From: an uncultured Gammaproteobacteria bacterium | GTDB lineage: Bacteria > Patescibacteriota > Microgenomatia > JAMCZE01 | Direction: 5' to 3' | NCBI GenBank assembly: GCA_964641255.1 | Contig: CAZXMM010000001.1 | Location: forward strand, 15,757 to 79,756 | DNA: 64,000 bases | In this document: one piece after another, positions 1-64,000 of the stretch | Position numbering within the stretch: the first letter of the stretch is position 1 | Layout of the letters: each line of letters opens with the position of its first letter | Position numbers and translations under genes: made by a program | Notes under the pieces: model-generated | Database searches by the model: none | Seen by the model: only the letters and a program-made list of their open reading frames with translations | Told to the model about the DNA's origin: nothing

Positions 1-34
1 AGCAAGTTGCTAAAATCTATACCCTCCCTACCCC

Positions 35-1102
35 CTAGGGTTGAGCGTCCAAATCCACCAGTTGGACGGTTTTTAAATAGGCGACTCCAACTAACCCTGC
101 GTCAGTTGTCGTCATAATGGTTTGGTGTTGGGGAATTATTTCTAAAACGTGGTGGCGATTCTTCGGATCTAGTTCCGAAAAAATATCATCAAGGAGTAAA
201 ATTGCTTGTGATTGCCCATTGCTCATTGCACATTGTATATTCAGATACTCCAGTTCCCCGAGCTTCATCGCCAGCACCGCCAACCGTTGTTCCCCCCGGC
301 TGCCAAACAAGTGAATATCTCGAGTTTTTCCCTCAAAAGATTCAAACACCTTAAAATCATCACGGTGTGGCCCCACCAGCGTCGCCGCTGCCCCAATTTC
401 CGCTTCTGCATACTTGGCGAGGCGCTCCGTAGAAATGGTGCTGTGGTCATAATGTAGGGCGATAGGAAAAACTGCATTTTGACTCTCGGTCAAAAACTGC
501 AAGTAGTCTTTGCGCCGGCCGTGAATAATTTGGCCATTGGCAATGAGCAGTTCATTCCAATAACTTAGTCGCTCCACAATACTTCTAGCCCCTAGTCCCT
601 GCTCCCTCGCTCCCTTTAAAATCCGGTTTCTTTGCCGCAGAGCCCGCTCATAAATGTGGCTTGCTACCCGATAATCTTTATGGACTTGGGACAGCACGAA
701 ATCTAGGTAACGCCGGCGCACCGCGGGGCCGTTCACAACTAGTTCCAAATCCAAAGGAGAAAACAGCACGGCAAAGACGTTACCGACAAAATCCACTTGT
801 CTTTTTCCCACGCCATTTAGTTTATAGAGTTTTTGAAAACGGCTCCGTTTGTCCCAGGTGATTTCTAGTTCACTCTCCCCGCTTAACTCCCCCGCGATCC
901 TGGCCACACTCTCTTCGTCACGTATCACTTCCTTCTCGGTCTCGGCCCGGAAGCTTTTACCGGTGGCCAGCAGATAAATGGCTTCTAAAATATTAGTTTT
1001 CCCAATAGCATTGGGGCCCACAATCAGCGTAGCAGTGGGAGAGAGCGAAAATTCTCTTTTTTTGTAATTGCGAAAGTTTTGCAGGCTAAGTTTGGCAAGC
1101 AT
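35..1102 (-). CDS. recF: DNA replication/repair protein RecF
   Basis: 355 aa. N-terminal Walker A GPNAIGKTNILEAI is typical of RecF/SMC-like ATPases, and the length fits RecF. Confidence 0.85.
   Translation of the reverse strand: MLAKLSLQNFRNYKKREFSLSPTATLIVGPNAIGKTNILEAIYLLATGKSFRAETEKEVIRDEESVARIAGELSGESELEITWDKRSRFQKLYKLNGVGKRQVDFVGNVFAVLFSPLDLELVVNGPAVRRRYLDFVLSQVHKDYRVASHIYERALRQRNRILKGAREQGLGARSIVERLSYWNELLIANGQIIHGRRKDYLQFLTESQNAVFPIALHYDHSTISTERLAKYAEAEIGAAATLVGPHRDDFKVFESFEGKTRDIHLFGSRGEQRLAVLAMKLGELEYLNIQCAMSNGQSQAILLLDDIFSELDPKNRHHVLEIIPQHQTIMTTTDAGLVGVAYLKTVQLVDLDAQP
1074..1102. repeat. 29-bp direct repeat copy A (aagttttgcaggctaagtttggcaagcat), covering the recF start codon region
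   Basis: Identical 29-mer at 2300-2328, read directly from the sequence. Confidence 0.85.
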
Positions 1103-1116
1103 GAAGGTATTCTAGC

Positions 1117-2328
1117 TCAAACTACGGCCTTTTTGTCACTAAAGTATTTCAGTGTGAGTAACACCCCGATAAGAGTGGTAAGTCCGATGCCCAGAATCCA
1201 TGCGAAGGCATTAGGAGATTGGTTATCAATATACGATCCCATCACAAGGGCCAGAAGTACGTAGGGAATTTTATACAACAGCGCCATCGTGGAAATGGCA
1301 GTGGCCCGGTTTCGTGACCCCACGACCGAGTTAACAACTGAGGATCTTACGTTATTAAAGATCGAGGAACTGGCAATCCGAATTATTATTAGTCCCCCGC
1401 CAATTAATAATCCTACGAAATTCGCCAGCAACAAGCTTCCCACTAGAACAAGACTGGTTCCTACTAACAATCCACTTATTCCATATTTTGTTTTCAAGGT
1501 AGGATACAGTTGGGAAGCAACGGCCGAAAGAATGTACCCCGCTCCAAAGAGAAGTCCTACTTTGAAACTATCGAGCCCATATTGCTTAGCTTGGGAAATG
1601 CCCAGAAAATTCGCGGTAACATAATACCCCATGCTTATGGCGATTAAAGCGAATGACAGAATTATGGTTTGTTGAGAGTGGAATAATTCTTTAAAACCAT
1701 TACCATTTTGTTTAAAGAACGAGACAAAGCTATACTTCACCGAATCTATTCTTGGCTCGATAAGGAAGAGACAGGAAATTGCTGCGGCAACATAAAAAAT
1801 ACCCTGCACAATGTAGGGAGACTGAAACTGCAGACTATAAATAAAGCCCCCCACCACTGCCGATAGTAGTAAAGCAATCCACTCAATGGATCTAAGATTC
1901 GAATTTACTTGGTCATAGTGCTCCTCTTTCCCTTGCTCTTTTAAGGTGTCGTAGACTAATGCCTCAAGACTACCGCTATAAAGCGCGATGCTAATTCCTT
2001 TTACTACCTCTAAAGCGGCAAACATCCAAAAAGCACTCGCTCCCGCTGTAATGAACATGGCAAGAGAATAAAGAACGAATGAAATAAGTACTGACAGCTT
2101 TCGACCTACCATGTCCGCAAAGGCACCGGTTGGGATCTCAAAGATAATAGAAACGATAGTCTGAATAGCAGTGATTGCTGCAACTTGGGTAAAGTCTAAG
2201 AATCTTAGATAAAAGAAAATCCAGACAGTAATGGGAAAATACAGCTCGCTTAAGAAAGTAAGAAGATAGGCCACCTTAATATTGCGATGCTCTTTTTGGA
2301 AGTTTTGCAGGCTAAGTTTGGCAAGCAT
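1117..2328 (-). CDS. MFS-family transporter (about 12 TM helices)
   Basis: Highly hydrophobic 403-aa ORF with an MFS-like motif (GAFADMVGRK). The track ORF extends to 2427, but that extension overlaps the upstream gene. The ATG at 2328-2326 inside the duplicated recF-like segment is the plausible start. Confidence 0.65.
   Translation of the reverse strand: MLAKLSLQNFQKEHRNIKVAYLLTFLSELYFPITVWIFFYLRFLDFTQVAAITAIQTIVSIIFEIPTGAFADMVGRKLSVLISFVLYSLAMFITAGASAFWMFAALEVVKGISIALYSGSLEALVYDTLKEQGKEEHYDQVNSNLRSIEWIALLLSAVVGGFIYSLQFQSPYIVQGIFYVAAAISCLFLIEPRIDSVKYSFVSFFKQNGNGFKELFHSQQTIILSFALIAISMGYYVTANFLGISQAKQYGLDSFKVGLLFGAGYILSAVASQLYPTLKTKYGISGLLVGTSLVLVGSLLLANFVGLLIGGGLIIIRIASSSIFNNVRSSVVNSVVGSRNRATAISTMALLYKIPYVLLALVMGSYIDNQSPNAFAWILGIGLTTLIGVLLTLKYFSDKKAVV
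2300..2328. repeat. 29-bp direct repeat copy B, forming the first 10 codons (MLAKLSLQNF) of the MFS transporter gene
   Basis: Identical to 1074-1102. Both genes begin MLAKLSLQNF. Confidence 0.85.
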
Positions 2329-2336
2329 AGACTCCT

Positions 2337-3212
2337 TTATACTCTTTTCTTCCTCTGTGCCGCAAGAAACTCGTTCTCCCCCCAACCCTTGGCAATTTCT
2401 GGAGTAATTTTTATACCTTGAGCCCACATAATTTCATAAAGAGACATGAGACTTTTTGCAAATGTGGAACTATTAATAATCACCCCCCAATTTTCTCCAT
2501 CTTCAATACAAACAATCCGAATAATGCTTCCGATGACACTGAAACGAACTTTGAAAAAATAATCAGGCCTTTCTAAATAACGTATTTCCCGGCTAACCAA
2601 ATAATCCGGATCAAGCCCATACTGGTAAGTCACCACATGTCTAGTCCAATCATTTAGGGGTACTAGCTCCCTGGATGTATATTTAGAGCTTTTCCGCCGC
2701 CTTGTCTCCTCGAAGACGTCTCGATTAATCTCGGGGCTACTAAATGCATCCGATGGAAATAGGTAATCCCACGAGGCTTCGGGGGCATCAAAACTATCTT
2801 TGCGACTATTAAAATATGCTTGCCTAGCCCCTTCCAATCCCGGAAAAAAACGAAAGTCAGCGTTGACTTCGTCCTTATGAAACTCACCCTTTAGCTCGGG
2901 AAGAATATCCACAACGTTCGCTTCCAAATTAGTCAGATCCGCGCGCTTTTGCCAAATAATTGAACGCAAAACAGACGGATTCTTAGCGCGGATTCGCGTT
3001 TGATGCTTGGTGAACCCATCGCTTTTTTTTAATTCTACTAGACCCTGCAGAGATAAAGTCATGATAATTTCATAGACCGTAGTCCGAGGTATTCCTGTTT
3101 CTCGAGCCAGTTGATAGGGAGTGGCGTCACCATCCTTAACTATCTGCCTATATACTCGAGCCTCATTGGTTGAAAGCCCAAATTTTTCTAATGTCGTTGA
3201 AACAAAATCCAT
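2337..3212 (-). CDS. TrmB-family HTH transcriptional regulator
   Basis: N-terminus LSTNEARVYRQIVKDGDATPYQLARETGIPRTTVYEIIMTLSLQGLV matches the TrmB winged-helix domain pattern. Length 291 aa. Confidence 0.65.
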   Translation of the reverse strand: MDFVSTTLEKFGLSTNEARVYRQIVKDGDATPYQLARETGIPRTTVYEIIMTLSLQGLVELKKSDGFTKHQTRIRAKNPSVLRSIIWQKRADLTNLEANVVDILPELKGEFHKDEVNADFRFFPGLEGARQAYFNSRKDSFDAPEASWDYLFPSDAFSSPEINRDVFEETRRRKSSKYTSRELVPLNDWTRHVVTYQYGLDPDYLVSREIRYLERPDYFFKVRFSVIGSIIRIVCIEDGENWGVIINSSTFAKSLMSLYEIMWAQGIKITPEIAKGWGENEFLAAQRKKRV

Positions 3213-3225
3213 AAAGTGAGTCTAT

Positions 3226-3254
3226 CACTGTCGACACTGTCCGTCAAACTTGAC
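3226..3254. promoter_or_regulatory. Candidate operator cluster in the divergent TrmB/3361 intergenic region
   Basis: Direct repeat CACTGTC x2 (3226-3232, 3235-3241), 8-bp palindrome TGTCGACA (3229-3236), and palindrome GTCAAACTTGAC (3243-3254), all seen directly. Confidence 0.3.
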
Positions 3255-3290
3255 AGTAATAGGTTCCTAAACCATAATCGCAACATAAAC

Positions 3291-3358
3291 GGGGGTGTAG
3301 TTTACGCAAAATTTTCAGCGCAAGTTGAAAGACGAAGGTTCGATCCCTTCCACCTCCA
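3291..3358 (+). other. tRNA-like 3' fragment: acceptor stem plus canonical T-arm, no recognisable D or anticodon arm
   Basis: GGGGGTG...GAAGG-TTCGATC-CCTTC-CACCTCCA. The 7-bp acceptor helix (one G-U pair) and the T-loop TTCGATC are canonical, but the middle 34 nt fold into no cloverleaf. Confidence 0.25.
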
Positions 3359-3360
3359 CT

Positions 3361-4368
3361 ATGGATAGTAGTTCATTTTTAAAGCAGCTAATAGAAACCG
3401 TACCCGACTACGAGGTCTCTCCTGATGAGAAAAAGCGAATCCAATTTGAGGGCATTGAAAAATTCCTTTATGCGAAACTAACTTCATCTAAATTTAAGGC
3501 GGCAGCCCTACCCCAAGAATTCCAACAGAAGGTGAAAGAAAAAATTAGTTATTGCGTCAATAATAGTTTGCCAATCCACATAACTATCCCTTTCGGAGGT
3601 TATAAGAAATGGCAATTGCCTACAGCCCCACTCCCCGACTGGGCTGAGGTTTTTAATTTTGTTCTGGTTAGAGACTACCTAGCTCCGATTGCAAAAATAT
3701 ATAAACACGGTGTTGTTTTGGAATACTTTTCTGACGAAATCTTTATAGCACCGATGAATAATTACCCTCAGAAAGACCTAGATCAATACAACGAACAGTT
3801 TGAAGAACTTATCAGCTATCTAAAGGATTTCCTTCCTCCTAAGTTTGTGGCCAAATGTTCAAAGATTAGAGATTTTATTTCTCAAGAAGAAATATTAAAA
3901 AGATTTGAACAAGCTTACCGAAAGCTCCAGGGCGATTATGAAAGTTTGTCTCCCAAAGAGAAGCAAGTCAAAATGGCGAAGACAGAAAGAAATTATCAAG
4001 GGGACCTGCGTGATTTGTCTGAAAATGAAAGACAAAGAATACTTTTTGGCTCATATTTAATCCACGAAGCGTTCACTAAATACGACTGGGATCTGGATAT
4101 TCCTTGGGCATTTGACAAGGATATGATTGCTTTAGGATTTTGCTACACTGGCTCCTGGGGCATTCATCTTCGCTCCTCAACCTCTTCAACGGTGCAATTT
4201 TGGATCGGCACTGGAACACTACTGAAAAGGGCCGATCGCTTCATCCCCACAATCTTGACTTATGAGCAATATCAAAAATCCCAAAAAGTCTTAAAGCAAG
4301 AGGCGGTTACTCTATTTCCAGAGAAATTTAGTAATCTCCAATCTGTGGCACTTCTTGAGCAGGATTAA
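3361..4368 (+). CDS. hypothetical protein (335 aa)
   Basis: Long ORF with a plausible ATG at 3361, after trimming the upstream tRNA-like segment. No family recognised. Confidence 0.5.
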   Translation: MDSSSFLKQLIETVPDYEVSPDEKKRIQFEGIEKFLYAKLTSSKFKAAALPQEFQQKVKEKISYCVNNSLPIHITIPFGGYKKWQLPTAPLPDWAEVFNFVLVRDYLAPIAKIYKHGVVLEYFSDEIFIAPMNNYPQKDLDQYNEQFEELISYLKDFLPPKFVAKCSKIRDFISQEEILKRFEQAYRKLQGDYESLSPKEKQVKMAKTERNYQGDLRDLSENERQRILFGSYLIHEAFTKYDWDLDIPWAFDKDMIALGFCYTGSWGIHLRSSTSSTVQFWIGTGTLLKRADRFIPTILTYEQYQKSQKVLKQEAVTLFPEKFSNLQSVALLEQD

Positions 4369-5273
4369 GTTTGGCACTTGGAGCAAAAGAACGTTCCTCG
4401 GCCCCCAATTCTCATCATTTTTATTTCCCCGCCGCATCTTGGACAGACGGCGCCTGGCTTGCCGTAAACTACAAAATGTTCCTGCATTTTACCTTTTTCT
4501 CCTAGAGCATTAACAAAGGCTTCGTCACTTGCGGAACTGCCCTGATACTTAATCGCCAGGGTTAAAATTTCCAGGATCCCCTTGTGGAGAGTTTTTATCT
4601 TTTCTGGCTCCTCTTTGGCCACCAACTTAGCCGATTTGTTGGGGTTTATCTTTGCATACCAAAGTGCCTCATTTGCGTAGATATTGCCTATTCCGGCAAT
4701 CTTTCCCTGTTCCATCAAAAGTAGCTTAATGGCCCGACCCCAGCTCTCACAAATCTTTTTAAGATACTCCGGGCTAAACTCCTTAGAAAAGGGCTCGGGG
4801 CCGTGTTTGGCGTGAATTTCTTTCAGTTCTTTTTCATCTACTATCTTCACCCAGCCAAACTGGCGATTATCATTAAAAAACAGTTTGGCTCCATCGGAAA
4901 GAGCAAAAACTACGTGAGTAGTTTTACCTGGTAATTCGAAACCGGCAAAAGGAATCCCCTGGTGAAAACTCACGGTCTCAGCCACATAGTCAATTTCTTC
5001 CCTCTTTCCCGACTGCGCATCTTTAGTTTTTAATTCGCCGTAAACCAGTTGTCCGGTCATTTTCAGGTGCACCGCAATCGCTGAATTGTTGTTCAGTTTA
5101 ATGATAAGAATTTTCGCCCGTCTCTGGACATCCACAATCTTGGCTCCGATGGCCACCTGAGGATCGCCATAAAAGATTTTGGGCAGACGCACCTTAACAT
5201 CCAGGATAGTTTTGCCTACTAACCGGTCCGCTAACTGGGTACGGATAGTTTCAACTTCAGGAAGTTCTGGCAT
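4365..5273 (-). CDS. mutM: formamidopyrimidine-DNA glycosylase (Fpg/MutM)
   Basis: N-terminus MPELPEVE with catalytic Pro2/Glu3, and a C-terminal zinc finger CPRCGG...CSKCQ. Confidence 0.85.
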   Translation of the reverse strand: MPELPEVETIRTQLADRLVGKTILDVKVRLPKIFYGDPQVAIGAKIVDVQRRAKILIIKLNNNSAIAVHLKMTGQLVYGELKTKDAQSGKREEIDYVAETVSFHQGIPFAGFELPGKTTHVVFALSDGAKLFFNDNRQFGWVKIVDEKELKEIHAKHGPEPFSKEFSPEYLKKICESWGRAIKLLLMEQGKIAGIGNIYANEALWYAKINPNKSAKLVAKEEPEKIKTLHKGILEILTLAIKYQGSSASDEAFVNALGEKGKMQEHFVVYGKPGAVCPRCGGEIKMMRIGGRGTFFCSKCQT

Positions 5274-5277
5274 AAGG

Positions 5278-5793
5278 CTATTTTAACATCTTAACTACTT
5301 CTCGATGGGCCCAAAATCCTAATTCAGGTAGATCGTTAAGAGGAAACCACTTAATATCACTATTTTCCGCTTCATCAGTCTTAAGTGGACCGTTTTTGAC
5401 TTGGGCTCGATAGACAATGACAAAGTGCCCCGGTTCCCGAATATCATCAATTGATTGGACAACAGTCATTAAAGAAAGCGTAGTCACATTGAGACCAGTT
5501 TCTTCTTTAACTTCCCGTTTGATGGTCTCTTCTGGGTGTTCCCCAAATTCGACAAAACCCGCCGGAAACATCCACGTTCCGCGATATGGTTCCCGGTTTC
5601 TTTTGACTAGGAGGATTTTTTTATCTTTAATAATTATCGCCGAGGTGGAGGTCACCACATGTGGATAGTAAACCCAGTGGTCTTTTGGACAGATTTTCCG
5701 TTCTTTTTCTCCGTCATGTCGAACTGTCAGTTCCGTCCCGCAAAATGGGCAAAACCTGTAATTTGGTGGGGTTAGTTTAAGCATTGTTGACAA
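5278..5793 (-). CDS. NUDIX hydrolase with N-terminal zinc ribbon
   Basis: CPFCG...CPKDH zinc ribbon followed by the Nudix box GFVEFGEHPEETIKREVKEETGL. Confidence 0.75.
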   Translation of the reverse strand: MSTMLKLTPPNYRFCPFCGTELTVRHDGEKERKICPKDHWVYYPHVVTSTSAIIIKDKKILLVKRNREPYRGTWMFPAGFVEFGEHPEETIKREVKEETGLNVTTLSLMTVVQSIDDIREPGHFVIVYRAQVKNGPLKTDEAENSDIKWFPLNDLPELGFWAHREVVKMLK

Positions 5794-6925
5794 TTTTAGT
5801 CATTTCTGTGACAAATTTCTCCTTAGAAAATTTCTTGGCTTGTTTTTGACTGTTCTCTTTTTTGATGTTAGAAAGTACTGTTTGTTGCATGGCTTCGGAG
5901 AGACCTTCGACACTATATTCCTCAAAAAAAGTGCCTGTTTTCCCTGGAACGATTGTCTCCAAATAGCCTCCTGACTTGTGGGCCACCACTGGGGCACCTG
6001 CCGCCATCGCCTCAATTTGGACAATACCAAAATCAACGTCTTTTTCTGCCACAATAAGCGCCTTACAGGTAGCATACAATTTCCAGAGCTCCTCGTCAGG
6101 TACTCGGCCCAAAAACTCAATATTGTCTGATTTCTGGGCGTCAATTTCTTTTTGTTCCCACATTAGCCCCGCGGATTCGCCGACAATTTTGAGTTTTACT
6201 CCCAACTTATTGGCAGCTTCCATCACCATCGGTAGGCCCTTGCCCCCCACTATCCGTCCCGCCCAGAGATAAAAATCTCCCCGCGAGTCTTTAATCTCTT
6301 TAGTAAAATTAATGATCTTCTCAACGTCAATCGGTGGATAAATTACCACGCTCTCCCGCCGGTAGTTTTTTTCAATCCTGTGGGCGATATTGGTGGAATT
6401 GGCGATAAACTGATCCACCCGCTTGGCCCCAAGGAAGTCATAGAGACGCAGGAAGTGTCCCACCAGATGACCGTACACTTTTACTGGCCAGAAGTATTTT
6501 TGCCACTCCATGGACGTTTGGTAGCCCCAAATAAAGCGTGGCGGGGTGTGGCAATAGCAAATTACTTTAACGTGTTTGGGAATGCGCACGGGTTTGGTCA
6601 AATAGCCACTACTAGATAGGATAACAACGTCAAACTTTGAAAAATCAAATGATTCCCAAATCAGGGGAATTAAAAAGCGTAGTGGAGAGTGTAGATTACC
6701 CCATTTTAGTAGTAAGTTGGCCCAGGAAGTAACAATTTTGGCCCCAGCAAACTCTTTTGCTACGGTCCCAGTGCCAGTGTAAAAGGCCGTATAAATTGGG
6801 GCCTCAGGATACATTTGGTGCAGAGTCAGCAGTACTCTCTCCGCCCCCCCAAATTCTTTTAAATAGTCGTGTACCAAGGCTATTTTCACTTCCCCAGTGT
6901 ACTGGATTCTCGCTGAAAACTCCAT
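5777..6925 (-). CDS. glycosyltransferase family 4 (GT-B, group 1)
   Basis: C-terminal EX7E-like region FLGRVPDEEL...VAEKDVDFGIVQIEAMAAGAPVV is typical of GT4. Confidence 0.75.
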   Translation of the reverse strand: MEFSARIQYTGEVKIALVHDYLKEFGGAERVLLTLHQMYPEAPIYTAFYTGTGTVAKEFAGAKIVTSWANLLLKWGNLHSPLRFLIPLIWESFDFSKFDVVILSSSGYLTKPVRIPKHVKVICYCHTPPRFIWGYQTSMEWQKYFWPVKVYGHLVGHFLRLYDFLGAKRVDQFIANSTNIAHRIEKNYRRESVVIYPPIDVEKIINFTKEIKDSRGDFYLWAGRIVGGKGLPMVMEAANKLGVKLKIVGESAGLMWEQKEIDAQKSDNIEFLGRVPDEELWKLYATCKALIVAEKDVDFGIVQIEAMAAGAPVVAHKSGGYLETIVPGKTGTFFEEYSVEGLSEAMQQTVLSNIKKENSQKQAKKFSKEKFVTEMTKIVNNA

Positions 6926-6944
6926 AATACCCTATAATATAGCC

Positions 6945-7232
6945 ATGGCTGAATTTGACTCATGGGAGCAACAATTCGCAGACACCCTCGTCTATACCCA
7001 TACCCGAAGTGGTTCGGACGTACTAATTGACTATGAAGTCACACGTCAGTCCGTAAACCCCCCCTGCACTGGGGGTGAAAACTGCATAATAAATTTAGCA
7101 CTTAGGGCAGCTATGGCAATTGACCCAAAATTTGATGCGCAAGAGTTCAGTGCCGACAGTGCTAGGTGTCCAGCCTGTAGAATTCCGTGCCAAATCTGGG
7201 GCACACTCCGCATACAGGAGCCAGAAGAGTGA
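6945..7232 (+). CDS. hypothetical small Cys-rich protein
   Basis: 95-aa ORF in a 350-bp intergenic gap (MAEFDSWEQQ...). Contains CPACRIPC and nothing else recognisable. Confidence 0.25.
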   Translation: MAEFDSWEQQFADTLVYTHTRSGSDVLIDYEVTRQSVNPPCTGGENCIINLALRAAMAIDPKFDAQEFSADSARCPACRIPCQIWGTLRIQEPEE

Positions 7233-7273
7233 CCAATTTTAGTGGAGAAACTATTTACTTAGTAACGAACAAA

Positions 7274-8212
7274 CTAGATCAGTTTCATCTGCTCGCTTGG
7301 GTCCAAAGTTACCTCTTTTTTAGCTTTCACTTTCTTGACCTGTCCCTGGCCCAAAATCTCAGTCATAATCCGCTGGGGAAGGCTTTTAAAACCCAGCTTG
7401 GTAATCATATACTCCATACCCCTTGGCCAGTTAATTTTCGCCACTTCCAGCTCCTCAGGGCGTAAGTGAATGGGGACATCGCAGACAATCGTGGCCAATT
7501 TTTTACCCAAGCCCGCATTTTCTGCCCCTTCGGCCAACTTTACGGCGACTCGCTCTGGCAACTGCCCCAGATGCCTATAAAGATTTTCTAGCGTGCCATA
7601 CTGTTTAATTAGCTCAAGGGCAGTTTTGGGGCCAATTCCCGCTACCCCCGGATAGTTATCAGAACTATCACCCTTGAGTGCCTTGACGTCAATCCACTGG
7701 GCGGGTGTTACTCCAAATTCCACTTGCATCAGCTTTAGGTCGTAGGTCTTGGTTTCAGAGAGCCCCTTAATGGGAATAAAGATCTTGACGTGGTTCGTGA
7801 CCAGCTGGAGCATATCTCGGTCTCCGGTCACTATGAAGGTTTCATAGGGGCTCTGGGCGGCTAAGGTGCCCAGACAATCATCGGCTTCAAAAGAGGCGAC
7901 TTCAAAATATTTAATCTCCAAACTATCAAGAAGCTCGTGAATTAGAGGAATCTGGTCGGCTAGATTCCCCGCCATTTCCGGGCGTTTTTTTTGATACTGG
8001 GTATACAGTTGTTGTCTAAAGGTCGGGGTGGGCAAATCAAAAGCGACCGCTAAAAAGTCGGGCTTGAGATCGGCCAGGACTTTTAGGAGCATATTCATAA
8101 ACCCATGGATAGCGTTCACACTCAGTCCACTTGGAGCCGTCAGGGTGGGGGGTAAGGCGTGGAAAGCGCGGTGCAAAATGGCGTGGCCATCAATAAGAAC
8201 GAGTCGTTTCAC
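7274..8212 (-). CDS. stand-alone 5'-3' exonuclease (Pol I N-terminal/FEN-like)
   Basis: LVLIDGHAILHRAFHAL...AVAFD matches the 5'-3' exonuclease/PIN-like motifs. At 312 aa there is no polymerase domain. Confidence 0.75.
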   Translation of the reverse strand: MKRLVLIDGHAILHRAFHALPPTLTAPSGLSVNAIHGFMNMLLKVLADLKPDFLAVAFDLPTPTFRQQLYTQYQKKRPEMAGNLADQIPLIHELLDSLEIKYFEVASFEADDCLGTLAAQSPYETFIVTGDRDMLQLVTNHVKIFIPIKGLSETKTYDLKLMQVEFGVTPAQWIDVKALKGDSSDNYPGVAGIGPKTALELIKQYGTLENLYRHLGQLPERVAVKLAEGAENAGLGKKLATIVCDVPIHLRPEELEVAKINWPRGMEYMITKLGFKSLPQRIMTEILGQGQVKKVKAKKEVTLDPSEQMKLI

Positions 8213-10149
8213 TTTGCTGATTTTTTACTTTTTACCATTTCCTTTTTATTACTATTCACCTTAGCATGACCCATCAGTCTTTCAAACTCGTCTCCTTCCA
8301 TTGTCTCGGTCCGAACTAATTCCAGAGCTAGGGTATCCATAAGTTTGGCGTTTTTAGTCAAAATGGCCTTAGCTAACTCATAACCCTCGTCGATAAAAGC
8401 CTTAACGGCCGCATCAATTCTCCCCATCATTTCATTAGATAAGGGCTGGGCCTCTGAATAGCTCTTACCCATATAGCTGTGCTGTTCGGCTGATAGATTG
8501 ATTGGTCCCAGGCTAGACATCCCGTATTCCATGACCATATCCCGGGCAATTGCGGTGGCTTTGGCAATGTCACTTGAGGCCCCAGTACTAAATTCACTAA
8601 AGACTAACTCCTCTGCTGCTCGTCCCCCCATCATGGCGGCAATTTGCTCCACCAGGTGTGATTTGGTTTCATTTAGCCGGTCACTACTTGGGGGAATCAA
8701 AGTATGACCCAGGGTCATCCCCCGAGACACAATACTGATGCGGTGGACCGGATCCATGTGGGGCAGTTCGTGGGTAACAATAGCGTGACCCAGTTCGTGA
8801 TAAGCCGTAATTTTTTTATCTTCCTCAGACTGGAGGCGTTTTTTTTGTGGTCCCAACTTAACTTTAGTGGCAGCTTCCTCAATGTCCTTCATGGAAATTT
8901 TAGTGCCATTACGCCGCGCCGCCTCAATAGCCGCTTCGTTAAGCATATTTTCTAGATCCGCCCCAGAAAAACCGACCGTTCGCTTGGCCACCTTGTCCCA
9001 ATCAACACCATCCTCAAACGGCTTATTTTTCTTATGCACTTGTAAAATCGCCAGTCGGCCTTCTTTATCGGGTAAATCTAGGGAGACCCGACGATCAAAT
9101 CGGCCAGGACGAAGTAAGGCGGGATCAAGCAAATCTCCCCTGTTAGTTGCGGCCATCACTATCACCGACTCATTGGGTTCAAAACCGTCCATCTCAATGA
9201 GTATTTGATTTAAGGTTTGCTCCCTCTCATCGTGTCCCCCCATCGCCCCCAAGGATCTGGTGCGACCAATCGCGTCAATTTCGTCAATAAAAATGATGGC
9301 GGGCTTACTTTTTTTTGCCTGAGAGAAAAGATCACGGGCTCTGGATGCCCCGACACCTACGAGCATTTCCATAAACTCTGACCCCGCCATGGAAAAAAAT
9401 GGCACCCCGGCTTCACCCGCTACCGCTTTAGCCAGGAGTGTCTTCCCCACTCCACTGGGGCCAAGAAGGAGCACCCCCTTGGGTGTTCTAGCTCCCAAAG
9501 CCGCATATTTCTTGGGATTTTTAAGGAAGTCGACAATTTCCTCTAGCTCTTTTTTAGCCTCATCCACTCCCGCCACGTCTTTAAAAGTAACTTGGGGGCG
9601 ATCGGGATTATGCAGTTTGGCCGGGCTTTGACCAAAAGAAAAGATAGAATTACTGCCGCCCATCTGTCTTCGGTAGAGCCAAACAATGAGGACAAAGAAG
9701 AGTAAAATTGGGCCAAAATTTAAGAGAGCACTCAGTAGCAGGTTTTTAGAAATATCGTCTTTGTTGATAATACTAATCTCTTTGGGGTCTAAACCGAGCT
9801 GGTCCTTAGAGTAAAGGGTTTGAGACAGGTTTTGAGTTGGTTCTTTTTGTGACGTAACACTTGAACCGTTTTTATACTTAACTGTTAAGTCGTTCTCCGA
9901 CACGGTAATGGTTTGAATCTTACCGTCTTTGGCGTCAGTTAAGATTTGCGAGATAGGTTTTTTCTCCAGTGGTTTTTGTGATCCCAGTAAACTACTGATA
10001 GTTAGCAGGATAAAAAAACCAACGACGAGGTAGAGGATGATGTCTCGTATGCCGAAGCGCATCTCCAGTTTAAACCCCCGCGGCCCCTTGCCGTTTTTTT
10101 GGGGAGTCTTGAGATTTTTATTCTGGGTGGGAAATTTTGGTAAATCCAT
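8209..10149 (-). CDS. ftsH: ATP-dependent zinc metalloprotease FtsH
   Basis: N-terminal TM, AAA Walker [19 protein letters not shown], second-region-of-homology motif, and zinc site HELGHAI. Confidence 0.9.
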
Positions 10150-10497
10150 TTAATGTACTACCTCTCCGGGTAAAATCTCCTTATCAAAAGTATAAAGAAC
10201 CGCTTCGTCTGTTCCCGAAGCCAGCAGCATCCCCCGACTTTCATAGCTAACACCGGCAATTTTAAAATGCTTCGGAGCCAAATTTACCACAAATATCAAC
10301 CTTCTACCAACCAGGCTTTCTGGTTCGTACCACTGGCTGATTCCCGAATAGATAGTTTTTTTTGAAGTTTCGCTGCCAAAATCGACGGTGAGTTCTAGAA
10401 GTTTTTCGCTGCCAGGAACGAGACTAGCTTTAATTACCATTCCCACGCGAAGATCCAATTTTTTAAAATCGTCAAGGGAAATTTCCGGTTTTTCCAT
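10150..10497 (-). CDS. tRNA-binding domain protein (CsaA/Myf/EMAP-like OB fold)
   Basis: LDLRVGMVIKASLVPGSEKLLELTVDFGSE resembles the MetRS C-terminal/CsaA tRNA-binding domain. Confidence 0.65.
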   Translation of the reverse strand: MEKPEISLDDFKKLDLRVGMVIKASLVPGSEKLLELTVDFGSETSKKTIYSGISQWYEPESLVGRRLIFVVNLAPKHFKIAGVSYESRGMLLASGTDEAVLYTFDKEILPGEVVH

Positions 10498-10541
10498 CAG
10501 TGGATTCTACCATGTTTGGTCCCTAAGATCTGGGAGAAAAC

Positions 10542-11087
10542 CTAGGCAAAGAAAGATATATCGGGGTCCAGGGGATGGTAACCGAGTATTTCTAGCCCTC
10601 TATAAAGAAGGTTCGCCTTGGTGGGTTCGATTGATTCGGCCAAACTAATTAGCTTGGCTAGGGTCAACCAATAACAGTTAACAATGGTGGGCGAAGAAAA
10701 AGATTTAAGTTGACCACCATCCAGCTCCGCCCCAAAGACCAGATAGTCTTTGCCCAGAGCAAAGCCGTCTCTTTTTGGACGACCCAGCAAATATGGGAGT
10801 CGCTCGTGAAAGAGAAAGCGAATTTTACTCACGTTAAATATCCCCGCTTCTTCCCAAACCTTCCGCCTCACCGCCTCAGTCGCCGTCTCCGCCGGCCGAA
10901 TTCGTCCCTGAACACAATAGTCGTAGCCATAGCGGTCGTGAACCAAGAGAAACTCGGGTTCTTTATTAACGGGGTCATACCGAGCTACCAGACAGACGGC
11001 CACCGGTGAGTAAAGTTTCTCCTGATGGTCTTCCCGAATTATTTCCCCAATCCGGTGGTTTAAAAAGGCTTCTTGGATAGCGGTCAT
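10542..11087 (-). CDS. NUDIX-family hydrolase (degenerate Nudix box)
   Basis: GRIRPAETATEAVRRKVWEEAGI fits GX5EX7R-UXEEXGU with one deviation. Confidence 0.5.
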   Translation of the reverse strand: MTAIQEAFLNHRIGEIIREDHQEKLYSPVAVCLVARYDPVNKEPEFLLVHDRYGYDYCVQGRIRPAETATEAVRRKVWEEAGIFNVSKIRFLFHERLPYLLGRPKRDGFALGKDYLVFGAELDGGQLKSFSSPTIVNCYWLTLAKLISLAESIEPTKANLLYRGLEILGYHPLDPDISFFA

Positions 11088-11201
11088 GGCAACTATTATT
11101 CCTTGCCATCCCTACCACTGCTTGAGGGGAATATGACCAAAAGGTAGCAACGTAAGAACAATTAACTAATCACAACCTGAAGTTTTCTAGTCAGACAGAA
11201 C

Positions 11202-12203
11202 TCAGAAGTGGTAATCCATCTTCATGGCTTGCCGAACTTTTTCCAGAGTTTTTTGGGTTTCCAGGCGAGTTACCCTAGTGCCTTCTTTCAAAATATCTCT
11301 GACTTCATCAAGGTGAGTCTCGTAGTAGCTGCGGCGCTCTCTAATGGGATCAAGAAAAGTGTTCAACACTTTCGCCAGCTTGTCTTTAACTTCGACATCG
11401 CCGACCGTCCCCTTGCGGTAGCGGTCTTTGAGTTCCGCCACCTCCATAGCATCGGGATTAAAGATTTCGTGGTAAATAAAGACAGGGTTTCCTTCTACCC
11501 TGCCCGGGTCAGTAGGGTGGATGCGGTGGGGATCGGTGTACATTTTTTTGACTGTTTCCTTCACTTCTTGTTCGCTAGCGGAGAGCATGATGGTGTTACC
11601 CAGACTTTTGCCCATCTTGGGGTTGCCGTCGGTACCGATGAGTTTACCTATAGACCCCACAAGGGCCTCAGGCCTAACCAAAACTTCACCGTACAAGGAA
11701 TTAAACTTATCCACGATTTCTCGGGTTTGTTCGATATGCGCTACTTGGTCTTTGCCCACCGGGACCAAGTGGGCTCCCACACAGGTAATATCGGCCGCTT
11801 GAAAGATGGGATAATTGACAAATCCCAGAGAGAACTGTTCCCCTAGCCCTTTCATAACAATTTCATCTTTGACTGTAGGATTGCGCATAGCCCTGGCGTG
11901 GGACACGAGCATGGAATAAATTGCGGCTAGTTCATAGATTTCCGGGACTTGTGATTCGACAAAAATGTGCACTTTTTTGGGATCAAGACCCACCGCCAGA
12001 TTATCAATAGCAACCTCGAGTGTGGATTCACGAACTTTATCTGGGTACTCAGACAGGGTCGTAAAGGCGTGCAAATCAGCCAGGATAATAAACTCTTCAT
12101 ATTCATCTTGAAGTTTAACCCGATTTTCCAAAGTTCCCACAAAGTGCCCAACGTGCAATTTGCCCGTAGGGGTGTCGCCAGTGAGAATGCGCTTCTTATT
12201 CAT
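11202..12203 (-). CDS. trpS: tryptophan--tRNA ligase
   Basis: Class I HIGH motif (TGDTPTGKLHVGHFVG) and a KMSKS-like PKMGKSLGN. 333 aa is typical of TrpRS. The upstream T-box carries a UGG specifier. Confidence 0.85.
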   Translation of the reverse strand: MNKKRILTGDTPTGKLHVGHFVGTLENRVKLQDEYEEFIILADLHAFTTLSEYPDKVRESTLEVAIDNLAVGLDPKKVHIFVESQVPEIYELAAIYSMLVSHARAMRNPTVKDEIVMKGLGEQFSLGFVNYPIFQAADITCVGAHLVPVGKDQVAHIEQTREIVDKFNSLYGEVLVRPEALVGSIGKLIGTDGNPKMGKSLGNTIMLSASEQEVKETVKKMYTDPHRIHPTDPGRVEGNPVFIYHEIFNPDAMEVAELKDRYRKGTVGDVEVKDKLAKVLNTFLDPIRERRSYYETHLDEVRDILKEGTRVTRLETQKTLEKVRQAMKMDYHF

Positions 12204-12381
12204 AAAACCATTGTATAGCTAATTAACAAACAAAAAAGCCCTTGGAAAGTCTGAAAACTTCAAACTTTTCAAGGGCCCTCTCGGGGGTGCCACCCTCATC
12301 TGTCAATCCATACGGAATTGACCTTAATTATTTTCTCCCCTCCCCGGTTCCATCCCTCCGGATCAACAGGTTTATTAAGAC
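12204..12381 (-). promoter_or_regulatory. T-box riboswitch leader (Trp specifier UGG) upstream of trpS
   Basis: Minus-strand reading gives TTGCTA-N16-TATAAT (12415-12388), then a specifier hairpin CCGGAGGGAUGGAACCGG with UGG at 12352-12350, then the T-box AGGGUGGCACCCCCGAG (rc of 12288-12304). Confidence 0.6.
12232..12286 (-). terminator. intrinsic terminator of the T-box leader (13-bp stem plus U6)
   Basis: GCCCTTGAAAAGT...ACTTTCCAAGGGC followed by TTTTTTG on the minus strand, directly downstream of the T-box sequence. Confidence 0.6.
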
Positions 12382-12404
12382 GAAATTATTATACTAAAAC
12401 CTGC

Positions 12405-12740
12405 CTATTTAGCAATGAGGTGAAGAAACGAGCTAACTAGGGAGAGAACCAGACTAAAGGCCAGAGCCCACCAAAAATTGGCTACTGTAAATCCGGGAAC
12501 TACACTGCCAACCAGCCACACTACGGCTGCATTGATAACAAAAAGGAAGAGTCCCAGGGTTAAGACGGTGATCGGCAGCGTCAAAATGACTAAGATTGGC
12601 TTTAAAAAAACGTTAACTGCTCCTAAAACAACCGCCACAATAACAGCGGTCATAAAATCCGCCACCCGGACACCCGGAAGCACGTAGGCGGTAATAAACA
12701 CCGCTAGTCCTGACACCAGAAGATTAACAATTAATTTCAT
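12405..12740 (-). CDS. DUF360/YvlD-like 4-TM membrane protein (putative phage-holin-4 family)
   Basis: 111 aa with four hydrophobic helices, matching the holin-family-4 / DUF360 pattern. Confidence 0.45.
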   Translation of the reverse strand: MKLIVNLLVSGLAVFITAYVLPGVRVADFMTAVIVAVVLGAVNVFLKPILVILTLPITVLTLGLFLFVINAAVVWLVGSVVPGFTVANFWWALAFSLVLSLVSSFLHLIAK

Positions 12741-12755
12741 AAATTTAAAAGCACT

Positions 12756-13343
12756 CTAAAAGCTTTTTTGCTCAATTACTCCCCTAACCACTGCCCCCAC
12801 CACTTTACCCGACTGGTCTTTGACCGGAATAATTACCTCTTTATTATCAAAAAGATAGGTATAGTCGTCCCAAGTCAGTCTTTCCACTTTACCCTCTAGT
12901 AAATCTTTAACTTTTTGCTCGGGCTCACCCAATGAGGCCGATCCCATCTCCCCCGACAGACGAAGGTAACCTACTTCCCGCCCCTTCTTACTGCTAAAGA
13001 AAAAGGCCGTCGAGCTCCAGTCAACTAAATCGTGGCTGAGCTCACTGGTAATCCGGTCAGCAAGAGTCTGGTCTTGGTAACAGTCACTGTTGTAATTAAC
13101 GCTATAGTAATTATTATGAAAAGCACAAAAATCATATTGGGCCGAAGCACTGGCTAAAATTGCCAGTAGAGCTGGTCTATTTTTAGCAATATAGGCCTCG
13201 GTTTCAGTAGCGTAGCGTTGGTAGACTCGCTCCTGTCGCTGCTTACTAAGGAGAGTTAACACACCAATGGCCACAGCCAAAAAAAGCGTAAATCCCATTA
13301 ACCACAGTAGCGGTTTGCCAAAATGCAGAGATTTATCCCTCAT
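12756..13343 (-). CDS. hypothetical membrane-anchored protein
   Basis: N-terminal TM helix (LLWLMGFTLFLAVAIGVLTLL) then a soluble domain. No family recognised. Confidence 0.4.
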   Translation of the reverse strand: MRDKSLHFGKPLLWLMGFTLFLAVAIGVLTLLSKQRQERVYQRYATETEAYIAKNRPALLAILASASAQYDFCAFHNNYYSVNYNSDCYQDQTLADRITSELSHDLVDWSSTAFFFSSKKGREVGYLRLSGEMGSASLGEPEQKVKDLLEGKVERLTWDDYTYLFDNKEVIIPVKDQSGKVVGAVVRGVIEQKSF

Positions 13344-13600
13344 TGGTGCTTTTTCTCAGTCAACAAATCAGAATTAATCGCCAGGATACTAAGATTGAGC
13401 ATGATGTTAACTAGCACCGAGGACACAATAATCGTCAGCATCGACACTAGTACAAAACCAAGTACCTTTTCAATATCCGGAGTAAAAATATCCCAACTAA
13501 AAAATTGGTCGGCCATAAACAAAATGGCCCCAATAGTCAAAAAGAGCAGGAGAAACACTGCCAGAGAAGCCGTCAGTCGTTCCAGTTTGCGTCTATCCAT
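13340..13600 (-). CDS. hypothetical small 2-TM membrane protein
   Basis: 86-aa hydrophobic ORF overlapping the downstream gene by 4 nt. Confidence 0.35.
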   Translation of the reverse strand: MDRRKLERLTASLAVFLLLFLTIGAILFMADQFFSWDIFTPDIEKVLGFVLVSMLTIIVSSVLVNIMLNLSILAINSDLLTEKKHQ

Positions 13601-13865
13601 GTAAGTAGCATTATATCAACTGGTTGCAAACCGAGTCCAGATTCTAGATTGGCTCTAGGCTCTCACGATTAAATCCTCTCCCGTTTCGCTACGGGCGATT
13701 GACACTGAGCACAAAAAAAACTAAAATTGCTCATAGCAACGCGGGGTAGTGTAAAGTTGCATGTCAGGCTAGTAGAAGTGGGCCCTATGAGGAGTAATCT
13801 TCATAAGAAAATTTGGCTATATCGGTGGACAACCTCAATGTAAGTTGGGGTCAATACCGAGGGAA

Positions 13866-13885
13866 CCCAAGAAGACATTCTTGGG
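13866..13885. repeat. perfect inverted repeat CCCAAGAA-gaca-TTCTTGGG, candidate att/recombinase site
   Basis: 8-bp perfect arms with no adjacent U-run, about 70 bp from the serine recombinase stop. Confidence 0.45.
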
Positions 13886-13914
13886 ACTCCGTAGAGACTA
13901 AACGCCAAGCTCCC

Positions 13915-13929
13915 GCACTAAGTTAGTGC
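13915..13929. repeat. 15-bp perfect palindrome GCACTAAGTTAGTGC
   Basis: Seen directly, 24 bp downstream of the recombinase stop. Confidence 0.45.
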
Positions 13930-13952
13930 AGGATGATGATATAGTCCTACCC

Positions 13953-15725
13953 TTACAGTAATGTAAGAAGGTGCATAATCTGACGGTCCCAGTGCGATTC
14001 TGGGCCCCGCAACAAAGTAGGAACAGCCGAGACAAACTCGGCTGTTTTTGTTACATCGACGGTCTCCTCATTAGGTACAATCCTTTTCCCAATAATTGGA
14101 ACCTGCTTTTTCATCTCGACAATCTTTTCAAAGTAAAACGGACTGTCAAAATCAACTGTTTTATCTTGGAGGGTTAGGTGCAATCCACTTAACCCAATAA
14201 AGATATCGCGTTTGACTTTCGGATCAGTGGTTATGGCGAATGTCTTGCGAGCCTGGGCAGCAAAAGAAATAACTTTAACAGTTTCGTCATTGGCTTGGAT
14301 CATTCGCTCGTCAATGTTGCCGATTTGTTTTTCCACCACTTTAATTCCCGCTTCAAGTTCGAGCTTTCTTATTTTGAATTCCTCGTCACTTAACAAACTA
14401 CCATCAGTATTGGCTGGTGAGATCTTGAGAGCTACCAAGTTGTCTAGTCGCTTCCTAGAGTCATCGTAGGCTTTCTTAGTGGCATCGATAGTAGTCTCCC
14501 GAAACTGTTTCTCTTCCTCCTGCATTAAGCGAAGTTGGTCAATGGCCCATTCGAGAAAAAGGGGACTAAGCTCTATCTCTGCTAATCGCTGGTCAGTCTG
14601 CCGTTCCAATTCTTTGTCGCTGATGGAAAGCTCTTTGCAAAGTTTGCTTTTCTTGCGGCCACAACGGTTGTAAACGTAGTAGCGCATGGTCGGGTTAGTC
14701 ATGTCCTTAATGAAAGTGTCGCAGTGGGGACAATGATCTTGAACCTTTTTCGTGAGTTGAAATTTAGTCCGACAGTTAGTGCAGACTACTTGCCATTTTC
14801 CGTCTGTTACAACACCGGATGCACAAAAACCACACTTCATAGTGTGGGCATAGGTGTAGTTATGCTTGGTCTTGTACTGACTGACCTTCCCAAGTTTTAT
14901 TTGAACTTGCTCAAATACTTCAGGACTTATAGCCCGTTCAAGAGTAGGATTACTTTCAAACCAGTTGCCGCTTCCCACGGGATATTCAAACTTACCGCTA
15001 TAGAAAGGATTATTAAGAATCATATAAACTTCACTGAGGCAAAGTGGCCTTCCGCCAATCCTTTTCTTTTGTGGAGTAGTGAGGTGCCACTCTTCCTGGC
15101 TAAGCCGAAGGATTTCTGTTACCGGAGTGCCACTCAAAAAGAGCTCGAAGACTTTCTTTACAAACGGGAAGCGTTCCGGATCGAGGTATATCCGGCGTAG
15201 ACCACTCTCCGTGCCTTTGTCGTTAAGGTAACCTAGCGGCGCCCAGCCGGGCCGCCAGCCCTCTCGACATTTTTTCTCTAGTCCTCGTGAGACCACGATA
15301 CTCTTGTCATCACTATCCTTCTTAGAATTAGCAAACTCGACAGAAAGCATCCACTTGTCTTCCGGGGTATTTCGATAAATCCGGCTTGGTGTCCTGATTT
15401 CAATTAGCTTGCCCATATCCATAAGGTTAATGACGTCTCCTCCGTCTGACATGTTTCTTGCCAAGCGGTTGGCGTGCCAAGTGGCTATAGCATTAGCTTT
15501 ACCGGTGTCAATGAGGGAGAGCATTTCGCTAAATTTTTCTCTCTGTCGAGGTATGTGGGCAGATTTGCTTTCCTGAAGAATGTCGATTATTGTAAGTCCT
15601 TGTTTAGATTTTAAGCCCTCAAGAATAAAGAGTTGGTCCGGCAACGAAGCCGCCTGTCTTTCCTTATTATCTTCCGAGCTCTTTCGTGCGTAGCCAATAT
15701 ATTTTAGAGTAACTTGAGTGTCCAT
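13953..15725 (-). CDS. large serine recombinase (resolvase/invertase N-terminal domain, recombinase domain, zinc ribbon)
   Basis: YIGYARKSSEDN catalytic-Ser region, long recombinase domain, CGFC...CTNC...CPHC zinc ribbon, C-terminal coiled coil. ATG at 15725; the track ORF starts further upstream. Confidence 0.8.
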   Translation of the reverse strand: MDTQVTLKYIGYARKSSEDNKERQAASLPDQLFILEGLKSKQGLTIIDILQESKSAHIPRQREKFSEMLSLIDTGKANAIATWHANRLARNMSDGGDVINLMDMGKLIEIRTPSRIYRNTPEDKWMLSVEFANSKKDSDDKSIVVSRGLEKKCREGWRPGWAPLGYLNDKGTESGLRRIYLDPERFPFVKKVFELFLSGTPVTEILRLSQEEWHLTTPQKKRIGGRPLCLSEVYMILNNPFYSGKFEYPVGSGNWFESNPTLERAISPEVFEQVQIKLGKVSQYKTKHNYTYAHTMKCGFCASGVVTDGKWQVVCTNCRTKFQLTKKVQDHCPHCDTFIKDMTNPTMRYYVYNRCGRKKSKLCKELSISDKELERQTDQRLAEIELSPLFLEWAIDQLRLMQEEEKQFRETTIDATKKAYDDSRKRLDNLVALKISPANTDGSLLSDEEFKIRKLELEAGIKVVEKQIGNIDERMIQANDETVKVISFAAQARKTFAITTDPKVKRDIFIGLSGLHLTLQDKTVDFDSPFYFEKIVEMKKQVPIIGKRIVPNEETVDVTKTAEFVSAVPTLLRGPESHWDRQIMHLLTLL

Positions 15726-15843
15726 AATAATGCCCCCGCCGGTTGTAGTCAGAACGGTGAAGTCCTGTCCGACGAGGGCATTAAAAAACTCCACCGAAAG
15801 TTCTGACTACACTTTAATTATTTAGCTGTTCTTTATGATTGTC

Positions 15844-15996
15844 AAATTAAGATTTTTTACCATTACCATAGATTGCTTTAACAATCCAGATAAGCCTTCT
15901 TGAGTATTCGTGAGCTTCTTGTTCGGTCAATATGACTCCATATTCCTCGAAATACAGTTTCTTAAATTTCTCTATAGCTTGTTGAGACAATCGCAT
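15844..15996 (-). CDS. small hypothetical ORF (50 aa), not in the supplied track
   Basis: ATG lies 2 nt after the stop of the upstream gene. Translates MRLSQQAIEKFKKLYFEEYGVILTEQEAHEYSRRLIWIVKAIYGNGKKS. Confidence 0.25.
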
Positions 15997-15998
15997 GT

Positions 15999-16250
15999 CT
16001 AGCCCTCTTCCCTAAAAGCATCAAAAGCCAGCATTAAGTCTTCTTCGGTTTCATACCACCCATCGTTCCAGAAATCTGACATTTCTCCGTAGCTGTCTTC
16101 ATGCTTGCCATAGGAAATCCGCAGATAGACTTTTATTGGCCCATGTTGCCAATTTATCGTGCGTATAATTTTCAAAAAACGGCGCAAAGAACCTGTTCCG
16201 ACCCTAATGACCTCCACATCGTTTTTAATGATTTTTAGTATGTACTTCAT
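15999..16250 (-). CDS. hypothetical protein (83 aa)
   Basis: ORF overlaps the upstream gene by 4 nt, suggesting an operon. No family recognised. Confidence 0.4.
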   Translation of the reverse strand: MKYILKIIKNDVEVIRVGTGSLRRFLKIIRTINWQHGPIKVYLRISYGKHEDSYGEMSDFWNDGWYETEEDLMLAFDAFREEG

Positions 16251-16810
16251 GCCTTGTCGGTTGATTTACTACGATTTTTTCGTCTTCTTGGCTTTCGATG
16301 CCCGATTGCTGAAGTAAAATACTTCGCCGGATTTTCAAATGTTTTCCAACCTCCCGTAGAGCTTTTAAGCATTTCATTCAGAGTTCTATTAATTGCTCGG
16401 GGGTTGTGACGTTGGGCAATATATAACCAATGATTTGGCTTTTCGGGCCAAGGCCATTCCTTGAAGAGTTCACCTAACAGCGCGGCTACTTCCATAGGAG
16501 GGGTAAGGTAATTGCTATTTTTTAGTTTGCTGATAAGTGATAGCTTAGGCTCGGTAAACTCGAAGTTACCTTCTTGTTTACAAGTACCACTAACCAATCC
16601 ACTAACACTTCCATTCTCACTCTCAATCGCTGTGTTAATAGTTTCATAAGGTTTGCTCTTAACTGGGTGAGACTCGGCAATAGCCTCGCAAGCCAGAAGT
16701 TGATCTTCAATGGACAAGCCACAGTCGGGATCATAACGTGCCCCGTAGCTCTCGATTTTGCGGATCAATCTATTTTTGTAGGTATTCTCCCTATCCATAA
16801 GCAATAACAA
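16247..16810 (-). CDS. hypothetical protein with basic C-terminal tail (possibly DNA-binding)
   Basis: 187 aa ending GHRKPRRRKNRSKSTDKA. No family recognised. Confidence 0.4.
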   Translation of the reverse strand: MLLLMDRENTYKNRLIRKIESYGARYDPDCGLSIEDQLLACEAIAESHPVKSKPYETINTAIESENGSVSGLVSGTCKQEGNFEFTEPKLSLISKLKNSNYLTPPMEVAALLGELFKEWPWPEKPNHWLYIAQRHNPRAINRTLNEMLKSSTGGWKTFENPAKYFTSAIGHRKPRRRKNRSKSTDKA

Positions 16811-16856
16811 AAAACCTGCACCGTTGGGAGCCGATGCAGGTTTTGTCTCCCAACGA
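16809..16856. promoter_or_regulatory. two mutually exclusive 8-9-bp hairpins plus a U-run, immediately upstream of the 16810 start (attenuator-like or bidirectional terminator)
   Basis: AACCTGCA...TGCAGGTT with flanking A5/T5, and CGTTGGGAG...CTCCCAACG, sharing sequence. Seen directly. Confidence 0.4.
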
Positions 16857-17015
16857 TAGTTTTGGGATATCCTATCGAAGGAAGTAATTGGTAGGTACTA
16901 GATAATTGGGGTAAACCCCTTGGCTACATTTGCACTGTGCGAATTGTGCTCAGAGATCCTTTGTTAAATTCCAGGAATATCTTTCCATTATCTAGATGCG
17001 GGGACGACGTCCTTA

Positions 17016-17216
17016 TTGATATTATTTGCCAGTCTAGTACTAATCTCCATGACTATTCCACTCTTATCAGCACGAGAATACCGTTTGAAATATGGAATTA
17101 GAAAAAGTACTTTTTATGACAGAGTGAGGAAAAACAAAATTGTGGCTTTCAAAGTCTCGCCGAGAAAACTTTGGTTGTTGCCCCTGTCGTATCGCATTAG
17201 CAGCATAAGTTATTAG
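17016..17216 (+). CDS. excisionase/AlpA-like HTH (HTH_17) small DNA-binding protein
   Basis: LLSAREYRLKYGIRKSTFYDRVRKNKIVAFKVSPRKLWLL aligns with the Xis/AlpA pattern (L-s-e-a-l-gv-sr-T-y-w---G-lp--kig-r-w). The start codon is uncertain. Confidence 0.4.
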   Translation: MILFASLVLISMTIPLLSAREYRLKYGIRKSTFYDRVRKNKIVAFKVSPRKLWLLPLSYRISSISY

Positions 17217-17288
17217 GCCCGATCATGTCTGGACGTCAACTAATCTTTGGATGCCCTCCCCGCCTTGCGGTTGCTCCCGGTACCGGCT

Positions 17289-17501
17289 CTACCTAAAAAG
17301 TTCGCTTACGGAGATTCTTAATGCTTTAGCCAAACTAGATATTTTCTCAAGGGAGGGATTACGCTCGCCCCGTTCGATTGCACCCATGTAGCTTCTCTCA
17401 ATACCAGCAATATGAGCGAGTGCCTCTTGGCTTGGTCCCATCTGCTTTCTTAGTTTTCTGATATTTTCGCCGAAGTTTTTCTGGACTTTCGTATTGGCCA
17501 T
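17289..17501 (-). CDS. XRE-family (Cro/CI-like) HTH transcriptional regulator
   Basis: IRKLRKQMGPSQEALAHIAGIERSYMGAIERGERNPSLEKISSLAKAL is a canonical HTH_3 domain. ATG at 17501; the track ORF begins at a TTG at 17510. Confidence 0.75.
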   Translation of the reverse strand: MANTKVQKNFGENIRKLRKQMGPSQEALAHIAGIERSYMGAIERGERNPSLEKISSLAKALRISVSELFR

Positions 17502-17540
17502 ATTGACCAATTGTCGACACCAGTGCTACTATGAGTCCAC

Positions 17541-17566
17541 GTGATATATCACTCAGTAATGAGTGA
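17541..17566. promoter_or_regulatory. composite palindromic operator candidate between the XRE gene and the divergent operon
   Basis: GTGATATATCAC (12-bp perfect palindrome) overlapping TCACTCA-gtaa-TGAGTGA (7-bp arms). Confidence 0.45.
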
Positions 17567-17604
17567 TTAGCTCGTAACAGGGCTATCTTAGATGGAGATG
17601 TAAT

Positions 17605-17859
17605 ATGAAGAGGTATCTCACCGAAAGTGAGACCAACAAAGACCCGCTTCTTAGAACCCTTGCAAATGTGGAGCCGGTGGTGGGATGGATTGTCTACATC
17701 GGGATTGGTATTTATTTCATCCTCACTTGGAATTTCTATGTCACCGCCGTCACTTTCCTCATCTATACGTTTATCATTTCTCCTCTGCTTGTTGAATTTG
17801 TTTTAGACCGTTTGATGATGGCAATCTACTACTTAATTAGGGGGATGCCAAAAATATAA
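17605..17859 (+). CDS. hypothetical 2-TM membrane protein
   Basis: 84 aa. GGAG Shine-Dalgarno sits 8 nt upstream. The stop overlaps the next start (TAATG). Confidence 0.45.
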   Translation: MKRYLTESETNKDPLLRTLANVEPVVGWIVYIGIGIYFILTWNFYVTAVTFLIYTFIISPLLVEFVLDRLMMAIYYLIRGMPKI

Positions 17860-18479
17860 TGTTTGGCTTTTTTAAATCACCTAAAGACAGCTTTTATGAA
17901 CAATTGAAACGAGCGACGTATGAAGCCGCCATACTGGTCGACAAAAAGGATATAACAGGTAAAGAAAAAAACGTTTTGTACAGTATTATCGCAACCGGAG
18001 GATTATTCCCGACTATTTACTCACAGCCTCTCGATCTTGGTGATGGCAAATTATTAATAAGTGACGCAGATTTTGAATGTACGAGAGACAAAAAGCCCGG
18101 TGCTCTTTTACCAATTTTTTGTGTTTATTGCCTCTTTAACCTAATTGAAGTATCGAAAAACGATAAAGTCTTTGGGGCAAGATTTAACAAAATATTGCCG
18201 GGAGTGAAGACTGTCCTCTCCGAAGTAACGGATCTTGAACCAAAAGGTATTGACACTCTATTAGATCAACTCGAAGAGCGGGAAGGTGAGGATGGCATCG
18301 GGGCCGTTTATCCTCTCATGTACGCCCAGCCATTAGAGCTTATTTTTGGGTCTGACAGAGCAAAATCAATTCTCTTGGAATTATCTAAAAATCCTCTAGG
18401 TTCAACAGGCATTTCCTTGGCAATTCCATCAATGTTCATCGATTTCATCAAGGGTGTAAAGACGGAGCTTGCCGAATAG
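17859..18479 (+). CDS. hypothetical protein (206 aa)
   Basis: Translationally coupled to the upstream ORF. No family recognised. Confidence 0.45.
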   Translation: MFGFFKSPKDSFYEQLKRATYEAAILVDKKDITGKEKNVLYSIIATGGLFPTIYSQPLDLGDGKLLISDADFECTRDKKPGALLPIFCVYCLFNLIEVSKNDKVFGARFNKILPGVKTVLSEVTDLEPKGIDTLLDQLEEREGEDGIGAVYPLMYAQPLELIFGSDRAKSILLELSKNPLGSTGISLAIPSMFIDFIKGVKTELAE

Positions 18480-18574
18480 TTAGTCATGGTCATTCTCTGT
18501 CCAGCTTCGCAGCACTGCTTGTCCCAATAGCCATCCCCCCCCAACTCCCTAAATCTAGTTATAATAATCTCTCT

Positions 18575-19351
18575 ATGAAGTTGGGCGAACTAATCGAAAA
18601 AGTTACAATTCCATCAAAGCCGGTTAGAGTAATTATTCCTGTAAACGGTAAGCACAAGGCACTATTCTTTCTGGGAACAACAGCAGACGGGAGTCTTATG
18701 GTGGATCCTTCAATTGGATGCAGTTTCGATAATTGGCGGTATAGTTTTTGTACCGTTCCCAGGGGAAAAGTGCAAAATATAAGCGTCCCACTAGATCAAA
18801 AATCGATGATAGAATCCGGGAAAATTGGACCTAAAATTACTTATCATAAGAGTGGCTTTGTAAAGGTAGGTAAAACCAAGCTGTTGGAACCAGTTAGTAT
18901 TTGGGCAACCCCCCTGGATATTGCGTTTGGGCACCTGTTTACATATCAGGCTAAGGGTTTCCAGGGATTCAATTCTGTTACTACGCCCAATCCCAAATAC
19001 TCCGACATAATGCCAATAATACCAGCAGGATTAAAAACGCTAAAAATAGTTGCTCATGCGGGGAAATTGGAACACCTTATACCAACAATGGATCAAGTAA
19101 ATATATCGACACTTAGCAGACCAAATAGGATCTTTGAGAAGGACAATGGTAACTTGACAGAGATATCACTTTTCAAAATTAGCATAGCTTCGAGAGATAT
19201 CTGGATAAAATTAACGTATATTCCAAATTTTATCCTGACCCAGAACCCACAACCTAGCATAAATAGTTTGATTGGCTGGGATCAAGATAAAGCCGACGAT
19301 CTCAGAAAACCACTTAAGTTCGTAGCAATAGCAGCGGGGGGCGACTGGTAA
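18575..19351 (+). CDS. hypothetical protein (258 aa)
   Basis: TATAAT box upstream. Followed by conserved 3' motif copy 1. Confidence 0.45.
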   Translation: MKLGELIEKVTIPSKPVRVIIPVNGKHKALFFLGTTADGSLMVDPSIGCSFDNWRYSFCTVPRGKVQNISVPLDQKSMIESGKIGPKITYHKSGFVKVGKTKLLEPVSIWATPLDIAFGHLFTYQAKGFQGFNSVTTPNPKYSDIMPIIPAGLKTLKIVAHAGKLEHLIPTMDQVNISTLSRPNRIFEKDNGNLTEISLFKISIASRDIWIKLTYIPNFILTQNPQPSINSLIGWDQDKADDLRKPLKFVAIAAGGDW

Positions 19352-19388
19352 TTAATTCCCAAAACTAGATATTGGTATTTCGAGGAAC

Positions 19389-19430
19389 AAATTCCTGATT
19401 TCTTCCATTCCCCGCAACACAAAAATACTT
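19389..19430 (+). repeat. conserved 3'-cassette motif copy 1 (AAATTCCTGATTTCTTCCATTCCCCGCAACAC + A-run)
   Basis: One of four related copies, each 0-40 nt after a stop codon. Confidence 0.6.
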
Positions 19431-19438
19431 GGAGCATA

Positions 19439-19467
19439 AAGACGGTCCGTCTTCGTTTCTTCTTCTT
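19439..19467 (+). terminator. intrinsic terminator (GACGG-tc-CGTC plus T-rich tract)
   Basis: Hairpin followed by TTCGTTTCTTCTTCTT. A TGnTACAAT -10-like box follows at 19470-19478. Confidence 0.45.
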
Positions 19468-19484
19468 AATGCTACAATAGTAAC

Positions 19485-20141
19485 GTGCATACAAGAAAAG
19501 GGAATAGCTTAACTGTTATTCTGTTGGCAATTGCCATATCTTCAGTGGGAATAGTAAGCTACTTTTACTGGAAATCAGAAAATGTCCCCCCCGTCATTCA
19601 AATTCAAGAAAAAATAGTAAATCAAGACAACCCTTCGCAGAATAAATTATCAGAAAACTGGAAATTTCATTTTGACAACCGTCTTGCTTTCCAAGTTAAG
19701 ATTCCTCAAGATGCAGAAACTCAAGTTGTGCCCGCTGGCTTTGACAATGAGATGGGATTTGGTCCCGAGGGAATTTCCAGAATGGAATTCTCCAACAAAG
19801 ACTTTCTAATAAAGGTAGAACCCTCCACAAACAGGAGAAACGACCAAACTTTACAACAACTTGGTGAAACAAGAGAATTTAATGGCCTACCAGGTACTTC
19901 TCACCCAAGTCCTTGTTCAAAAGGTGCAGAGAAAGAAGAAATCCAGTTGCGCAGTGGAACTAAAGCATTTCTATGTGATAGCGTTCTTCCAAGCGGGCGA
20001 AAGTTTGGTATGGCCGCCACGATTTTAGGCAAAAAGTATTTTTACAACATAACAACAGGTAGTATTTATTCTCCAAACTTCACTGATAAAGAACAGGAAA
20101 TTTTTATGGAATTTCTTAACACCTTTCAGCCCACTGATTAG
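19485..20141 (+). CDS. hypothetical signal-anchored secreted protein (218 aa)
   Basis: GTG start at 19485. N-terminal TM helix LTVILLAIAISSVGIVSYFYW. Followed by motif copy 2. Confidence 0.45.
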   Translation: MHTRKGNSLTVILLAIAISSVGIVSYFYWKSENVPPVIQIQEKIVNQDNPSQNKLSENWKFHFDNRLAFQVKIPQDAETQVVPAGFDNEMGFGPEGISRMEFSNKDFLIKVEPSTNRRNDQTLQQLGETREFNGLPGTSHPSPCSKGAEKEEIQLRSGTKAFLCDSVLPSGRKFGMAATILGKKYFYNITTGSIYSPNFTDKEQEIFMEFLNTFQPTD

Positions 20142-20158
20142 TATGAGAGTTTTAGAAA

Positions 20159-20193
20159 CCAATTTCTGATTTCTTCCACTCCCCGCAACAAGG
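20159..20193 (+). repeat. conserved 3'-cassette motif copy 2 (CCAATTTCTGATTTCTTCCACTCCCCGCAACAAGG)
   Basis: Differs from copy 1 by a few substitutions. Confidence 0.6.
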
Positions 20194-20201
20194 AAATTCA
20201 A

Positions 20202-20229
20202 GCCGTATCAACGGCCTGTTTTATTTTTT
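20202..20229 (+). terminator. intrinsic terminator (GCCGT-atca-ACGGC plus TTTTATTTTTT)
   Basis: Hairpin and U-run seen directly. Confidence 0.55.
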
Positions 20230-20251
20230 CTGCCATGATACTATTATTTAC

Positions 20252-20497
20252 ATGAGTCTCTTTAAGAAAATCCTCCGTGTCATTACCATAGTGGTAGTAG
20301 CGTTTCTGCTAATAGGAGTTGCTTATTGGGGATTTAAAAGTGTTTTAGCAAGAGTTGCCCCAGAAAATAGCTTGGTTGATTGTCACTATTTTGATAATGA
20401 CTATGATGCGTGTAGTAAGCGACCAGACTGTTTACCAATCACAATTGGGGGAATTGGTAGCAGCCCAGCAGTTCATAGTTGTCAAACAAAGAAATAA
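20252..20497 (+). CDS. hypothetical small signal-anchored Cys-rich protein (81 aa)
   Basis: N-terminal TM helix. Four Cys in the C-terminal 35 aa (CHYFDNDYDACSKRPDC...HSC). Confidence 0.4.
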   Translation: MSLFKKILRVITIVVVAFLLIGVAYWGFKSVLARVAPENSLVDCHYFDNDYDACSKRPDCLPITIGGIGSSPAVHSCQTKK

Positions 20498-20537
20498 TTT
20501 CTGATTTCTTTCACTTTTCGCAACCAAAAAATCAGGA
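20494..20537 (+). repeat. conserved 3'-cassette motif copy 3 (AATAATTTCTGATTTCTTTCACTTTTCGCAACCAAAAAATCAGG)
   Basis: Overlaps the stop codon. CTGATTT...AAATCAG forms a 7-bp stem around the conserved loop. Confidence 0.6.
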
Positions 20538-20653
20538 GCGTGTAAACAGTCCGTTCGGTTATCCAAGATTATTGCTTCACATTTGTTTATTTCTAAACAA
20601 ACCTCGGACCAAACATTTGATACAATTGTGTTAGATAGTCTTGCGCTAAATAC

Positions 20654-21007
20654 ATGAGAAATAAAAAACTTGCAATCACTACCATAATAGTGGGAGGAAT
20701 AGAAGGTTTACTTGCGCTCTTCCTTTCCTCTTCTTTCCTACCAAAAATCATGCAAGTATACGAAGATTTTGGTGTGAATATCCCAATAACTACCAGCCTT
20801 ACCCCCTATATTTTTATATCCCCCGCCTTATTAAGCCTGATTGTGGGGACCTTAATTTTGACTTCCAAAAACAATAGCAAACGCTACAATTCCTGGGCAA
20901 TAATAATCCTGATAGCAACTCTAATTTTTATTTTTCTGGGTTTGCCCCTACTCTTCTCTGTAGGGTTCCTTTTTCCCATGTTCAACTTAGTAAACGTCAT
21001 AGAATAA
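20654..21007 (+). CDS. hypothetical 3-4-TM membrane protein (117 aa)
   Basis: TGaTACAAT box about 30 nt upstream. Followed by motif copy 4. Confidence 0.4.
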   Translation: MRNKKLAITTIIVGGIEGLLALFLSSSFLPKIMQVYEDFGVNIPITTSLTPYIFISPALLSLIVGTLILTSKNNSKRYNSWAIIILIATLIFIFLGLPLLFSVGFLFPMFNLVNVIE

Positions 21008-21045
21008 GTTCCCAAAGCATGAGAAATTCACTGCGAAAATCTACA

Positions 21046-21090
21046 ATAATTTCTGATTTTTTCTATTCCCGCAACCAAAAAAAAGGGGGG
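21046..21090 (+). repeat. conserved 3'-cassette motif copy 4 (AATAATTTCTGATTTTTTCTATTCCCGCAACCAAAAAAAAGGGGGG)
   Basis: Preceded by ATGAGAAAT at 21019-21028, a 10-mer also found at 20653-20662 around the 20654 start. May mark a truncated cassette. Confidence 0.55.
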
Positions 21091-21098
21091 CGACTTCT

Positions 21099-22721
21099 CT
21101 ATTCACACACTAAGTTTTTAGCATCAGCCTCTCCCAGATAAGCCATTATCTTGCCGTCACTTTGTAACACAGTATCAGTCACTTTAAGGCAGGGATACTT
21201 TTCGTCAACATCCCAAACATAAAGAGTTCCCACTTGGAGCTGACGCTCATCGATGTGGTCGAATCGGTAGGTCTCAAGAAGGTTGCCTCCAAAAGCATGA
21301 GCTCCATTCCGGGTTCCTCCTGAGGCCAAATATTTTTCCGGAGAATAGGCCGTATAAAAAAGTGTGTAAATGAGTGGTTCGTTAAGTCCCGGAGACACAA
21401 CCACAAAAGAATAGTTAGTCTTTTCTTGCTCCATTTTTTGCACTAGCTCTTTCATCCCGCTCCCCCAGATTTTGACTGCCGTAGTCGGTCCATGGAAAAA
21501 ATAGTTGTGGATGTACCAAAAACAACTAAGAACTAGTATCCCCCAAATAAGTACCCCTCCCCACTGTCTATAGCGCCAAGACTGTTGACACCACGAAAGG
21601 CACACCAAAACTCCGTAGCCGGCAAAGACTACTAAAGGAAAAGCCGCTAACAGAATGCGGCGATCAAAAACCGGTAGCGCGGTTAGGGCTCCAGGGATTA
21701 GGGCTACTACTAACCAGCCAAAAAGAAGCAAAAACTCTCTCTTTTGTCGACTCAAAGCAACTCCCCCGATGATGATCAGTGGGGCCATCCATAGATACAG
21801 CAATCTAACTTGGGGAATTTGATTATAAATACTTTGGCCAAAAAGGATGTCTGGACTTGATATTTTTAAAAATCCATTAATTACCGACTCGGCGGTAACA
21901 ATGCGCCGGTTGTGGAGTAGCCCTTGCAACAGATCGCCATTTTGTCGATCAAACTGCAGGGTAGCTAGTCCACTAAGCGCCGCCTGTTGATCAAAAAAAA
22001 TACTGACAGTGTAGGGTCGAGACGCCGCTTCATTTGTCCAAAGAGTTGAGAGTAAAAAGGGTAACGTACACACTGCCAATAAGCAGCTACTGATACTTAG
22101 GTGTTTCCAAAAAGCGAAACGCCAGACAAAAATGGTAAGAATGAGCCAGATGATTGGTACCCAAACTTTACTGGAATGGTAAGTGTAGAAATCCACTCCA
22201 AAAACGCCGGCCGCCAGAATAAAAAACAAGGGCTTTTTCCTCCCTAGTAAAAATAGCCAGACACCAAGAAGTGATAAGGAATAGGCCAGTCCAATTTCAA
22301 TTCCCACCCGAGAGTATTGCACTAGCCAAGGTAGAGCAGCCGTTAAAAAACCCACCAGCAGGGCCAGGCGTTTTCGTCTAAATAGTTCAAAACAAATACC
22401 TACACTTAAACCGATCGCAAGGACTCCAGCTAAAAGTGAAGGCAGTCTAACTGCCCACTCAGAAAGTCCCGCGACATAAACGAAAGGAATAAGGAGATAA
22501 ACGTAGATTGGATTTTTATAATCATCAAAAGAACGAAAGGCTAAGGGATAGGCTTGCCCAAACTCATCGCGACCGGTTTTTAAGAGCGAGTAAGCGTTGT
22601 AGCCTAGGGCCGCTTCGTCGGCACTGATACTGTTGGGTATCTTGGCTAAATTGTAGAGCCGCAGCAGTAAACCCAAAAAAAGAATCAATGAAAAAATTAT
22701 GGCGATAAGTCGATATTTCAT
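21099..22721 (-). CDS. GT39/ArnT-like membrane glycosyltransferase (GT-C fold)
   Basis: 540 aa and polytopic. First loop ADEAALGYNAYSLLKTGRDEFG is typical of the PMT/ArnT family. Confidence 0.75.
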   Translation of the reverse strand: MKYRLIAIIFSLILFLGLLLRLYNLAKIPNSISADEAALGYNAYSLLKTGRDEFGQAYPLAFRSFDDYKNPIYVYLLIPFVYVAGLSEWAVRLPSLLAGVLAIGLSVGICFELFRRKRLALLVGFLTAALPWLVQYSRVGIEIGLAYSLSLLGVWLFLLGRKKPLFFILAAGVFGVDFYTYHSSKVWVPIIWLILTIFVWRFAFWKHLSISSCLLAVCTLPFLLSTLWTNEAASRPYTVSIFFDQQAALSGLATLQFDRQNGDLLQGLLHNRRIVTAESVINGFLKISSPDILFGQSIYNQIPQVRLLYLWMAPLIIIGGVALSRQKREFLLLFGWLVVALIPGALTALPVFDRRILLAAFPLVVFAGYGVLVCLSWCQQSWRYRQWGGVLIWGILVLSCFWYIHNYFFHGPTTAVKIWGSGMKELVQKMEQEKTNYSFVVVSPGLNEPLIYTLFYTAYSPEKYLASGGTRNGAHAFGGNLLETYRFDHIDERQLQVGTLYVWDVDEKYPCLKVTDTVLQSDGKIMAYLGEADAKNLVCE

Positions 22722-22790
22722 CCTTTGAACTTATCGCAAATTATCTTTTTTTGCTACAATGAGGCACAAAGTAAGATTAGTCTGGAACAC

Positions 22791-22863
22791 GCCAGGGTAG
22801 CTCAGTGGTAGATGCGTGCGCTTCATAAGCGCAAGGTCGAGGGTCCGATCCCCTCCCCTGGTA
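22791..22863 (+). tRNA. tRNA-Met (anticodon CAU), somewhat degenerate
   Basis: Acceptor GCCAGGG/CCCTGGT with G1-U72 and A73. Anticodon stem TGCGC/GCGCA, loop TTCATAA. T-stem GAGGG/CCCTC. However, the D-stem has only 2 Watson-Crick pairs and the T-loop reads TCCGATC (C at position 55). Upstream promoter TTTGCTACAAT. Confidence 0.55.
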
Positions 22864-23205
22864 CTAAAAGAAAAGGTCTCGCCATTTTTGCCAGTTGGGC
22901 ACCATTGGTGGTGATACTTCCAAAGGAGGCAGCAAGAGCTCGTCAGGAACGATAATTATTTTTTCCCCTGCCCGAGCCAGCCCCAGTTCGTTTCTAGCTA
23001 CTAACTCCACGTAAGCCTCTGACCCTACCTGTTCCTTGCGTTTTATTAGTTCCTGCTGTTGTTTTTGGAGATTTGCCAACCGCTTCTGGCGCTCGATTAA
23101 TTTGTCCCCCGCGCTCCAAAAATCACCAAACGCCCGCACCGTAGTAAAGATCAGGTAAAACCCGATAACTATTACTACGATTCGTAAAATTCGGGACCGA
23201 TTCAT
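22864..23205 (-). CDS. FtsB/DivIC-like septum formation initiator
   Basis: 113 aa. N-terminal TM then a coiled coil (LANLQKQQQELIKRKEQ) and an ELVARNELGLARAGE motif, as in the FtsB/DivIC family. Confidence 0.55.
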   Translation of the reverse strand: MNRSRILRIVVIVIGFYLIFTTVRAFGDFWSAGDKLIERQKRLANLQKQQQELIKRKEQVGSEAYVELVARNELGLARAGEKIIIVPDELLLPPLEVSPPMVPNWQKWRDLFF

Positions 23206-23267
23206 AGTTTTAGCCTCTTCTATGCTTGTGCTTCGTCCTTTCTGGTGGTATTATAGGTTGATAACTT

Positions 23268-24113
23268 ATGGACGATAGTCTTACTCAGTTTGTAGATTAC
23301 CTCAAATCCGCGAAAAAAGCTTCTGCCACCATTATCGCGTATAAAAAGGATATCGACCAGCTTCTCGACTTTGTCAAAAAGCAAGGGCGTAGTACGATTG
23401 GTTCCGTAACCACTGAGGATTTAAATAGCTTTCTAGGGGTACTTCAGGCACAAAATTATACCCCCAAGTCGGTATCTCGCAAGATCAATTCGATTAAGAC
23501 CTTTTACCGTTTTCTTAGCCAAAACAAGCTCATTACTAACAACGTCGCCGCAGCTATTAACCACCCGAAGTTTGACACCAAGGCTCCGCGGATTCTCTCG
23601 CGGCTCGAATACCGCGCCCTGCGTGATGCCTCCCGAGACGATAGTCGCATCGCGGCCATCATCGAGCTCCTACTGCAAACTGGAATGCGAATTGGGGAAT
23701 TAGCAGCCCTGCGAGTAGGCTCGATTGGTGATCACTTTTTAAAGATCCCGCCAGTTGAGGGTCACGCCGAACGTGACGTTCCTCTCAACAAATCCGCCAA
23801 ACTGGCCCTAGATCGCTACCTCGCCTTACGACCCAACGTCGACTCTAACGCTCTCTTTATCACTAAAACCGGCCGCCCATTGTTAATTAGAAACATTCGC
23901 ACTGCTATCGACCGCTACTTTAAACTAGCGGGCATTGCCGGAGCTAAGGTCAACGATCTTAGGCACACCTTTATTGCCCACCACCTGGCGGCAGGCACCT
24001 CCCCAGTGCTCATTAGTAAGTTGGTTGGACACAAAAGAATCAGTACTACTGAAAAATATCTTGAGTTTATCAAGGACCTCCCCACGGAAAAAATGAAGCT
24101 GGAAGAGCTTTAA
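23268..24113 (+). CDS. tyrosine site-specific recombinase, XerC/XerD family
   Basis: SAM-like N-terminal domain. Catalytic R (GMRIGEL), HxxR (LRHTF) and GHKRISTTEKY (His/Tyr). Confidence 0.75.
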   Translation: MDDSLTQFVDYLKSAKKASATIIAYKKDIDQLLDFVKKQGRSTIGSVTTEDLNSFLGVLQAQNYTPKSVSRKINSIKTFYRFLSQNKLITNNVAAAINHPKFDTKAPRILSRLEYRALRDASRDDSRIAAIIELLLQTGMRIGELAALRVGSIGDHFLKIPPVEGHAERDVPLNKSAKLALDRYLALRPNVDSNALFITKTGRPLLIRNIRTAIDRYFKLAGIAGAKVNDLRHTFIAHHLAAGTSPVLISKLVGHKRISTTEKYLEFIKDLPTEKMKLEEL

Positions 24114-25135
24114 CTAGATTGTCGCCGTTTTAGATTAAAAATATATCGTCCAACCACATACAATAGTACCCCAGCAACTACAAATCTCATAAGTTCTGAC
24201 GACCAAGCTTTATCCGCTTCCCGCCTCAACCAGTCCCCACCGGCTTTATAAGTAGCCTCTAAGCCCTTCAAGATCGCCGCTCCCCAGGGGTGCGACCGAA
24301 CACTATCAACTACCCCCGACTGAGATGCCTGACTCTCTCTAGCCTGGGGTGAAGGCGTAGAGCTTCTGGTCGCAGTCACCGTAGAAACCCGAGTAGAAGT
24401 CCTGGTCGGTCTATTAGGAACCTGGCTGGCTGCCTCGGCCCGAGCAGTGGCACCGATTCCCCTGGCTTCCTGCGTGGCTCTCCCACTTGCAGCGGTCTGA
24501 GTAGCTCTTATCCTAGCCACTTGTAGATCTATTACAGCACGGGCTAGCTCCCCCGAATCAGGACTAACCCCTTCTACCTTCCCAAAACAAAGCTTGTAGT
24601 CTCGTAGCGCTAAACTTCCAGCTACTTGTTCGGTAGCTCCCACTGAAGAGACTGTGTGGCTAGTCAGCAGCGAAGGACTAGGGTGTCTGCTATCACCCCA
24701 CCCTCGCGGCATCTCGAGATTGGTTATTTCCAACCACCCCTTAGGACCACCAGGAGGGAGGTTTGTCCTGTCAAGCCGTTGAGCATACTTTAAAACCACC
24801 CCAGGGTTAGTAATTACGAGGTTTCCCCGTCCATCAAGCTGGGTAGTTGACCCAACTAACATGAGGTGGCCACTAACAACTGTTCCATCAAGCCAGCGTG
24901 TGGCAGTACCCCGAGCAAAAACTCTGGGCACCCCTTGGACTAGCTCGGCTGATAGTGGTCGTTGACCGTCGCCCAATGTTCGTCCCGCTGGTCGCCCCCT
25001 GACGCACCGCTCTAGTGGAATAGTAGTGCCAGGGGCAGCTGACGAAGGGATTGGATTCGTTTCTTTTAAGGAAGGAGCCGGGGCACAACTAGCAAAAGCT
25101 AATAATATAGTAGTGCCAACTAACCCAGCCCTCAT
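24110..25135 (-). CDS. hypothetical lipoprotein with low-complexity Ser/Thr/Ala/Arg-rich region and anomalously high GC
   Basis: Lipobox LAFASC and C-terminal hydrophobic helix. About 60% GC counted in the 100-nt window 24361-24460, against about 45% elsewhere. Start taken at an internal Met. Confidence 0.4.
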   Translation of the reverse strand: MRAGLVGTTILLAFASCAPAPSLKETNPIPSSAAPGTTIPLERCVRGRPAGRTLGDGQRPLSAELVQGVPRVFARGTATRWLDGTVVSGHLMLVGSTTQLDGRGNLVITNPGVVLKYAQRLDRTNLPPGGPKGWLEITNLEMPRGWGDSRHPSPSLLTSHTVSSVGATEQVAGSLALRDYKLCFGKVEGVSPDSGELARAVIDLQVARIRATQTAASGRATQEARGIGATARAEAASQVPNRPTRTSTRVSTVTATRSSTPSPQARESQASQSGVVDSVRSHPWGAAILKGLEATYKAGGDWLRREADKAWSSELMRFVVAGVLLYVVGRYIFNLKRRQSS

Positions 25136-25279
25136 TACTTTTTTCAAGCGAAACTGTTCTGTATTTCTTCCCATTGGGGCCAGATTATACCGCCGGCACA
25201 ATATAAAGGCAAAATAAAACACGTGGCTAGCTGGGCAAATTTCGGTGACCAGGGAAATAAATTGCTATAATTTAGCATC

Positions 25280-25351
25280 AGGATCCGTCGTTCAACGGTT
25301 AGGACATGACTCTTATAAAGTCATTACAATGGTTCGACTCCATTCGGATCC
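25280..25351 (+). tRNA. tRNA-Ile (anticodon UAU)
   Basis: Clean cloverleaf: acceptor GGATCCG/CGGATCC plus A73, D-stem GTTC/GGAC, anticodon stem TGACT/AGTCA, loop CTTATAA (T34 A35 T36), T-arm AATGG-TTCGACT-CCATT. Extended -10 promoter TTGCTATAAT about 10 nt upstream. Confidence 0.7.
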
Positions 25352-25364
25352 ACTAGATTTGGGG

Positions 25365-27737
25365 CTAGAAAAGGTGGGACCGAGAGGCGATTTCTGCTTC
25401 CACCTCGCGGATGTCTCGAGCGTATTTGAGAGAAGACAACTCCTTAATCATCTCGGCCACCTTGGGGTTTCTCCCCTGATTGATTTTTTCAAAATCGTGA
25501 TTAATTTCTACACTAAAGACTGGTACCGGCTCGTTTTTAACGAGCGTTTTCATATAACCGTTGTAAGCTTCGACTTTCAGCAGGTCGGATTCGCTAAAGG
25601 TGGGAGAATATTCGTGGGCTAAGAACTGGGCGTCAGCTACCCCGACCCGAAAGGCAATCTTGGTGCCTACGTTACCAAAAATGGCATTTTTGACGTCCTC
25701 TTCGACCTGGGAAATGAACTGATTGGCTACTGTCAGAGCCAGTCCGTACTTGCGAGCCTCGGAGAGGATCACGGCGAAATCAGGAGTGGCAAAATTTTGA
25801 AACTCATCAACATACAGATAGAAAGGTATGCGTTCGGCTTCCGGGATGTCTTGCCGAGAGATAGCTGAGGCTAAAATTTTAGGTACCAACAGGTTGCCAA
25901 TAAAATTACTATTTTCTTCTCCAATTAACCCCTTGGCTAAATTGACAATAATGATCTTGCGCTCATCCATGGCCTTGCGGAAGTCAAAAGCGCTCTTTGA
26001 CTGACCAATAATATTGCGGATCATTTTATTGACCACGAAGCGGCTAAATTTGGAGACGATATAATCTAGGGTCTCAGACTTATGGAACTCAGTAGTAGAG
26101 GCAATTTGCTCGGTCCAAAACCGCTTTACCATCTGGTCACTCACTCTGGGGAGAAGTTCCTGCAGAAATGGCCCACCGGGATCTTGTAGTACGCGCATTA
26201 CTTCAATTAGAGTGCCCTCGGGCATTGCCTCCATGACCGTCAACATGGCATTGCGCACCGAATGTTCGAGACGGGGACCCACAATTCCGGTTTGGTGCGG
26301 GTCGTAGAGCTTATAAAGTAGACCGATAAAGCCCGAGACCACCATGTGACGCTGCATATCACTGTGAGCTTCCATGATATTCCAACCCATTGGTCGGTTT
26401 AAATTTGAGGGATCAAAATAGATTACATCCTCGGCCCGCTCGGGGGGAATCTGTTCCAGAATCTTTTCAAACGTATCGTGAGGATCAATGAAGCACACCC
26501 CTTTACCCTCCCGAATATCTTGCAGGATCATTTGGGACATAAGAAGCGACTTTCCAGTACCAGTGGCACCGATAATATACACGTGGCGCAACCGGTCGGG
26601 ATCAAGCAAATGGACTTCCCGCTCTTGACCCCGAAAAACAGACTTACCCACGAGTAACCCGCCATGATCAGGAACCTGTTGGGGAGCGGGCGCCCGTTTA
26701 GCATTGAGCCAAAAAATACCCGGGGTTTCAATTGATTTATTAGGAAAATGACAAATGGTGGCTAACTCCTCAGCCGATAAAATACTAGGGGTAGCAAATA
26801 ATGGTTGGTAGCGGTAAATAAAGTCGGTCATAAAGTTGTGGGCAATACGGATTTTGTCGCCCGAAAAACCGTTTTGATCCGAAGAAAATTGGGAGAATGA
26901 ACCCTTGAGATTATCTAGTATAGATTTGGCTTGAGCTTTATCGGCGGCACTGACTACAATCCGAATCGAGGTAGAAAAACCCACTTTACTCACTTTATTC
27001 TCAATCGCCTCTAATGTCTTGGCGTCCACGTTAAACTTGGCCTTTTCCGGATCGGCCTCGTTTTTCTTGGTTTTACTAATATACTTTCTTCCCTGACTGC
27101 GCCACTCATTGGGGGCCGGAGCGACAATAAACTGTACCACCGCTCCCTCTCCTTCACTCAGCTTGGCAAGACTGGAAGTGATCTGGGAAAGCGGATCCAC
27201 CGCTAAATCACGAAAGTTCTTAATTGGCATATAATTGGCGGCTTTAAGCTTCAAACTAGCGAAGGCGACCTCTCCTTTTTCCGAAAAAATTGAATGATCT
27301 TCGACTTCCAAAATAGCGGCGCCGTTAAAAGTGGAGTGAATTTGCTTTTCGATCAGATCGCGTTGTTTCTGGGGGACGGACACATAAAACCTGATGTCTC
27401 CGGGCCGACCCACTATCTCAAAAGAGATATGATCCTGAATTCGTAAAAAATCAAAATCAAACCAGCTCGACTTACCACGATAAATCGAATAAAGTGAGGA
27501 AAAAAATTGCTCCATGGCGTCGATCTTGACTTCATTGTCTCTGGGCACCGCTACCTGAAGCAGGACATAATCTAGGGCGTGTTCCTCCCGATTGCGCCAC
27601 TTATAAAACTGGAGGAATAGGTAACCTAACAAGCCCAAGGACACAACCACCAAAGTAATCGTCAGCAGTCCAATAGCTACAATGGCTGTCAGTTCTGGAA
27701 GTTGTAATAAAAAGACGTCAAGGGCAGCGAGATCCAT
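25365..27737 (-). CDS. VirB4/TraC/ConE-like (AAA_10/DUF87-type) membrane-associated P-loop ATPase
   Basis: 790 aa. N-terminal TM helices, Walker A IIGATGTGKS at about residue 395 followed by CFIDPHD, and Walker B YLYVDEFQNF. The architecture matches VirB4-type conjugation/T4SS ATPases. A HerA/FtsK-like ATPase is the alternative. Confidence 0.5.
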   Translation of the reverse strand: MDLAALDVFLLQLPELTAIVAIGLLTITLVVVSLGLLGYLFLQFYKWRNREEHALDYVLLQVAVPRDNEVKIDAMEQFFSSLYSIYRGKSSWFDFDFLRIQDHISFEIVGRPGDIRFYVSVPQKQRDLIEKQIHSTFNGAAILEVEDHSIFSEKGEVAFASLKLKAANYMPIKNFRDLAVDPLSQITSSLAKLSEGEGAVVQFIVAPAPNEWRSQGRKYISKTKKNEADPEKAKFNVDAKTLEAIENKVSKVGFSTSIRIVVSAADKAQAKSILDNLKGSFSQFSSDQNGFSGDKIRIAHNFMTDFIYRYQPLFATPSILSAEELATICHFPNKSIETPGIFWLNAKRAPAPQQVPDHGGLLVGKSVFRGQEREVHLLDPDRLRHVYIIGATGTGKSLLMSQMILQDIREGKGVCFIDPHDTFEKILEQIPPERAEDVIYFDPSNLNRPMGWNIMEAHSDMQRHMVVSGFIGLLYKLYDPHQTGIVGPRLEHSVRNAMLTVMEAMPEGTLIEVMRVLQDPGGPFLQELLPRVSDQMVKRFWTEQIASTTEFHKSETLDYIVSKFSRFVVNKMIRNIIGQSKSAFDFRKAMDERKIIIVNLAKGLIGEENSNFIGNLLVPKILASAISRQDIPEAERIPFYLYVDEFQNFATPDFAVILSEARKYGLALTVANQFISQVEEDVKNAIFGNVGTKIAFRVGVADAQFLAHEYSPTFSESDLLKVEAYNGYMKTLVKNEPVPVFSVEINHDFEKINQGRNPKVAEMIKELSSLKYARDIREVEAEIASRSHLF

Positions 27738-27749
27738 GGAACAATAATA

Positions 27750-28340
27750 TCACTTCTCCACCCCTTTGGACCGCACAATTCTACCGCTGACTTTTTTTAG
27801 GTGGTAGTGCGCTTTGAGAAGTTGATAAATAAACCACTCGGCCAGCCAGCGAAACCCACTGCTGGTGGGTTTTTTAAGCCCGATAGTAACTTGGTCGTCA
27901 GACAGCGAAGTACCACCTACTGAAAACCCGGTGGCGGCTTGCATTGGAGTGTGAACGGTGACCGTGGGACTGATACCCATTTCCCTAGCCACATCTTCTG
28001 GAAGCGTAATCTCACCCGACTCTACTTTCTCAATCCCCCCCAGCTCCGCCACTTCTTTTTCCAGTTCGATCTCCCGAGCGTACTGTTCCCAGTACTCATC
28101 TCCTTCGGCTTTAGCCACCTTATCTGCTTCAGCATAGTTAGGAGTGCTTTTCCCAATAGCTTGATCGGAAAAGTGTGGTACACCTACTTCTTTACTCGGG
28201 CTAGACACGGGACTAGGAGTTGTCGCGGCATTTGCTGGTGCTATGGGGGGCGGACCCGCCGCAGAATCAACGGCCGGATCAACTGGGGTTGGGGAAGAAG
28301 TGGGATTATTATCACTGGGATTTTGAGCAGGATCAGCCAT
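27750..28340 (-). CDS. hypothetical Pro/Ala-rich protein, operonic with the VirB4-like ATPase
   Basis: 196 aa. N-terminal low-complexity PTSSPTPVDPAVDSAAGPPPIAPANAATTPSP. C-terminal hydrophobic segment. Confidence 0.4.
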   Translation of the reverse strand: MADPAQNPSDNNPTSSPTPVDPAVDSAAGPPPIAPANAATTPSPVSSPSKEVGVPHFSDQAIGKSTPNYAEADKVAKAEGDEYWEQYAREIELEKEVAELGGIEKVESGEITLPEDVAREMGISPTVTVHTPMQAATGFSVGGTSLSDDQVTIGLKKPTSSGFRWLAEWFIYQLLKAHYHLKKVSGRIVRSKGVEK

Positions 28341-28370
28341 ATGCTTTCAGCATAGCATATTCTTTACCCG

Positions 28371-29387
28371 CTAATCCCAGTTTAAATCCCCAGCAGTTTT
28401 ATACTCGGTAACTCTGGTTTCGAAGAAATTCTTTTCTTTGCGCAAATCCACGATTTCACTAATCCACGGGAAAGGATTGTCACTACCATAAACTTTCTCC
28501 AGATTAATGCGCTCTAAACGCCGATCAGCAATGTACTGCATATATTCCCTAATTACCTCAGCATTAAGCCCCAAAATTCCCCGTGGTAGTGAATCTTTAG
28601 CGTACAAGCATTCCAGCTCCACACCTTTTTTGATATTGTCGGTAATAATTTTTTTGAATTCCGGCGTCCAAATGGCGGGATTTTCGGCTACGATTTGATT
28701 GATAAGATCTGAGCCAAAAGCCAAATGAACCGATTCGTCGCGAAGAATATATTGAAACTGCTGGCCTACCCCCACCATCCTATTTTGTCTCATAAAAGAC
28801 AACATCATCGCAAAGCCGGCATAAAAGAAGATTCCCTCCATAATGACATAGTAGCCCACTAAGTCGTGGACAAATCGCTGGATATTTTCCACTCCCTGGG
28901 TAGTGAAATTGGGGTCAAAAATCGATTTGGTCATGTTAACCACAAACTCGTCTTTTTCCCTAATCGAGGGGATAGTCATATACATGTTATAGACCTGGTC
29001 GGGATCAAGACCTAAGGAGTCGCAGGAGTAGATAAAAGTTTCGGTGTGAATGGCTTCCTCATAGCCCTGACGCAGTAGATATTGGCGACACTCGGGATTA
29101 GTTATATGGCGATAGATGGCAAGAACAATATTGTTGGCGGTCAAACTCTCAGCTGTTGAAAAAAAACCCAGATTCCACAGTACCATTCGCCTTTCATCAT
29201 CGGTTAGTGCACCGGAGCCCTGTCTCTTCCACAGTTCAATATCATCCTGCATGGGAATTTCTTCCGGCACCCAGTTATTGGCGACACCTTTTTTGTAGTG
29301 CTCTCTGGCCCAAGGATACTTAATTGGCAGTATCTTGTTGGGGTCAGTTTCGGAGTTATTTAAAATTTGTTTAATCGGACTGGACAT
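28371..29387 (-). CDS. nrdB: ribonucleotide reductase class I small subunit (R2)
   Basis: Ferritin-like di-iron ligand motifs EEAIHTETF and RDESVHLAFG. 338 aa. Confidence 0.85.
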   Translation of the reverse strand: MSSPIKQILNNSETDPNKILPIKYPWAREHYKKGVANNWVPEEIPMQDDIELWKRQGSGALTDDERRMVLWNLGFFSTAESLTANNIVLAIYRHITNPECRQYLLRQGYEEAIHTETFIYSCDSLGLDPDQVYNMYMTIPSIREKDEFVVNMTKSIFDPNFTTQGVENIQRFVHDLVGYYVIMEGIFFYAGFAMMLSFMRQNRMVGVGQQFQYILRDESVHLAFGSDLINQIVAENPAIWTPEFKKIITDNIKKGVELECLYAKDSLPRGILGLNAEVIREYMQYIADRRLERINLEKVYGSDNPFPWISEIVDLRKEKNFFETRVTEYKTAGDLNWD

Positions 29388-29392
29388 AGTTA

Positions 29393-29998
29393 TTACTTGC
29401 CTTTATCGAAAAATGTTGCAACTTGGGTTCCTCTTGAGAAACTCTCCCCAAGTATCACTTTTATATCACAACTATAGTTATATTTGGAAGACACCAATCT
29501 TCCCCATAAAGTAAATTCTTCTTCGGTCCATTCAAACTTATGTCCTAGTACTCTAAGTTCCTTTGCTGTCCTCACTCCGCCTACTATCCCCTTTAGGGAT
29601 CGCGGAGTGGTAATGACAATCACCCGAGGATGTAATCGATTAAAAAGCTCTGTTTCTAGGCTCTTCAGGTCTCGTTTGCTAAAATGTTCTATTACTTCGA
29701 TTAGAACGACGGCTTCAATACCAGAGTAATTCTTCAAATCTATAAGTCTGCCCAGAAAAAGAGAGACATTTTTATTTTTCCCAAGATATTTACCTGCCAA
29801 TTTTAATGACTTCTTATCATGGTCAATCCCAATTAGTTTTTTAAATATTTTTTCATTTGATAGTAGCTCTAAAAATTGGCCGTCACCGCAGCCGAAGTCC
29901 AAAACGCTGGTAACTCTTTTTTTCTTTAGAATTTCAAGGACAGTGTTATGCCTCTTGCTATGCGACTTATTTTGCTTATCACTAAAACCAGATCGCAT
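29393..29998 (-). CDS. class I SAM-dependent methyltransferase (possible Hen1-like metal site EVIEH...H)
   Basis: Motif I LDFGCGDGQF. The IEVIEHF...RLHP arrangement resembles the Hen1 metal-binding pattern. This is a tentative call. Confidence 0.65.
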   Translation of the reverse strand: MRSGFSDKQNKSHSKRHNTVLEILKKKRVTSVLDFGCGDGQFLELLSNEKIFKKLIGIDHDKKSLKLAGKYLGKNKNVSLFLGRLIDLKNYSGIEAVVLIEVIEHFSKRDLKSLETELFNRLHPRVIVITTPRSLKGIVGGVRTAKELRVLGHKFEWTEEEFTLWGRLVSSKYNYSCDIKVILGESFSRGTQVATFFDKGK

Positions 29999-30016
29999 AG
30001 TTGTAAACTCACAATC

Positions 30017-30301
30017 CTACTTAGTCAACTTTTGGAACCTGGTAGTTTTTCTGCCCTGTTGGTCCTCGACTGGGGAAAACCATTCCGATAGGGGCCGGTC
30101 CCAGACAAAATCTGCTGGATAATTATCGTAATCTGGATGGTAAAGCACCCCAGGTTCTTCACTTTCCTCTCTCATTGCAATACCCCTTATGGTGTAGAGT
30201 TGGTCCGGTTGTTTGTAGTGAAACCACCGACTTCCCGGAGGGACCAGGGCTACTGCTTCCTGCCATTTTTTGATAATCTCTTCAGCGCTGGTATGAGCCA
30301 T
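30017..30301 (-). CDS. hypothetical protein (94 aa)
   Basis: ORF lying between nrdA and the MTase. No family recognised. Confidence 0.4.
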   Translation of the reverse strand: MAHTSAEEIIKKWQEAVALVPPGSRWFHYKQPDQLYTIRGIAMREESEEPGVLYHPDYDNYPADFVWDRPLSEWFSPVEDQQGRKTTRFQKLTK

Positions 30302-30322
30302 ACAAATCTAATTTTATGATAA

Positions 30323-33300
30323 TTATTGGCAGGCTTCACACTCGGGATCACTAATAAGACAGGCTTTCCCCAGTTTAATTTCCTCCCCCACTTGAATTTT
30401 TACCGTACCGTCAGCCTTTTGTTCCAGTACTGAAACTGTCTTTTCAGAAACAGCTACCGACTCTAAAGGCGCTACACTGACGGTAGCAAAGTGCCCCTGC
30501 CCAAAATCACTGGTATAGTTTTCCTTGCTAACCGTCTTGACAGTATCATTACTAACCATTATCTCTTCGGCGCTATGACCATTACCCTGTTTTTTGAGAT
30601 CCACGGTATTTTTCTCGATACTGGAGGCGGCTAGGGTTCTAAGGTAATACGTCGTTTTTAGTCCCATCTGCCAGGCGTACATGTAAATATCTGACAGTTC
30701 TTTTCCGGAAGAACTGGCAGAAAAAATATTAAGCGATTGGCTCTGATCCATCCACCTACCCCGGTAAGCAGCCTGCTTAATTGACCACCGCGGATCGATC
30801 TCAAAGGCTTCTTTATACTTTTCCTTAAGCGACTGGGGAATCCCCACAATCTTCTGGATACTACCGTCGTGGGCCTTAATTTCCTCAACTAGTTCTGCGG
30901 ACCAGAGACCTAAAGACTTCAGGTCATCTTTAAGAAAATGGTTGTCAACGGTAAACTCCCCGCTCATGTTGGATTTTACATAAAGATTTTTATAAATTGG
31001 CTCGATTCCGGGGAAACACCCGGAAATGTTAGAAATCGTCGCCGTAGGGGCAATCGCCATGGTATTTGAGTTACGCATGCCGTTAACCCTGACCGCCTCT
31101 CTCACTACCGACCAATCCAAGCGTTCATCACGGGGCACATCAATTTTCATTCCCCGCTCTTCCTCAAGAAGAGCTAGAGTGTCTTGGGGGAAGATTCCCC
31201 TGTCCCACTTGGATCCTTTATAGCTTTCGTAGGTTCCACGTTCGGCAGCTAGATTAGAGGAGCCCAGAATGGCATAGTACGCCACCGCCTCCATACTCTC
31301 GTCAGCAAACTTCACCGCAGCCTCTGAAGCGAAAGGGATATTGAGCATAAAGAGTGCGTCCTGAAAGCCCATGATCCCTAGACCTACTGGACGGTGCTTA
31401 AAATTAGAATGCCGCGCCTCCTCGGTCGGGTAGAAATTAATGTCAATGACGTTATCCAGCATCCGCATGGCAATTAGGACAGTTTCCTTAAGCATTTCCA
31501 AATCTAGCTTGCCGTTAACAATGTGTTTGGTTAAGTTCACCGACCCCAAATTACACACCGCCGTCTCACTCGGAGAGGTGTTTAGAGTAATTTCGGTACA
31601 TAAATTAGAACTATGAATTACCCCAACGTGGTCTTGGGGAGAGCGAATATTGCAAGGGTCCTTCCAAGTAATCCAAGGGTGGCCTGTCTCAAACAGACGA
31701 GTAATCATTTTTTTCCACAGGTCCCTCGCTTTAATGGTCTTGAAAAGCTTTATTTCCCCCTGTTTGGCCTTGTCCTCATAGGCAGTATAAGCCTGTTCAA
31801 ACTTTTGGCCATAAATTTCGTGAAGGTCGGGTGTTTCATCGGGAGAAAAGAGAGTCCAGTCTTGATCGGCAGCGACTCTTTTCATAAATAGATCAGGAAT
31901 CCAGTTAGAGGTATTCATGTCATGAGTCCGGCGCCGCTCATCTCCAGTGTTGCGCCGCAGATCGAGGAAATCCTCGATATCCAGATGCCAAGTTTCTAAG
32001 TAAGCGCAGGTGGCTCCGTGACGCTTACCACTGCGGTTAATAGCTACTGTTGTGTCATTGGCGATCCTAAGGAACGGGATTACTCCTTGGCTGGCGACAC
32101 CGGTTTTCTTAATTAGCGCCCCGGTCGCCCGCAAACTACTCCAGTCGTTTCCCAGCCCTCCCGACCACTTAGACAGCTGGGCGTTGTCACTTAGGCACTT
32201 AAAAATATGTACCAGGTCGTCACTAATGGTAGTCAAATAACAAGAAGACAACTGGGGATAGGTAGTGGCAGCCTGAAACAGCGTAGGCGTCGAGGACACG
32301 AACTTTAGGGTAGACAGGTTTTTATAAAACTTAATGGCCCATTTTTCTCTATCTTTCTCTTTAAGAGAGAGTCCGATCGCTACCCGCATCCAAAACGCCT
32401 GGGGCGTCTCCAAGCGACGCTCGCCATTAGCTAAAAAATACCGGTCGTAAAGCGTTTGTAAACCTCGGTATGTAAACAGTGAGTCTTTTTCCATATCCAG
32501 ATGCCTTGAGAGCAAATCAAGATCAAATTCCAGGACTTCGGGAGTGACTTTGCCGATTTCTACTGCGAATTTCAAATTATCAACAAAAGCCTGTTGATAA
32601 ACCTTTACTAGTTCTTCCTGACGGTACTTCTTCCCGATGACCTCTTTATAAAGAGTGGTTAGAAACAACCGCACCGTGACCCGATCGTAGATAGAATTTT
32701 TCTCAATAAAAGATTTAGTCGTTAAATAGCCCAGCCGCGCAATCTCTTGTGAAGAGATACCATCATAAATTGAGGCCACCGCTAACCTAACTAAACTGGT
32801 TAAATCAACAGTGTCTTCAAAACCCTCTACAGCACTTCTCATAAAAGCTTCGAGTTTTTTTTCTTGAAAAGCTTCTTTAGAACCGTCTCGTTTGACTACC
32901 AAAAACGGAGCGGTTTCTACCTTGGCGGAAATACCAGCGGAAGCGGCCAGATCACGCATTTCCGCCCGCTGTTGCCGATAAAGAATGTAGCGCTTAGCGG
33001 CTTCAAATTCCCCCGCTGCCTGAAGTACCATTTCCACCGTGTCTTGAACATTCTCCACGGTCGGGGCCGGATATTTGGCTGCCACAATATTCACTACTTG
33101 AGTAGCTAGTAAAGCCACGGTCACCTCGGGTACTCGACCAAAAGAGTCAAAGCATTTTTGTATGGCGTTTTCAATTCTCGACCGATCAAAAGGCACCGTT
33201 TGACCAGTTCTTTTAATAATCGTCTTAGGCATCACAATACCCGCCTCGGTGATGTATTCCTGGACTTGTAAAATTGGGGTAGCCGCAGCAATTACTTCTT

Positions 33301-33457
33301 CGGTGTGAGAATGACCGTTGGTATTTTTAGCGTCAGCAGTAGCTGTCATAGTGGCTTGAGTATTATTAAATAACTTGGCACCTTTATAAGGTCTACCTGG
33401 TCGAATAATTCTCGGTATCGGTTCGGTTATTGGTGTGGTCGGGTTTGCCTGGGCCAT
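30323..33457 (-). CDS. nrdA: ribonucleotide reductase class I large subunit with ATP-cone and N/C-terminal extensions
   Basis: ATP cone (KRTGQTVPFDRSRIENAI), catalytic NLCTEI, C-terminal CEAC pair. 1044 aa from the ATG at 33457; the track ORF starts at a TTG at 33466. Confidence 0.85.
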   Translation of the reverse strand: MAQANPTTPITEPIPRIIRPGRPYKGAKLFNNTQATMTATADAKNTNGHSHTEEVIAAATPILQVQEYITEAGIVMPKTIIKRTGQTVPFDRSRIENAIQKCFDSFGRVPEVTVALLATQVVNIVAAKYPAPTVENVQDTVEMVLQAAGEFEAAKRYILYRQQRAEMRDLAASAGISAKVETAPFLVVKRDGSKEAFQEKKLEAFMRSAVEGFEDTVDLTSLVRLAVASIYDGISSQEIARLGYLTTKSFIEKNSIYDRVTVRLFLTTLYKEVIGKKYRQEELVKVYQQAFVDNLKFAVEIGKVTPEVLEFDLDLLSRHLDMEKDSLFTYRGLQTLYDRYFLANGERRLETPQAFWMRVAIGLSLKEKDREKWAIKFYKNLSTLKFVSSTPTLFQAATTYPQLSSCYLTTISDDLVHIFKCLSDNAQLSKWSGGLGNDWSSLRATGALIKKTGVASQGVIPFLRIANDTTVAINRSGKRHGATCAYLETWHLDIEDFLDLRRNTGDERRRTHDMNTSNWIPDLFMKRVAADQDWTLFSPDETPDLHEIYGQKFEQAYTAYEDKAKQGEIKLFKTIKARDLWKKMITRLFETGHPWITWKDPCNIRSPQDHVGVIHSSNLCTEITLNTSPSETAVCNLGSVNLTKHIVNGKLDLEMLKETVLIAMRMLDNVIDINFYPTEEARHSNFKHRPVGLGIMGFQDALFMLNIPFASEAAVKFADESMEAVAYYAILGSSNLAAERGTYESYKGSKWDRGIFPQDTLALLEEERGMKIDVPRDERLDWSVVREAVRVNGMRNSNTMAIAPTATISNISGCFPGIEPIYKNLYVKSNMSGEFTVDNHFLKDDLKSLGLWSAELVEEIKAHDGSIQKIVGIPQSLKEKYKEAFEIDPRWSIKQAAYRGRWMDQSQSLNIFSASSSGKELSDIYMYAWQMGLKTTYYLRTLAASSIEKNTVDLKKQGNGHSAEEIMVSNDTVKTVSKENYTSDFGQGHFATVSVAPLESVAVSEKTVSVLEQKADGTVKIQVGEEIKLGKACLISDPECEACQ

Positions 33458-33458
33458 A

Positions 33459-33899
33459 TTAAGCAAGCTTATCGATTAATTTTTCAAAATCTTCTAGACT
33501 TTCAAAATCTAAATAAACACTGGCAAATCTGATATATGCGACTTTGTCAATTTTCTTTAGCCTCTTAAGTACTGCGTTACCAATTGTTTTACTACTAATC
33601 TCGGTGGAATTTTTGTTTCTTAACTCTTGTTCGATTTCCTCCACAATAGTGTCGATAAGCTCAGTGGCAATAGCCCGTTTTTGTGTAGCCTGGACAATGC
33701 CTCGCCTAAGTTTCTCCCGGTCAAATTTCTCCCGTCGATTATCCTTTTTAATCACCGCCAGTTCGACACTTTCTACCCGCTCATAAGTTGTAAATCTCTT
33801 CTCACAGCTACGACATTCTCGGCGCCGCCTGGTAGAACCCTCGCCATCCCGCGTTTCCATTACGTCAGTTTCTTCGCTACCGCAATAAGGACACTTCAC
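33459..33899 (-). CDS. nrdR: transcriptional repressor NrdR
   Basis: GTG start. Zinc ribbon CPYCG...CRSC plus ATP cone. Confidence 0.85.
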   Translation of the reverse strand: MKCPYCGSEETDVMETRDGEGSTRRRRECRSCEKRFTTYERVESVELAVIKKDNRREKFDREKLRRGIVQATQKRAIATELIDTIVEEIEQELRNKNSTEISSKTIGNAVLKRLKKIDKVAYIRFASVYLDFESLEDFEKLIDKLA

Positions 33900-33957
33900 A
33901 AAGTTAAAAGTTTATAAAGTTAAAAGTTATAAAGCACTTTATGACTTTATAAACCCG
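33900..33957. promoter_or_regulatory. AT-rich tandem and inverted repeat cluster directly upstream of nrdR (candidate operator)
   Basis: AAAGTTAAAAGTTTAT x about 2.2 tandem copies, plus an imperfect palindrome (about 20-bp arms) centred on ATAAAG-CA-CTTTAT. Confidence 0.4.
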
Positions 33958-34116
33958 CTAACTTTAGAAACTTGAGTTAACACTACATCTAGTGACGCCT
34001 TTCACGATAAGCCACTAAATAAGGGGTGTCAACTAACAATAACTATGGCAAAGGGGGTCAATTCTTTAATTCGAAGCTAGGCTAATTTTTGGGCCAATAA
34101 TTTTATGACTATAACC

Positions 34117-34701
34117 CTAATTTAACTTGGTCATAAGCAGTTTTCTTACTCGATCGTAGCTTTTTGCATTATCTTGACGAGCTGTTATCAAAGACTTTTC
34201 TCTTCCCTCAGCTTGACCCAAAATCTCTTTATGCTTAGCCGTAGCCACTGTTAGCTTAGCCACGGCATCACTTGCACTTTTACCTGATAAGGTCTCTACT
34301 CCATCAACCGCCGCCGCTAAATGTTCTTCTGCTGTGAGATAGGTTTGGGCTGCCAAAGCAAGATTACGATTTAATTCTAGCTCTCTAGCGGCAGCTAATC
34401 TTTTGTCAGCCAAAAAGAGTAAGTAAAACACCCGATCGGTGGGGTGTTGGATCAACAGGAGCGCTAGTTTGTCACGGGCTACTTTTAGAAAATAAAGCGG
34501 ACTATCGGGCAGTATCCCGGGGTAAGGCAAATTATAATCAAGTGGTTGTGGAGATAGTGTCACTAGTACAGGCGCGGGGGGTACTACGAGTGTTGGTTCT
34601 ACTGCCCCAGTAGGAAGCAGGGTCGCCCCAGCAATAACGATAAAGAAGACTAAAGATAAGCCCATCTTGCGCAGAGAGAAAAATCCTCCTGGTTTCATCA
34701 T
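34117..34701 (-). CDS. hypothetical secreted protein (signal peptide, Ala/Leu-rich helical domain)
   Basis: N-terminal signal/TM helix. No family confidently recognised. Confidence 0.45.
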   Translation of the reverse strand: MMKPGGFFSLRKMGLSLVFFIVIAGATLLPTGAVEPTLVVPPAPVLVTLSPQPLDYNLPYPGILPDSPLYFLKVARDKLALLLIQHPTDRVFYLLFLADKRLAAARELELNRNLALAAQTYLTAEEHLAAAVDGVETLSGKSASDAVAKLTVATAKHKEILGQAEGREKSLITARQDNAKSYDRVRKLLMTKLN

Positions 34702-34782
34702 TTTATTATTGTAACACCTAACACCCCCCTAGACTTTTTGACCAGATATGTTTATATTATTTTCTAGAAAGGGTTTGTTTTT

Positions 34783-34944
34783 ATGCCAATTCTCGATGCC
34801 ATTCCCGTCAACTGGTTTATTGTTGGCACTTCAATCCTCGCCGGAGTGATCCTCTTTTTAATCCTCTGGCAGATTCCTGATGAGGAAGAAACTCCTGAGG
34901 AAAGTGGCGTGGAAAAAGAAGTCCCAAAGAAAAAGAAGAAATGA
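34783..34944 (+). CDS. small 53-aa single-TM peptide with acidic/lysine-rich tail, not in the supplied track
   Basis: MPILDAIPVNWFIVGTSILAGVILFLILWQIPDEEETPEESGVEKEVPKKKKK. Its TGA stop overlaps the ATG of the next ORF (ATGATGG). Confidence 0.3.
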   Translation: MPILDAIPVNWFIVGTSILAGVILFLILWQIPDEEETPEESGVEKEVPKKKKK

Positions 34945-36407
34945 TGGCATCGGCTGCTTCTGGTGAGTTGTTTAGGCCTGATTTCGGGGAAAACCTGGTT
35001 CCCCGTCCCGAGCTAGCGGAAATTACCTTCGTTAACTCAGATTTCCAACTCCCCATTGAGGGTTGGCCCGAACACGGTTATAGGAAAGACTCGTCAACTC
35101 CTCCTCTACCCCCACCACAACAGATCGCTCTCTTAAGGCGTTTTTTTGTGGAAATTTCCCACGAGTCACAGGTAGAAAACACACGACCAGCATATGTCCT
35201 ATCGGGGATGAATCGCGCCGCAATGTTTCCGGGACTTTTTGAATTTAGAAATAGTAGGGGTGGGGTGTTTTTTTCAGTCAACATCAAACCCGTTGGTATC
35301 ACTCAGGCTTTTTGGGAACAAGTACTGCGAACATTTACAGACCTAGAGTCACAAGAATTGCTTAGAACAGTGCAAGACACTCACCCAAAATATTTCATCG
35401 CAGAACAACCCGATCTTGACGAAATTCGCGGTTCAGCAAAATACGATTCTCTTCAAGCTGATGTAGATAATTCTTTACGCTTGAACCGGGGGGGAGCTAG
35501 AGTCACCTTACCACTAGTGCTCATTAGAGCAGCTGTCCCCGAGGAGATACGGGCCAAATTTCCAGACTTGCAAGATAACCAACAGTTTGGATCAGAAGCT
35601 AGGGCACAACGCAATCCCCACAGCATATTGGATCTTTACATTGCAACCTTTGGCTCTCCAGAGGCAACACTCAGCTATGGTGCGGGCAAAGACCCAGACA
35701 AGGCAGATAGAATGATTGCTTTAGCTAAGGTACTTCTTAATAGAGAAGGGATTAAACCTCAGCCTATTGAGAGTGACGCAGACTATTTAAAAACCTTTAT
35801 GGAGGTCTTTGGAAAAGATGTTGTTGGCAGTTTTATCAAGCAACGATATATTTTCCGAAGCTTGGGAGCTAGAGGGGGGTTTGATAGTGGTCACAATGTG
35901 ACATTGGGCATTGAAGCTAAGGACCACGATACGGGACATTTTATTAAGGGAAAAATTAGTGAACGCGATTGGCAAAATTTGATTAATAGTTACTTCATGG
36001 GCATAACCAATTGTGCCATGCTTTATTACGCCGTAAGAGAACATCGGGACGGTTCACTACTGGATCATCCCCGTGACCATGTAGAAGATTTGTTTACTCT
36101 TTACAACTATAATGTCTTAAGCCAGCTTTCGATTGGGGATAGACTGGAGTTTCACAAGAGAATAACTGAACTTATTAACCATTCCTCCACCAAAAATTCT
36201 TCATTAGTCTTGAATATGGGTGGTGAACAACAAGCTCACAACTTGAATGATTTTTTTATCAAGATGCTCAATCGAGGTGGTAGTTCTGAGTGGCGAGGAG
36301 CATTCACCCGCTTTTGGGGGGGTAGCAACAAATTTGACGCTGCTTTTCTAGATAAATTGCCCAGGGTACTTAGTAGTCTTGAAGCGCTACGTCAGTTTAG
36401 AATGTAA
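34941..36407 (+). CDS. hypothetical protein (488 aa), orphan
   Basis: Long ORF translationally coupled to the 53-aa peptide. No family recognised. Confidence 0.5.
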   Translation: MMASAASGELFRPDFGENLVPRPELAEITFVNSDFQLPIEGWPEHGYRKDSSTPPLPPPQQIALLRRFFVEISHESQVENTRPAYVLSGMNRAAMFPGLFEFRNSRGGVFFSVNIKPVGITQAFWEQVLRTFTDLESQELLRTVQDTHPKYFIAEQPDLDEIRGSAKYDSLQADVDNSLRLNRGGARVTLPLVLIRAAVPEEIRAKFPDLQDNQQFGSEARAQRNPHSILDLYIATFGSPEATLSYGAGKDPDKADRMIALAKVLLNREGIKPQPIESDADYLKTFMEVFGKDVVGSFIKQRYIFRSLGARGGFDSGHNVTLGIEAKDHDTGHFIKGKISERDWQNLINSYFMGITNCAMLYYAVREHRDGSLLDHPRDHVEDLFTLYNYNVLSQLSIGDRLEFHKRITELINHSSTKNSSLVLNMGGEQQAHNLNDFFIKMLNRGGSSEWRGAFTRFWGGSNKFDAAFLDKLPRVLSSLEALRQFRM

Positions 36408-36572
36408 ATTCAACAGCAATTTGTTTTGTTCTACAAAACTCAACACAGTAACGGGCACTTTACCGGAGCGTTTGTTGAAAGTTTTTCAGTCTGTGGCAAA
36501 AAATCCAAATCTAAAATAGGCAAAATGGCCTTTCACCAGCCAGTGACAGGGTTTGTAAAGAGCGGCACTTGG

Positions 36573-37673
36573 CTACTTGTCACCAACTAAAACTACCTCT
36601 TCAACTAACCGGTTGGCATAGCCCCACTCATTGTCGTACCAGGCAAAGACCTTCACTAAATCTCCTTTATCACTATTAGGGGTGCTGCCTACCACTTGAG
36701 TAAGGGAGAGATCCACAATGGCCGAGTGGGGATTACCAACAATATCCGAAGACACGATCGGGTCAGTGGTTACTTCCAAGATATGAGAATAACGATCACT
36801 TAAGGCCGCTTCTCTCATCGCTGCATTAACTTCTTCAACACTGACTTCCTTTTTAAGATGAAACGTAAAATCAGAGAGTGAGCCCACAACTACCGGAACT
36901 CGAACTGCCACTCCCGTAAACAGACCCTTAAGTTCCGGCACTGCTTCAGTAGCGGCAATGGCTGCCCCAGTAGAGGTAGGAACAATATTCATGGCGGCCG
37001 CTCTGGCTCGACGATAATCTTTATGACCACCGTCCTGGAGTTCCTGATCGGAAGTATAGGCGTGCATTGTGGTCATCATCGCTTTATTAACCCCGAACTT
37101 AGCCACCATTATCTGAGCAACTGGGGAAATACAATTAGTGGTACAGGAAGCGTTTGATAGCACCCGGTCAGTCGGAGCCACACTGGCGCCGGAAAACGTG
37201 GTAGCCTGCTCCTGTAAATTGACGTCCAAAACGTAAGTTTTAATGGTACTATCCTTAGCTGGTGCTGACAAAATCACTTTTTTAGCTCCAGCCGTTAAGT
37301 GGGGCGTGATTTTTTCCAGCGTAGTAAATTTCCCAGTCGATTCGATGACAACATCGACCTCGTGAGCTTTCCAGGGCAGCAGTGAGGGGTCTTTTTCACT
37401 ATAAAACTGTATCTTTTTACCGTCAACGATTAAGTTACCAACTAATTTGGGTACCTGATTTTCTCCACCGACCGCTTCTTCTGATGACACCTCATGCCCG
37501 ACTAACGACCCGTAAGCCGTGTCGTACTTGAGTAAAAATTCCCAGCCTTTGATGTTTGTCGAACTGCCGCCATTAATAGCCACTAGTTCAATTTGGTCGG
37601 CAAAGCGAGCAAGCATCACCCGGTGAGCCACTCTACCAATCCGCCCGTAACCATTGATGGCAACTTTAATCAT
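36573..37673 (-). CDS. gap: glyceraldehyde-3-phosphate dehydrogenase
   Basis: NAD-binding INGYGRIGR and catalytic SCTTNC. Confidence 0.9.
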   Translation of the reverse strand: MIKVAINGYGRIGRVAHRVMLARFADQIELVAINGGSSTNIKGWEFLLKYDTAYGSLVGHEVSSEEAVGGENQVPKLVGNLIVDGKKIQFYSEKDPSLLPWKAHEVDVVIESTGKFTTLEKITPHLTAGAKKVILSAPAKDSTIKTYVLDVNLQEQATTFSGASVAPTDRVLSNASCTTNCISPVAQIMVAKFGVNKAMMTTMHAYTSDQELQDGGHKDYRRARAAAMNIVPTSTGAAIAATEAVPELKGLFTGVAVRVPVVVGSLSDFTFHLKKEVSVEEVNAAMREAALSDRYSHILEVTTDPIVSSDIVGNPHSAIVDLSLTQVVGSTPNSDKGDLVKVFAWYDNEWGYANRLVEEVVLVGDK

Positions 37674-37692
37674 AGTTAAATTTCTAATGAGC

Positions 37693-38739
37693 CTAATTTT
37701 CCAGAGCCTTCAGCCCCGGAAGTTCTTCCCCGGCCAAAAACTTAAGCATCGAGCCCCCACCAGTTGATATCCAATCAAATTTTTCCTTAAGTCCTAGCTT
37801 ATCAAGAAAAGTAATCGTATCGCCACCCCCAACCACCTTGAAGGCTTTGGTGTTATTAACCATTAGTTCAGCCATGCGTCTTGAACCAAGTTGATAGGTA
37901 TACTCCTCTACTTTGCCCAGCGGACCATTCCAGATAATGGTGGCGGCGTAGGACAGGATAATCTGGCACTGGTCGACCGACTCAAGAGTGGTATCTTTAC
38001 CATCGGGAGTAAGATCTAGATAGAGAATCTTGCCTTTCTTTTCCCCCACTTCGTGCAGGAGCTTACCCCCCACTATGACTCGGTCAGCATAGTTACTCAT
38101 ATTGGCAATTACCGGCAATTTAGTTTCTAATTTAGCCCCCCCAATAATCACAATGATCGGACGGCGAGGAAGATCTAAAATGGTCGTAAACACCTCTACC
38201 TCTTTTAGGAGCCGAAGGCCCGCATAGTGGGGCAATAACTTAGGGAGACCAACTAAGCTGGTATGGGCTCGCTCACAAACCGCAAAGGCTTCGTTGATGT
38301 AGATCTGGGCTAAGTCCGCCAGCTCCCGGGCAAAAATCTCGTCATTAGCTTCTTCCCTTGGATCAAAGCGCAAATTCTCCAGAACCGTAAGTTTGTCATT
38401 AACCGCAAAGCCCTTGATATTGTTTCCCAAGATAACGTCTGATACCTCATTTGGAGCGATTACTTTGTTAGTAAACCATAGCGCTACCAGCTTTGAAGAA
38501 TAAGTTAAATCTTCTTTACCTTCGGGCCTGCCAATGTGGCCAGCAAGAATAATTTTGCAATTTTGTTTAAGAAGGTACTCAATGGTGGGCCAGATGCTTT
38601 GCAATCGGGTGTCGTCCAAAATTCCCGTGGTGGTTTGATGATTTTTGTCTATGACAGGACCATAAGGAACGTCAATATCTCCCCTGACAAAAACGGTCTT
38701 GTTTTTAAGATCGGCAGACTCAATGCTGGGCAGTTGCAT
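37693..38739 (-). CDS. pgk: phosphoglycerate kinase (short form)
   Basis: N-domain VRGDIDVP...GHIGRPEG and a C-terminal nucleotide-binding region. 348 aa. Confidence 0.8.
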   Translation of the reverse strand: MQLPSIESADLKNKTVFVRGDIDVPYGPVIDKNHQTTTGILDDTRLQSIWPTIEYLLKQNCKIILAGHIGRPEGKEDLTYSSKLVALWFTNKVIAPNEVSDVILGNNIKGFAVNDKLTVLENLRFDPREEANDEIFARELADLAQIYINEAFAVCERAHTSLVGLPKLLPHYAGLRLLKEVEVFTTILDLPRRPIIVIIGGAKLETKLPVIANMSNYADRVIVGGKLLHEVGEKKGKILYLDLTPDGKDTTLESVDQCQIILSYAATIIWNGPLGKVEEYTYQLGSRRMAELMVNNTKAFKVVGGGDTITFLDKLGLKEKFDWISTGGGSMLKFLAGEELPGLKALEN

Positions 38740-38760
38740 AGTAAGAATTAGTCTAGCACA

Positions 38761-39735
38761 TCACTTCACTAGATTGAGTGGGGTTTTCCCGGATAATGCA
38801 GCAATGATATTTCCGGCTGCCGTGCGGCTCATGTCATTGCGAGCTTCGGTGGTCGCCGAAGCAATGTGGGGAGTAAGAACTACACTAGGAAGGCTATACA
38901 GTCGTTTTTCCGATTCGCTAATAACGGCCGTCTCATCCTCAAAAACATCGAGTCCTGCCCCAGCAATCCACTTTTGTTCGAGGGCCTGAGCTAGAGCCAT
39001 TTCGTCAATAATGGCCCCCCGAGCGGTATTAATGAGGAGGGCGGTTTTCTTCATTTCTGAAAGTTCTTTTTTTGAGATTAAGTGTCTCGTCTCAGGAGTC
39101 AGGGGCACATGGAGAGAAACCACGTCGCTGACTTGTAGAAGCGTATCCAAATTATCAATAAACTCAGCCTGAAGTATCGGATCAAGTTCATCATTTTTCT
39201 TATGTGAATGATAAACAATCTTCATCCCTAGTCCCAGTTTGGCAATCCGCGCTACAGCAACGCCGATTCGCCCTAAACCCACTACTCCTAAGGTTTTATC
39301 CGAGAGTTCGGTGCCAATGAAAATGTTTGGTTCCCACTGGGTGTATTTTCCAGCTCGAACGTACGTGTCAGCGGGGATGATTTTCCGGGCGACCGCCAGA
39401 AGCAGGGCAATAGTGTGTTCCGCCACTGACATTTCAAAGCCACCCGGAGTATTGGTAACAAAAACGTTTTTTGCTTGGGCTGCAGCCACATCAATGTTGT
39501 CATACCCCACCGCATAATTGGCCACGATTTTTAGCTGCGGACCAGCTGCATCAAGGACCGCTTCAGTAATTTTGTCGGTTAACAAAGAAAGAATGGCATC
39601 AGCCCCAGCGACAAAGTCTTTCAATTCATTCGGGCTCAGAACTCGGTCCTCTTTATTAACCACTAGGTCATAGCCCTGTTGTTGTAAAAGATCAAGCGCT
39701 GGACCAGGAATATCACGAGTAATTACAATTTTCAT
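38761..39735 (-). CDS. D-isomer-specific 2-hydroxyacid dehydrogenase (glycerate dehydrogenase/hydroxypyruvate reductase-like)
   Basis: NAD-binding GVVGLGRIGVAVARIA and catalytic-domain motifs. Confidence 0.8.
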   Translation of the reverse strand: MKIVITRDIPGPALDLLQQQGYDLVVNKEDRVLSPNELKDFVAGADAILSLLTDKITEAVLDAAGPQLKIVANYAVGYDNIDVAAAQAKNVFVTNTPGGFEMSVAEHTIALLLAVARKIIPADTYVRAGKYTQWEPNIFIGTELSDKTLGVVGLGRIGVAVARIAKLGLGMKIVYHSHKKNDELDPILQAEFIDNLDTLLQVSDVVSLHVPLTPETRHLISKKELSEMKKTALLINTARGAIIDEMALAQALEQKWIAGAGLDVFEDETAVISESEKRLYSLPSVVLTPHIASATTEARNDMSRTAAGNIIAALSGKTPLNLVK

Positions 39736-41405
39736 TAACTCTTTTGTAGTAAATATCTCTCACTATACTCCTTAGTAATCCCAATTTTCTTGTTGGGATT
39801 AAAAATGCCACCAGGATCAAAAATCTGTTTTATCTGGGAAAATATTTGGTAGATCTCGTGCCCGAACTGCATCTCTACAAAGGGAGCCCGGACGAGTCCG
39901 TCATTATGCTCTCCAGAGATTGAACCACCATACTTTACGGTGAGGGCAAAGCATTCTTCCCCCACGCTAAAAATCTCGTCTCGTTCTTCTTTTTTACTCA
40001 TGTCCATCAGGGGGAAAATATGGAAGTTCCCATCCCCAATGTGTCCCGCCACTGTAAAGGTCATCTTCGATTTATTAAGAATTTCGTAGAGCGCAGGTAA
40101 AAACTCTGGCAAGAACTGGGGCGATACGGTTAAGTCGTCAATAAATGGGGCGGCGTATTTACCCTGGACTCTTTGGCGAAGCAGGTTAAAGCTCTCGTGT
40201 CTTACTGCCCACCAAATTTCGCGCTCAACAGGTTCTGTAATAATTTTAACTCCGAGGTTTAGTGGCTTAAGAGCATCAGAGAGGCGTTCTACTTTTGTTT
40301 TAACTTCCGCCTCGCTACCCTCTTCAAATTCGACAAGTAGGACAAGCTTGGCGTCCTCAGCTTCCCCAAAGAAGTTCCCAGCGTTATAGTTGTGGACTTC
40401 AGCAGTATAGTGTTTCTTCACTATTTCCAGCAAATCCGGGAAATACTGCACTGCTAACTTTGTGGTGTACTGATCAAAGCATTCAAACTCCGTAGGTTGA
40501 TGAGACAGTACCGTCTGCACCACTCCGGGGATTTGGGCAAAGTCGTCAACACTAATTACCATGAGCTGGTGACTCTGCTTAATTGGAACAAGACCGATCT
40601 TGGCTTGGGTCATTATCCCCAGAGTTCCTTGGGAACCGACAAAGAGTTTGGTCATATCAAAAACTCCATTTTCCACAATGCCCGAGGGCCGCCCCTCTTC
40701 GGTTTTTTGGGCACCTGGGGTCCAAACGTCCCAAATTTGATAGCCAGTAGAATTCTTCGAGACGGACGGTCGGTGAGCCTGAATTAAGTTGTAGTTAGTA
40801 GACAGTAGTGCGTAGACTTCGCGATATATTTGTCCTTCCAAATCTTGCTGGGCCATTTTTAGTTTCAGTCCATCTTCACGCATTTTAGTAAAGCCGTATT
40901 CTTTTCCGTCCCTAAGAATAACCATCACTTCTTCAACATATTTGACCGTTTTACCGTAGGATAGAGACTTTTCCCCTCCCGCATTATTATTAATAATCCC
41001 CCCAATCGCACACAGATTTTTAGAAGCGGGGAATGAGGGAAAAATTAAACCTTTTTCCAGTGTTGCTTTTTCAAAGTCACGGTAAAACACTCCCGGCTCA
41101 ACTGTGGCGAAGCTTTCGCCGATCTCAAGAATGCGACTTAGATGTTCAGTTAAAGAAATACAAATAGATTCAGTGAGCGAGCCGCCACTCATATCAGTTC
41201 CCGCTGCCCGGGCAACTAGGGATAATCCAGGATTAGCGTTGACAAAAGTTACCAGGGCGGAGATATCAGCGGCGTCCCAAGGACAGACAACAACTCTGGG
41301 AGTCATGGTAAACACACTGGCATCACGGCTGTGTTTTGCTAGGGTTTCCGCATCAGTGTAGACTTCCCCTTTAACAATCTTGCTAAGTTCTTCGGGCAGA
41401 TCCAT
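39735..41405 (-). CDS. FAD-linked oxidase (GlcD / D-lactate dehydrogenase-like)
   Basis: N-terminal FAD-binding PCMH domain (ARAAGTDMSGGS) and a C-terminal FAD-oxidase domain. 556 aa. Confidence 0.75.
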   Translation of the reverse strand: MDLPEELSKIVKGEVYTDAETLAKHSRDASVFTMTPRVVVCPWDAADISALVTFVNANPGLSLVARAAGTDMSGGSLTESICISLTEHLSRILEIGESFATVEPGVFYRDFEKATLEKGLIFPSFPASKNLCAIGGIINNNAGGEKSLSYGKTVKYVEEVMVILRDGKEYGFTKMREDGLKLKMAQQDLEGQIYREVYALLSTNYNLIQAHRPSVSKNSTGYQIWDVWTPGAQKTEEGRPSGIVENGVFDMTKLFVGSQGTLGIMTQAKIGLVPIKQSHQLMVISVDDFAQIPGVVQTVLSHQPTEFECFDQYTTKLAVQYFPDLLEIVKKHYTAEVHNYNAGNFFGEAEDAKLVLLVEFEEGSEAEVKTKVERLSDALKPLNLGVKIITEPVEREIWWAVRHESFNLLRQRVQGKYAAPFIDDLTVSPQFLPEFLPALYEILNKSKMTFTVAGHIGDGNFHIFPLMDMSKKEERDEIFSVGEECFALTVKYGGSISGEHNDGLVRAPFVEMQFGHEIYQIFSQIKQIFDPGGIFNPNKKIGITKEYSERYLLQKS

Positions 41406-41461
41406 GTGTAACTAGATTACAAGATTTTCACGAAATTGACTAGCTATCTGGGGCAGGGTAT

Positions 41462-42307
41462 TTGCTAGTATTAAATACTATGATAAAAGTAAAACGTGAG
41501 GCGGCGGGTGTTAGGGCAAGGGCGGTGGGCACCAGTGGCGAAAAAGAAACTGGTCGAGACACGTTGCTTACAGTAGCGGAGGCTCTAAAGCTTGATAAAC
41601 AGGTTTCCGGTGGAAAAGCGCCACGCCTTTTTTTTGATAATCTTCCTGTCTGGCAAGCAATCCAAAGGGGCTTCCAAATGACCTTGAAAAATTATTTTGA
41701 GGGCAGTGAGTTTCCTGCCGCCGCTCACACTGTGACCATGATTAGCAAGCTCCGAAGAGACCTGCCCCCAGCTTCGCCTTTACCAATTGTCCTTGAACCC
41801 TTTGGGGGAACTGGTCTGGCCACACAGGTGTTCACACGGGGGGGCTACTATGTCCTGGCCACCGAACTCAATGAAACGACCCACCACGTCGCGGTGCACA
41901 ACCTGACACTGGCTCGCGCCAACAATTACGAACGAATTCTCGGAGACGGAGTGGCACTGCTTAAAAAACGAGCCGCCAATCAAGAACAGGTAGACGTTGT
42001 CTTTCTCGACCCACCCTGGAATGGTAAGTATAAGTACGACCTGGCCGGAGATTTTGAGTTGTCAAATATGGAACCGGATGGAAGGTTTTTAGTCGAGACT
42101 GCTTTAAAAGTTGCTCCAATAGTCGCCATTAAAACGCCCCAGAATATTTCAGTTAGCCATATGTTTCAACTGGCTAAAGAGCTTGGAGTGGGGGTGAGAG
42201 TGGAACGGCAAAATATCAAAAACTACCCCCCAGAGTTTTGTCCTGCCACGGTATATTTTATCCGAGGGTCAACACTGCAAGAGGCAGAAAAAGTGACTGT
42301 TTGGTAG
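41462..42307 (+). CDS. Tgs1-like (RNA cap guanine-N2 MTase family) class I SAM methyltransferase
   Basis: LEPFGGTGLATQ motif I and VVFLDPPWNG (the DPPW motif). Confidence 0.55.
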   Translation: MLVLNTMIKVKREAAGVRARAVGTSGEKETGRDTLLTVAEALKLDKQVSGGKAPRLFFDNLPVWQAIQRGFQMTLKNYFEGSEFPAAAHTVTMISKLRRDLPPASPLPIVLEPFGGTGLATQVFTRGGYYVLATELNETTHHVAVHNLTLARANNYERILGDGVALLKKRAANQEQVDVVFLDPPWNGKYKYDLAGDFELSNMEPDGRFLVETALKVAPIVAIKTPQNISVSHMFQLAKELGVGVRVERQNIKNYPPEFCPATVYFIRGSTLQEAEKVTVW

Positions 42308-42310
42308 GAA

Positions 42311-43549
42311 TTAGTTACGAAGTACAACGATCAAATCAGCCACATTACTGGGCAGTCTTCCCGTTTGTATTCCATCCCCCACCTTTTCAAAGAAATGGAA
42401 ACTGTCGTTGCTGGTTAGCATTGCCAAGCTATCAAGACCCATTTCTCGGGATTTTTTAATCGTTTCAATATCGCCTATTGCCCCTCCGTTACTGGTGTTG
42501 TCCCAACCATCTGAAGCTACTGAACAAATAACAAGTTTGTCTCCTAAGCTTTGATCCCAATCTGTCAGAGCTCCCAAGACTACCTCCTGATTTCTCCCCC
42601 CTTCGCCTTGGCCTTTAGCGGTTACACTGGTCTCCCCACCGTAAAGCTGAACGGTTTTTTCTTTTATCTCTTTAACTATTTTTCTCCCTACCTCTCGTGC
42701 CTCTCCCTCAATTTTGTCCGTGACAATATCTACACTAAAACCTAAGGAAGTAGCTGTTACTTCCATTGCTTCCAGGGCAGTTATATTGGAAAGAAGAAGT
42801 AGGTTTTGCACATTGTGAAAGAATTTTTCGTCTTTAGGGGTTTCCTTGAGGTCCTCTTTTTTTAGTGGCAATCTATATTTCTCCGCAAGACTCCACGCCT
42901 CTTCTACTGTGGTGTCATCTTTAACCAGCGGTCCTGAGGCAATGGTGGACAGGTCATTACCTGGAACGTCTGAAAAGATGAAGGAAACAATCTGGGCGGG
43001 ATACAAAAGCTTAGCCAGTCCCCCACCTTTAACTGCGTCTAACTTCTTTCGGACGGCATTCATTTCCGTAATATTGGCCCCGGAATGAAGTAGAGTCCTG
43101 TTGGTTTCCAGTACCTGTTCTAAAGACGTGTGGGGCAAAGTAAAGAGGGCTGATCCCCCGCCACAAACCACGACTAACACCAGGTCTTTTTCGGTAAGGT
43201 TGGTTAGTCTGGCCAGAGCATTTTTGGTAAAGTTTGCATTTATTTGCGACGGAAGCGGATGGGTTCCCACCGTAAAAGTTATCTTGTCAGAACTCTCTGA
43301 GACAAGATCAATAACTTCCCCACTGACAAATTTGTCACCTACTTTTTTTTCAATTAGTTTCGACAGTCCCGCCGATCCTTTACCAAAGCCCAAGAGAAAA
43401 ACGCGGTCAAAGTTTTCCAGATGAAGATCAGGAAAGTGTTTATTAATTACTTGATCTGGCTGAATAGCTTCCAGTCCGGCCTCAACGATCTGAAGCGTAA
43501 TCTTTCTTGGTTCACTGCTGGCCAGCTGATCAAAATTATGAATTAACAT
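42311..43549 (-). CDS. glycerate kinase, MOFRL family
   Basis: DUF4147-like N-terminal half and C-terminal MOFRL motifs (SVASDGWDNTSNGGAIGD). Confidence 0.8.
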   Translation of the reverse strand: MLIHNFDQLASSEPRKITLQIVEAGLEAIQPDQVINKHFPDLHLENFDRVFLLGFGKGSAGLSKLIEKKVGDKFVSGEVIDLVSESSDKITFTVGTHPLPSQINANFTKNALARLTNLTEKDLVLVVVCGGGSALFTLPHTSLEQVLETNRTLLHSGANITEMNAVRKKLDAVKGGGLAKLLYPAQIVSFIFSDVPGNDLSTIASGPLVKDDTTVEEAWSLAEKYRLPLKKEDLKETPKDEKFFHNVQNLLLLSNITALEAMEVTATSLGFSVDIVTDKIEGEAREVGRKIVKEIKEKTVQLYGGETSVTAKGQGEGGRNQEVVLGALTDWDQSLGDKLVICSVASDGWDNTSNGGAIGDIETIKKSREMGLDSLAMLTSNDSFHFFEKVGDGIQTGRLPSNVADLIVVLRN

Positions 43550-43971
43550 TACAGTCCCAGATTAAAACTAAGTATCAATTTAAAAACTAACCACCCGGCC
43601 ACTCCGGCGATTCCCCACAAGGGAAGAGAAAGTAAACTGGTGTAGCCACCTATTGAATAGACATGGTAAGTCCAGAGGCGCTGGCCCATAAACTTATCGT
43701 AAGTGTAGCCAAGCAAACCCTCCATGATTGTTCCAGAAATTGCAAAGACTAAAAATAGAAGAAGAAGGGAAAAATTAGCGATGGAACTGTAAAGGGTGAC
43801 AATCGCCAGGGGAAACAAGATAAAACTAAGAAATTTCGAAAAAGAATAGTGGTGAATTTTGTAATGTTTTTTTGTAAACACAAAATACAATTTTTCAACC
43901 AGGGATTGAATCGACAAGCTAAATACAAGCAGGCAGATAAAGAAGACTAGCTGGAATTGAGAGTCTGTCAT
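43549..43971 (-). CDS. hypothetical 4-TM membrane protein
   Basis: 140-aa hydrophobic ORF overlapping its neighbours by 1-4 nt. Confidence 0.4.
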   Translation of the reverse strand: MTDSQFQLVFFICLLVFSLSIQSLVEKLYFVFTKKHYKIHHYSFSKFLSFILFPLAIVTLYSSIANFSLLLLFLVFAISGTIMEGLLGYTYDKFMGQRLWTYHVYSIGGYTSLLSLPLWGIAGVAGWLVFKLILSFNLGL

Positions 43972-44849
43972 AATTTCCCAGCTGACCCAAAAAGTTTAAT
44001 CTTGGATTCAACAATCACTCTCATCTCATCAATGGCAGCGGGCATGATTTTGTAGATGGCGACTTCGTCTCCCTCTCCCCCGTTGATGATTTCTTTAAGT
44101 TTGTCGTGGAAGGCCACTCTTAGTTCTGAGTTAACGTTGACTTTAACAATCCCTACCCCAATTGCCGCTGACACGTCATTATCAGGAATGCCCGATCCCC
44201 CATGAAGGGATAAGAAAGTTGTTCCAAGTTTGGCTCTTATCATACGCAGAAGTTCTAAATCAATATTCTTGGGGCCCGAATATAATCCGTGAACATTACC
44301 AACAAAGGAAGCAAAAGTGTCGACCTTGGTAGCCCCGACAAAGGCTAGGGCCTTGTCTGGGTCAGTGTAGTACTTTTCGTCTCGAACACTATTGACATCA
44401 TCTTTCCGATGATCAGCGCTGCTTGCCCCCATGATGTTAATGTTGTCAATTTCTCCCTCTACTAGCACGTCCTTGGTGTGGGCGTAATCTACTAGCTGCT
44501 TTGCAAGTTTAGTATTCTCTTCGAGGGGCAATTTGGAACCATCCAAATGGACGTAGTCAAAGCCCAAGTCAATAGCTTCCAGACAAGACTCTAAGTTTGG
44601 GGCGTGATCAAGATTCAGAATAATGGGGACGCTGTAGCTTTGTTCCATGGCCCGGACCACCCCAACTAATTCTCTCGCACCAAAATATTCCACTTCCCCA
44701 CTCGACGCCTCAATCATGACGGGAGAACTAAGATTCTTAGCCGCCGTAATGATGGCTTTGAGTGGTTCGATTGAAGCGGCATTGAAAGCCCCAATGGCGA
44801 ACTTTTCTTTTTGCGCTTTTTCAAACCAATACTGTGCTTTGCTCATCAT
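43968..44849 (-). CDS. fba: class II fructose-bisphosphate aldolase
   Basis: NLDHAPN, HLDGSKLP and SLHGGSG metal/substrate motifs. Confidence 0.85.
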   Translation of the reverse strand: MMSKAQYWFEKAQKEKFAIGAFNAASIEPLKAIITAAKNLSSPVMIEASSGEVEYFGARELVGVVRAMEQSYSVPIILNLDHAPNLESCLEAIDLGFDYVHLDGSKLPLEENTKLAKQLVDYAHTKDVLVEGEIDNINIMGASSADHRKDDVNSVRDEKYYTDPDKALAFVGATKVDTFASFVGNVHGLYSGPKNIDLELLRMIRAKLGTTFLSLHGGSGIPDNDVSAAIGVGIVKVNVNSELRVAFHDKLKEIINGGEGDEVAIYKIMPAAIDEMRVIVESKIKLFGSAGKL

Positions 44850-44909
44850 AGTATTTAGTATCTAGTATTTTGTATGTAGTATAAAGGGCTCTGGGCTACC
44901 AAGTACCGG

Positions 44910-45899
44910 CTACAGCTCCACGGGCTGTAAATCAGTATGCTTATTTAGCTCCTGGGTGATTTGGTCGAATGTGAGTAGTCCAGTTTGCGGCCCAATCTTT
45001 TGTACCACAGCTGCGGAGTTCAGTGTCCCCCACCGCATGGCCTCGGGGATGGTTAATCCTTTAATAATCGCCGCCATAAAACCTGAGGCGTAAGCATCTC
45101 CTGCTCCGGTAGTTGAAACGGTCTCTACCTTAAGAATGGGTAAAAAATAATACTTTGTTCCATCAAAAACAAAGGAGCCTTTAGACCCATCAGTAATAAC
45201 CACGGTTTTTGGCCCTAAAGCGCGGAGCTGGCCAAGGAGTTTTTTGATCTGCTCCGAACTGGTTATGGGGGCGCTATAACCGGTCATTTTGGCGGCCTCC
45301 TCTTTATTGACAAAGACAATTTCCGCCCGGGAGGTCAGCATCTGGTAGGTTTGGGGAGACTTAGCCAGTTGAGCGGTGCCCGGCGCAAAAGCAAGTTTAG
45401 TTTGGTGCTTCACTACCGAGGTGGCCACCTCATTATAAAAATCTTGATAATTACTGCCGACCGAGGAAACGTAGATCCACGGGACAGTCAGTTCTTCGGA
45501 GGGCAGGTGATAGTTCCTGGGTACTTGATACTCCAGGGCGGTCTTTTGGTCTTTAAAATTAATGATAGTGGAATAGCGAGTTTCGCTACCCGCCTCGATA
45601 ACACAGAGACTATGGTCCACACCCTCTCTATCCAGATGTTGGGTAACTCTTTCCCCAATTTGATCGTCTCCATAAACACTAAGAAGCCCCGCTTTAATTC
45701 CCAACCGCGTGAGTCCTACGGCGTTATTAGCAGCGTTACCGCCCACCGCCCGGTCGATTTTATCTACCAAAATCTTCTCGCCGTAGCGCAGACACAGCTC
45801 ACAGGCCTCGTTGTCTGTCCGACAATGCAGAGCCGCATCGTGCAGCGTCAGATAGACATCAAAAACCACATCGCCAATGGAAACTACTGTAAAGTTCAT
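44910..45899 (-). CDS. PfkB-family carbohydrate kinase
   Basis: Ribokinase-like signature TTGAGDAYASGF near the C-terminus. Confidence 0.8.
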   Translation of the reverse strand: MNFTVVSIGDVVFDVYLTLHDAALHCRTDNEACELCLRYGEKILVDKIDRAVGGNAANNAVGLTRLGIKAGLLSVYGDDQIGERVTQHLDREGVDHSLCVIEAGSETRYSTIINFKDQKTALEYQVPRNYHLPSEELTVPWIYVSSVGSNYQDFYNEVATSVVKHQTKLAFAPGTAQLAKSPQTYQMLTSRAEIVFVNKEEAAKMTGYSAPITSSEQIKKLLGQLRALGPKTVVITDGSKGSFVFDGTKYYFLPILKVETVSTTGAGDAYASGFMAAIIKGLTIPEAMRWGTLNSAAVVQKIGPQTGLLTFDQITQELNKHTDLQPVEL

Positions 45900-46909
45900 T
45901 TCTCCTCCCCTTTCAGTTTGGCTATCTTGCGAACGTACACATCTATTGCGGCATTTTTAATATGTTGCACACTCATGCCGTACTTTGTTAACAGCTCTTC
46001 CGGCTTTCCCGATTCCCCAAAGGTATTGGACATTCCGACCGCCTCAATTGGGGTGGGATAATTTTGGCCTAAACACTCACTAATGGCCCCATTTAGTCCC
46101 CCGATTATTTGATGCTCTTCGACAGTAACTACTGCACCGGTCTTCCTGGCGGACAGCATAATGGTAGCTGTGTCTAGGGGTTTTAAGGTGTGAACATTGA
46201 CAACTTCACAGCTCAAAGTTGATTTAACGGCGTCGTTTCCGGAAGTCTCAGCAAGTTCCTCGGCTGCCTGGAGAGCTTTATAGACCAGGGGTCCACAAGC
46301 AAAGATGGTCAGATCAGTCCCCTCTCTTAAGACGTTGGCCCTACCCATAACAAACGGGGTTTCGTCCGTGGTAAAAACCTCAGTCTTTTCTCGGCCAAAA
46401 CGAATATACACCGGCCCTTGGTGGGCAGTGGCGGCCCGCACCATTTTCTTGGCTTCTGTAAAGTCACAGGGAGTCATGACCACTAAATTAGGAAGTACCC
46501 TGGTTATAGCGAGGTCTTCTAAGGCCTGATGGGTCGCCCCATCGGCTCCTACGGAAATACCGGCATGGGCGCCTATGATTTTGACGTTAGTATTAGAATA
46601 ACAAACCGACACTCTTAATTGATCCCAATTTCTTCCCGGAGAAAAGGTGGCGTAGGAAGTAACAAACGGAACCTTGCCTGAAAGAGCTAGTCCCGCGGCA
46701 ATGCCCATCATATTTTGTTCAGCAACTCCCACGTCGATAAAACGATCGGGGAATTTTTTGGCAAAAGCCTCGACTCTGGTTGACTCAGCTAGGTCTGCGG
46801 TTAGCACCACGATTTCTAAAACGACACTTCCCAACTCAACGAGAGCTTCGCCAAATCCCTCTCGGCATCCCTTCATTTCCGTAGATGGAAACACGATATC
46901 AGCCTTCAT
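45896..46909 (-). CDS. transketolase, C-terminal subunit
   Basis: Pyrimidine-binding and C-terminal transketolase domains. Overlaps the N-terminal subunit gene. Confidence 0.85.
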   Translation of the reverse strand: MKADIVFPSTEMKGCREGFGEALVELGSVVLEIVVLTADLAESTRVEAFAKKFPDRFIDVGVAEQNMMGIAAGLALSGKVPFVTSYATFSPGRNWDQLRVSVCYSNTNVKIIGAHAGISVGADGATHQALEDLAITRVLPNLVVMTPCDFTEAKKMVRAATAHQGPVYIRFGREKTEVFTTDETPFVMGRANVLREGTDLTIFACGPLVYKALQAAEELAETSGNDAVKSTLSCEVVNVHTLKPLDTATIMLSARKTGAVVTVEEHQIIGGLNGAISECLGQNYPTPIEAVGMSNTFGESGKPEELLTKYGMSVQHIKNAAIDVYVRKIAKLKGEEK

Positions 46910-47804
46910 GAGTAATCCTCCCTGCTAGTGTTCTTAAGCTCCTCAGAGCCAACTCTGCTTGCTCATCTTTAGGAGGTTCGCCAGCAAGATTGCTAGCCCC
47001 AGGGGGGGCTCCGTGCCAAATGTAGTCACCCTCCATGTAGTCAATTCCTTTCCCGGGAATGGTGTAACACACAATGGCCGTGGGTCTATCCCTTTCCTCC
47101 CACGACGCTTTGACGGCGGCTATAATTTGCTCAAAAGAGTGACCATCGACTTCTAAAACATTAAGGTTAAACGCTTTGAGTTTGTCGGCGACTTTACCCA
47201 GGGGCATAACATGTTCGGTATAGCCATCAATTTGAATATTATTGCGGTCCACAAAGTAAATGAGATCCGATAGTTTATACTTGACCGCACACATCAGGGC
47301 CTCCCAGACTTGACCTTCGTTCATTTCTCCATCGGAGCCAATCACATAAGTGCGGTAGGGCCGCTTATCCATTTTTGCAGCGAGAGCCATGCCTACAGCC
47401 ACCGAGATTCCCTGTCCTAGTGGCCCGGCAGAGTTTTCTACCCCGGGAGTATTTTCGTGATAGAAAGGTTTATCTTTGTAGACTTGTTCATGATGAGGAT
47501 GGCCCTGCAAACGAGTCTCTAATTTTCTCAGAGTTAAAAGTTCCTCCGCTTTTAAAAAGCCGGCGTGAATTAGAGTAGTGTAAAGGATAGGGCAGGTATG
47601 ACCACAAGAAAGCACTAATCTATCCCGGTCTTCCCAAGTAGGATTGTTAGCGTCATATTTTAAGAGGCCTCCAAAGTATAAAGCAGTAAAAAGATCAGCC
47701 AAATCAAGGGGCCCGGCACTATGCCCCGAGCCAGCAGCCACCAGCATCTTAATCAGATCCTGGCGGATTTCGTTAGCTTTAAGTTCTAGTTCTAAGGTAG
47801 TCAT
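46899..47804 (-). CDS. transketolase, N-terminal (TPP-binding) subunit
   Basis: GHSAGPLDLADLF... and GSDGEMNEG TPP motifs. Confidence 0.85.
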   Translation of the reverse strand: MTTLELELKANEIRQDLIKMLVAAGSGHSAGPLDLADLFTALYFGGLLKYDANNPTWEDRDRLVLSCGHTCPILYTTLIHAGFLKAEELLTLRKLETRLQGHPHHEQVYKDKPFYHENTPGVENSAGPLGQGISVAVGMALAAKMDKRPYRTYVIGSDGEMNEGQVWEALMCAVKYKLSDLIYFVDRNNIQIDGYTEHVMPLGKVADKLKAFNLNVLEVDGHSFEQIIAAVKASWEERDRPTAIVCYTIPGKGIDYMEGDYIWHGAPPGASNLAGEPPKDEQAELALRSLRTLAGRITHEG

Positions 47805-48375
47805 GGGCAGAACTGGCCTGAAGAGCCTTAATTTTAAGTAACACTTCTTGGGGACTAGTCACAATATGATAGACCTTAAGCTCCTCGGGCCGAAGACGCA
47901 GATTCTTTCCAATGGCTTCAATAATTTCGTGCCAATAGCTACCAAAGAGAATCAGGGGCTTATGATGGCCAAAATGAATTCTAGCTAACCCCCAAGCCAT
48001 TCCTAGTTCCGAAATTGTTCCGGTTCCTCCATTAAACACTACATAGACGTCACCCGTATCCATAATTTTAAGCGTTCGTTCGACATAAGTTGAGGTGCGG
48101 ATTTCTTCATCAAAATTATTGGCTGGAGTAGTCGATTCAAAAAATGCCGGATGAGTAGGATCATTTTTGTCCCAGTAGTAAGTAACTCCGATCGCTTTTC
48201 CTCCCCCCGCGTGAGCTCCAAGAGTGGCAGCGAGCATCACTCCCGGCCCGCCACCATTAATAATAGTAAAGTTATTTTCGGCAAGTAATTTGGCGGTAGC
48301 AAAAGCGGCATCATACTCAGCATCCCCCACTTTTGAATCAGCGTAACCAAGAAAGGCAACTTTTTTAATTTCCAT
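47779..48375 (-). CDS. LOG-family (TIGR00730) Rossmann-fold protein
   Basis: GGGPGVM...GGG and PGGTGT-like motifs (VFNGGTGTISE). Confidence 0.75.
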   Translation of the reverse strand: MEIKKVAFLGYADSKVGDAEYDAAFATAKLLAENNFTIINGGGPGVMLAATLGAHAGGGKAIGVTYYWDKNDPTHPAFFESTTPANNFDEEIRTSTYVERTLKIMDTGDVYVVFNGGTGTISELGMAWGLARIHFGHHKPLILFGSYWHEIIEAIGKNLRLRPEELKVYHIVTSPQEVLLKIKALQASSAHDYLRTRT

Positions 48376-48389
48376 AATAGTATGTAGTC

Positions 48390-49034
48390 TTAACTAGGCA
48401 GCATGGTAACAAGCTGTTCATAAACCTCTTGGGGATTCTCAGCCTTTTTGAAATAGCCACCAACAACAATTGCATCAGGATTAACTTCGATGGCTTTTTT
48501 GATAGTGTTTGGGTCAATGCCACCGTCAATTTCAATCCCACCGAGAAATCCTCCATCTCTCAATTCTTTAACTTTTTCTAGTTGAGTAGGAAGAAATGGT
48601 TGTCCTTGTCTACCGGTCTCGACTGTCATAACAGTTATGAAACTCACTAGATCTAAAAAGGGTTCCGCATCGACTGCCGGAGTCTTGGGGCCAAGAGCCA
48701 TTCCTAGTACTAGATCAAATTTAGCTCCCTCTTCTAAGACCAGTCTCAGATCATCTTCCATTTCAAATTGGACGATGGCCCGACGAAACCCCGCTTTCAC
48801 CACTTGTTCAAAAGCCTCTTGGGGGCGAGCGAACATTAGATGGGCTTCCAATAAAATATCACTCGAATAGACCTGAGTCAGTGAAATGACTTCAGACAGC
48901 GGGGCTGTCTTAAAGTTCTCAAACGAACCATCATTAAAGTCGATGTGAATGGCTGGAGCAAATAGAGCATAACTACTTAGCAGTGAACCATAGTCGGTAG
49001 GATGGGACTCTTCAATGGCGGGAACAATTTGCAT
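48390..49034 (-). CDS. rpe: ribulose-phosphate 3-epimerase
   Basis: TIM barrel. IHIDFNDGSF (metal-binding) and C-terminal GGIDPNT...VVGG. Confidence 0.7.
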   Translation of the reverse strand: MQIVPAIEESHPTDYGSLLSSYALFAPAIHIDFNDGSFENFKTAPLSEVISLTQVYSSDILLEAHLMFARPQEAFEQVVKAGFRRAIVQFEMEDDLRLVLEEGAKFDLVLGMALGPKTPAVDAEPFLDLVSFITVMTVETGRQGQPFLPTQLEKVKELRDGGFLGGIEIDGGIDPNTIKKAIEVNPDAIVVGGYFKKAENPQEVYEQLVTMLPS

Positions 49035-49067
49035 TAGACGAAGAATAGCTAATTTTAGTAAGGAAAT

Positions 49068-49514
49068 CTAGCTTGGCAGTGCCTTAAGGCTTGCCAGGCG
49101 GCTAAGGTAGGGCTCAGTATTACTAAAGCCCGTGCTGATAAAGCTACTAACTAGGGAAATAACTTCGGCCGTACTAAAGTAGTCAGCAGCAATAGAGAGA
49201 ACGTTGACGTTGTCGTCGTTTCTAGCCGCTTTGATTTGGTTGTCATTAATAGCCAGACAAGAACGGATGTGCCCATGCCGATTGGCGACAACGTCTACCA
49301 TGACTCCAGAGCCACAAAAAAAGATACCCAAATCCGGTGAGTCAGCTCTAATCAGCTGACAGGCTCTAAGCACAAAATCTCCGGCATTATCGCCAAGATC
49401 CAGGTGATCATTACCGCAATCAGCGACTTCTAATTTAACACCGTCCAAGAACTTTTTGATTTCGTCCTTTTTCAGAAGTCCCCGATGATCGGCTGCAAGA
49501 TAAATCATCATCAT
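49068..49514 (-). CDS. rpiB: ribose-5-phosphate isomerase B
   Basis: 148 aa. RpiB/LacAB fold motifs (FFCGSGVMVDVVANRHGHIRS). Confidence 0.8.
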   Translation of the reverse strand: MMMIYLAADHRGLLKKDEIKKFLDGVKLEVADCGNDHLDLGDNAGDFVLRACQLIRADSPDLGIFFCGSGVMVDVVANRHGHIRSCLAINDNQIKAARNDDNVNVLSIAADYFSTAEVISLVSSFISTGFSNTEPYLSRLASLKALPS

Positions 49515-49524
49515 CTATAATAGC

Positions 49525-51777
49525 ATGGTGCTAAGCAGAGACTTTTTTGTCTATCACCTAAACAAGATTAAGCGGCAAAAAAATAGCGGCACCCATTCGC
49601 TCCTGCGCCAGCTCTTGCTACCTTTAATTGGTGTACTCATCGCTATCTTGGTTCCAGTCTTGGTTTTTTTGATTGTTATTATCCAAGGGTTACCTACACC
49701 AGCCGACCTAACTAATCACCCGGTGGAGCAAAGTAGTAAGATTTTGGATCGCCACGGCGAACTACTATATAGCATCTACGCCACCGAAAACCGAACCGTA
49801 GTTCCTCTAAAAGATATTCCCTTATCAGTTCGCCAGGCCACCATTGCTGTTGAGGATAAAGATTTTTATCGGCATGGTGGGATTAACTTTGTAGGGGGGA
49901 TCTTGCGGGCTGCCCGCGATTCCATCCTCAACCAAAGGCTGGAGGGAGGATCCACAATCACTCAACAACTCATTAAGATGGCGCTTCTTAGCCCAGAACA
50001 GACTATTACCCGAAAGATACGCGAGGCGATACTCGCTTCTTGGACGGAGCGGATCTACTCCAAAGATGAAATCTTGGCTTTCTATCTTAACCGAGCCCCC
50101 TATGGTGGTACGGCCTATGGTATCGAAGAGGCTTCACTAATCTATTTTAACAAGCACGCGAAAAATCTTACCTTGGCAGAAGCGGCCCTTCTGGCAGGAC
50201 TACCCCAGGCCCCGACCTACTATTCCCCATTTGGCATCGACCCAAACCGTGCCCTCATCCGCCAACACGAGGTGTTAAAACGAATGCAGGAAGATGGCTA
50301 TATTACACACTCACAAGCTGAAGCGGCTAAAAAGGAACCGTTAGTTTTTGCCTCCGACTCAGGAGAAATCAAGGCTCCCCACTTTGTTGCTTACGTTAAA
50401 GAGCAACTGGTCCAAAAATATGGAGAGGATGTGGTCCAAAAAGGTGGACTGCAAGTGACTACCACCCTAGATTTAGCTCTTCAAGAAACAGCTCAAGCCA
50501 GCCTGTCAGCCCAAGTCGAAAAGCAAAAAAACCTTAAAGTGGGCAACGGGGCCGCTCTGGTCACTAAGCCCCCCACCGGAGAAATTTTAGTGATGATTGG
50601 TAGCAAAGACTACAGTGCCACTGACGGTGGCAATGTCAACGTGACCCTCGCTCACCGCAGTCCCGGATCCTCGATTAAACCACTTAATGTCGCCCTGGGT
50701 TTTCTAAAAGGCAATGCTACCCCAGCGACTCCCTGGATTGACGCACGCTATTGTTTTCCCCCCTTTGCTGGTAAAAGCTATTGTCCAGGTAATTATGATG
50801 GTAAATTTCATGGGGTAGTTCAAACCCGCTTTGCTCTCGGTAATTCCTATAACATTCCTGCTGTCAAACAACTGGCTCTTAACACCGTCGCCGACTTTAT
50901 CGCTACTGCCAGCGCTATGGGGCTAACCACCCTAAGTGACGATCCCAGTCGTTATGGCTATTCCCTGGCTCTAGGGGGAGGCGAGGTAAGAATGGTGGAT
51001 ATGGCGACCGCCTTTGGGGTTTTTGCCAACCAGGGTAAAAGAGTGGATTTAACCTCCCTCATTAAAGTAGTTGATAGCCAAGGTACGATCCTTGAAGACC
51101 ACAGCGAAGAGTTTAAAAACCCCGATATTCGGCCGCGAACTTGGCAAGCGACTGCTCCTTTTATCCCCAGAAACAATTACGTACTACCCGCTGAAGTCAC
51201 TTACCTCATCTCTCATATCCTGCTGGATGACGGAGCCAGACAGGCCACCTTTGGACCGAGTTCCGTTCTCAACATAAAGGGCTTTCCAGTGAGTGTTAAA
51301 ACTGGAACAGCTGAAGACAAACGAGATAACTGGACCATTGGTTATACCCCCTCATTCCTCACTGCGGTTTGGGTAGGCAATAATGACAATTCGCCGATGA
51401 GCCCCTACCTAGAGTCTGGCAACACTGGAGCGGCGCCAATTTGGAATAGTATTATGACCGAGGTGCTAAAAAATAGCACTCCCGACTGGCCACCCAAACC
51501 AGAAAATGTTATTTTTACTGAAGTCTGTTCACTGTCTGGACTATTACCCAATCCCGATCATGATTGTCCCAAACGCGGGGAATATTTTATAAAAGGTTTA
51601 GAGCCGAAAGATAAAGACGGGGTTTGGGATCAAAAGAGAAAGATTTTGGTCTACAAGGACAGCCATAAACAGCCCGGCCCCAATGAAAAGCCTAGCCCTG
51701 ATCAATTAATTGAAGAGGAACATATTGTTATTTCCGACCCACTGCAGAAAGACTTTTGTGTTGATTGTGTCCAATAA
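49525..51777 (+). CDS. class A penicillin-binding protein (GT51 transglycosylase plus transpeptidase)
   Basis: GT51 motifs EDKDFYRHGGIN, GGSTITQQ and RKxxE. Transpeptidase SxxK (SSIKP), SYN, KTGT. Confidence 0.85.
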   Translation: MVLSRDFFVYHLNKIKRQKNSGTHSLLRQLLLPLIGVLIAILVPVLVFLIVIIQGLPTPADLTNHPVEQSSKILDRHGELLYSIYATENRTVVPLKDIPLSVRQATIAVEDKDFYRHGGINFVGGILRAARDSILNQRLEGGSTITQQLIKMALLSPEQTITRKIREAILASWTERIYSKDEILAFYLNRAPYGGTAYGIEEASLIYFNKHAKNLTLAEAALLAGLPQAPTYYSPFGIDPNRALIRQHEVLKRMQEDGYITHSQAEAAKKEPLVFASDSGEIKAPHFVAYVKEQLVQKYGEDVVQKGGLQVTTTLDLALQETAQASLSAQVEKQKNLKVGNGAALVTKPPTGEILVMIGSKDYSATDGGNVNVTLAHRSPGSSIKPLNVALGFLKGNATPATPWIDARYCFPPFAGKSYCPGNYDGKFHGVVQTRFALGNSYNIPAVKQLALNTVADFIATASAMGLTTLSDDPSRYGYSLALGGGEVRMVDMATAFGVFANQGKRVDLTSLIKVVDSQGTILEDHSEEFKNPDIRPRTWQATAPFIPRNNYVLPAEVTYLISHILLDDGARQATFGPSSVLNIKGFPVSVKTGTAEDKRDNWTIGYTPSFLTAVWVGNNDNSPMSPYLESGNTGAAPIWNSIMTEVLKNSTPDWPPKPENVIFTEVCSLSGLLPNPDHDCPKRGEYFIKGLEPKDKDGVWDQKRKILVYKDSHKQPGPNEKPSPDQLIEEEHIVISDPLQKDFCVDCVQ

Positions 51778-52897
51778 TCCCTACTCCAATTAGAAGCCAA
51801 AAAAGTGCGTATTCGGCAGTCGAGGTAACATTTATTTGCATTCGCAGTACTAAAACTAAAAAAGCCAATAAAAACACCGGGTGGCTTTTTAAAGCAAAGA
51901 GTGTGCGAGTTACAATCGCTCCCCAAATAACTAGTCCCACCAGTCCCCCTCCCAAAGCCACCTCTAAGATTTCATTATGGGCCTTATCGACTAGAACTTC
52001 GCCGGTTTTTGTCAAAGGCATAGGATAAACAATGTTTTTTACTGCTAGTTCATAGTTTTCCAGGCCGTACCCCATAGTCGGACTTTTCAAAACGGCCATT
52101 ACCCCCCGAGTATAAATCCGCTGTCGGCTTTGCGCTGCCAGTGGATCGAAACGGGACACTCTCCAGCTTTCGCTGTACCAGAGGAAAAAAACTCCCATAC
52201 TCAGTAAGAGAATAGCTAATTTCCAGCCCCCTTTAAAAAGGGCCGCTCCCATTATCACTGCCATTACCGCCCCCCGAGAACTAGTAAGCAGTAGAGTTAG
52301 TGACCCGAGAGCTAAAATAACCAATCGTTTCCACAGAGAGCGAAAGTACCAGGCAAACGGCAGGGTGGTTGCCACAAAGCCGGCTAAGAAATTGGGATTA
52401 CCAAAACTCCCCACCGGTCTTTCTAAGTAGAGATAAAGTGGAAAATCAAAAAACTCTTTGCCCAAAATGCCGATAAAGAGCCACACACCGGCAACAACAC
52501 CAAGGAACCCAACGGTCTTACCCAAAAAGGGCAAGTCTTTTTTTTCAAAGATTACCGGAATAATAATTGCGAGGGTTAGATAGTGAGCCAACATCAGTAG
52601 TCCTTGTCCTCGCCAAAAAAGTCCATAAAACGAGGTGGTAAAGTCCACTCCATAGAAACTGGCCAGCACATTCCACAAAAAATAGCTCACCAGTAAAAGT
52701 ACTGGCCAAAACGGTAAATCTTGTTTCTCCTGGGGAAAAATCATGCGCACTAGCGTGACTAACAGTAGTAGTTCCACCCAGCGTTGAAAGAAAAAAACTT
52801 TGGGACCCTCGTAGCCATTGACTGTTCCGGTCAAATGAATTAGACCGATGAAAATTATTCCTGTGAAAAAAATGACCCTTGACAGTTTGGTTAACAT
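51728..52897 (-). CDS. O-antigen ligase (Wzy_C)-like polytopic membrane protein
   Basis: 389 aa with multiple TM helices and a large periplasmic loop with the KAHNEILEV motif. Confidence 0.65.
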   Translation of the reverse strand: MLTKLSRVIFFTGIIFIGLIHLTGTVNGYEGPKVFFFQRWVELLLLVTLVRMIFPQEKQDLPFWPVLLLVSYFLWNVLASFYGVDFTTSFYGLFWRGQGLLMLAHYLTLAIIIPVIFEKKDLPFLGKTVGFLGVVAGVWLFIGILGKEFFDFPLYLYLERPVGSFGNPNFLAGFVATTLPFAWYFRSLWKRLVILALGSLTLLLTSSRGAVMAVIMGAALFKGGWKLAILLLSMGVFFLWYSESWRVSRFDPLAAQSRQRIYTRGVMAVLKSPTMGYGLENYELAVKNIVYPMPLTKTGEVLVDKAHNEILEVALGGGLVGLVIWGAIVTRTLFALKSHPVFLLAFLVLVLRMQINVTSTAEYALFWLLIGVGIIGHNQHKSLSAVGRK

Positions 52898-52917
52898 CCT
52901 TCTATTCTAGTTTATAG

Positions 52918-54339
52918 ATGTTTAAATCACGCGGTTTCGCTGCCATAGTACCCCTGCTACTTCTGGGAATTGGTTTAGTTGTGGCAGTCGCATTGGTTGG
53001 CACCCAAACAGGTTTTTTTAACCGCGCCAGTGGATTCCCAGAAACCGGCACTAATCCCTCACCCTGGGGAAAAGCAATGCAACTCAATGGTCAAAACTAT
53101 GCCAGTCCCTCCGCTCGAATTTATCCCAAGCTTGGCTTTACTGTTGAAATGTGGGCTAGACCGAATTCGGCTGTCTTTAACGGTTATCTAGTCTCCGAAT
53201 TAGGCCAACAGACTTTTGGCAATAAGGTTGGTACCATGTCCCTATCTTGGGCCAGCACCCCCGACAACAATGGAAAATATGTTAATAACTATAATTTTAG
53301 CACCACTAACGCGGGCGCCAATTGCGCAGGCACTCAAATAGGATATCAGGAGCTTCCCCAAGATGCCAGTGAAGTAACTTCGTGGCATCATCTGGCTGTG
53401 GTCTTTGGTCTTGATGGTAAAATTAGACTGTTCCTCAATGGTCAGCTGATGATCGCTTCAGAAGCGATTACAGGGGTTTGTCCACCAGTGGATGACATCT
53501 ACTTGGGCAGGGGTAGATCGACGGACACCAGTCCAGAACAATATTTTCCCGGACAACTTGACGAAGTTCGGATTTCTACTGTCGCTCGTTACCTACAAAA
53601 CTTTACACCCCCAACCACCCCCTTTATGTCTGACGCTGACACCATAGCTCTTTATCATTTCGACGGACCAATAATATGCCAAGGACCCTCCAATAACTGC
53701 TTTACGGCAGACTCCTCCAACTTTCACCGCAACGCTCTACTTATTAGAAATCCCCAATTCGTCCTAAGCACCATTCCACATTCTGTTTCACCTAATGATT
53801 ATGTCAAAAACGGTTCGTTTGAACTGGTTAAAGATAATGGTAAACCTGCCGAGTGGAAAAGTGGGTCCCTTAAAGACAATGACAAGGTGGTTACCACCGA
53901 GTATTTCGAAGGGACAAAATCATTCCGTTTTACTGGTAAAAATACAACTGGAAGAGAGGCCCTTGGACAGTTAGTGACAGTTAATGGATCGGCTAACGAT
54001 ATAGTCACACTAACAGTCCGAAATAAAAGTACCGGTGCCGCTGCCACTGGCGGCTTGGCCGGAATGGCGGCAATCATTACTTATAATGATGGTAAGGTAG
54101 ATGCTGGCTACTATACCTTTCCCAAGTCCGTTCATGACTGGAGACTGAAAAAGGCCATTTTAGTCCCCGATGAGCCGTACAAAAGCATCGTTATCACCCT
54201 TCTCAACCAAAATGGAGCCGCCAACTATTTTGTAGACGACGTAAAACTTACTATTGAGCCTGGCCAAGAGTCTGACCAATCTAAGGCTACCCCCAGTGAG
54301 CTCCCGATCGCAGAAGTTAAGAAACTGATAGTTCAATAA
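52918..54339 (+). CDS. secreted LamG/concanavalin-A-like domain protein with C-terminal beta-sandwich (CBM-like) domain
   Basis: Signal peptide. FPGQLDEVRIS is a hallmark of Laminin_G_3-type jellyrolls. Confidence 0.55.
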   Translation: MFKSRGFAAIVPLLLLGIGLVVAVALVGTQTGFFNRASGFPETGTNPSPWGKAMQLNGQNYASPSARIYPKLGFTVEMWARPNSAVFNGYLVSELGQQTFGNKVGTMSLSWASTPDNNGKYVNNYNFSTTNAGANCAGTQIGYQELPQDASEVTSWHHLAVVFGLDGKIRLFLNGQLMIASEAITGVCPPVDDIYLGRGRSTDTSPEQYFPGQLDEVRISTVARYLQNFTPPTTPFMSDADTIALYHFDGPIICQGPSNNCFTADSSNFHRNALLIRNPQFVLSTIPHSVSPNDYVKNGSFELVKDNGKPAEWKSGSLKDNDKVVTTEYFEGTKSFRFTGKNTTGREALGQLVTVNGSANDIVTLTVRNKSTGAAATGGLAGMAAIITYNDGKVDAGYYTFPKSVHDWRLKKAILVPDEPYKSIVITLLNQNGAANYFVDDVKLTIEPGQESDQSKATPSELPIAEVKKLIVQ

Positions 54340-54441
54340 TCGGCCAACGTTTCCTTCTTGCCAATCTAGCTACGATCGCCGATAATAACTCTAGGCCTTG
54401 GGAAGCATACTGTCACTTGTAATTGATGCCTATATAACAGT

Positions 54442-56961
54442 ATGCCCAGGAAGAAACAGTCGCCACCCAGTATTGGTACCCGTATTGTCCGTCTCGGCGG
54501 AGAGTTTTTGGTGACCCTGGGTACTCCCTCTCTGTTCATTTTTAAAATTCTTTTTTGGTGCTTTGTCTGGCTAGGCAAAATTACTGTCGAATCAGTCAAG
54601 TCTCTCCCCACTCTTGGCCGCCAAACTACCCGGTGGCTGCAAACCAGACGTAAGCTAGTAGCAAGGGCCACAAAGCGGTTGGCTGCCAACTTAGTTAAGA
54701 GGGGTCGCCATACCCAAATTGCACTCCTAGCCCACAAGAAAAAATTGGACTTACTAATCGCTAAGGCTATAGGACTAAAGGCCAAACTAGGACAATACTT
54801 TACCCAGTTAAACCTTAGACTTAGGATGGAGAGGATTGGCACTAAAACTAAACACCTCTGGAGTCCGATCAAATTCGCTTATCAAGCTCTAACAACTCTA
54901 GCCAATCGTCGCCCTTCTAGTCGCAAGCCTAGTTTGCCCTTGGCCAACGGCTCTTCTCTTCGCACCCGACTAGTCTATCTGGGGATTGGGGCACTAATCT
55001 GTTTTACGTTTGTCTTTATTCCTTTTTGGGTTAAGAGCACTCTGAGTGAACTGCCGAGTCCCCTTGCTCTTACGGCCAGAGAGATTCCAATCGCTACCAA
55101 AATCTATGACCGAAGTGGAATCTTGCTCTATCAGTTTTATGCCGACGAAAACCGGACCCTAGTGGCTCTAGACTCTCTCCCCAACTACGTTGTCAACGCT
55201 ACTGTAGCCATTGAAGACCGCAACTTTTACCGCCACGTTGGCTTTGATCCCCAGGGAATTGTCAGGGCAGCAATAGCTAATAGTAGTGGCGGCCAGATTG
55301 TTCAGGGGGGTTCAACTATTACTCAGCAGTTAATTAAGTCAGCCCTCCTGACCCCCAAACAAAGCATTGATCGCAAACTAAAAGAGGTGTTTTTATCGGT
55401 TTGGACCGAGCGGGTTTATACTAAAAAGCAGATACTGGAGATGTATTTTAACCAGGTAGCCTACGGTGGCACCGCTTACGGTATTAAATCCGCCGCCCAG
55501 ATTTACTTTAATAAAGAACCCAAGGACCTTACTCTTGCCGAAGCCGCTCTTCTAGCCGGACTACCCAGCTCACCCTCAAACTATTCACCCTTTGGCCCCC
55601 ACCCAGAGCTCTCTAAAGAGAGGCAACTACAGGTCTTAAATGCAATGGTGAATCAAGGATACATCACACTGGATCAAGCCAAGGTCGCTCAAAATGAACC
55701 CCTGAATTTTGTTAGCCCGGAAACCTCGATTAAGGCGCCACACTTTGTCATGTATGTAAAAGACTATTTAACCCAAAAGTACGGAAATCGCTTGGTCGAG
55801 CGGGGGGGGCTAGAAGTTACCACCTCGCTTGATTACCCTCTCTACGAGAAGGTCAGTAAAATCATCAAAGAAGGGGTAGAAAAACAGGGTTATCTTAATG
55901 TGGGCAATGCCGCTTCCTTAGTCACCATCCCACAAACTGGAGAAGTTTTAGCTATGGTTGGATCACGCGACTTTTTTGACATCAGCCGCGATGGTAATGT
56001 CAATGTCACCCTCTCTCCGCGCAGTCCCGGATCATCGATCAAACCCCTAACCTTTGCCCTCGCCCTGGAAAAAGGAATCTATACTCCGTCAAGTATCATT
56101 AGCGATACTCCAACTGCTTTCCGCATACCCGGCAGCGCCCCCTACACTCCCAGAAACTATGACGGCAAGACCAGTGGCAACGTCACGATCCGCTCGGCTC
56201 TAGCCCGGTCTCTCAACATTCCCGCTGTTAAGGTGCTCGAGAAAGTCGGCGTTCCTGCTTTTATCGAGTTTGCACAAAAGCTGGGCATTACCACTTTCAA
56301 CGACCCCAATCGCTTCGGTCTCTCGCTCACCCTAGGCGGTGGAGAGGTACTAATGACTGATATGGCCACTGCTTATAGTGCATTCGCAAGTGGTGGGGAA
56401 AAGGTAGAGCTGAAACCGGTTTTGCTAGTCAAAGACTATCGCGGGAACACCTTAGAAGATAATCGTCAAAATAGTAAAAAAACTCGAGTGCTCAGTTCTC
56501 AAACCGCTTTTCTAATCAGTGATATTTTGTCCGATGACAGCGCTCGGGCTGCCACCTTTGGTAGAGGCAGTATTTTAAACATTCCCAACCAAACCGTGGC
56601 AGTCAAAACCGGGACTACCGACGATAAGCGCGACAACTGGACTATTGGTTATACCCCCTCATATTTAGCGGTGGTTTGGGTCGGTAATAATGACAATAGT
56701 CGCATGAGCCAGTCGCTTGAATCGGGTAATACCGGAGCAGCAGCAATTTGGAATCCAATTTTTACTACACTTCTTAAAGATAAGCCCAATCAGGGGTTTG
56801 CTAGACCGGAGAATATTGTTGCCGTCTCGGTCTGTGCTCTAAACGGTCTACTGCCCTGTAGTAACTGTCCACTAGTGCGAACTGAGTATTTCCAAAAAGG
56901 TACCGAGCCGACCAAAGCGTGTAATATTAGTAAAGAGGACCTAGACAAGCCAACGAATTAG
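54442..56961 (+). CDS. class A penicillin-binding protein, second paralog, with about 200-aa basic N-terminal extension
   Basis: Same GT51 and transpeptidase motifs (EDRNFYRHVGFD, GGSTITQQ, SSIKP, KTGT). Confidence 0.85.
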   Translation: MPRKKQSPPSIGTRIVRLGGEFLVTLGTPSLFIFKILFWCFVWLGKITVESVKSLPTLGRQTTRWLQTRRKLVARATKRLAANLVKRGRHTQIALLAHKKKLDLLIAKAIGLKAKLGQYFTQLNLRLRMERIGTKTKHLWSPIKFAYQALTTLANRRPSSRKPSLPLANGSSLRTRLVYLGIGALICFTFVFIPFWVKSTLSELPSPLALTAREIPIATKIYDRSGILLYQFYADENRTLVALDSLPNYVVNATVAIEDRNFYRHVGFDPQGIVRAAIANSSGGQIVQGGSTITQQLIKSALLTPKQSIDRKLKEVFLSVWTERVYTKKQILEMYFNQVAYGGTAYGIKSAAQIYFNKEPKDLTLAEAALLAGLPSSPSNYSPFGPHPELSKERQLQVLNAMVNQGYITLDQAKVAQNEPLNFVSPETSIKAPHFVMYVKDYLTQKYGNRLVERGGLEVTTSLDYPLYEKVSKIIKEGVEKQGYLNVGNAASLVTIPQTGEVLAMVGSRDFFDISRDGNVNVTLSPRSPGSSIKPLTFALALEKGIYTPSSIISDTPTAFRIPGSAPYTPRNYDGKTSGNVTIRSALARSLNIPAVKVLEKVGVPAFIEFAQKLGITTFNDPNRFGLSLTLGGGEVLMTDMATAYSAFASGGEKVELKPVLLVKDYRGNTLEDNRQNSKKTRVLSSQTAFLISDILSDDSARAATFGRGSILNIPNQTVAVKTGTTDDKRDNWTIGYTPSYLAVVWVGNNDNSRMSQSLESGNTGAAAIWNPIFTTLLKDKPNQGFARPENIVAVSVCALNGLLPCSNCPLVRTEYFQKGTEPTKACNISKEDLDKPTN

Positions 56962-56968
56962 CTTAAAT

Positions 56969-57535
56969 ATGCCTGTCCACAAACTGACCACTGAAGAATT
57001 GGTAGCTAAGAAGCCTCCAATCAAGAATTTTCGAGCCAAAAAGCGGCGGCCAATTGTTTTTATTCTCCACAACCTTCGCTCACTTGAAAATGTAGGACTC
57101 TTTTTTCGTCTCGCTGATGCTTTTTTGGTGGAGAAAATTTATTTAACAGGCTATACCGGTTACCCCAGACTTAAATCTGATTCCCGTGAGGAAAGAATTA
57201 TTAGTCACGCGGAAAAAGAAATTAATAAGACTGCTATCAAGCTAGTACCCTACGTTCCCTGGGAACATAGAAATAGTGGTATGGACGTTGTTACCGAGCT
57301 TAAAGAGCGAGGCTACCAAATCCTCAGCGTTGAACAGACTACAACCAGCATTGACTACCAATCACCCATCTACCACCCCCCATTAGCCCTTATATTTGGC
57401 CACGAGAGAACTGGAGTGGAAGAAGATTTATTGTTAGCTTCGGATGCTATAGTTAATATTCCCATGCTGGGCATGGGTAATTCCCACAACGTAGCTATGG
57501 CCGGCGCTATAATTATTAGTCACCTCATCCACTAA
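56969..57535 (+). CDS. SpoU/TrmH-family RNA 2'-O-methyltransferase
   Basis: SPOUT motifs LIFGHERTGV and the IPMLG...NSHNVAMA region. Confidence 0.75.
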   Translation: MPVHKLTTEELVAKKPPIKNFRAKKRRPIVFILHNLRSLENVGLFFRLADAFLVEKIYLTGYTGYPRLKSDSREERIISHAEKEINKTAIKLVPYVPWEHRNSGMDVVTELKERGYQILSVEQTTTSIDYQSPIYHPPLALIFGHERTGVEEDLLLASDAIVNIPMLGMGNSHNVAMAGAIIISHLIH

Positions 57536-57569
57536 GTATGGTAGGATGCTAAGTACCCATAAATAAGCT

Positions 57570-58547
57570 ATGAATAAATCCTATTTTGCGTTTATCTTCG
57601 GATTGTTAGTCATAATTATCGCGATTGTGGCCTTTGCTTATAGTAAAAGTGGTCCCACTCCGGCCAAGCAGACACTCCCACCCCCTACTATTCTAGAAGC
57701 CAGCCCCGCTACCTCCAGCGCTTCTACTAACCAAAATGCTATACCGCTAATTATTAAATCTCCTAAAGATAAGGCCGAAGTAAAATCCAGCTTTCTGTCA
57801 GTCGAGGGTATCACTGTCCCCAACGCCGACGTGTCTGTTAATAGTAAAGATCTACTTTCTGATGCTGACGGAAAATTTAAGACCACTATTATTTTAGACA
57901 TCGGAGAGAACCCGTTGATTGTCTTTGCGTCCGACACTCTGGGTAACACGGCAGTTTGGGAAGGAACTGTAGATTACGAATCTGACACTACCGACTTTGC
58001 CGACCCGACTCCCGAAGCTACTCCTACTACTCTGGTCACCCCACTGACAATAGCTAAGGTGCGAGGAATATTAGAGTCTAGCTCGGCCGGGCAACTGATT
58101 ATGCAGGCTGAAAACAATTTCTACACCATTAATCTAGCCGGCAGCACCCGGCTGGTCAAACGCTTTGGAGGTAAAATTTTAGTCAGTGACCTTAACCCTG
58201 GAGACGAATTGTATGTTGTAGGGACCTTTGTGGGAGTAGAAAAAAATACTGTTAATGCCCTTTTGGTCCGTAATCTTAGTAATAAAACACGGCTGACTCA
58301 TTTTTTAACCAGTATCGAAAAGATTACCCCAACCCAAACTTTTCTACTAGCTACTGGCCAGACTGTTAGTATTACTAGTACTACCACTCTAACCAATCGG
58401 CTAGGCGAACCCTTGAGCCTTAGCCATTTCCGGCCTCAAGATAAAATTAAGATCTGGGGGGACTTTAACCCCGTTAACCAGCGGGTGGGAAAGATAAGCA
58501 TGATTGCTAACTTAGTATTACCACTAACTTCTTTAGAGAATCGTTAA
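57570..58547 (+). CDS. hypothetical signal-anchored secreted protein
   Basis: N-terminal TM helix and Thr/Ser-rich linkers. No family recognised. Confidence 0.4.
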   Translation: MNKSYFAFIFGLLVIIIAIVAFAYSKSGPTPAKQTLPPPTILEASPATSSASTNQNAIPLIIKSPKDKAEVKSSFLSVEGITVPNADVSVNSKDLLSDADGKFKTTIILDIGENPLIVFASDTLGNTAVWEGTVDYESDTTDFADPTPEATPTTLVTPLTIAKVRGILESSSAGQLIMQAENNFYTINLAGSTRLVKRFGGKILVSDLNPGDELYVVGTFVGVEKNTVNALLVRNLSNKTRLTHFLTSIEKITPTQTFLLATGQTVSITSTTTLTNRLGEPLSLSHFRPQDKIKIWGDFNPVNQRVGKISMIANLVLPLTSLENR

Positions 58548-58772
58548 GGCTAAGAAGAAAAGAAACACCACAACCAGGATATGCAAAATTGCAATTAAGC
58601 GGATAAATGGAGAAACGCTACTATTGAGAGTCTGGGACATGAGGGACGACTCGCGGTAAACGACTAGAGCAAAAATGAAGTAAAAAAACACTAACACCAG
58701 GATAAAAATCTTAAACAAGACGGCTACTTGGAATAAAGTAAGTACCAGGTTAATAATTTCTTCAACGGACAT
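58533..58772 (-). CDS. hypothetical small 2-TM membrane protein
   Basis: 79-aa hydrophobic ORF. Confidence 0.3.
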   Translation of the reverse strand: MSVEEIINLVLTLFQVAVLFKIFILVLVFFYFIFALVVYRESSLMSQTLNSSVSPFIRLIAILHILVVVFLFFLALTIL

Positions 58773-58773
58773 A

Positions 58774-59505
58774 TTAATTCTCCATTTCTTCTTCTTGGAT
58801 CTGCATTAATTCCTGCAGTTTTCTAACTACCAAATCTGGGTGGGCAATATTGTCAAACTCTACGTTACGTTCTTCCCCTGCTGTTTGGGCATAAACGGTG
58901 CCGTAATCGAATAACCCCTGCAAAACACCGTGCCGCACTGATTTAACATCTTCCAGCTTAGAAATTCTGGTATTCGTTACGTCGTGGCTAGTGAGAGTGA
59001 TCCAGTCAACGTCAACAATTCTTTCGTTTGTAATAATACCAACGTTAAAGTACCAAAAAAGGATTTTTAAAAATGAGTAGGAAAACAGTCCCATATACCA
59101 AAATAAGGTAAGAAAGAAAACAAAGTTGACAAATCCAAACGGAACTAAACCAGTAAGACTGACCAGGGGAATAACTACGAACGGGAGTAGGGATCCTAAA
59201 ACTGTTAGAAGCAACCAAGGAACATTGGTGATTAGGTGAGCCCGAAGCACCAGAACAATATCCTCTCCCGGTAACTCTCCAGCAAAATGAATATTTTTAG
59301 GAAAAGCTAAAAACGTCGACATTGGGGTCTTACCAGAAATATGGCGCAGGTCCTCGTCGGTTGTAGATTCCTCGGGAAATCTGGGGTCACGTTTAATTTT
59401 AAGCTCAGTTGGGGAGGGTCCCGAGCTAACCGCAGGTTCTATAGTTACTTCTGAAACCTTGGGGTCTGGCTCCTTACTATCAACACTAATTCTGGTTCGG
59501 GGCAT
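58774..59505 (-). CDS. membrane protein with bacterial PH-like (YdbS/YdbT, DUF304) domain
   Basis: TM hairpin followed by a GTVYAQTAGEERNVEFDNIAHP region, as in bPH_2 domains. Confidence 0.45.
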   Translation of the reverse strand: MPRTRISVDSKEPDPKVSEVTIEPAVSSGPSPTELKIKRDPRFPEESTTDEDLRHISGKTPMSTFLAFPKNIHFAGELPGEDIVLVLRAHLITNVPWLLLTVLGSLLPFVVIPLVSLTGLVPFGFVNFVFFLTLFWYMGLFSYSFLKILFWYFNVGIITNERIVDVDWITLTSHDVTNTRISKLEDVKSVRHGVLQGLFDYGTVYAQTAGEERNVEFDNIAHPDLVVRKLQELMQIQEEEMEN

Positions 59506-59526
59506 AACAATAGTATAGCAGAGTTT

Positions 59527-61227
59527 TTACTTTTTCATGATATCAAATAATGAGCTGGGCAAGTAAATCTCTCCTGGCGCCCGAATATTAAAAACCTCAC
59601 GAAAGTCGCTGCCATTTAGCGCATGACCATTAATGATTACTGAGCTAGTGTAGCCTCCAGTACTATAGGAAACGCTGACACTGGAGACTTCAGAAATAGC
59701 ATCCCCACCCAAACGACTTCGTACCTCATCTCGACTCCAGGTATCAGGGTTGGCTTTATCGGTTTGCCCCAAATGCGACAGATTGCCACGGTCTTTGATA
59801 TAGAGTAGGGTTGCATTAATAATGTCTACAAACTCCTCTTTGGTCAGCCAGGGATGAGACCGCGAACCACTGCCTCCCCGAGGCTTGTACCAGGCTTTGT
59901 AAAACCAGGGAGAGCCAGCAATTTTTTCATAGGCGTCACCAGTCCAGCACGACTGGTTACCACACTTAGTGTCCCAGCCTCCAGGAGTGTTATAACCACC
60001 GGAAGAGGCTGCGTAGTAGGCAGAGTGGGGATTACCGCCCGAAACGAGAACTTTGCCGCTCGTATCATTAACCGCCCGCTCCCAATTTCCCCCTTTGGCA
60101 TTAGGCTGAAAAACCTGACAAGACTCGGTAGCACAAATGGGCTTTGATCCATTGTTAGTATAGGCCAGGGCGTAGGACCTAGCGGCCACCGCTTGGGCCT
60201 TGAGCGCTTCGTAGCCCCCACTATCTCCCCAGGAATTTGGGACCTCATAAATCCGCTTTACGTAATCCTCAATGGCATAGTCACCGTAGCCAGAAACTGT
60301 AATTCTGACTTCTCTTAAGTGATCAGATTTTAATTCTGTTCCCGGATAATAAGCGGCTAAGATCTGTTCGTAATTCTGGCCCTCTTTGGCTCGACCGTAG
60401 GCTCCGTACTGACTCATACCTTTGCGATGGGGTGCTCCAAAAGAAAAAGCGGCAAAAGCCGGAGAAAACCCAGGGTTAAAATCGGGCCGGCTCGCCGGAT
60501 CGTCAGTTTGGGGAACATCTCCGACACTAGTGGAAAAATTGCCGGTTTTTTCAGCCAGTAATTGCTTCTGTCTAGCCGATAGTGTCCCCACCGTATTGGT
60601 TAGTTGGGTCTGGTAGGATTTGGCACTACTAACTAGAGTTCTAATTGGAGCCAGCACAGTTTGTAAGCTTGCCCGCTTATCACTTAGCCACCTCTGGGTC
60701 TCTTCTAGCTGTTTTTTAGCTTTGGCCAAGTCACTTATTTCAATAACCAGTGTTGTAATCAACTGCTTTTGTTGATTAATCAAACTTTGGCGGTAGCCAA
60801 GGACTTGAATCGAGTCCCCAACGTTACTACCAGCCAATATCCCGCTTAGCCACATGTCAAAAGGAGACTGGTAATCTTTTTTGTAGTGATCTCTTACCTG
60901 AGTTTCCAACAGCTTGTGACGAAGCCCTAACTTTTGTTCGTTAGTAGCTATTTCGGTCTGTTTTTTAGTGATTTGGGTGGTCAGGGTTTGAACATTAGCA
61001 TCGATAATTGCAATGTCTCGTTCCAGATCCTTGAGTTTTTCTTCATGGGGCTTGGTCGCATTTACTGAGGTAGAAATGAGCTTTTGGCACTCCTCAATTT
61101 TTGACTGCAGCGTCTTGTCATCATCTCCATCTTTTGGCCCACTGCATTCAGCGGCAAGAACCAAGCCAGGGATTACTAGTGAGGTAAACAGAATAAGGAC
61201 GGCGGCAGCAATGAGCAGGTGACGCAT
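59527..61227 (-). CDS. SpoIID/LytB-domain protein with N-terminal coiled coil
   Basis: Signal peptide and long heptad region. C-terminal AYYAASSGGYNTPGG resembles the SpoIID consensus. Confidence 0.55.
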   Translation of the reverse strand: MRHLLIAAAVLILFTSLVIPGLVLAAECSGPKDGDDDKTLQSKIEECQKLISTSVNATKPHEEKLKDLERDIAIIDANVQTLTTQITKKQTEIATNEQKLGLRHKLLETQVRDHYKKDYQSPFDMWLSGILAGSNVGDSIQVLGYRQSLINQQKQLITTLVIEISDLAKAKKQLEETQRWLSDKRASLQTVLAPIRTLVSSAKSYQTQLTNTVGTLSARQKQLLAEKTGNFSTSVGDVPQTDDPASRPDFNPGFSPAFAAFSFGAPHRKGMSQYGAYGRAKEGQNYEQILAAYYPGTELKSDHLREVRITVSGYGDYAIEDYVKRIYEVPNSWGDSGGYEALKAQAVAARSYALAYTNNGSKPICATESCQVFQPNAKGGNWERAVNDTSGKVLVSGGNPHSAYYAASSGGYNTPGGWDTKCGNQSCWTGDAYEKIAGSPWFYKAWYKPRGGSGSRSHPWLTKEEFVDIINATLLYIKDRGNLSHLGQTDKANPDTWSRDEVRSRLGGDAISEVSSVSVSYSTGGYTSSVIINGHALNGSDFREVFNIRAPGEIYLPSSLFDIMKK

Positions 61228-61238
61228 ATGTAGGCTCG

Positions 61239-63059
61239 CTAGTTACTCGAAATCTTCCCTAGTTTTTTTGCTAGTGCTTCAATTTCACTGACTGCTTGGT
61301 CAATTTCGCCCAATCCTTTATCCCAAAACGCTTCATCGGTTATATCGACTCCCATTCTGGCAAAAATATTCTTTGGCGAGTCAGAAATACCCGCGGCCAA
61401 AAATTCTTTGACTTTACTAATAAATGTGGGGTCTGTTTTAACCGAGGTTTGCAGTGCCTTAGAGATGAGACTGCCAGAGGCATAGGAATAGACGTAAAAG
61501 AAGTTGCGAATATGACTCCAATACACCCACCAATTTTCCGATCCCTCCGATAGCTCAACAAAATCTCCCAGATACTCAGCCATATATTTTTTGAAGAGCG
61601 CTCCAATTTCTTTATGGGATAAATAGCCCTTTTCCCGAACGCTTTTGTGCGCCGCTTGCTCAAACCGATAACAAGCCACCTGTCTAAAAGTTGAAGCGAT
61701 TTCTTCGTCCAGAGTACTCAGAAGCAGCGAAAGTCGCATTTCATCGTCAGCTTCTTTCATCAGTTCCCTTAAAACGAAGTCTTCCATAAAGGTACTAGCC
61801 ACCTCGGCCGTAGCTAAAGAAAGCGCAAAGTTTAGAGCGTTTTGCTTTTCTTTGATGAGTTCATAATTGATGGCGTGTCCGAATTCGTGGGCCAGTGTGG
61901 TAACGTCTCTTAGCCTCTCACTGTGGTTAAGAAGAACATAGGTTGGGGAGCCGATCAGATCGTGAGAACAAAACGCCCCACTTTCTTTGCCTTTCTTGGG
62001 GAAAACGTCTACACAGCCATTTTCGTGAGCGGTCATTAAAATTTTTGCAAACTGCGGGTCTAGTCCCTCAAAGACTCGGCGCACCAATTCCAGCGATTGC
62101 TCATAGGGATACTTTACCTTGACACTTCCGTAGGTTGCTCCTCTTTCGTAATACTTAAGCTTGTCTTGTCCCAGAATCTTTGCTTTGATACCAAAGTAGC
62201 GGTGAGCAATGGCGTTGTTTTTGGTCACTGCAGCGACTAATACGTCCACCACGCTACTCTCAAGGTCGTCTGACAAATGTCGCGCGAGGTCCGGTCGGTC
62301 TCTACCTCTTAGTTCATCCTCGATCTTCCAATTATTGATAATAGCGTTGTACTCGGCTTCCGTAACTTTGACCTGTCTCTTAAGAATTGTGTTGACAGCT
62401 TTGCCGGCACTATCACGAACCGCCTTGTCAGGGCTATTAACCAGTTTCAAAAGCTTACTAAAGGGAAGTTTTTCTTTTTTTCCTTCTTCAGTAAGTGCCA
62501 CTTCTTCTTCATCAGCAATAAAACCGCTAACCATATCCACCCAATTACTGTGAGAGGTGGCCCACTTTAGGTTAATAATCTTTTCCTCGGGGTCGGAGAG
62601 AAGATATTTTCCTTGCAGAAAAAGTTTTTCCAGATAGTGTTTATAGGGACTAAGCAGTGGGGAAGCAAGGAACTTGGCTTGAGACTCTTTATCCACCTTT
62701 CCCAGCTTAAGAGTAAAAAATTGAATAGCATTAGAAATTGTGTTGCCGAGATCGTTAGCCTTTTGCAGTCTGGCTTTTAACCCAGCATTGACCTGGTCGA
62801 GCTCCTTTTTTAAACCGTAGTAGTGTCCTAAGTTTCCGTTAACTCCCGATACTTTTACCCAATACTCATATTCATCCAGCGCTTCTCTTAGTACCCGCTC
62901 ATCGGTCAAATAGTCCTCTCTGTCTTTCCACTTGTTAATGAATTGGTGGCTTTCTTCTTCGACCCGCTTTTTTTCTGCCTCAAAGGTTGCATCGCTATCA
63001 TTTTGCAAAAGTGGAGTTAAATCCCATTGGGTTTTAATAGATGTCTGGGGCTTTTTCAT
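61239..63059 (-). CDS. pepF: oligoendopeptidase F (M3 family)
   Basis: HEFGH zinc motif in the expected position. 606 aa. Confidence 0.85.
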   Translation of the reverse strand: MKKPQTSIKTQWDLTPLLQNDSDATFEAEKKRVEEESHQFINKWKDREDYLTDERVLREALDEYEYWVKVSGVNGNLGHYYGLKKELDQVNAGLKARLQKANDLGNTISNAIQFFTLKLGKVDKESQAKFLASPLLSPYKHYLEKLFLQGKYLLSDPEEKIINLKWATSHSNWVDMVSGFIADEEEVALTEEGKKEKLPFSKLLKLVNSPDKAVRDSAGKAVNTILKRQVKVTEAEYNAIINNWKIEDELRGRDRPDLARHLSDDLESSVVDVLVAAVTKNNAIAHRYFGIKAKILGQDKLKYYERGATYGSVKVKYPYEQSLELVRRVFEGLDPQFAKILMTAHENGCVDVFPKKGKESGAFCSHDLIGSPTYVLLNHSERLRDVTTLAHEFGHAINYELIKEKQNALNFALSLATAEVASTFMEDFVLRELMKEADDEMRLSLLLSTLDEEIASTFRQVACYRFEQAAHKSVREKGYLSHKEIGALFKKYMAEYLGDFVELSEGSENWWVYWSHIRNFFYVYSYASGSLISKALQTSVKTDPTFISKVKEFLAAGISDSPKNIFARMGVDITDEAFWDKGLGEIDQAVSEIEALAKKLGKISSN

Positions 63060-63078
63060 TTAGTTATTTTAACACTTT

Positions 63079-63987
63079 TTACCTCGCTGTTTTGAGCCGG
63101 CTGGCGAACCGTTGCATTACAACTAAAGAAAGATCGGTCGGATGAAAAAAAGCGTAGCCTAAGGCAAAGCGCTCATTGGTGATCTTAGAATTCATGTACC
63201 ACCTTTGGGCGATAAAGGTAAGCAGCTCAAAAGGCAGGCCAGCAATAGTCCAAAAGGAGGCACGATAGGTGCTAAGTGGTTTTGCTCTTTTGGCCAATAG
63301 CCATAACTGTTGGTACTTTCGGGGCAAAAAAACTTTAGTCCAAGCGTTGACCTTTAGCCACTGTTTGTTAATGCTCCGTTTATCAATAAGACATTTAGCC
63401 TGTAGGACTTCGTGGGCGGTGTAAATATTTTTCTGGCCAATACTTAGATGGTTACTGTCTAAATAAATGTTGGTGCAGAATTTATTTTTAGTCACCACAT
63501 CGCTGCGATAAAGCTTGGCCAATTTTAAGATCACCACTACTATCAACCTGGTCAACCACACGGTGTGGGGCACGGTCACAATCATTAGATCAATATCGGC
63601 CTCTTCTTTAGCATTTCCTACTGCCACCGAGCCGGTAAGAAAAATAGCTAGGACAGATGGGAGGCGCCCAAGGGCCAGAGCTACAGTTTGGGCGAGTAGG
63701 AATTTTTTTTGGGAAATAGCTGCTCTCTCCTTACGCCACTGCGAAAGTTTTTCTCGGCCAATTAGTGTCAGATGCCCATTTTTCAGCACTACTCTTTTGT
63801 CGCCCTTGGGTTGCTTCCCTTCATTATCAGTTGTAATCGCCCATAGCTTAGCTTCTGCTCTGGTGAGGGAAAAAGAGAATAAATCCGCGTAGACCACTGC
63901 CAAAAACTCATTGTAACTCAGCTTCATTGGCGCTATTATACTAGGGCCTATGCTTAAATCACTTAGTAAACTGCCAGAATGGCGCAT
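63079..63987 (-). CDS. nucleotidyltransferase-domain (Pol beta superfamily) protein
   Basis: GSVAVGNAKEEADIDLMIV fits the GS-X9-13-DxD motif. Confidence 0.55.
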   Translation of the reverse strand: MRHSGSLLSDLSIGPSIIAPMKLSYNEFLAVVYADLFSFSLTRAEAKLWAITTDNEGKQPKGDKRVVLKNGHLTLIGREKLSQWRKERAAISQKKFLLAQTVALALGRLPSVLAIFLTGSVAVGNAKEEADIDLMIVTVPHTVWLTRLIVVVILKLAKLYRSDVVTKNKFCTNIYLDSNHLSIGQKNIYTAHEVLQAKCLIDKRSINKQWLKVNAWTKVFLPRKYQQLWLLAKRAKPLSTYRASFWTIAGLPFELLTFIAQRWYMNSKITNERFALGYAFFHPTDLSLVVMQRFASRLKTAR

Positions 63988-64000
63988 CCTGGGGTTTATG

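Follow-up and report, generated by a model that had tools for sequence, protein, structure and literature searches.

Introduction

T-boxes are a model case in which one structured RNA reads another. Four classes are recognised, the first two (I and II) controlling transcription and the last two (III and IV) mostly translation, and the binding of tRNA is augmented by the distal platform of Stem I, by the S-turn motif of Stem II, or by both (PMC10482949). The elbow platform is described as essential in transcriptional T-boxes for kinetic reasons, as the decision is made while the polymerase moves, and a truncated Stem I is said to bind hardly any tRNA unless Stem II is present (PMC7583486). The short Stem I's of Class III need Stem II for function (PMC10482949).

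Class II, of the Bacillus subtilis glyQS type, works by termination and antitermination, has a flexible single-stranded linker in the place of Stem II, and runs in the order K-turn, Stem I, linker, Stem III and discriminator with a 7-nt bulge; its Stem I is long and bears the platform, and the class is glycine-specific (PMC10482949). Class III, typified by actinobacterial ileS leaders such as those of Nocardia farcinica and Mycobacterium tuberculosis, has a short Stem I that lacks the platform and carries the specifier in its apical loop (PMC10482949, PMC7583486). This class needs Stem II and its pseudoknot, is mostly translational through sequestering of the Shine-Dalgarno sequence, has a loop of 5–6 nt and belongs to Actinobacteria. 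Class I includes the trpS T-boxes of Bacillus and of Chloroflexota, the latter being full-length at the loci compared here (L035, L052 and others), with a GAA-UGG-A specifier context and scores of 75–94 bits; such leaders measure about 260 nt and carry a full Stem I, Stem II and Stem IIA/B.

A limited literature search found no papers joining T-boxes with Patescibacteria, the candidate phyla radiation (CPR) or Saccharibacteria, and all three names are unmentioned in the TBDB paper. The leader described here precedes trpS in a 64,000-nt stretch of DNA (the window). As judged from its sequence and modelled folds, it is very probably a functional tRNA-Trp-responsive T-box transcription attenuator of trpS, with a minimal architecture and a Patescibacteria (CPR) host. 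An earlier note on this DNA had proposed that a T-box with the specifier UGG controls trpS by termination and antitermination, something that is supported by the folds, the identity of trpS, homologous leaders at other CPR loci, covariation in Stem I and the tRNA-Trp of a relative.

The trpS locus and its leader

The regulated gene, the predicted promoter and the upstream gene are placed as follows.

11202-12203, minus strand: trpS, encoding a tryptophan--tRNA ligase of 333 aa (TIGR00233, 258 bits against a cut-off of 177)
12388-12415, minus strand: sigma-70-like promoter, TTGCTA (12415-12410), a 16-nt spacer and TATAAT (12393-12388), 10/12 in the consensus scan
ending at 12405, minus strand: holin-like gene of 111 aa (PF04020), 5' of the leader

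The predicted promoter overlaps the stop codon of the holin-like gene, and an equivalent TGnTATAAT is found at the same distance in the related leader L089. Transcription would be expected to start near 12381, giving a leader of ~150 nt from the transcription start to the U-run of the terminator, and the ATG of trpS at 12203 follows ~180 nt past the promoter-like site. The sigma70-like promoter and the short leader of about 180 nt that the earlier note had placed on the minus strand are thus both present, on the correct strand before trpS. Only 28 nt separate the last U of the terminator from the ATG, one more than the 27 nt noted earlier. This leaves no room for a second promoter, and expression of trpS must therefore pass through the switch.

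Related leaders at other loci

About 170 trpS loci from genomes and metagenomes were compared. Most CPR relatives are without a leader, with trpS directly following a racemase-like, YbaK-like or other gene, and the locus that is syntenic with the window (L161) has no T-box. Among the loci of the closest TrpS homologues that were checked, that of P0009 (L164) is the only one with a T-box; those of P0002, P0006, P0007, P0008, P0013, P0014, P0017, P0026, P0030 and P0032 are without. A scan for antiterminator geometry over whole loci identified five other CPR loci with related leaders, including the operon-leading T-boxes of L088-90 and L093 that a search of the 450 nt upstream had missed.

The short form of the leader is known from two independent sequences, one being that of the window and the other being recovered identically from three metagenomes (L088, L089 and L090), where it heads a racemase-trpS operon whose TrpS is 69% identical to that of the window. 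The two leaders are homologous, with an nhmmer match of E=3.1e-7 in 944 kb that aligns over positions 12-159. In L001 (Woesebacteria), L164 and L093 a short Stem I is instead followed by a further ~90-100 nt before Stem III. In L001 and L164 this block is aligned by Rfam to Stem II (with a GAA/AGUA S-turn in L001) and to Stem IIA/B, within alignments that span positions 1-219 of the T-box model RF00230 and have 72-95 distal Stem I positions deleted. Both score below threshold, at 34.2 bits (E=2.8e-4) for L001 and 22 bits for L164. No match of L093 to RF00230 was obtained at E<=1, its Stem II being read by eye only, and none of L089 at the same limit. A further T-box, in L130/L131, has the Stem I CC-UAUGAU-GCGG[CUGACA]CCGC-UGA-GG and in L130 reaches a sub-threshold 35.7 bits (E=4.5e-5) with 74 positions deleted. 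The gene after it is AspRS-like, its first domain being the OB-fold anticodon-binding one of class IIb synthetases.

The leader in the window is itself invisible to the standard model. There is no match to RF00230 in the window at the gathering threshold (93 bits), nor at E<=10 on 12150-12480. The earlier note had held that a covariance score below threshold, together with the lack of an antiterminator exclusive with the terminator, would speak against a T-box; the first half of this came about, but an exclusive antiterminator nonetheless forms and is conserved. The shortfall against RF00230 arises from deleted distal Stem I and Stem II columns and not from mismatches in the core, and the leader is missed because its architecture is reduced, with Stem I cut just above the specifier and Stem II replaced by a linker.

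Stem I and the specifier

12339-12370, minus strand: ultrashort Stem I with a K-turn at its base, a motif order also found in L089, L001 and L130
12352-12350, minus strand: specifier codon UGG (Trp) in the apical loop of Stem I, followed by a conserved purine, A (12349)

The 5' side of Stem I consists of CC (12370-12369), a bulge with UGUU, GA and U (12368-12362) and CCGG (12361-12358); the apical loop is AGGGAUGGAA, of 10 nt (12357-12348); and the 3' side comprises CCGG (12347-12344), GGA (12343-12341) and GG (12340-12339). The specifier hairpin is therefore UCCGG/CCGGG at 12362-12343, with 5 bp, and does present UGG followed by A as was noted earlier. Its loop closes Stem I 5 bp above the K-turn, leaving no interdigitated double T-loop as a tRNA-elbow platform; the distal helix, AG bulge and distal loop are absent from the Stem I of the window leader, as are the 72-95 distal model positions in the relatives. 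The earlier description of a minimal Stem I is correct as to its shortness, though it understates the reduction, since Stem II and Stem IIA/B are missing as well.

At the level of sequence pattern, the base of Stem I agrees with a K-turn (CC-UGUU-GA-U...G-GA-GG vs the consensus gC-gaU-GA-a...g-GA-Gc), with one additional bulge base that is also found in L001. For L001 and L130 the Rfam alignment fills the RF00230 columns of the K-turn and of lower Stem I at high posterior probability, and 72-74 distal positions are deleted. In L088-90 the corresponding Stem I is CC-AUUGAU-CCAG[AAGGUUGGAA]CUGG-GGA-GG. The specifier holds its place in the loop, with UGG at positions 6-8 and the purine at position 9 in the 10-nt register in the window, L089, L093, L001 and L164. 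The codon also agrees with the gene downstream, with UGG-A preceding trpS and GAC-A preceding the AspRS-like gene in L130; GAC is an Asp codon.

Covariation offers further evidence for this hairpin. When the window, L089 and L001 are aligned by sequence alone and without gaps, 21/21 cells are paired and 4/5 hairpin pairs are changed on both sides. Shuffles were equally good in 11/500 cases, and the covariation value is 0.857 vs <=0.381 for slid registers. L130, whose Stem I MAFFT failed to align, contributes a GCGG/CCGC pairing when compared by hand. In the nearest-neighbour model the proposed Stem I of the window has -5.6 kcal/mol vs -10.7 for a local competitor fold. Competing folds of the 5' half are not conserved, and nearest-neighbour energies leave out the tertiary energy of the K-turn, but such folds may nonetheless form in the window.

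The linker and Stem III

12323-12338, minus strand: single-stranded purine/A-rich linker GGAGAAAAUAAUUAAG, 16 nt, standing where Stem II and the Stem IIA/B pseudoknot would otherwise be
12302-12322, minus strand: Stem III, GUCAAUUC / CGUAU / GGAUUGAC

The alignment confirms that the window is without the ~90-100 nt block of L001 and L164. Stem II and Stem IIA/B are absent both in the window and in L089, which has a linker of 15 nt (AUUGUAAUAAAUAAG) at the equivalent position. Stem III folds alone with -8.0 kcal/mol (z=-2.8) and is flanked by UAAG on its 5' side and AGAU on its 3' side, followed by helix A1 of the antiterminator; these flanks are similar to the Rfam consensus AAGuG-StemIII-AAaUa-GGGUGG. 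L089 has a hairpin at the position of Stem III that is unrelated in sequence to that of the window.

The strand of Stem III contains a second UGG (12310-12308, in the context GUA-UGG-A), and the specifier could in principle be this codon, in which case a long irregular Stem I would form from 12369-12346 with 12323-12300 and there would be no separate Stem III. Thermodynamically this is the best fold of the 5' half (-22.4 kcal/mol, z=-2.5), and the second UGG is followed by A as well. The UGG would itself be base-paired, however, and the pairing is impossible in L089, whose MFE fold is exactly the proposed short Stem I with K-turn plus Stem III. The long fold would also destroy the K-turn motif shared with L089, L001 and L130, along with the hairpin 4 nt before A1, which is where Stem III is expected, and covariation favours the short hairpin. 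The second UGG is thus very unlikely to be the specifier, and the short Stem I with the UGG at 12352-12350 is the reading followed here.

The antiterminator and terminator

12271-12297, minus strand: antiterminator GAGGG[UGGCACC]CCC-GAGA-GGG-CCCUU, comprising helix A1, a 7-nt bulge and helix A2
12232-12276, minus strand: intrinsic terminator, a 17-bp interrupted stem with U6 in the MFE folds

Helix A1 has 5 bp, formed by GAGGG (12297-12293) with CCCUU (12275-12271), and helix A2 has 3 bp, formed by CCC (12285-12283) with GGG (12278-12276) around the loop GAGA (12282-12279). The bulge between them is UGGCACC (7 nt, 12292-12286), and the T-box sequence is AGGGUGGCACC at 12296-12286. In isolation, 12299-12271 folds into the canonical antiterminator shape (-8.4 kcal/mol). 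The A2 pair beside the bulge is C-G, vs a G-U wobble in the consensus; the other nine leaders of the comparison have G-C or A-U there.

The terminator reads GCCCUUG-A-AAAGUUUGAA-GUU-UUCAGACUUU-C-CAAGGGC (12276-12238), with 7+10 pairs around an A.C mismatch, and is followed by U6 (12237-12232). The U6 agrees with the earlier account, but the stem has 17 pairs, and the 13 bp given there result only from counting G-U and A-U pairs with the U-tract. A consensus terminator scanner reported no terminator at this site because the stem is interrupted and longer than its pattern. Long terminators with U-runs are also found in L001, L164, L089 and L093.

The two structures share GCCCUU (12276-12271), which belongs to both the 3' strand of the antiterminator and the 5' arm of the terminator. 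An overlap between the T-box and the terminator had been noticed before, though the shared part is the antiterminator 3' strand (GGG-CCCUU) and not the conserved 14-mer. The alternatives, whose folding the earlier note had proposed as a check, are mutually exclusive, an arrangement that is also found in all relatives. When Stem I and Stem III are kept fixed, the ON conformer has -22.6 kcal/mol and the OFF conformer -36.0, so that the terminator conformer is more stable by 13.4. In these models the default state is OFF, as in T-box logic.

Chance alone would be expected to produce the antiterminator geometry (5 bp, UGGNACC, 3 bp, loop and closing strands) 0.25 times in a random 64-kb window, counting both strands. 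On its own this geometry is not convincing, even though 12297-12271 is the only site in the window that has it. The case for a T-box rests instead on the position of this geometry in a ~180-nt leader on the right strand, on its overlap with the terminator and on its conservation in relatives. Other matches to GGTGGNACC in the window were rejected as T-boxes, that at 55465 being inside a PBP gene and that at 25373 adjoining a tRNA.

In a structure-based register the 5+3-bp geometry is intact in 10/10 of the trpS leaders compared, with changes on both sides at several pairs, but the table was made by hand and is biased towards the structure that it was built on. MAFFT was unable to align the CPR with the Chloroflexota antiterminators, and covariation in the discriminator on the MAFFT alignment is not significant (66/500 shuffles), a slide of +1 being equally good. 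This stems from the helices using a register slid by one base. The discriminator of L088-90, for example, is CGAGG[UGGCACC]GUC...GGC-CCUUG, followed by a long terminator with U6, and in the window the helices draw on the conserved GGCCCUUG with a shift of one base (GGG-CCCUU vs GGC-CCUUG in the others). Where the window departs from L001/L164 in A1 and A2, simple compensatory changes had also been considered, a reading that was dropped when a formal count showed the one-base slide. A window-free covariance model, built only from four other CPR discriminators, ranks the window site first on both strands, though with only 14.5 bits (E about 0.19).

The rate at which the antiterminator geometry arises by chance, about 0.25 per 64 kb, could be taken to mean that the T-box-like motif is a coincidence in an attenuator that does not depend on tRNA, acting instead through a leader peptide or a TRAP-like or repressor-like RNA-binding protein. 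A 9-codon ORF does exist in the leader (AUG at 12353, MEPGRGENN), and the trpS operon of one relative contains a gene of the Trp-repressor family. The mini-ORF is, however, without a Trp codon and its AUG is UUG in L089, and for these reasons a leader peptide was rejected as the mechanism. Repeats that could bind a protein were not seen. The T-box core, K-turn and specifier occur together and are conserved, and relatives are aligned end to end to RF00230 by Rfam. A tRNA-independent attenuator is therefore considered extremely improbable.

Match to tRNA-Trp and the proposed mechanism

No tRNA-Trp was found in the window, nor in 44 other loci. L093, on the other hand, encodes a tRNA-Trp(CCA) inside its T-box-led operon, and the bulge of its T-box is UGGCACC, as in the window. 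The acceptor stem of this tRNA is AGGCGAG/CUCGCCU, followed by the discriminator base G, so that its 3' GCCA is complementary to the UGGC of the bulge and its anticodon CCA to the specifier UGG. The complementarity of NCCA and T-box bulge that the earlier note had suggested examining is thus found, using the tRNA-Trp of a relative.

The binding of tRNA, the sensing of its charging and the holding of the tRNA without an elbow platform or Stem II are put forward here as a model. Transcription would begin near 12381, and the nascent leader would form the K-turn-based 5-bp hairpin, whose apical loop offers UGG-A to the anticodon (CCA) of tRNA-Trp. If the tRNA is uncharged, its 3' GCCA could pair with the UGGC of the bulge and so stabilise the weak antiterminator, allowing RNA polymerase to read into trpS. 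With a charged tRNA, or with none, the far more stable terminator would take the shared GCCCUU strand and transcription would stop at U6. The tRNA might be held by the codon-anticodon and NCCA contacts together with stacking on the Stem III and A1 helices, this being a guess, and perhaps the A-rich linker or a K-turn-binding protein helps.

Comparison with the known classes

A trpS T-box with a UGG specifier is by itself ordinary. What is unusual is the host phylum, the invisibility of the leader to the standard model, and a minimal architecture that is conserved against a stated rule. Gene, (GAA-)UGG-A context, UGGCACC bulge and terminator logic are those of a Class I trpS T-box, but at about 150 nt the leader of the window is much reduced. 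It resembles Class II in its termination/antitermination output, in the order of its parts and in its linker of 16 nt, yet its Stem I is short, has no platform and carries UGG (Trp) in place of a glycine codon. With Class III it shares the short Stem I that lacks a platform and has the specifier in its apical loop; it differs by its 10-nt loop, its K-turn, its CPR host, the absence of Stem II and IIA/B, and an output through an intrinsic terminator with U6 rather than a Shine-Dalgarno sequestrator. The long forms of the CPR (L001, L164, L093 and L130) also carry Stem II and IIA/B, that of L093 being read by eye, and are Class III-like yet terminator-type.

In the Trp-specific element of the window a Class III-like Stem I is joined to a Class II-like linker and to a terminator. 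The element belongs to none of the four classes, and both augmenting elements are absent from it. The function of such a short, terminator-type form is not self-evident, given the published need for Stem II or the platform (PMC7583486, PMC10482949).

This need for Stem II would also agree with the leader being a decayed relic, in which a deletion has removed Stem II and IIA/B, tRNA no longer binds and a leaky constitutive terminator leaves a low basal expression of trpS. The absence of the ~90-100 nt that are present in L001, L164 and L093 would agree with such a deletion, as would the patchy presence of T-boxes, with the syntenic L161 and many other loci being without one. Against decay, the short form also occurs in L088-90, at a TrpS identity of 69% and with a leader that is homologous along its full length; Stem I shows compensatory changes; and the UGG-A loop, K-turn, bulge and helices are all intact. 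A useless 45-nt terminator before an essential single gene would moreover be expected to erode. Loss of function is thus unlikely, although less so than the other alternatives considered above, and the functional attenuator remains the preferred reading.

Whether the window and L088-90 represent a fifth T-box architecture, distinct and working, is a question on which we consider the balance to be even. Its parts would be a K-turn, a specifier in the apical loop, an A-rich single strand where Stem II is otherwise found, then Stem III, and lastly a canonical discriminator joined to an intrinsic terminator. If this is true, the co-transcriptional decision would be made by anticodon and NCCA contacts alone, or with a helper such as A-minor contacts of the linker or a K-turn-binding protein. 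Taken with the long forms on trpS and the aspS-like gene, it would also mean that the CPR have a separate lineage of reduced, terminator-type T-boxes, one that escapes standard covariance models. A conserved terminator-type T-box without platform and Stem II would be a natural minimal system of ~150 nt, something that could be used to probe how little RNA suffices for specific recognition of a tRNA and sensing of its charging.

Host and taxonomic range

The host is, judging from its protein sequences, a Patescibacteria/CPR bacterium, Microgenomates-like and not a Firmicute. The closest relatives of its TrpS are metagenomic, and those that are named in the protein comparison are Patescibacteria, with a Woesebacteria MAG at 75% followed by Parcubacteria, WWE3 and Levybacteria. 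FtsH, which is encoded on the same strand as trpS, has Patescibacteria and Gottesmanbacteria relatives at 61-75% identity. The T-box had been taken earlier as taxonomically informative, being characteristic of Firmicutes and a few other phyla, which the relatives of TrpS and FtsH show to be misleading. The element widens the taxonomic range in which T-boxes have been seen, and a T-box is unusable as a marker of Firmicutes or Actinobacteria. Gene regulation in the candidate phyla radiation is little understood, and riboswitch surveys with the Rfam model count too few of the T-boxes there.

Downstream of trpS, on the same strand, lie genes for a NUDIX protein (Pfam NUDIX), a protein with a tRNA-binding domain and FtsH.

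Gain or loss of the trpS leader

The relative L161 shares with the window the gene order 195-aa ORF, holin-like gene, trpS, tRNA-binding protein and FtsH, and its TrpS is 79% identical to that of the window, while no T-box is present anywhere in the L161 locus and an unrelated spacer of 585 nt occupies the place of the leader. Such a difference between syntenic loci indicates that the trpS T-box leader is gained or lost over short evolutionary time.

T-boxes and trpS operons in CPR relatives

Many CPR relatives have trpS at the end of an operon that also contains a gene of the Asp/Glu-racemase family.

L172 525-779; L089 777-1481; L093 772-1491; L168 296-1488: racemase-family/trpS operon arrangement
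L093 695-772: tRNA-Trp(CCA) gene within the T-box-led operon
L130 2823-3030; L131 1405-1610: second CPR T-box, with K-turn and ultrashort Stem I

A YbaK-like editing domain sometimes occurs in the same operons, fused to TrpS in some, and the operon of L172 additionally encodes a Trp-repressor-family protein (PF01371). This varied content suggests that several alternative modes of trpS regulation exist within these relatives. In L093 the T-box is followed by a 133-aa ORF, the tRNA-Trp gene, the racemase-like gene and trpS, an order in which the riboswitch may control the synthesis of its own ligand.

The T-box of L130 and L131 lies directly 3' of trpS and ahead of a class IIb synthetase-like gene, which is probably aspS. 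Its hexaloop is CUGACA, and the specifier therefore reads GAC-A.

Spirochaete trpS genes (L024, L025, L026, L139) have in common a conserved element, GAUGAGGAUGGAACCCCUUUGGC...AAGGGAUCU, located about 60–75 nt upstream of trpS and containing UGGAACC near the start codon. It may be a T-box-like leader that has diverged and perhaps acts on translation, or an element of another kind.

tRNA genes and a candidate mobile element in the window

13740-14012, plus strand: tRNA gene with a group I intron at 13761-13968 (RF00028, 77 bits)
13953-15794, minus strand: serine recombinase adjoining the intron-bearing tRNA
25281-25353: tRNA-Ile(UAU)
25365-27737: TraD-like coupling protein
3291-3359, plus strand: atypical tRNA (Rfam tRNA model, 40.9 bits)

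The intron splits its tRNA into a 5' half, GCGGGGUAGUG..., and a 3' half, ...GGUCCCAGUGCGAUUCUGGGCCCCGCA, and the isotype depends on precisely where splicing occurs. At its end, the recombinase ORF overlaps the 3' exon. Taken together, the recombinase beside a tRNA, a fall in GC content at 16–20 kb and the TraD-like gene abutting tRNA-Ile suggest that 13953-27737 may be an integrated mobile element bordered by tRNA genes.

ARAGORN labels the atypical tRNA "tRNA-???" and gives it an anticodon of two bases. Its D-arm is reduced, and its anticodon loop, GCGCAAG, may present GCA as a Cys anticodon preceded by C33; the tRNA also overlaps the beginning of an ORF at 3325.

Follow-up and report, generated by a model that had tools for sequence, protein, structure and literature searches.

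Positions 14005–21075 of the window, the whole stretch of 64,000 nt that was analysed, probably form an integrative island of composite structure, located at the 3' end of an initiator-type tRNA-Met (tRNA-fMet) gene. We assign a probability of about 0.78 to this account as a whole, covering a large serine recombinase (LSR) element, the cassettes at tRNA-fMet and the mechanism. The island is made up of one 5.4-kb recombinase element (14005–19418) and three single-gene cassettes. An earlier note on this DNA had described an integrative island built on an LSR, and the att-like junctions, the composition and the presence/absence polymorphism in relatives all agree with that description and speak against a housekeeping block. 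The GC content of the island is 0.414, against a mean of 0.458 (sd 0.009, minimum 0.438) in equal-sized flank windows, all of which lie above the island. Its tetranucleotide distance exceeds the flank mean by about 3 sd, and both profiles set the island apart from its flanks.

Target tRNA gene and repeat sites

The target gene, the junctions and the cassettes are arranged as follows.

13699–13727: promoter-like site (promoter scan, 11/12)
13740–14013 (+): initiator-type tRNA-Met(CAU), ARAGORN with introns allowed (-i), intron (32,203)
13740–13770, 13771–13973 and 13974–14013 (+): exon 1, group I intron and exon 2 of this tRNA gene
13866–13929 (+): two palindromes, corresponding to P6-like and P8-like intron hairpins in a structure-annotated cmscan alignment
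14005–14046 (+): tRNA-proximal junction (attL-like): core CCCCGCAAC, then element-side arm AAAGTAGGAAC, then a hairpin
19382–19418 (+): site R1, arm and core (CCCCGCAAC at 19410–19418), distal end of the 5.4-kb element; nhmmer 38.2 bits
19419–20189 (+): cassette 1, 771 bp, with J218 (19485–20141) followed by site R2 (20153–20189)
20190–20524 (+): cassette 2, 335 bp, with K81 (20252–20497) followed by site R3 (20488–20524)
20525–21075 (+): cassette 3, 551 bp, with L117 (20654–21007) followed by site R4 (21040–21075)

Splicing restores the cloverleaf with the anticodon CAU. The acceptor stem (CGCGGGG/CCCCGCA) carries the C1xA72 mismatch of bacterial initiator tRNAs, CCA is not encoded, and the anticodon stem (TCAGG/TCTGA) is without the three consecutive G-C pairs that such tRNAs have; the second tRNA-Met (22791) has a G1-U72 pair. 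The intron was identified with Rfam (RF00028, 77.4 bits at 13761–13968 (+); gathering score 50) and is a case of the group I introns known from Patescibacteria tRNA genes (PMC13011429), a paper in which the word "recombinase" occurs 0 times. It is not needed for integration, because the target in a related locus, L129, is intronless. The palindromes at 13866–13885 and 13915–13929 are perfect, as the earlier note had located them. However, they are not att sites in a spacer past the recombinase stop: both are group I intron helices, and the recombinase ORF runs into the 3' exon of the tRNA and the end of the intron. The left boundary, previously placed at 13866, should be 14005, whereas the right one was nearly correct (21095 claimed, 21075 found). 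The tRNA-fMet gene itself does not appear in that description.

A shared 9-bp core, CCCCGCAAC, forms the 3' end of the tRNA (14005–14013) and recurs at 19410, 20181, 20516 and 21067, each time preceded by a conserved arm of about 28 nt (AGGAAAT-N-GGTTCTGATTTCTT-N5). This core is longer than is typical for serine integrases. The resulting direct repeat stands after each of the last four genes (4 matches versus 0.10 expected by chance); it was absent from the earlier description. The cores of the attL-like junction, R1 and R2 (20181–20189; 39.6 bits) are intact, R3 has the degenerate core TTTCGCAAC (23.5 bits), and R4, with the core TCCCGCAAC (16.0 bits, E 0.008), is the outer edge of the composite island. 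The sites decay away from the tRNA (38, 40, 24 and 16 bits). On the tRNA-proximal side, an alignment of four loci shows that conservation goes on beyond the tRNA end, and the hairpin at 14022–14046 (a 10-bp stem with a T-run) would terminate transcription of the tRNA.

The recombinase element and its genes

The 5.4-kb unit (14005–19418) is an autonomous-looking element that carries the LSR, three small conserved proteins, an XRE repressor and a cargo operon.

13953–15794 (−): LSR, 613-aa ORF (Pfam and PHROG)
15847–15996 (−): B49, with homologues found by tblastn
15999–16250 (−): C83, 46% identical to an ORF in L056
16247–16810 (−): D187, with 10 uncharacterised homologues and one in L002
17049–17216 (+; longer start 17016): E66, a possible HTH protein
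17289–17510 (−): XRE-family repressor (HTH_3, 4.7e-14)
17503–17532: promoter-like site (promoter scan)
17541–17566: a pair of perfect, overlapping palindromes between the divergent XRE and G84 genes, a candidate operator
17605–19351 (+): cargo operon of G84 (membrane), H206 and I258, within the recombinase element

The LSR matches the Resolvase (PF00239, 1e-13, residues 33–177) and Recombinase (PF07508, 5e-7) families of Pfam and a PHROG annotated as integrase (2e-42), which bears out the earlier assignment. Its true start is likely the ATG at 15725, giving 590 aa, and a size of 590–613 aa fits the serine-integrase range of about 450–700 aa. Of the relatives with a solved structure, the SPbeta SprA/YokA recombinase comes nearest (E 7.5e-10), and the serine of YARKSS aligns with that of RRS in SprA. 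Residues ~320–360 contain Cys-X2-Cys pairs with a weak match to the HypA zinc finger, and PF13408 is found in some homologues. The gene stops within the tRNA on the opposite strand, so that its last 20 codons read, in antisense, through the att core, the 3' exon of the tRNA and the end of the intron. At least 73 of 120 LSR homologues end in ...LRG, the antisense reading of the core, in most cases followed by a tail encoded by the tRNA antisense strand.

The three small ORFs reported earlier are present upstream of the recombinase (49, 83 and 187 aa). In L002, L004, L006 and L056, homologues of B49 (47–58% identity) lie immediately upstream of the recombinase gene, and B49 may be a regulator or directionality factor. 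In L004 and L006, a further small ORF in this module has a weak match to Omega_Repress. A helical model predicted for D187 (pLDDT 75) found no match in the PDB. E66 had been labelled an Xis/AlpA-like HTH protein, but its HTH_17 match (E 0.076) falls below the Pfam cut-off. The XRE repressor was correctly recognised, and it is conserved in related elements (39–47% identity in L002 and L006). The divergent palindromes are likewise real: GTGATATATCAC at 17541–17552 and TCACTCA-GTAA-TGAGTGA at 17549–17566.

The six "cargo" genes had been taken as one block. They are instead a three-gene operon within the recombinase element and three separately bounded single-gene cassettes. From their translations, four of the six have hydrophobic or signal-like segments, whereas H206 and I258 look soluble; the description of all six as membrane, secreted or Cys-rich proteins was not confirmed. 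The operon gave no match in Pfam, PHROG or PADLOC. For I258, 12 remote homologues were found, and its confident, all-beta predicted model had no match in the PDB. As stated earlier, structural phage genes are absent from the Pfam and PHROG matches: no phage structural family was matched by the six ORFs running to 21007, and no virion structural, packaging or lysis gene by any island protein. No replication genes were detected in the island.

Conservation and polymorphism of related loci

The site architecture and the exact junctions are conserved across lineages, loci are found empty or occupied, and cassettes reassort between them. The same tRNA is adjoined by LSRs of 46–67% identity in five further lineages of Microgenomates; the distal arm and core are shared, and the cargo is unrelated. 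The LSR gene adjoins and overlaps the 3' end of tRNA-fMet in the window and in L002, L004, L006, L056, L069, L078 and L129. Wherever the sequence of an LSR locus reaches far enough, the island ends distally in the arm followed by CCCCGCAAC, oriented like the tRNA. A site profile gave 46 sites in 829 kb (121 loci), all on the tRNA strand and downstream of the tRNA; in the same sequence, none was found upstream of the tRNA or on the other strand.

Among 71 unbiased metagenomic tRNA-fMet loci, 54 were empty, 14 held cassette arrays without a recombinase and three had an LSR. L105 (empty) and L039 (occupied) form a near-identical pair with 95–98.6% identity in the flanks, and the insert of L039 is a 3316-bp array bounded exactly by the core. 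The comparison with related genomes envisaged in the earlier note thus resolves the junction at the core in this pair; at strain level, no empty site was found for the source organism (L001 is the same genome). The same cassettes stand at different positions in the arrays: unit 2 of L039 matches unit 1 of L112 (92%), and unit 3 of L039 matches unit 1 of L115 (94%). The sequence past the distal site in L129 and L006 matches that right after the tRNA in the empty loci L044, L012 and L062. The only arm-core-arm junction recovered lies inside a tandem pair in L131 and has a variant core. An excised circle or free arm-core-arm site (attP) was not found, and the arm-and-core pattern gave 0 matches in 2.9 million viral contigs.

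Proposed mechanism, alternatives and analogues

In the proposed mechanism, the site of a circular element (arm, core, element-side arm) would recombine with the T-arm/acceptor-end site of the chromosomal tRNA gene. The LSR probably acts as the catalyst, and the crossover would fall within the 9–10-bp core. The tRNA would be left intact, and the element would bring a new 3' trailer with the terminator hairpin. Integration would preserve the core and the tRNA-side half-site, so that further units could be added, and in excision any arm-and-core site may pair with the tRNA-side junction. The expected outcome would be tandem arrays, recombinase-less arrays after excision of the LSR unit, and reshuffled cassettes; we also infer an order of insertion and a mobilisation of recombinase-less cassettes in trans. 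Recombination of attP with attL or attR is not known from canonical LSRs; therefore, array growth would need relaxed site use. Further points against this account are that the reconstructed site has weak dyad symmetry (best complementarity 0.40) and that most arrays have no recombinase in cis (14 versus 3 loci).

We consider it unlikely that the locus is a vertically inherited hypervariable region in which the LSR is long-resident, possibly domesticated, and the repeats are relics with no present mobility in the source genome. LSR divergence roughly tracks that of host proteins, the identities to relatives (67, 56 and 53%) being close to those of XerC, FtsH and DUF8128 (78/75, 54/57 and 61/51%); therefore, long residence fits the data as well as frequent transfer. 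No excised form was found, and R3 and R4 are degenerate. However, an LSR occurs at only 3 of the 71 sampled loci, the L039–L105 pair records a recent gain or loss at >95% flank identity, and the LSR ORF and the attL, R1 and R2 cores of the window are intact.

It is improbable that a neighbouring XerC-like tyrosine recombinase (23268–24113) inserts the cassettes, or even the whole island, with the LSR as cargo or in another role; the system would then resemble Xer-dependent integrative elements, pdif modules or an integron. The XerC-like gene (Phage_integrase, 2e-25) lies about 0.5–10 kb from tRNA-fMet in most loci with enough flank, also near recombinase-less arrays, and the arm holds an imperfect inverted repeat (AGGAAAT-N8-ATTTCTT). 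However, XerC, DivIC and tRNA-fMet are neighbours in the 54 empty loci as well, so their synteny is ancestral, and XerC is found on either side of the tRNA at variable distance. LSR elements use the same arm-and-core sites, and the LSR gene always spans the junction, a classic integrase-beside-att layout that insertion by XerC leaves unexplained. Folding of seven site strands (five sites, two of them on both strands) gave z values of 0.25 to −1.0, with one of −2.35, and no hairpins of the attC-like single-strand type that an integron would use.

A degraded prophage, or a helper-packaged satellite of a Patescibacteria phage, is very improbable despite the integrase, XRE repressor, divergent operator-like region and small ORFs, since capsid, portal, tail, terminase, primase and packaging families have no Pfam or PHROG match in the island and none on record for related elements. 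Random decay would not be expected to leave the same compact 5.4–8.7 kb design in at least five lineages, no integrase in 50,697 phage records exceeds 28% identity to the LSR, and the viral contigs lack the arm-and-core pattern. The one weak hint of a satellite is a 104-aa protein with a Terminase_2-like match in L002. Among the three possibilities in the earlier note (degraded prophage, satellite, novel cargo element), the last comes nearest.

Returning to LSR-driven integration at tRNA-fMet, the closest analogues of the island are staphylococcal cassette chromosome (SCC) islands, tycheposons and integron arrays. In SCC, an LSR inserts the element at the 3' end of a housekeeping gene that is conserved and stays active; all att sites share a short conserved core, with a unique host half-site and mutually alike element half-sites, and composite tandem islands occur together with recombinase-less elements bounded by att sites (bioRxiv 10.64898/2026.03.31.715619). 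SCC/SCCmec and enterococcal cassette chromosomes are also treated in PMC6222049 and 10.1101/336396. The island shares with these cassette chromosomes the LSR at a gene 3' end, the short core, and the composite and recombinase-less units. However, its target is an RNA gene, tRNA-fMet, and not rlmH, its host belongs to the Patescibacteria, and its units are single-gene cassettes of 0.3–2.4 kb and autonomous units of 5–9 kb, compared with tens of kb in SCC. It also has a single, remotely related recombinase, whose ORF itself spans the att core. An SCC element proper was rejected on account of this target and of the recombinase, which is about 21% identical to its best matches among staphylococcal plasmid recombinases.

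Tycheposons of Prochlorococcus are cargo elements at tRNA genes, of which 910 of 937 use tyrosine recombinases and a minority large serine recombinases; partial tRNAs of about 40 nt flank them, many have replication genes, and newer integrations push older units outwards, leaving partial-site remnants (bioRxiv 10.1101/2020.12.28.424599). The island resembles them in its cargo-bearing units at a tRNA gene, in its LSR and probably in the outward displacement of older units, but it has only 9 bp in common with the tRNA, its arm is element-specific, and replication genes were not detected in it. As in integrons, mostly single-gene units are each followed by a recombination site, units reassort, many arrays have no recombinase in cis, and toxin-antitoxin-like and orphan genes are typical cargo, judging from the translations. 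Integrons use the tyrosine recombinase IntI, folded single-stranded attC hairpins and insertion at attI beside intI. The arrays described here are associated with a serine recombinase, have sites that do not form such hairpins and are anchored at the 3' end of a tRNA. Assignment to integrons was rejected, as the adjacent recombinase is of the serine type and the nearby tyrosine recombinase has ordinary Xer/phage-integrase domains and no fixed position relative to the arrays. The recombinase domain architecture, the site-specific integration and the integrase beside att are shared with SPbeta SprA and the phiC31, Bxb1 and A118 prophages; unlike these, the island has no phage genes, and its tandem arrays imply relaxed partner choice.

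A more far-reaching reading, which is possible but doubtful, is that the tRNA-fMet 3' end of Microgenomates is a dedicated gene-capture platform, the serine-recombinase analogue of the integron, where single-gene cassettes of 0.3–2.4 kb with arm-and-core sites of about 37 nt might be inserted, excised and reshuffled by the LSR in trans. As the attachment site is contained in the LSR gene itself, integration would swap the C-terminal tail of the enzyme from a conserved xEEIRxxFL peptide (excised) to the tRNA-antisense tail (integrated), a possible switch of directionality or activity. The att-spanning ORF makes this hypothesis of directionality control directly testable.

Very few mobile elements have been characterised from the tiny genomes of Patescibacteria. 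If the present account is true, the 9-bp core, the 28-nt arm and the recombinase clade would define a sequence-searchable route of gene gain and loss for them. SCC-type island building would then extend to a target that is an RNA gene and to single-gene units of integron size, with a serine recombinase that accepts the addition of units in tandem behind an essential gene, at its 3' end. Genome engineers may also be interested in a serine integrase whose site, in a tRNA found universally, is compact, conserved and used many times in nature.

Target and composition of the integrative island

The window is of the Patescibacteria chromosome type (Microgenomates-like), and its proteins have their closest database relatives in entries named Patescibacteria, Gottesmanbacteria, Levybacteria, and Daviesbacteria. 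Between 14005 and 21075 lies a genuine integrative island with exactly defined boundaries. It consists of a serine-recombinase element at the 3' end of an initiator-type tRNA gene and a tandem array of single-gene cassettes.

Features of the island and its target in the window
13699-13727: promoter-like site, strong (11/12)
13740-14013: tRNA-Met(CAU), with a 203-nt intron at 13771-13973 (ARAGORN, introns allowed)
13761-13968, + strand: group I intron (Rfam, 77.4 bits versus a gathering score of 50)
13953-15794, - strand: large serine recombinase (LSR), 613 aa; Pfam Resolvase (1e-13) and Recombinase (5e-7), PHROGs integrase (2e-42)
B49, C83, D187: small ORFs of 49, 83, and 187 aa (ORF listing)
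17289-17510, - strand: XRE repressor (ORF listing and Pfam)
Six more ORFs, running to 21007: no family assignment in Pfam

The earlier note had described an LSR-centered island with small ORFs and an XRE repressor and without structural phage genes. The ORF listing, Pfam, and PHROGs agree on this content, and the PHROGs search found no structural phage protein among the island proteins. The suggested compositional profiling gave the same picture. The GC content of the island is 0.414, versus a mean of 0.458 in equal-sized flank windows (sd 0.009, minimum 0.438); it is 0.378 in the outermost three genes, and the tetranucleotide distance of the island lies approximately 3 sd above the mean of the flanks. 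Because the ORFs and families were confirmed and the composition deviates from the flanks, the island is real and compositionally distinct.

The group I intron breaks the anticodon loop of the target tRNA after U33. The acceptor stem (CGCGGGG/CCCCGCA) contains a C1xA72 mismatch, which is a typical feature of bacterial initiator tRNA, but the three G-C pairs of such tRNAs are missing from the anticodon stem. The palindromes CCCAAGAAGACATTCTTGGG and GCACTAAGTTAGTGC, which the earlier note placed where att sites often sit, correspond to the P6-like and P8-like hairpins of this intron in the structure-annotated Rfam alignment and are not att sites. Patescibacteria tRNA genes with group I introns have already been described (PMC13011429). 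In three related loci (L002, L004, and L006), the tRNA has an intron at the same position as in the window, and many related loci are intronless. Among the sampled loci, which are not phylogenetically independent, LSR accompanies intron-bearing tRNAs in 7/35 cases versus 0/40 for intronless ones (Fisher p 0.003). A requirement of the intron for integration was rejected because the target in the related element L129 is intronless and overall occupancy is not associated with intron presence in these phylogenetically non-independent loci (p 0.41).

Several neighboring features were also observed. A tRNA-like gene at 3291-3359 (Rfam, 40.9 bits) received a two-base 'anticodon' from ARAGORN, so the tRNA is unusual or aberrant. 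The interval 21099-22721, between the island and tRNA-Met/DivIC, encodes a multi-pass membrane protein of 540 aa without a Pfam match, and a scan of genome contigs with this protein found no relatives. L002 and L006 lack it at this position, and their islands directly adjoin the DivIC side; its gene may be a further insertion without a recognizable site. Another tRNA-Met(CAU), with G1-U72 pairing, is located at 22791-22864, and a tRNA-Ile with the anticodon UAU, which is unusual for bacteria, at 25281-25353. A 790-aa DUF8128/TraG-D_C-like ATPase follows at 25365-27737. In many related loci, a homologue with 55-66% identity is encoded close to XerC and DivIC; therefore, the ATPase looks like a conserved host gene and not a part of a conjugative element.

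Repeat sites, units, and the recombinase reading frame

The repeat search turned up four direct copies of one sequence at 19390, 20161, 20496, and 21048, one behind each of the last four genes and none elsewhere in the 64 kb (4 matches versus 0.10 expected). Each copy consists of a conserved arm of about 28 nt and a core; every copy ends in CCCCGCAAC or a degenerate form, and CCCCGCAAC is identical to the final 9 nt of the tRNA gene (14005-14013). Because the copies end in this tRNA-end core, the island resolves into four units. The crossover would fall within the core stretch CCCCGCAACA.

Units of the island
14005-19418, 5.4 kb: unit 1, with LSR, B49, C83, D187, E66, XRE, and the G84-H206-I258 operon, closed by arm and core
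771 bp: unit with J218, closed by arm and core
335 bp: unit with K81, closed by arm and core
551 bp: unit with L117, closed by arm and core
14022-14046, 19439-19453, and 20202-20215: hairpins at unit starts

The site scores decrease outwards from the tRNA in the window (38.2, 39.6, 23.5, and 16.0 bits in the site profile). Dyad-symmetry analysis of the reconstructed attP gave no convincing center (best 0.40; L129 was excluded from the conclusions), and the arm-core sites showed no single-strand hairpin folding. A GC-rich hairpin opens nearly every unit approximately 10 nt past the core, in the window and in many other loci. The hairpin at 14022-14046 is followed by a T-run and sits within the antisense of the LSR C-terminal coding region. 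Thus, whichever unit adjoins the tRNA would supply the tRNA terminator.

On the strand opposite to the tRNA, the LSR ORF extends over the 3' exon and into the end of the intron. It runs through the core, and the residues ...IPTLLRG are encoded by the element-side arm and the core. When the element is integrated, the ORF ends in a tail read antisense from the tRNA and intron, PESHWDRQIMHLLTLL; this tail comprises the last 0-16 residues after ...LRG, with 16 in the window (window, L002, L004, and L006 compared). In the reconstructed excised state, the ORF carries on through the conserved arm as xEEIRxxFL..., a peptide that is similar in four elements, and the predicted tail reads ...LLRGMEEIRNLFLEIPISSFGN. 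Integration really does swap the C-terminal tail. In arm stretches such as TTCTGATTTC, none of the three codon positions varies, and LSR-less units conserve these stretches equally; therefore, DNA recognition is the primary constraint on the arm. The nearest solved relative of LSR is the SPbeta recombinase SprA (E 7.5e-10), and the phage and plasmid collections contained no match above 28% identity.

The nine island proteins other than LSR and XRE have no match in Pfam, PHROGs, or PADLOC. For I258 (18575-19351), a set of 1.8 billion representatives contained only 12 remote relatives, and the residues D38, P62, P86, K87, H91, G94, H120, and F122 are invariant. The predicted structure of I258 is a confident all-beta model (pLDDT 88) with no fold match in the PDB. 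D187 belongs to a small family of uncharacterized proteins with one member in the L002 element; its predicted structure is helical with moderate confidence, and no PDB match was found for the model. Judged from translations, the cassettes of other arrays appear to encode toxin-antitoxin-like pairs, Fic-like and GIY-YIG-like proteins, and an IS30-like transposase.

Related elements and occupancy of the target

Homologues of LSR with 46-74% identity are numerous and were named from Patescibacteria-type sources only. We examined the genomic context of five. The 3' end of LSR overlaps the tRNA-fMet gene in all five, and the far end of each island (5.9-8.7 kb) has this motif again, equally oriented (5/5), with the consensus AG(A/G)AAATAGGTTCTGATTTCTT-N5-CCCCGCAAC. 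The elements have only LSR, B49, XRE, and (in L002) D187 in common, and the cargo is unrelated. Precomputed Pfam marks place the defense-type domains PycTM and SLFN_AlbA_2 with HATPase_c_4 in the cargo of related LSR elements (L129, 6159-6695; L004, 6765-8363; L130, 6179-7630). The arrangement in L004 and L005 differs from that in the window, L002, and L006: in L004, the DivIC-XerC-DUF8128 block is on the tRNA side and not beyond the island, which suggests a chromosomal inversion with an endpoint at the tRNA-fMet locus.

At least 73/120 homologues have ...LRG, the core read antisense, within their C-terminal end, usually followed by a tail encoded by the tRNA antisense; therefore, the LSR family as a whole sits at tRNA-fMet. 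The tRNA-fMet-specific clade is bounded, as no tRNA lies close to a homologue of 41% identity (L130). In L131 (JGI Ga0438325_0014302), an arm-core-arm junction lies directly at the LSR 3' end, with a second copy 6196 bp later (reverse strand, 767-932 and 6963-7128; 166 bp, 97% identical). Its core reads GTCGGCACA rather than CCCCGCAAC, and the contig shows no tRNA. From its sequence, L131 appears to hold a tandem pair of LSR units. It demonstrates that internal junctions like those predicted occur, though with a variant core.

One metagenome scan with a tRNA 3'-exon pattern, verified on known loci, gave 120 loci; the survey set comprised the 71 that were unique and extended 1.5 kb or more beyond the tRNA. 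LSR was present in 3/71, arm-core sites without LSR in 14/71, and neither in 54/71. The site profile found 46 copies in 829 kb, all downstream of the tRNA and on the tRNA strand, in a search that covered upstream sequence and the other strand equally. The LSR units are 5.4-8.7 kb and the LSR-less units 312-2375 bp (median of all 46 units, approximately 880 bp). An origin of LSR-less units from LSR elements by internal deletion was rejected as a general rule; only 3/42 start with an arm of the LSR-3'-end type.

The loci L105 and L039 share 98.6% identity up to and including the tRNA and 95% over the following 2.65 kb. In L039, the shared downstream sequence comes after a 3316-bp insert of three units, both boundaries of which are exactly at CCCCGCAAC(A). 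In this pair, the empty-site comparison proposed in the earlier note gives an insert with exact junctions. The refuting case named in the earlier note, the same block in identical context without indel polymorphism, is clearly not what was found. Cassettes are also reassorted, since unit 2 of L039 resembles unit 1 of L112 (92%) and its unit 3 resembles unit 1 of L115 (94%). What follows the distal site in L129 and L006 (..TTCGAC..GCTCAG..) matches the sequence directly after the tRNA in the empty loci L044, L012, and L062; on this sequence match, the L129/L006 flank is what the outermost junction should look like. The sequence (T/C)GAGG(G/A)CAT(T/C)AAAGAAAA with a small GIY-YIG-like gene was observed after the tRNA or a site in many loci (L085 at +0 and +546, L121, L122, L123, L040, and L073). 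In L085, it is duplicated and flanks a 546-bp unit on both sides. It may be an ancestral flank or a very common cassette.

Catalyst, array growth, and known systems

LSR is the probable catalyst; the main rival explanation is that the XerC-like tyrosine recombinase encoded nearby has this role instead. However, empty loci also have the XerC-like gene, it can lie to either side of the tRNA, and this explanation would leave the att-spanning LSR without a role. New units may enter either next to the tRNA or at the far site of the LSR unit, and each route predicts the outward decay observed. If the LSR unit were excised by recombination of the tRNA junction with the unit's own distal site, exactly such LSR-less arrays as those in the 14 loci would remain. 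No excised circle was found, and the arm-core pattern had 0 matches in viral contigs.

Canonical serine integrases are not known to accept attL or attR as recombination partners; array growth would therefore require relaxed specificity of the SCC kind. In SCC, three half-sites are element-derived and alike and one is host-derived, and an 8-bp core is common to all att sites (bioRxiv 10.64898/2026.03.31.715619). The mode of working of the island is most like that of SCC islands, whereas its outcome resembles tycheposons and integron arrays. The element family is spread through Microgenomates and is undescribed as far as the literature could be searched.

What the first reader, a model, noticed from the sequence alone, without database searches (positions are those of the whole stretch)
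19389..21090. Four-copy conserved 3' hairpin motif gives a gene-cassette-like array
Each of the last four island genes (258, 218, 81 and 117 aa) is followed 0-40 nt after its stop by a related element of about 35 nt, AATTTCTGATTTCTTCCAYTCCCCGCAAC[AC]AAAAA. Copies 3 and 4 clearly form a stem (CTGATTT/AAATCAG; T6/A8) around a conserved C-rich loop ending GCAAC. The reading frame is not conserved and TAA/TGA occur in-frame, so the element is non-coding. Copies 1 and 2 are followed by a separate intrinsic terminator and a -10-like box for the next gene. A downstream gene fragment (ATGAGAAAT, 21019) precedes copy 4. ORF plus 3' structured site, repeated, is the architecture of integron cassettes, but the attC core sites are absent. 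This may be a different cassette-recombination site, a 3'-UTR RNA element, or a recombinase target.
Basis: seen in the sequence. Interest (0 to 1): 0.75.

Follow-up and report, generated by a model that had tools for sequence, protein, structure and literature searches.

The report
Serine-recombinase att repeats at initiator tRNA
The four repeats most likely mark where mobile DNA carrying a large serine recombinase, together with three single-gene add-ons, was spliced in behind the initiator tRNA gene of a candidate-phyla-radiation bacterium; each repeat ends with a copy of the tRNA's last nine bases, and the repeats are not a conserved RNA hairpin or an integron site.

Summary
The four-copy repeat is real and occurs nowhere else in the window, with 0 matches expected by chance. 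The four copies do not share a hairpin.

Each copy ends in CCCCGCAAC or a near variant. That is the 3' end of the tRNA-fMet gene at 13740-14013, which is split by a group I intron.

A large serine recombinase (LSR) gene abuts that tRNA, and its stop codon lies inside the tRNA gene. Copy 1 closes this 5.4-kb element. Copies 2-4 close three single-gene modules behind it.

The same layout recurs in 10 of 10 related LSR islands from other Microgenomates genomes: tRNA-fMet, LSR, cargo, then a motif on the tRNA strand. Several of these also carry 2-3 motif copies around single genes.

A relative (L041) has the 218-aa gene plus its motif directly behind an intact tRNA-fMet with no LSR, which looks like an empty site.

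Best reading: the copies are att-site arms of LSR integrative elements stacked at one hot spot, much like SCCmec composite islands. It is not an integron, a REP element or a known RNA family.

In other genomes the motif belongs to a longer unit with its own promoter and a tRNA-fMet-like hairpin. That unit remains unexplained.

The parts
13740..14013 (+). Initiator tRNA-fMet(CAU) gene split by a group I intron. My estimates: 5' exon 13740-13770, intron 13771-13973, 3' exon 13974-14013. It ends in CCCCGCAAC (14005-14013), the proposed att core on the attL side.
   Evidence: Rfam RF00028 covers 13761-13968 at 77.4 bits. The exon sequences CGCGGGGTAGTG...GGCT | CATAATCTGAC...CCCCGCAAC were read directly. 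Intronless homologues in L009, L028, L033, L038 and L041 have the same exons.
13953..15794 (-). Large serine recombinase gene (YARKSS catalytic motif). The ORF crosses the core, and its stop codon lies inside the tRNA gene on the antisense strand.
   Evidence: Pfam Resolvase 1e-13 plus Recombinase 5e-7. NCBIfam gives weak XisF/CcrB/CcrA-type hits. The best PDB relative is the SPbeta recombinase YokA, 5.5e-10. There are 722 homologues with E<=1e-30; those carrying source names are Levy-, Gottesman-, Microgenomates or Patescibacteria, with one partial Nitrospirota-labelled hit.
14014..19418 (.). Body of the LSR integrative element: LSR, small conserved ORFs (49, 83 and 187 aa), an XRE repressor at 17289-17510(-), cargo ORFs of 84, 206 and 258 aa, and motif copy 1 at the end.
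   Evidence: The LSR, p49, p187 and XRE have homologues in islands L004, L007, L018 and L024; the distal cargo does not. No PHROG or Pfam hits to phage structural genes.
19379..19418 (+). Motif copy 1. It is the distal (attR-type) end of the LSR element, with core CCCCGCAAC at 19410-19418. It keeps the short stem AGGAA/TTCCT and a TGGTAT remnant of the longer unit.
   Evidence: R1 56.6 bits; sequence.
19419..20189 (+). Module 2: terminator 19439-19453, extended -10 at 19470-19478, 218-aa membrane-anchored ORF 19485-20141, and motif copy 2 at 20150-20189 (core 20181-20189).
   Evidence: Homologues of the ORF in L040 and L041 are each followed by a motif copy, and in L041 the ORF sits 61 nt after an intact tRNA-fMet.
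20190..20524 (+). Module 3: terminator 20202-20215, extended -10 at 20236-20244, 81-aa membrane-anchored Cys-rich ORF 20252-20497, and motif copy 3 at 20485-20524 (core variant TTTCGCAAC at 20516-20524). The stop codon lies inside the motif.
20525..21075 (+). Module 4: extended -10 at 20618-20626, 117-aa multi-pass membrane ORF 20654-21007, and motif copy 4 at 21037-21075 (core variant TCCCGCAAC at 21067-21075, with a 1-nt deletion). This is the last copy and abuts host DNA.
   Evidence: The 540-aa convergent host gene starts at 21099. Downstream synteny (tRNA-Met, DivIC, XerC-like) is shared with other Microgenomates loci.

Best explanation
The motif is the element-side arm (about 20-25 bp) plus the 9-bp common core (CCCCGCAAC) of the attachment site used by a family of large-serine-recombinase (LSR) integrative elements. 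These elements insert at the 3' end of the initiator tRNA gene in Microgenomates (candidate phyla radiation) bacteria.

Proposed mechanism: the LSR recombines the element's site with the tRNA 3' end somewhere inside the shared core. Because the core is identical in both partners, the mature tRNA sequence is preserved. The LSR gene ends up abutting the tRNA. The element's other end, which is the motif, is joined to whatever followed the tRNA before.

The window holds a composite island, in this order:
- tRNA-fMet
- the LSR element, ending in copy 1
- three recombinase-less single-gene modules, ending in copies 2, 3 and 4
- host DNA

Each new arrival at the tRNA pushes earlier arrivals outward, so the copies are direct repeats that bound successive modules.

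Shown: the anatomy, its recurrence in other genomes, the identity of the core to the tRNA end, and an empty-site-like relative.

Inferred: that the LSR is the enzyme, where the crossover lies, and whether the small modules are decayed elements or were moved in trans.
For: 1. The last 9 nt of copies 1 and 2 are identical to the tRNA-fMet 3' end at 14005-14013. Copies 3 and 4 are near variants.

2. An LSR gene lies directly against that tRNA end, and its ORF crosses the core.

3. In all 10 independent LSR islands whose far end could be inspected, there is at least one motif copy on the tRNA strand, 3-9 kb from the LSR. These are the window, L004, L007, L018, L024, L026, L028, L031, L033 and L038. 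In all 9 where the LSR 3' end is on the contig, it abuts or overlaps a tRNA-fMet 3' end.

4. The sequence after the tRNA on the LSR side is conserved across islands (A.AKYRGGAAY). The sequence after the motif is host-type or variable.

5. The flank after the L007 motif matches the flank after the unoccupied L001 tRNA: 82% over a 44-nt alignment that includes the 8-nt shared core, so about 36 nt of true flank.

6. The L041 relative has tRNA-fMet, then 61 nt, then the 218-aa homologue, then a motif, with no LSR. So the window's LSR element plus copy 1 looks like an insertion bounded by the 9-bp direct repeat (the 3' region aligns with z = 4.66).

7. Other genomes also carry multi-copy arrays around single genes: L031 has 3 copies (GIY-YIG, NYN), L033 has 3 (GIY-YIG plus a 191-aa ORF, Fic), and L008, L013 and L018 have 2-3.

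8. Within arrays only the last ~29 nt stay conserved. In L033 that block is 93-100% identical while the 31 nt upstream are 35-42% identical. This is the size of one recombinase half-site plus the core, with a sharp right edge at the core.

9. The window copies have lost the promoter and the 5' hairpin strand of the longer unit but keep this block.
Against: - No excised circle, intact attP junction or strict empty site in a close relative was found. L041 is distant (49% protein identity), and its 5' flank similarity to the flank after copy 1 is not significant (z = 0.57).
- Canonical LSRs recombine attP with attB only, so repeated insertion next to an attL-type site needs explaining.
- The right flanks of copies 1, 3 and 4 resemble each other (CAAAAAAT.A.GGAGCG). 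This fits duplicated attR-type junctions better than simple serial insertion.
- In other genomes the motif is embedded in a ~95-nt unit with a strongly conserved promoter-like box and a hairpin-prone segment. A half-site alone does not explain this.
- Motif copies also occur in loci with no LSR in the stretch sampled (L008-L010, L013, L015) and in inverted arrangements (L001, L011, L030).
Confidence: 0.7

Rival explanations
1. True cassette system. The single-gene modules are recombinase-less mobile cassettes, each carrying a minimal site. The resident LSR excises and inserts them in trans. This would be a serine-recombinase analogue of an integron, or of pseudo-SCC elements, rather than decayed remains of full elements.
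For: Modules of one or two genes bounded by copies recur in the window, L008, L018, L031 and L033. Cargo is hypervariable and often toxin- or defence-like (Fic, NYN, GIY-YIG). The ~29-nt block is 90-100% identical within the L031 and L033 arrays, against a mean of 78% between genomes. This fits sites matched to one resident recombinase. Three independent deletions, each sparing exactly one gene plus its site, would be unparsimonious. In the L031 and L033 arrays the downstream module gene is co-directional with the unit, and in L031 each copy also carries the full promoter.
Against: No presence/absence polymorphism of single modules was seen among contigs carrying identical LSRs. No cargo gene was found at different array positions, except that the 218-aa gene is tRNA-proximal in L041 and second in the window. 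LSRs are not known to recombine identical sites. In L013 the enclosed gene is on the opposite strand.
Confidence: 0.25
2. The motif is the 3' half of a small expressed RNA or a promoter-leader unit. The full unit has a sigma-70 promoter and a ~52-nt transcript that folds as a long hairpin resembling tRNA-fMet stripped of its D and T arms: acceptor-like GCGGGG/CCCCGC plus an anticodon-stem-like TCAGG/TCTGA. This RNA would be the functional entity, for example a tRNA mimic, a processing signal, or an outward promoter that restores expression downstream of the insertion. The window copies would be decayed versions of it.
For: Full units in L003, L013, L026, L028, L031 and L038 carry TAGACA-17 nt-TGGTATAAAT. 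The exact 15-mer AAATCTGGTATAAAT occurs only at units, in 5 distinct genomes. The 54-nt segments fold with z = -2.6 to -6.7 in L001, L003, L004, L008b, L009 and L010. L009 has GGAA/TTCC where others have GGGG/CCCC. Cognate 5'/3' halves fold slightly better than swapped ones (-13.7 vs -12.7 kcal/mol; 165 of 5000 permutations do as well).
Against: RNAalifold finds only a 5-bp stem with no compensatory pairs. The swap test is weak. The inner copies in L033, L018b and all four window copies lack the 5' strand and the promoter, yet keep the 3' block. No Rfam family matches. In the window, separate terminators and promoters follow the copies.
Confidence: 0.15
3. The motif is a site for the nearby Xer-like tyrosine recombinase: a dif or IMEX-type site, or an integron-like attC, with modules inserted by Xer-type recombination.
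For: A XerC/D-like gene (23268-24113) and DivIC lie close to the last copy in the window and in L008-L010, L024, L026, L028 and L038. Tyrosine recombinases can recombine identical sites, which would explain the repeated whole junctions.
Against: In L033 the copies are 9.6-12.5 kb from the Xer gene, on the far side of the island, while the LSR and tRNA are next to it. L007 has no Xer gene within 8 kb. The protein scores as XerC/D/A; the integron-integrase model gives 62.9 bits against a cutoff of 265 and covers only residues 5-188. The motif has no two-arm Xer-type architecture or attC core pair. Cumulative GC skew shows no terminus-like switch at 19-21 kb.
Confidence: 0.04
4. It is a generic intergenic repeat (REP-like) or a terminator family with no link to recombination.
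For: The copies lie in 3' intergenic positions, and terminators are nearby.
Against: There are only four copies in 64 kb, all within 1.7 kb and all on one strand. No shared fold. In other genomes the motif occurs only at the tRNA-fMet/LSR locus.
Confidence: 0.02

Closest known systems
SCC / SCCmec composite islands of staphylococci (CcrAB or CcrC large serine recombinases; attB in the 3' end of rlmH/orfX; direct repeats containing the integration site sequence; ccr-less pseudo-SCC elements). General knowledge; examples in PMC3900703 and PMC7029136 (titles and abstracts only).
   Same: An LSR inserts DNA at the 3' end of a conserved housekeeping gene without destroying it. Several elements stack in tandem. 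Each is bounded by a short direct repeat of the target core. Some stacked units lack a recombinase.
   Different: The target is an RNA gene (the initiator tRNA), not rlmH. The LSR is only distantly related (CcrA/CcrB models score 53-55 bits against cutoffs of 700-900). The modules are as small as a single gene (335-771 bp). The host is a candidate-phyla-radiation bacterium. The element arm sits within a promoter plus tRNA-like hairpin unit, which SCC elements do not have.
Serine-integrase prophages and excision elements that insert in genes (SPbeta SprA/YokA in spsM; Anabaena XisF fdxN element; phiC31, Bxb1, A118). General knowledge.
   Same: The domain architecture is Resolvase + Recombinase. 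The integrase gene lies at the very end of the element next to the att site. The common core is short.
   Different: The element is 5.4 kb with no phage structural genes. It targets a tRNA 3' end, which to my knowledge is typical of tyrosine rather than serine integrases. The att repeats form a tandem array.
tRNA-targeting genomic islands with tyrosine integrases and tandem accretion at tRNA genes. General knowledge.
   Same: Insertion is at the 3' end of a tRNA gene. The tRNA 3' end is repeated directly at the far boundary. Islands accrete serially at one hot spot.
   Different: The recombinase is a serine integrase. The repeat shared with the tRNA is only 9-10 nt and does not include the T arm.
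Integron gene cassettes (IntI, attI, attC)
   Same: An array of promoter-less or single-gene units in the same orientation, each ending in a related ~30-60-nt site.
   Different: There is no IntI. The R''/R' inverted core pair was not seen in the copies I read, though I ran no pattern search for it. The site is conserved in sequence rather than in folded structure. Each window module has its own promoter and terminator.

Membership tests
Serine-integrase (LSR) integrative element, att junctions | A large serine recombinase (Resolvase catalytic domain plus Recombinase domain, more than 400 aa) encoded at one end of the inserted DNA | tested here: met
   ORF 13953-15794(-), 613 aa. Pfam PF00239 1e-13 and PF07508 5e-7. 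YARKSS motif. PDB SPbeta YokA 5.5e-10.
Serine-integrase (LSR) integrative element, att junctions | The inserted DNA is bounded by a short direct repeat identical to the target core | tested here: met
   CCCCGCAAC at 14005-14013 (tRNA end) and at 19410-19418 (copy 1). The same holds in L007, L024, L026, L028, L031, L033 and L038.
Serine-integrase (LSR) integrative element, att junctions | An unoccupied target site exists in relatives | tested here: inconclusive
   L041 has tRNA-fMet followed directly by the 218-aa homologue module, with no LSR. The L001 tRNA flank matches the L007 motif flank. Both relatives are distant, and the 5' flank alignment is not significant.
Serine-integrase (LSR) integrative element, att junctions | A ~50-bp attP with imperfect dyad symmetry around a 2-bp crossover, with recombination catalysed by the LSR | not testable with these tools
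   Only a partial TTCC...GGAA symmetry is seen around the core in reconstructed attP (window, L026; read). It is absent in L033. No activity data exist.
SCC-type composite island | Tandem modules, each delimited by att-core direct repeats, some without a recombinase, at the 3' end of a housekeeping gene | tested here: met
   Four cores lie in direct orientation downstream of the tRNA core. Modules 2-4 have no recombinase.
SCC-type composite island | CcrAB or CcrC recombinase and an rlmH (orfX) target | tested here: not met
   NCBIfam CcrB scores 55.5 bits against a cutoff of 900, and CcrA 53.3 against 700. The target is tRNA-fMet.
Integron cassette array (attC) | An IntI-type tyrosine recombinase with its specific extra domain next to the array | tested here: not met
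   The only tyrosine recombinase (23268-24113, 281 aa) scores as XerC/D/A. TIGR02249 gives 62.9 bits against a cutoff of 265.
Integron cassette array (attC) | attC with inverted R'' (RYYYAAC) and R' (GTTRRRY) cores, conserved as a fold rather than as a sequence | tested here: not met
   The copies are 75-93% identical in sequence, share no fold, and have no conserved GTTRRRY partner after ...CGCAAC (sequence).
REP / generic terminator repeat | Many copies dispersed through the genome after unrelated genes | tested here: not met
   Only 4 copies in 64 kb, all within 19.4-21.1 kb. The rest of the genome was not available.
Described structured RNA family (Rfam 15) | A match to a curated covariance model | tested here: not met
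   No hit at gathering threshold. Only chance-level hits with E>=2 on 19300-21150 and E>=0.37 on the L031 array.
dif / IMEX (Xer-dependent) site | A two-arm Xer site at the replication terminus, with modules inserted by Xer | tested here: not met
   Cumulative GC skew shows no switch at 19-21 kb. The copies are separated from the Xer gene by the whole island in L033.

The most novel reading that the evidence does not exclude
A serine-recombinase counterpart of the integron. A resident LSR at the initiator-tRNA gene captures and shuffles single-gene cassettes that carry a ~30-nt minimal site. In its full form, each site also supplies a strong outward promoter and a tRNA-fMet-like mini-hairpin, so that whatever lies downstream is expressed. 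This would make the tRNA-fMet locus of Microgenomates a dedicated gene-capture platform for membrane, toxin and defence genes.
Probability: 0.15. Interest if true: 0.85.

Novelty: new variant of a known kind. Interest (0 to 1): 0.5.

Why it matters
The finding gives a concrete, testable att site (the tRNA-fMet 3' end plus a ~30-bp element arm) for a large, uncharacterised clade of serine integrases. That clade has 722 homologues at E<=1e-30. Serine integrases with defined sites are sought as genome-engineering tools.

It also identifies a hot spot of gene flux in candidate-phyla-radiation bacteria, whose mobile elements are poorly known. To my knowledge, serine integrases are not usually found targeting a tRNA gene, and two literature searches found no description of this system.

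The stacked single-gene modules and the promoter plus tRNA-like unit raise two questions that could be tested: whether recombinase-less cassettes are moved in trans, and whether the element compensates for cutting the tRNA off from its downstream DNA.

Tried and rejected
- RNA hairpin in the window copies: rejected. They share no fold and have no significant z-score.
- Known RNA family: rejected. Rfam gave nothing at gathering or E-value thresholds.
- CRISPR-like repeat on the reverse strand (GTTGCGGGG...): rejected. Spacings are irregular (771, 335 and 552 nt), and ORFs fill the gaps.
- Short peptide reading through the motif: rejected. Frames are interrupted by TAA/TGA, and copy 4 has a 1-nt deletion.
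- Simple displaced tRNA 3' half, as with tyrosine integrases: rejected. The motif has no T arm and shares only 9-10 nt with the tRNA.
- Crossover in the anticodon-like hairpin loop, which would make the full unit an intact ~50-bp palindromic attP: rejected. Island ends carry whole units, not half units.
- Viral origin: nothing found. There was no motif and no LSR-derived peptide pattern in IMG/VR, and no PHROG hits.
- Circular or excised forms: not found. Contigs L029 and L037 start and end at the island boundaries, but their ends carry tRNA and trailer sequence, so they are integrated forms.
- Population variants of the source contig: none found.
- Homology between the 5' flank of the 218-aa module and the L041 tRNA flank: not significant.
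- The unit promoter box as a generic promoter of these organisms: rejected. The exact 15-mer occurs only at units.
Full report
**Observation**

The region 19389-21090 contains four + strand copies of a ~30-35-nt element, AATTYCTGATTTYTT-N5-7-YYCGCAAC.
- A gapped pattern finds exactly these four in the 64-kb window, against 0.01 expected.
- The repeat finder groups them at 75-100% identity.
- A covariance model built from 16 instances scores them 41.7-56.6 bits, and nothing else in the window exceeds 10.1 bits.
- Each copy starts at most ~40 nt after the stop of the 258-, 218-, 81- or 117-aa ORF. In copy 3 the stop codon lies inside the motif.
- Terminator-like hairpins follow copies 1 and 2.
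- TGnTAnnAT extended -10 boxes precede the next three genes.

The repeat and its cassette-like spacing are therefore real. The claimed conserved hairpin is not. The four copies fold differently, with z-scores of +0.45, +0.64, -0.51 and +0.11, and no Rfam family matches.

**What the motif copies**

All copies end in CCCCGCAAC or a near variant. The same 9-mer ends a gene at 13740-14013, which is an initiator-type tRNA(CAU): CGCGGGGTAGTG...GGCU | CAUAAUCUGAC...CCCCGCAAC. A group I intron interrupts it in the anticodon loop (Rfam RF00028, 77.4 bits; sequence).

A 613-aa large serine recombinase gene (13953-15794, minus strand) lies directly against this tRNA. It has Resolvase and Recombinase domains and a YARKSS motif, and its best solved relative is SPbeta YokA. 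Its ORF crosses the 9-mer and stops inside the tRNA gene on the opposite strand.

Downstream come small conserved ORFs, an XRE repressor, and cargo ORFs with no detectable family.

The "island" is therefore a small LSR integrative element. It begins at the tRNA-fMet 3' end, and its far end is copy 1. The element is bounded by a direct repeat of CCCCGCAAC.

**Recurrence elsewhere**

Scans of the public genome and metagenome collections with the motif returned Microgenomates/Patescibacteria contigs plus a few chance hits. The viral collection returned nothing.

The LSR has 722 homologues at E<=1e-30. I fetched the contexts of six of them. Together with loci found through the motif, this gives:
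- 10 independent LSR islands whose far end could be inspected: the window, L004, L007, L018, L024, L026, L028, L031, L033 and L038.
- 9 in which the LSR 3' end is on the contig.

In 9 of 9, the LSR stop codon lies at or inside a tRNA-fMet 3' end, and the tRNA may or may not have the intron. In 10 of 10, at least one motif copy lies on the tRNA strand at the other end, 3-9 kb away.

The sequence after the tRNA on the LSR side is conserved between islands (A.AKYRGGAAY), whereas the sequence after the motif is host-like. In L007 it matches the trailer that follows the unoccupied tRNA-fMet of L001, at 82% over a 44-nt alignment of which 8 nt are the shared core.

The host backbone is also conserved around the insertion: FtsH, TrpRS, tRNA-fMet, then the insertion, then DivIC and a Xer-like gene.

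**An empty-site-like relative**

The 218-aa cargo protein of module 2 has only two distant homologues, at 49-56% identity. Both genes are followed about 10 nt after the stop by a motif copy, scoring 24.5 and 11.3 bits.

In L041 the gene starts 61 nt after an intact, intronless tRNA-fMet, with no LSR in between. Relative to L041, the window's segment 14014-19418 (the LSR element plus copy 1) is an insertion between the tRNA and the 218-aa module.

The caveats are that the 3' region aligns significantly (z = 4.66) but the 5' flank does not (z = 0.57), and that the relative is distant.

**Arrays**

Multi-copy arrays around single genes are not peculiar to the window.
- L031 has three copies enclosing a GIY-YIG gene and an NYN gene.
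- L033 has three copies enclosing GIY-YIG plus a 191-aa ORF, and a Fic gene.
- L008, L013 and L018 have two or three copies.

Within arrays only the last ~29 nt stay conserved. In L033 that block is 93-100% identical while the preceding 31 nt are 35-42% identical. The block ends sharply at the core.

This is the size and shape expected of one recombinase half-site plus the common core, not of an RNA structure. The window's copies are of this minimal kind.

**Mechanism proposed**

The LSR recombines the element's site with the tRNA 3' end inside the shared 9-bp core. The mature tRNA is unchanged, the LSR gene lands against it, and the element's other arm (the motif) is joined to the former tRNA trailer. 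Later arrivals at the same tRNA push earlier ones outward.

This produces the order tRNA | LSR element-c1 | module-c2 | module-c3 | module-c4 | host.

The closest known parallel is the SCC/SCCmec composite island. There, Ccr serine recombinases insert at the 3' end of rlmH, elements stack in tandem between direct repeats, and some lack ccr (general knowledge; examples PMC3900703 and PMC7029136, found).

By membership, this is not an SCC element: the CcrA/B models score far below cutoff and the target differs. It appears to work in the same way.

Which steps are shown and which are inferred:
- Shown: the anatomy, the recurrence, the core identity and the L041 comparison.
- Inferred: that the LSR is the enzyme, where the crossover lies, and how the small modules arose.

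**What does not fit neatly**

Canonical LSRs recombine only attP with attB, so repeated insertion beside an attL-type junction is not automatic. The flanks after copies 1, 3 and 4 resemble one another (CAAAAAAT.A.GGAGCG). In other genomes two trailer types recur after both tRNAs and motifs:
- ACATTCGACTC plus a hairpin.
- TGAGGNCATTAAAGAAAAAGAGAG plus a terminator.

This looks like whole attR-type junctions being repeated. It leaves room for modules that are moved in trans, which is the cassette reading (probability about 0.15-0.25).

Three independent deletions that each spared one gene and its site would be the alternative.

**The longer unit**

In many other genomes the motif is the 3' half of a ~95-nt unit. 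The unit consists of a full sigma-70-type promoter (TAGACA, 17 nt, TGGTATAAAT), then a ~52-nt segment whose purine-rich 5' strand pairs with the motif.
- The exact 15-mer AAATCTGGTATAAAT is found only at units, in 5 distinct genomes.
- The paired segment has an outer GCGGGG-like/CCCCGC helix and an inner TCAGRAA/TTYCTGA stem.
- It resembles tRNA-fMet without its D and T arms.
- Six of these fold with z = -2.6 to -6.7.

Covariation support is weak. RNAalifold finds a 5-bp stem with no compensatory pairs. A cognate-versus-swapped-halves test gives only 165 of 5000 permutations as good as the real pairing.

The window copies, and the inner copies elsewhere, lack the promoter and the 5' strand. 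This unit may be an outward promoter with a tRNA-like leader that compensates for separating the tRNA from its downstream DNA, or it may be a small RNA. I could not decide, and I list it as unexplained rather than as the function of the window's copies.

**Rivals rejected**

- Integron. There is no IntI: the 281-aa neighbour scores as XerC/D/A, with the integron model at 62.9 bits against a cutoff of 265. There is no R''/R' core pair, and the site is conserved in sequence rather than as a fold.
- Xer/dif. In L033 the copies lie on the far side of the island from the Xer gene, and the GC skew shows no switch.
- REP or generic terminator. There are four copies only, at one locus.
- Phage. There are no structural genes and no viral hits.

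**Verdict**

This is a real, non-random repeat. It is best explained as the att-site arms of serine-integrase elements stacked at the initiator-tRNA gene of a Microgenomates bacterium. It is a new variant of a known kind. Interest is moderate (0.5), and would be higher if trans-mobilised cassettes or a functional tRNA-like RNA were demonstrated.

Noticed in passing
window 13740-14013: The initiator tRNA(CAU) gene is interrupted by a ~203-nt group I intron in the anticodon loop. It also has non-canonical D and T loops: no GG in the D loop, and a T loop of GTGCGATTC instead of TTCGAAT. ARAGORN missed it. Rfam's tRNA model also failed to report the intronless homologues in L009, L028, L033 and L038. 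Intron presence varies between otherwise near-identical tRNAs (L026 has it, L028 does not). Group I introns in Patescibacteria tRNA genes were described recently (PMC13011429).
   Followed up: partly
window 13953-14013 (also L007, L024, L026, L028, L030, L031, L033, L038): The LSR ORF always crosses the att core, and its stop codon lies on the antisense strand inside the tRNA gene. The last 4-21 codons therefore differ between the integrated and the hypothetical circular state.
   Followed up: partly
window 19336-19346 and 21085-21095: The 11-mer GGGGGGCGACT occurs twice: at the end of the 258-aa ORF, 44 nt before copy 1, and 10 nt after copy 4 in the host flank. It could be chance or a trace of an older junction.
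   Followed up: no
L026 7479-7585, L027 7479-7585, L038 7550-7665: LOOT RNA (Rfam RF03000, 72-84 bits) is carried inside the LSR islands of other genomes. No copy is present in the window's island.
   Followed up: no
L001 40-79(-), 1027-1290(-), 2845-2884(+); L011 5888-6075; L030 1799-2210: In some genomes the tRNA-fMet segment is inverted relative to a motif copy and to DivIC/Xer. L001 has inverted motif copies flanking the tRNA. L011 has an 11-nt duplication of the tRNA 5' end followed by a ~105-nt insert. These arrangements suggest site-specific inversions or rearrangements at this locus.
   Followed up: partly
L003, L013, L028, L031 (x3), L038: upstream of each unit: The exact 15-mer AAATCTGGTATAAAT, a promoter-like extended -10, is conserved across genomes whose LSRs are each only ~51-59% identical to the window's LSR. 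It occurs only at motif units. This is stronger conservation than a promoter alone would need.
   Followed up: partly
L009 7148-7411, L030 1917-2162, L031 5445-5690, L033 2162-2443: A small GIY-YIG nuclease gene (81-93 aa) recurs right next to motif copies or the tRNA-fMet trailer in four genomes. It is the only recurrent module gene seen.
   Followed up: no
window 3291-3359: ARAGORN reports a tRNA with an undetermined anticodon ('ca' at position 31). Rfam's tRNA model gives 40.9 bits. This may be another non-canonical tRNA gene.
   Followed up: no
L029 (8043 bp) and L037 (9298 bp): Two independent assemblies produced contigs that begin and end almost exactly at the island boundaries (motif plus trailer at one end, LSR stop plus partial tRNA at the other). 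This hints at assembly-graph branching at the att junctions, which could reflect strain heterogeneity or excision in those samples.
   Followed up: partly
window 25365-27737 (and L026, L033, L038): A 790-aa DUF8128/TraG-D_C (type IV coupling-protein-like) gene is syntenic with the Xer-DivIC-tRNA-fMet neighbourhood in several Microgenomates genomes.
   Followed up: no
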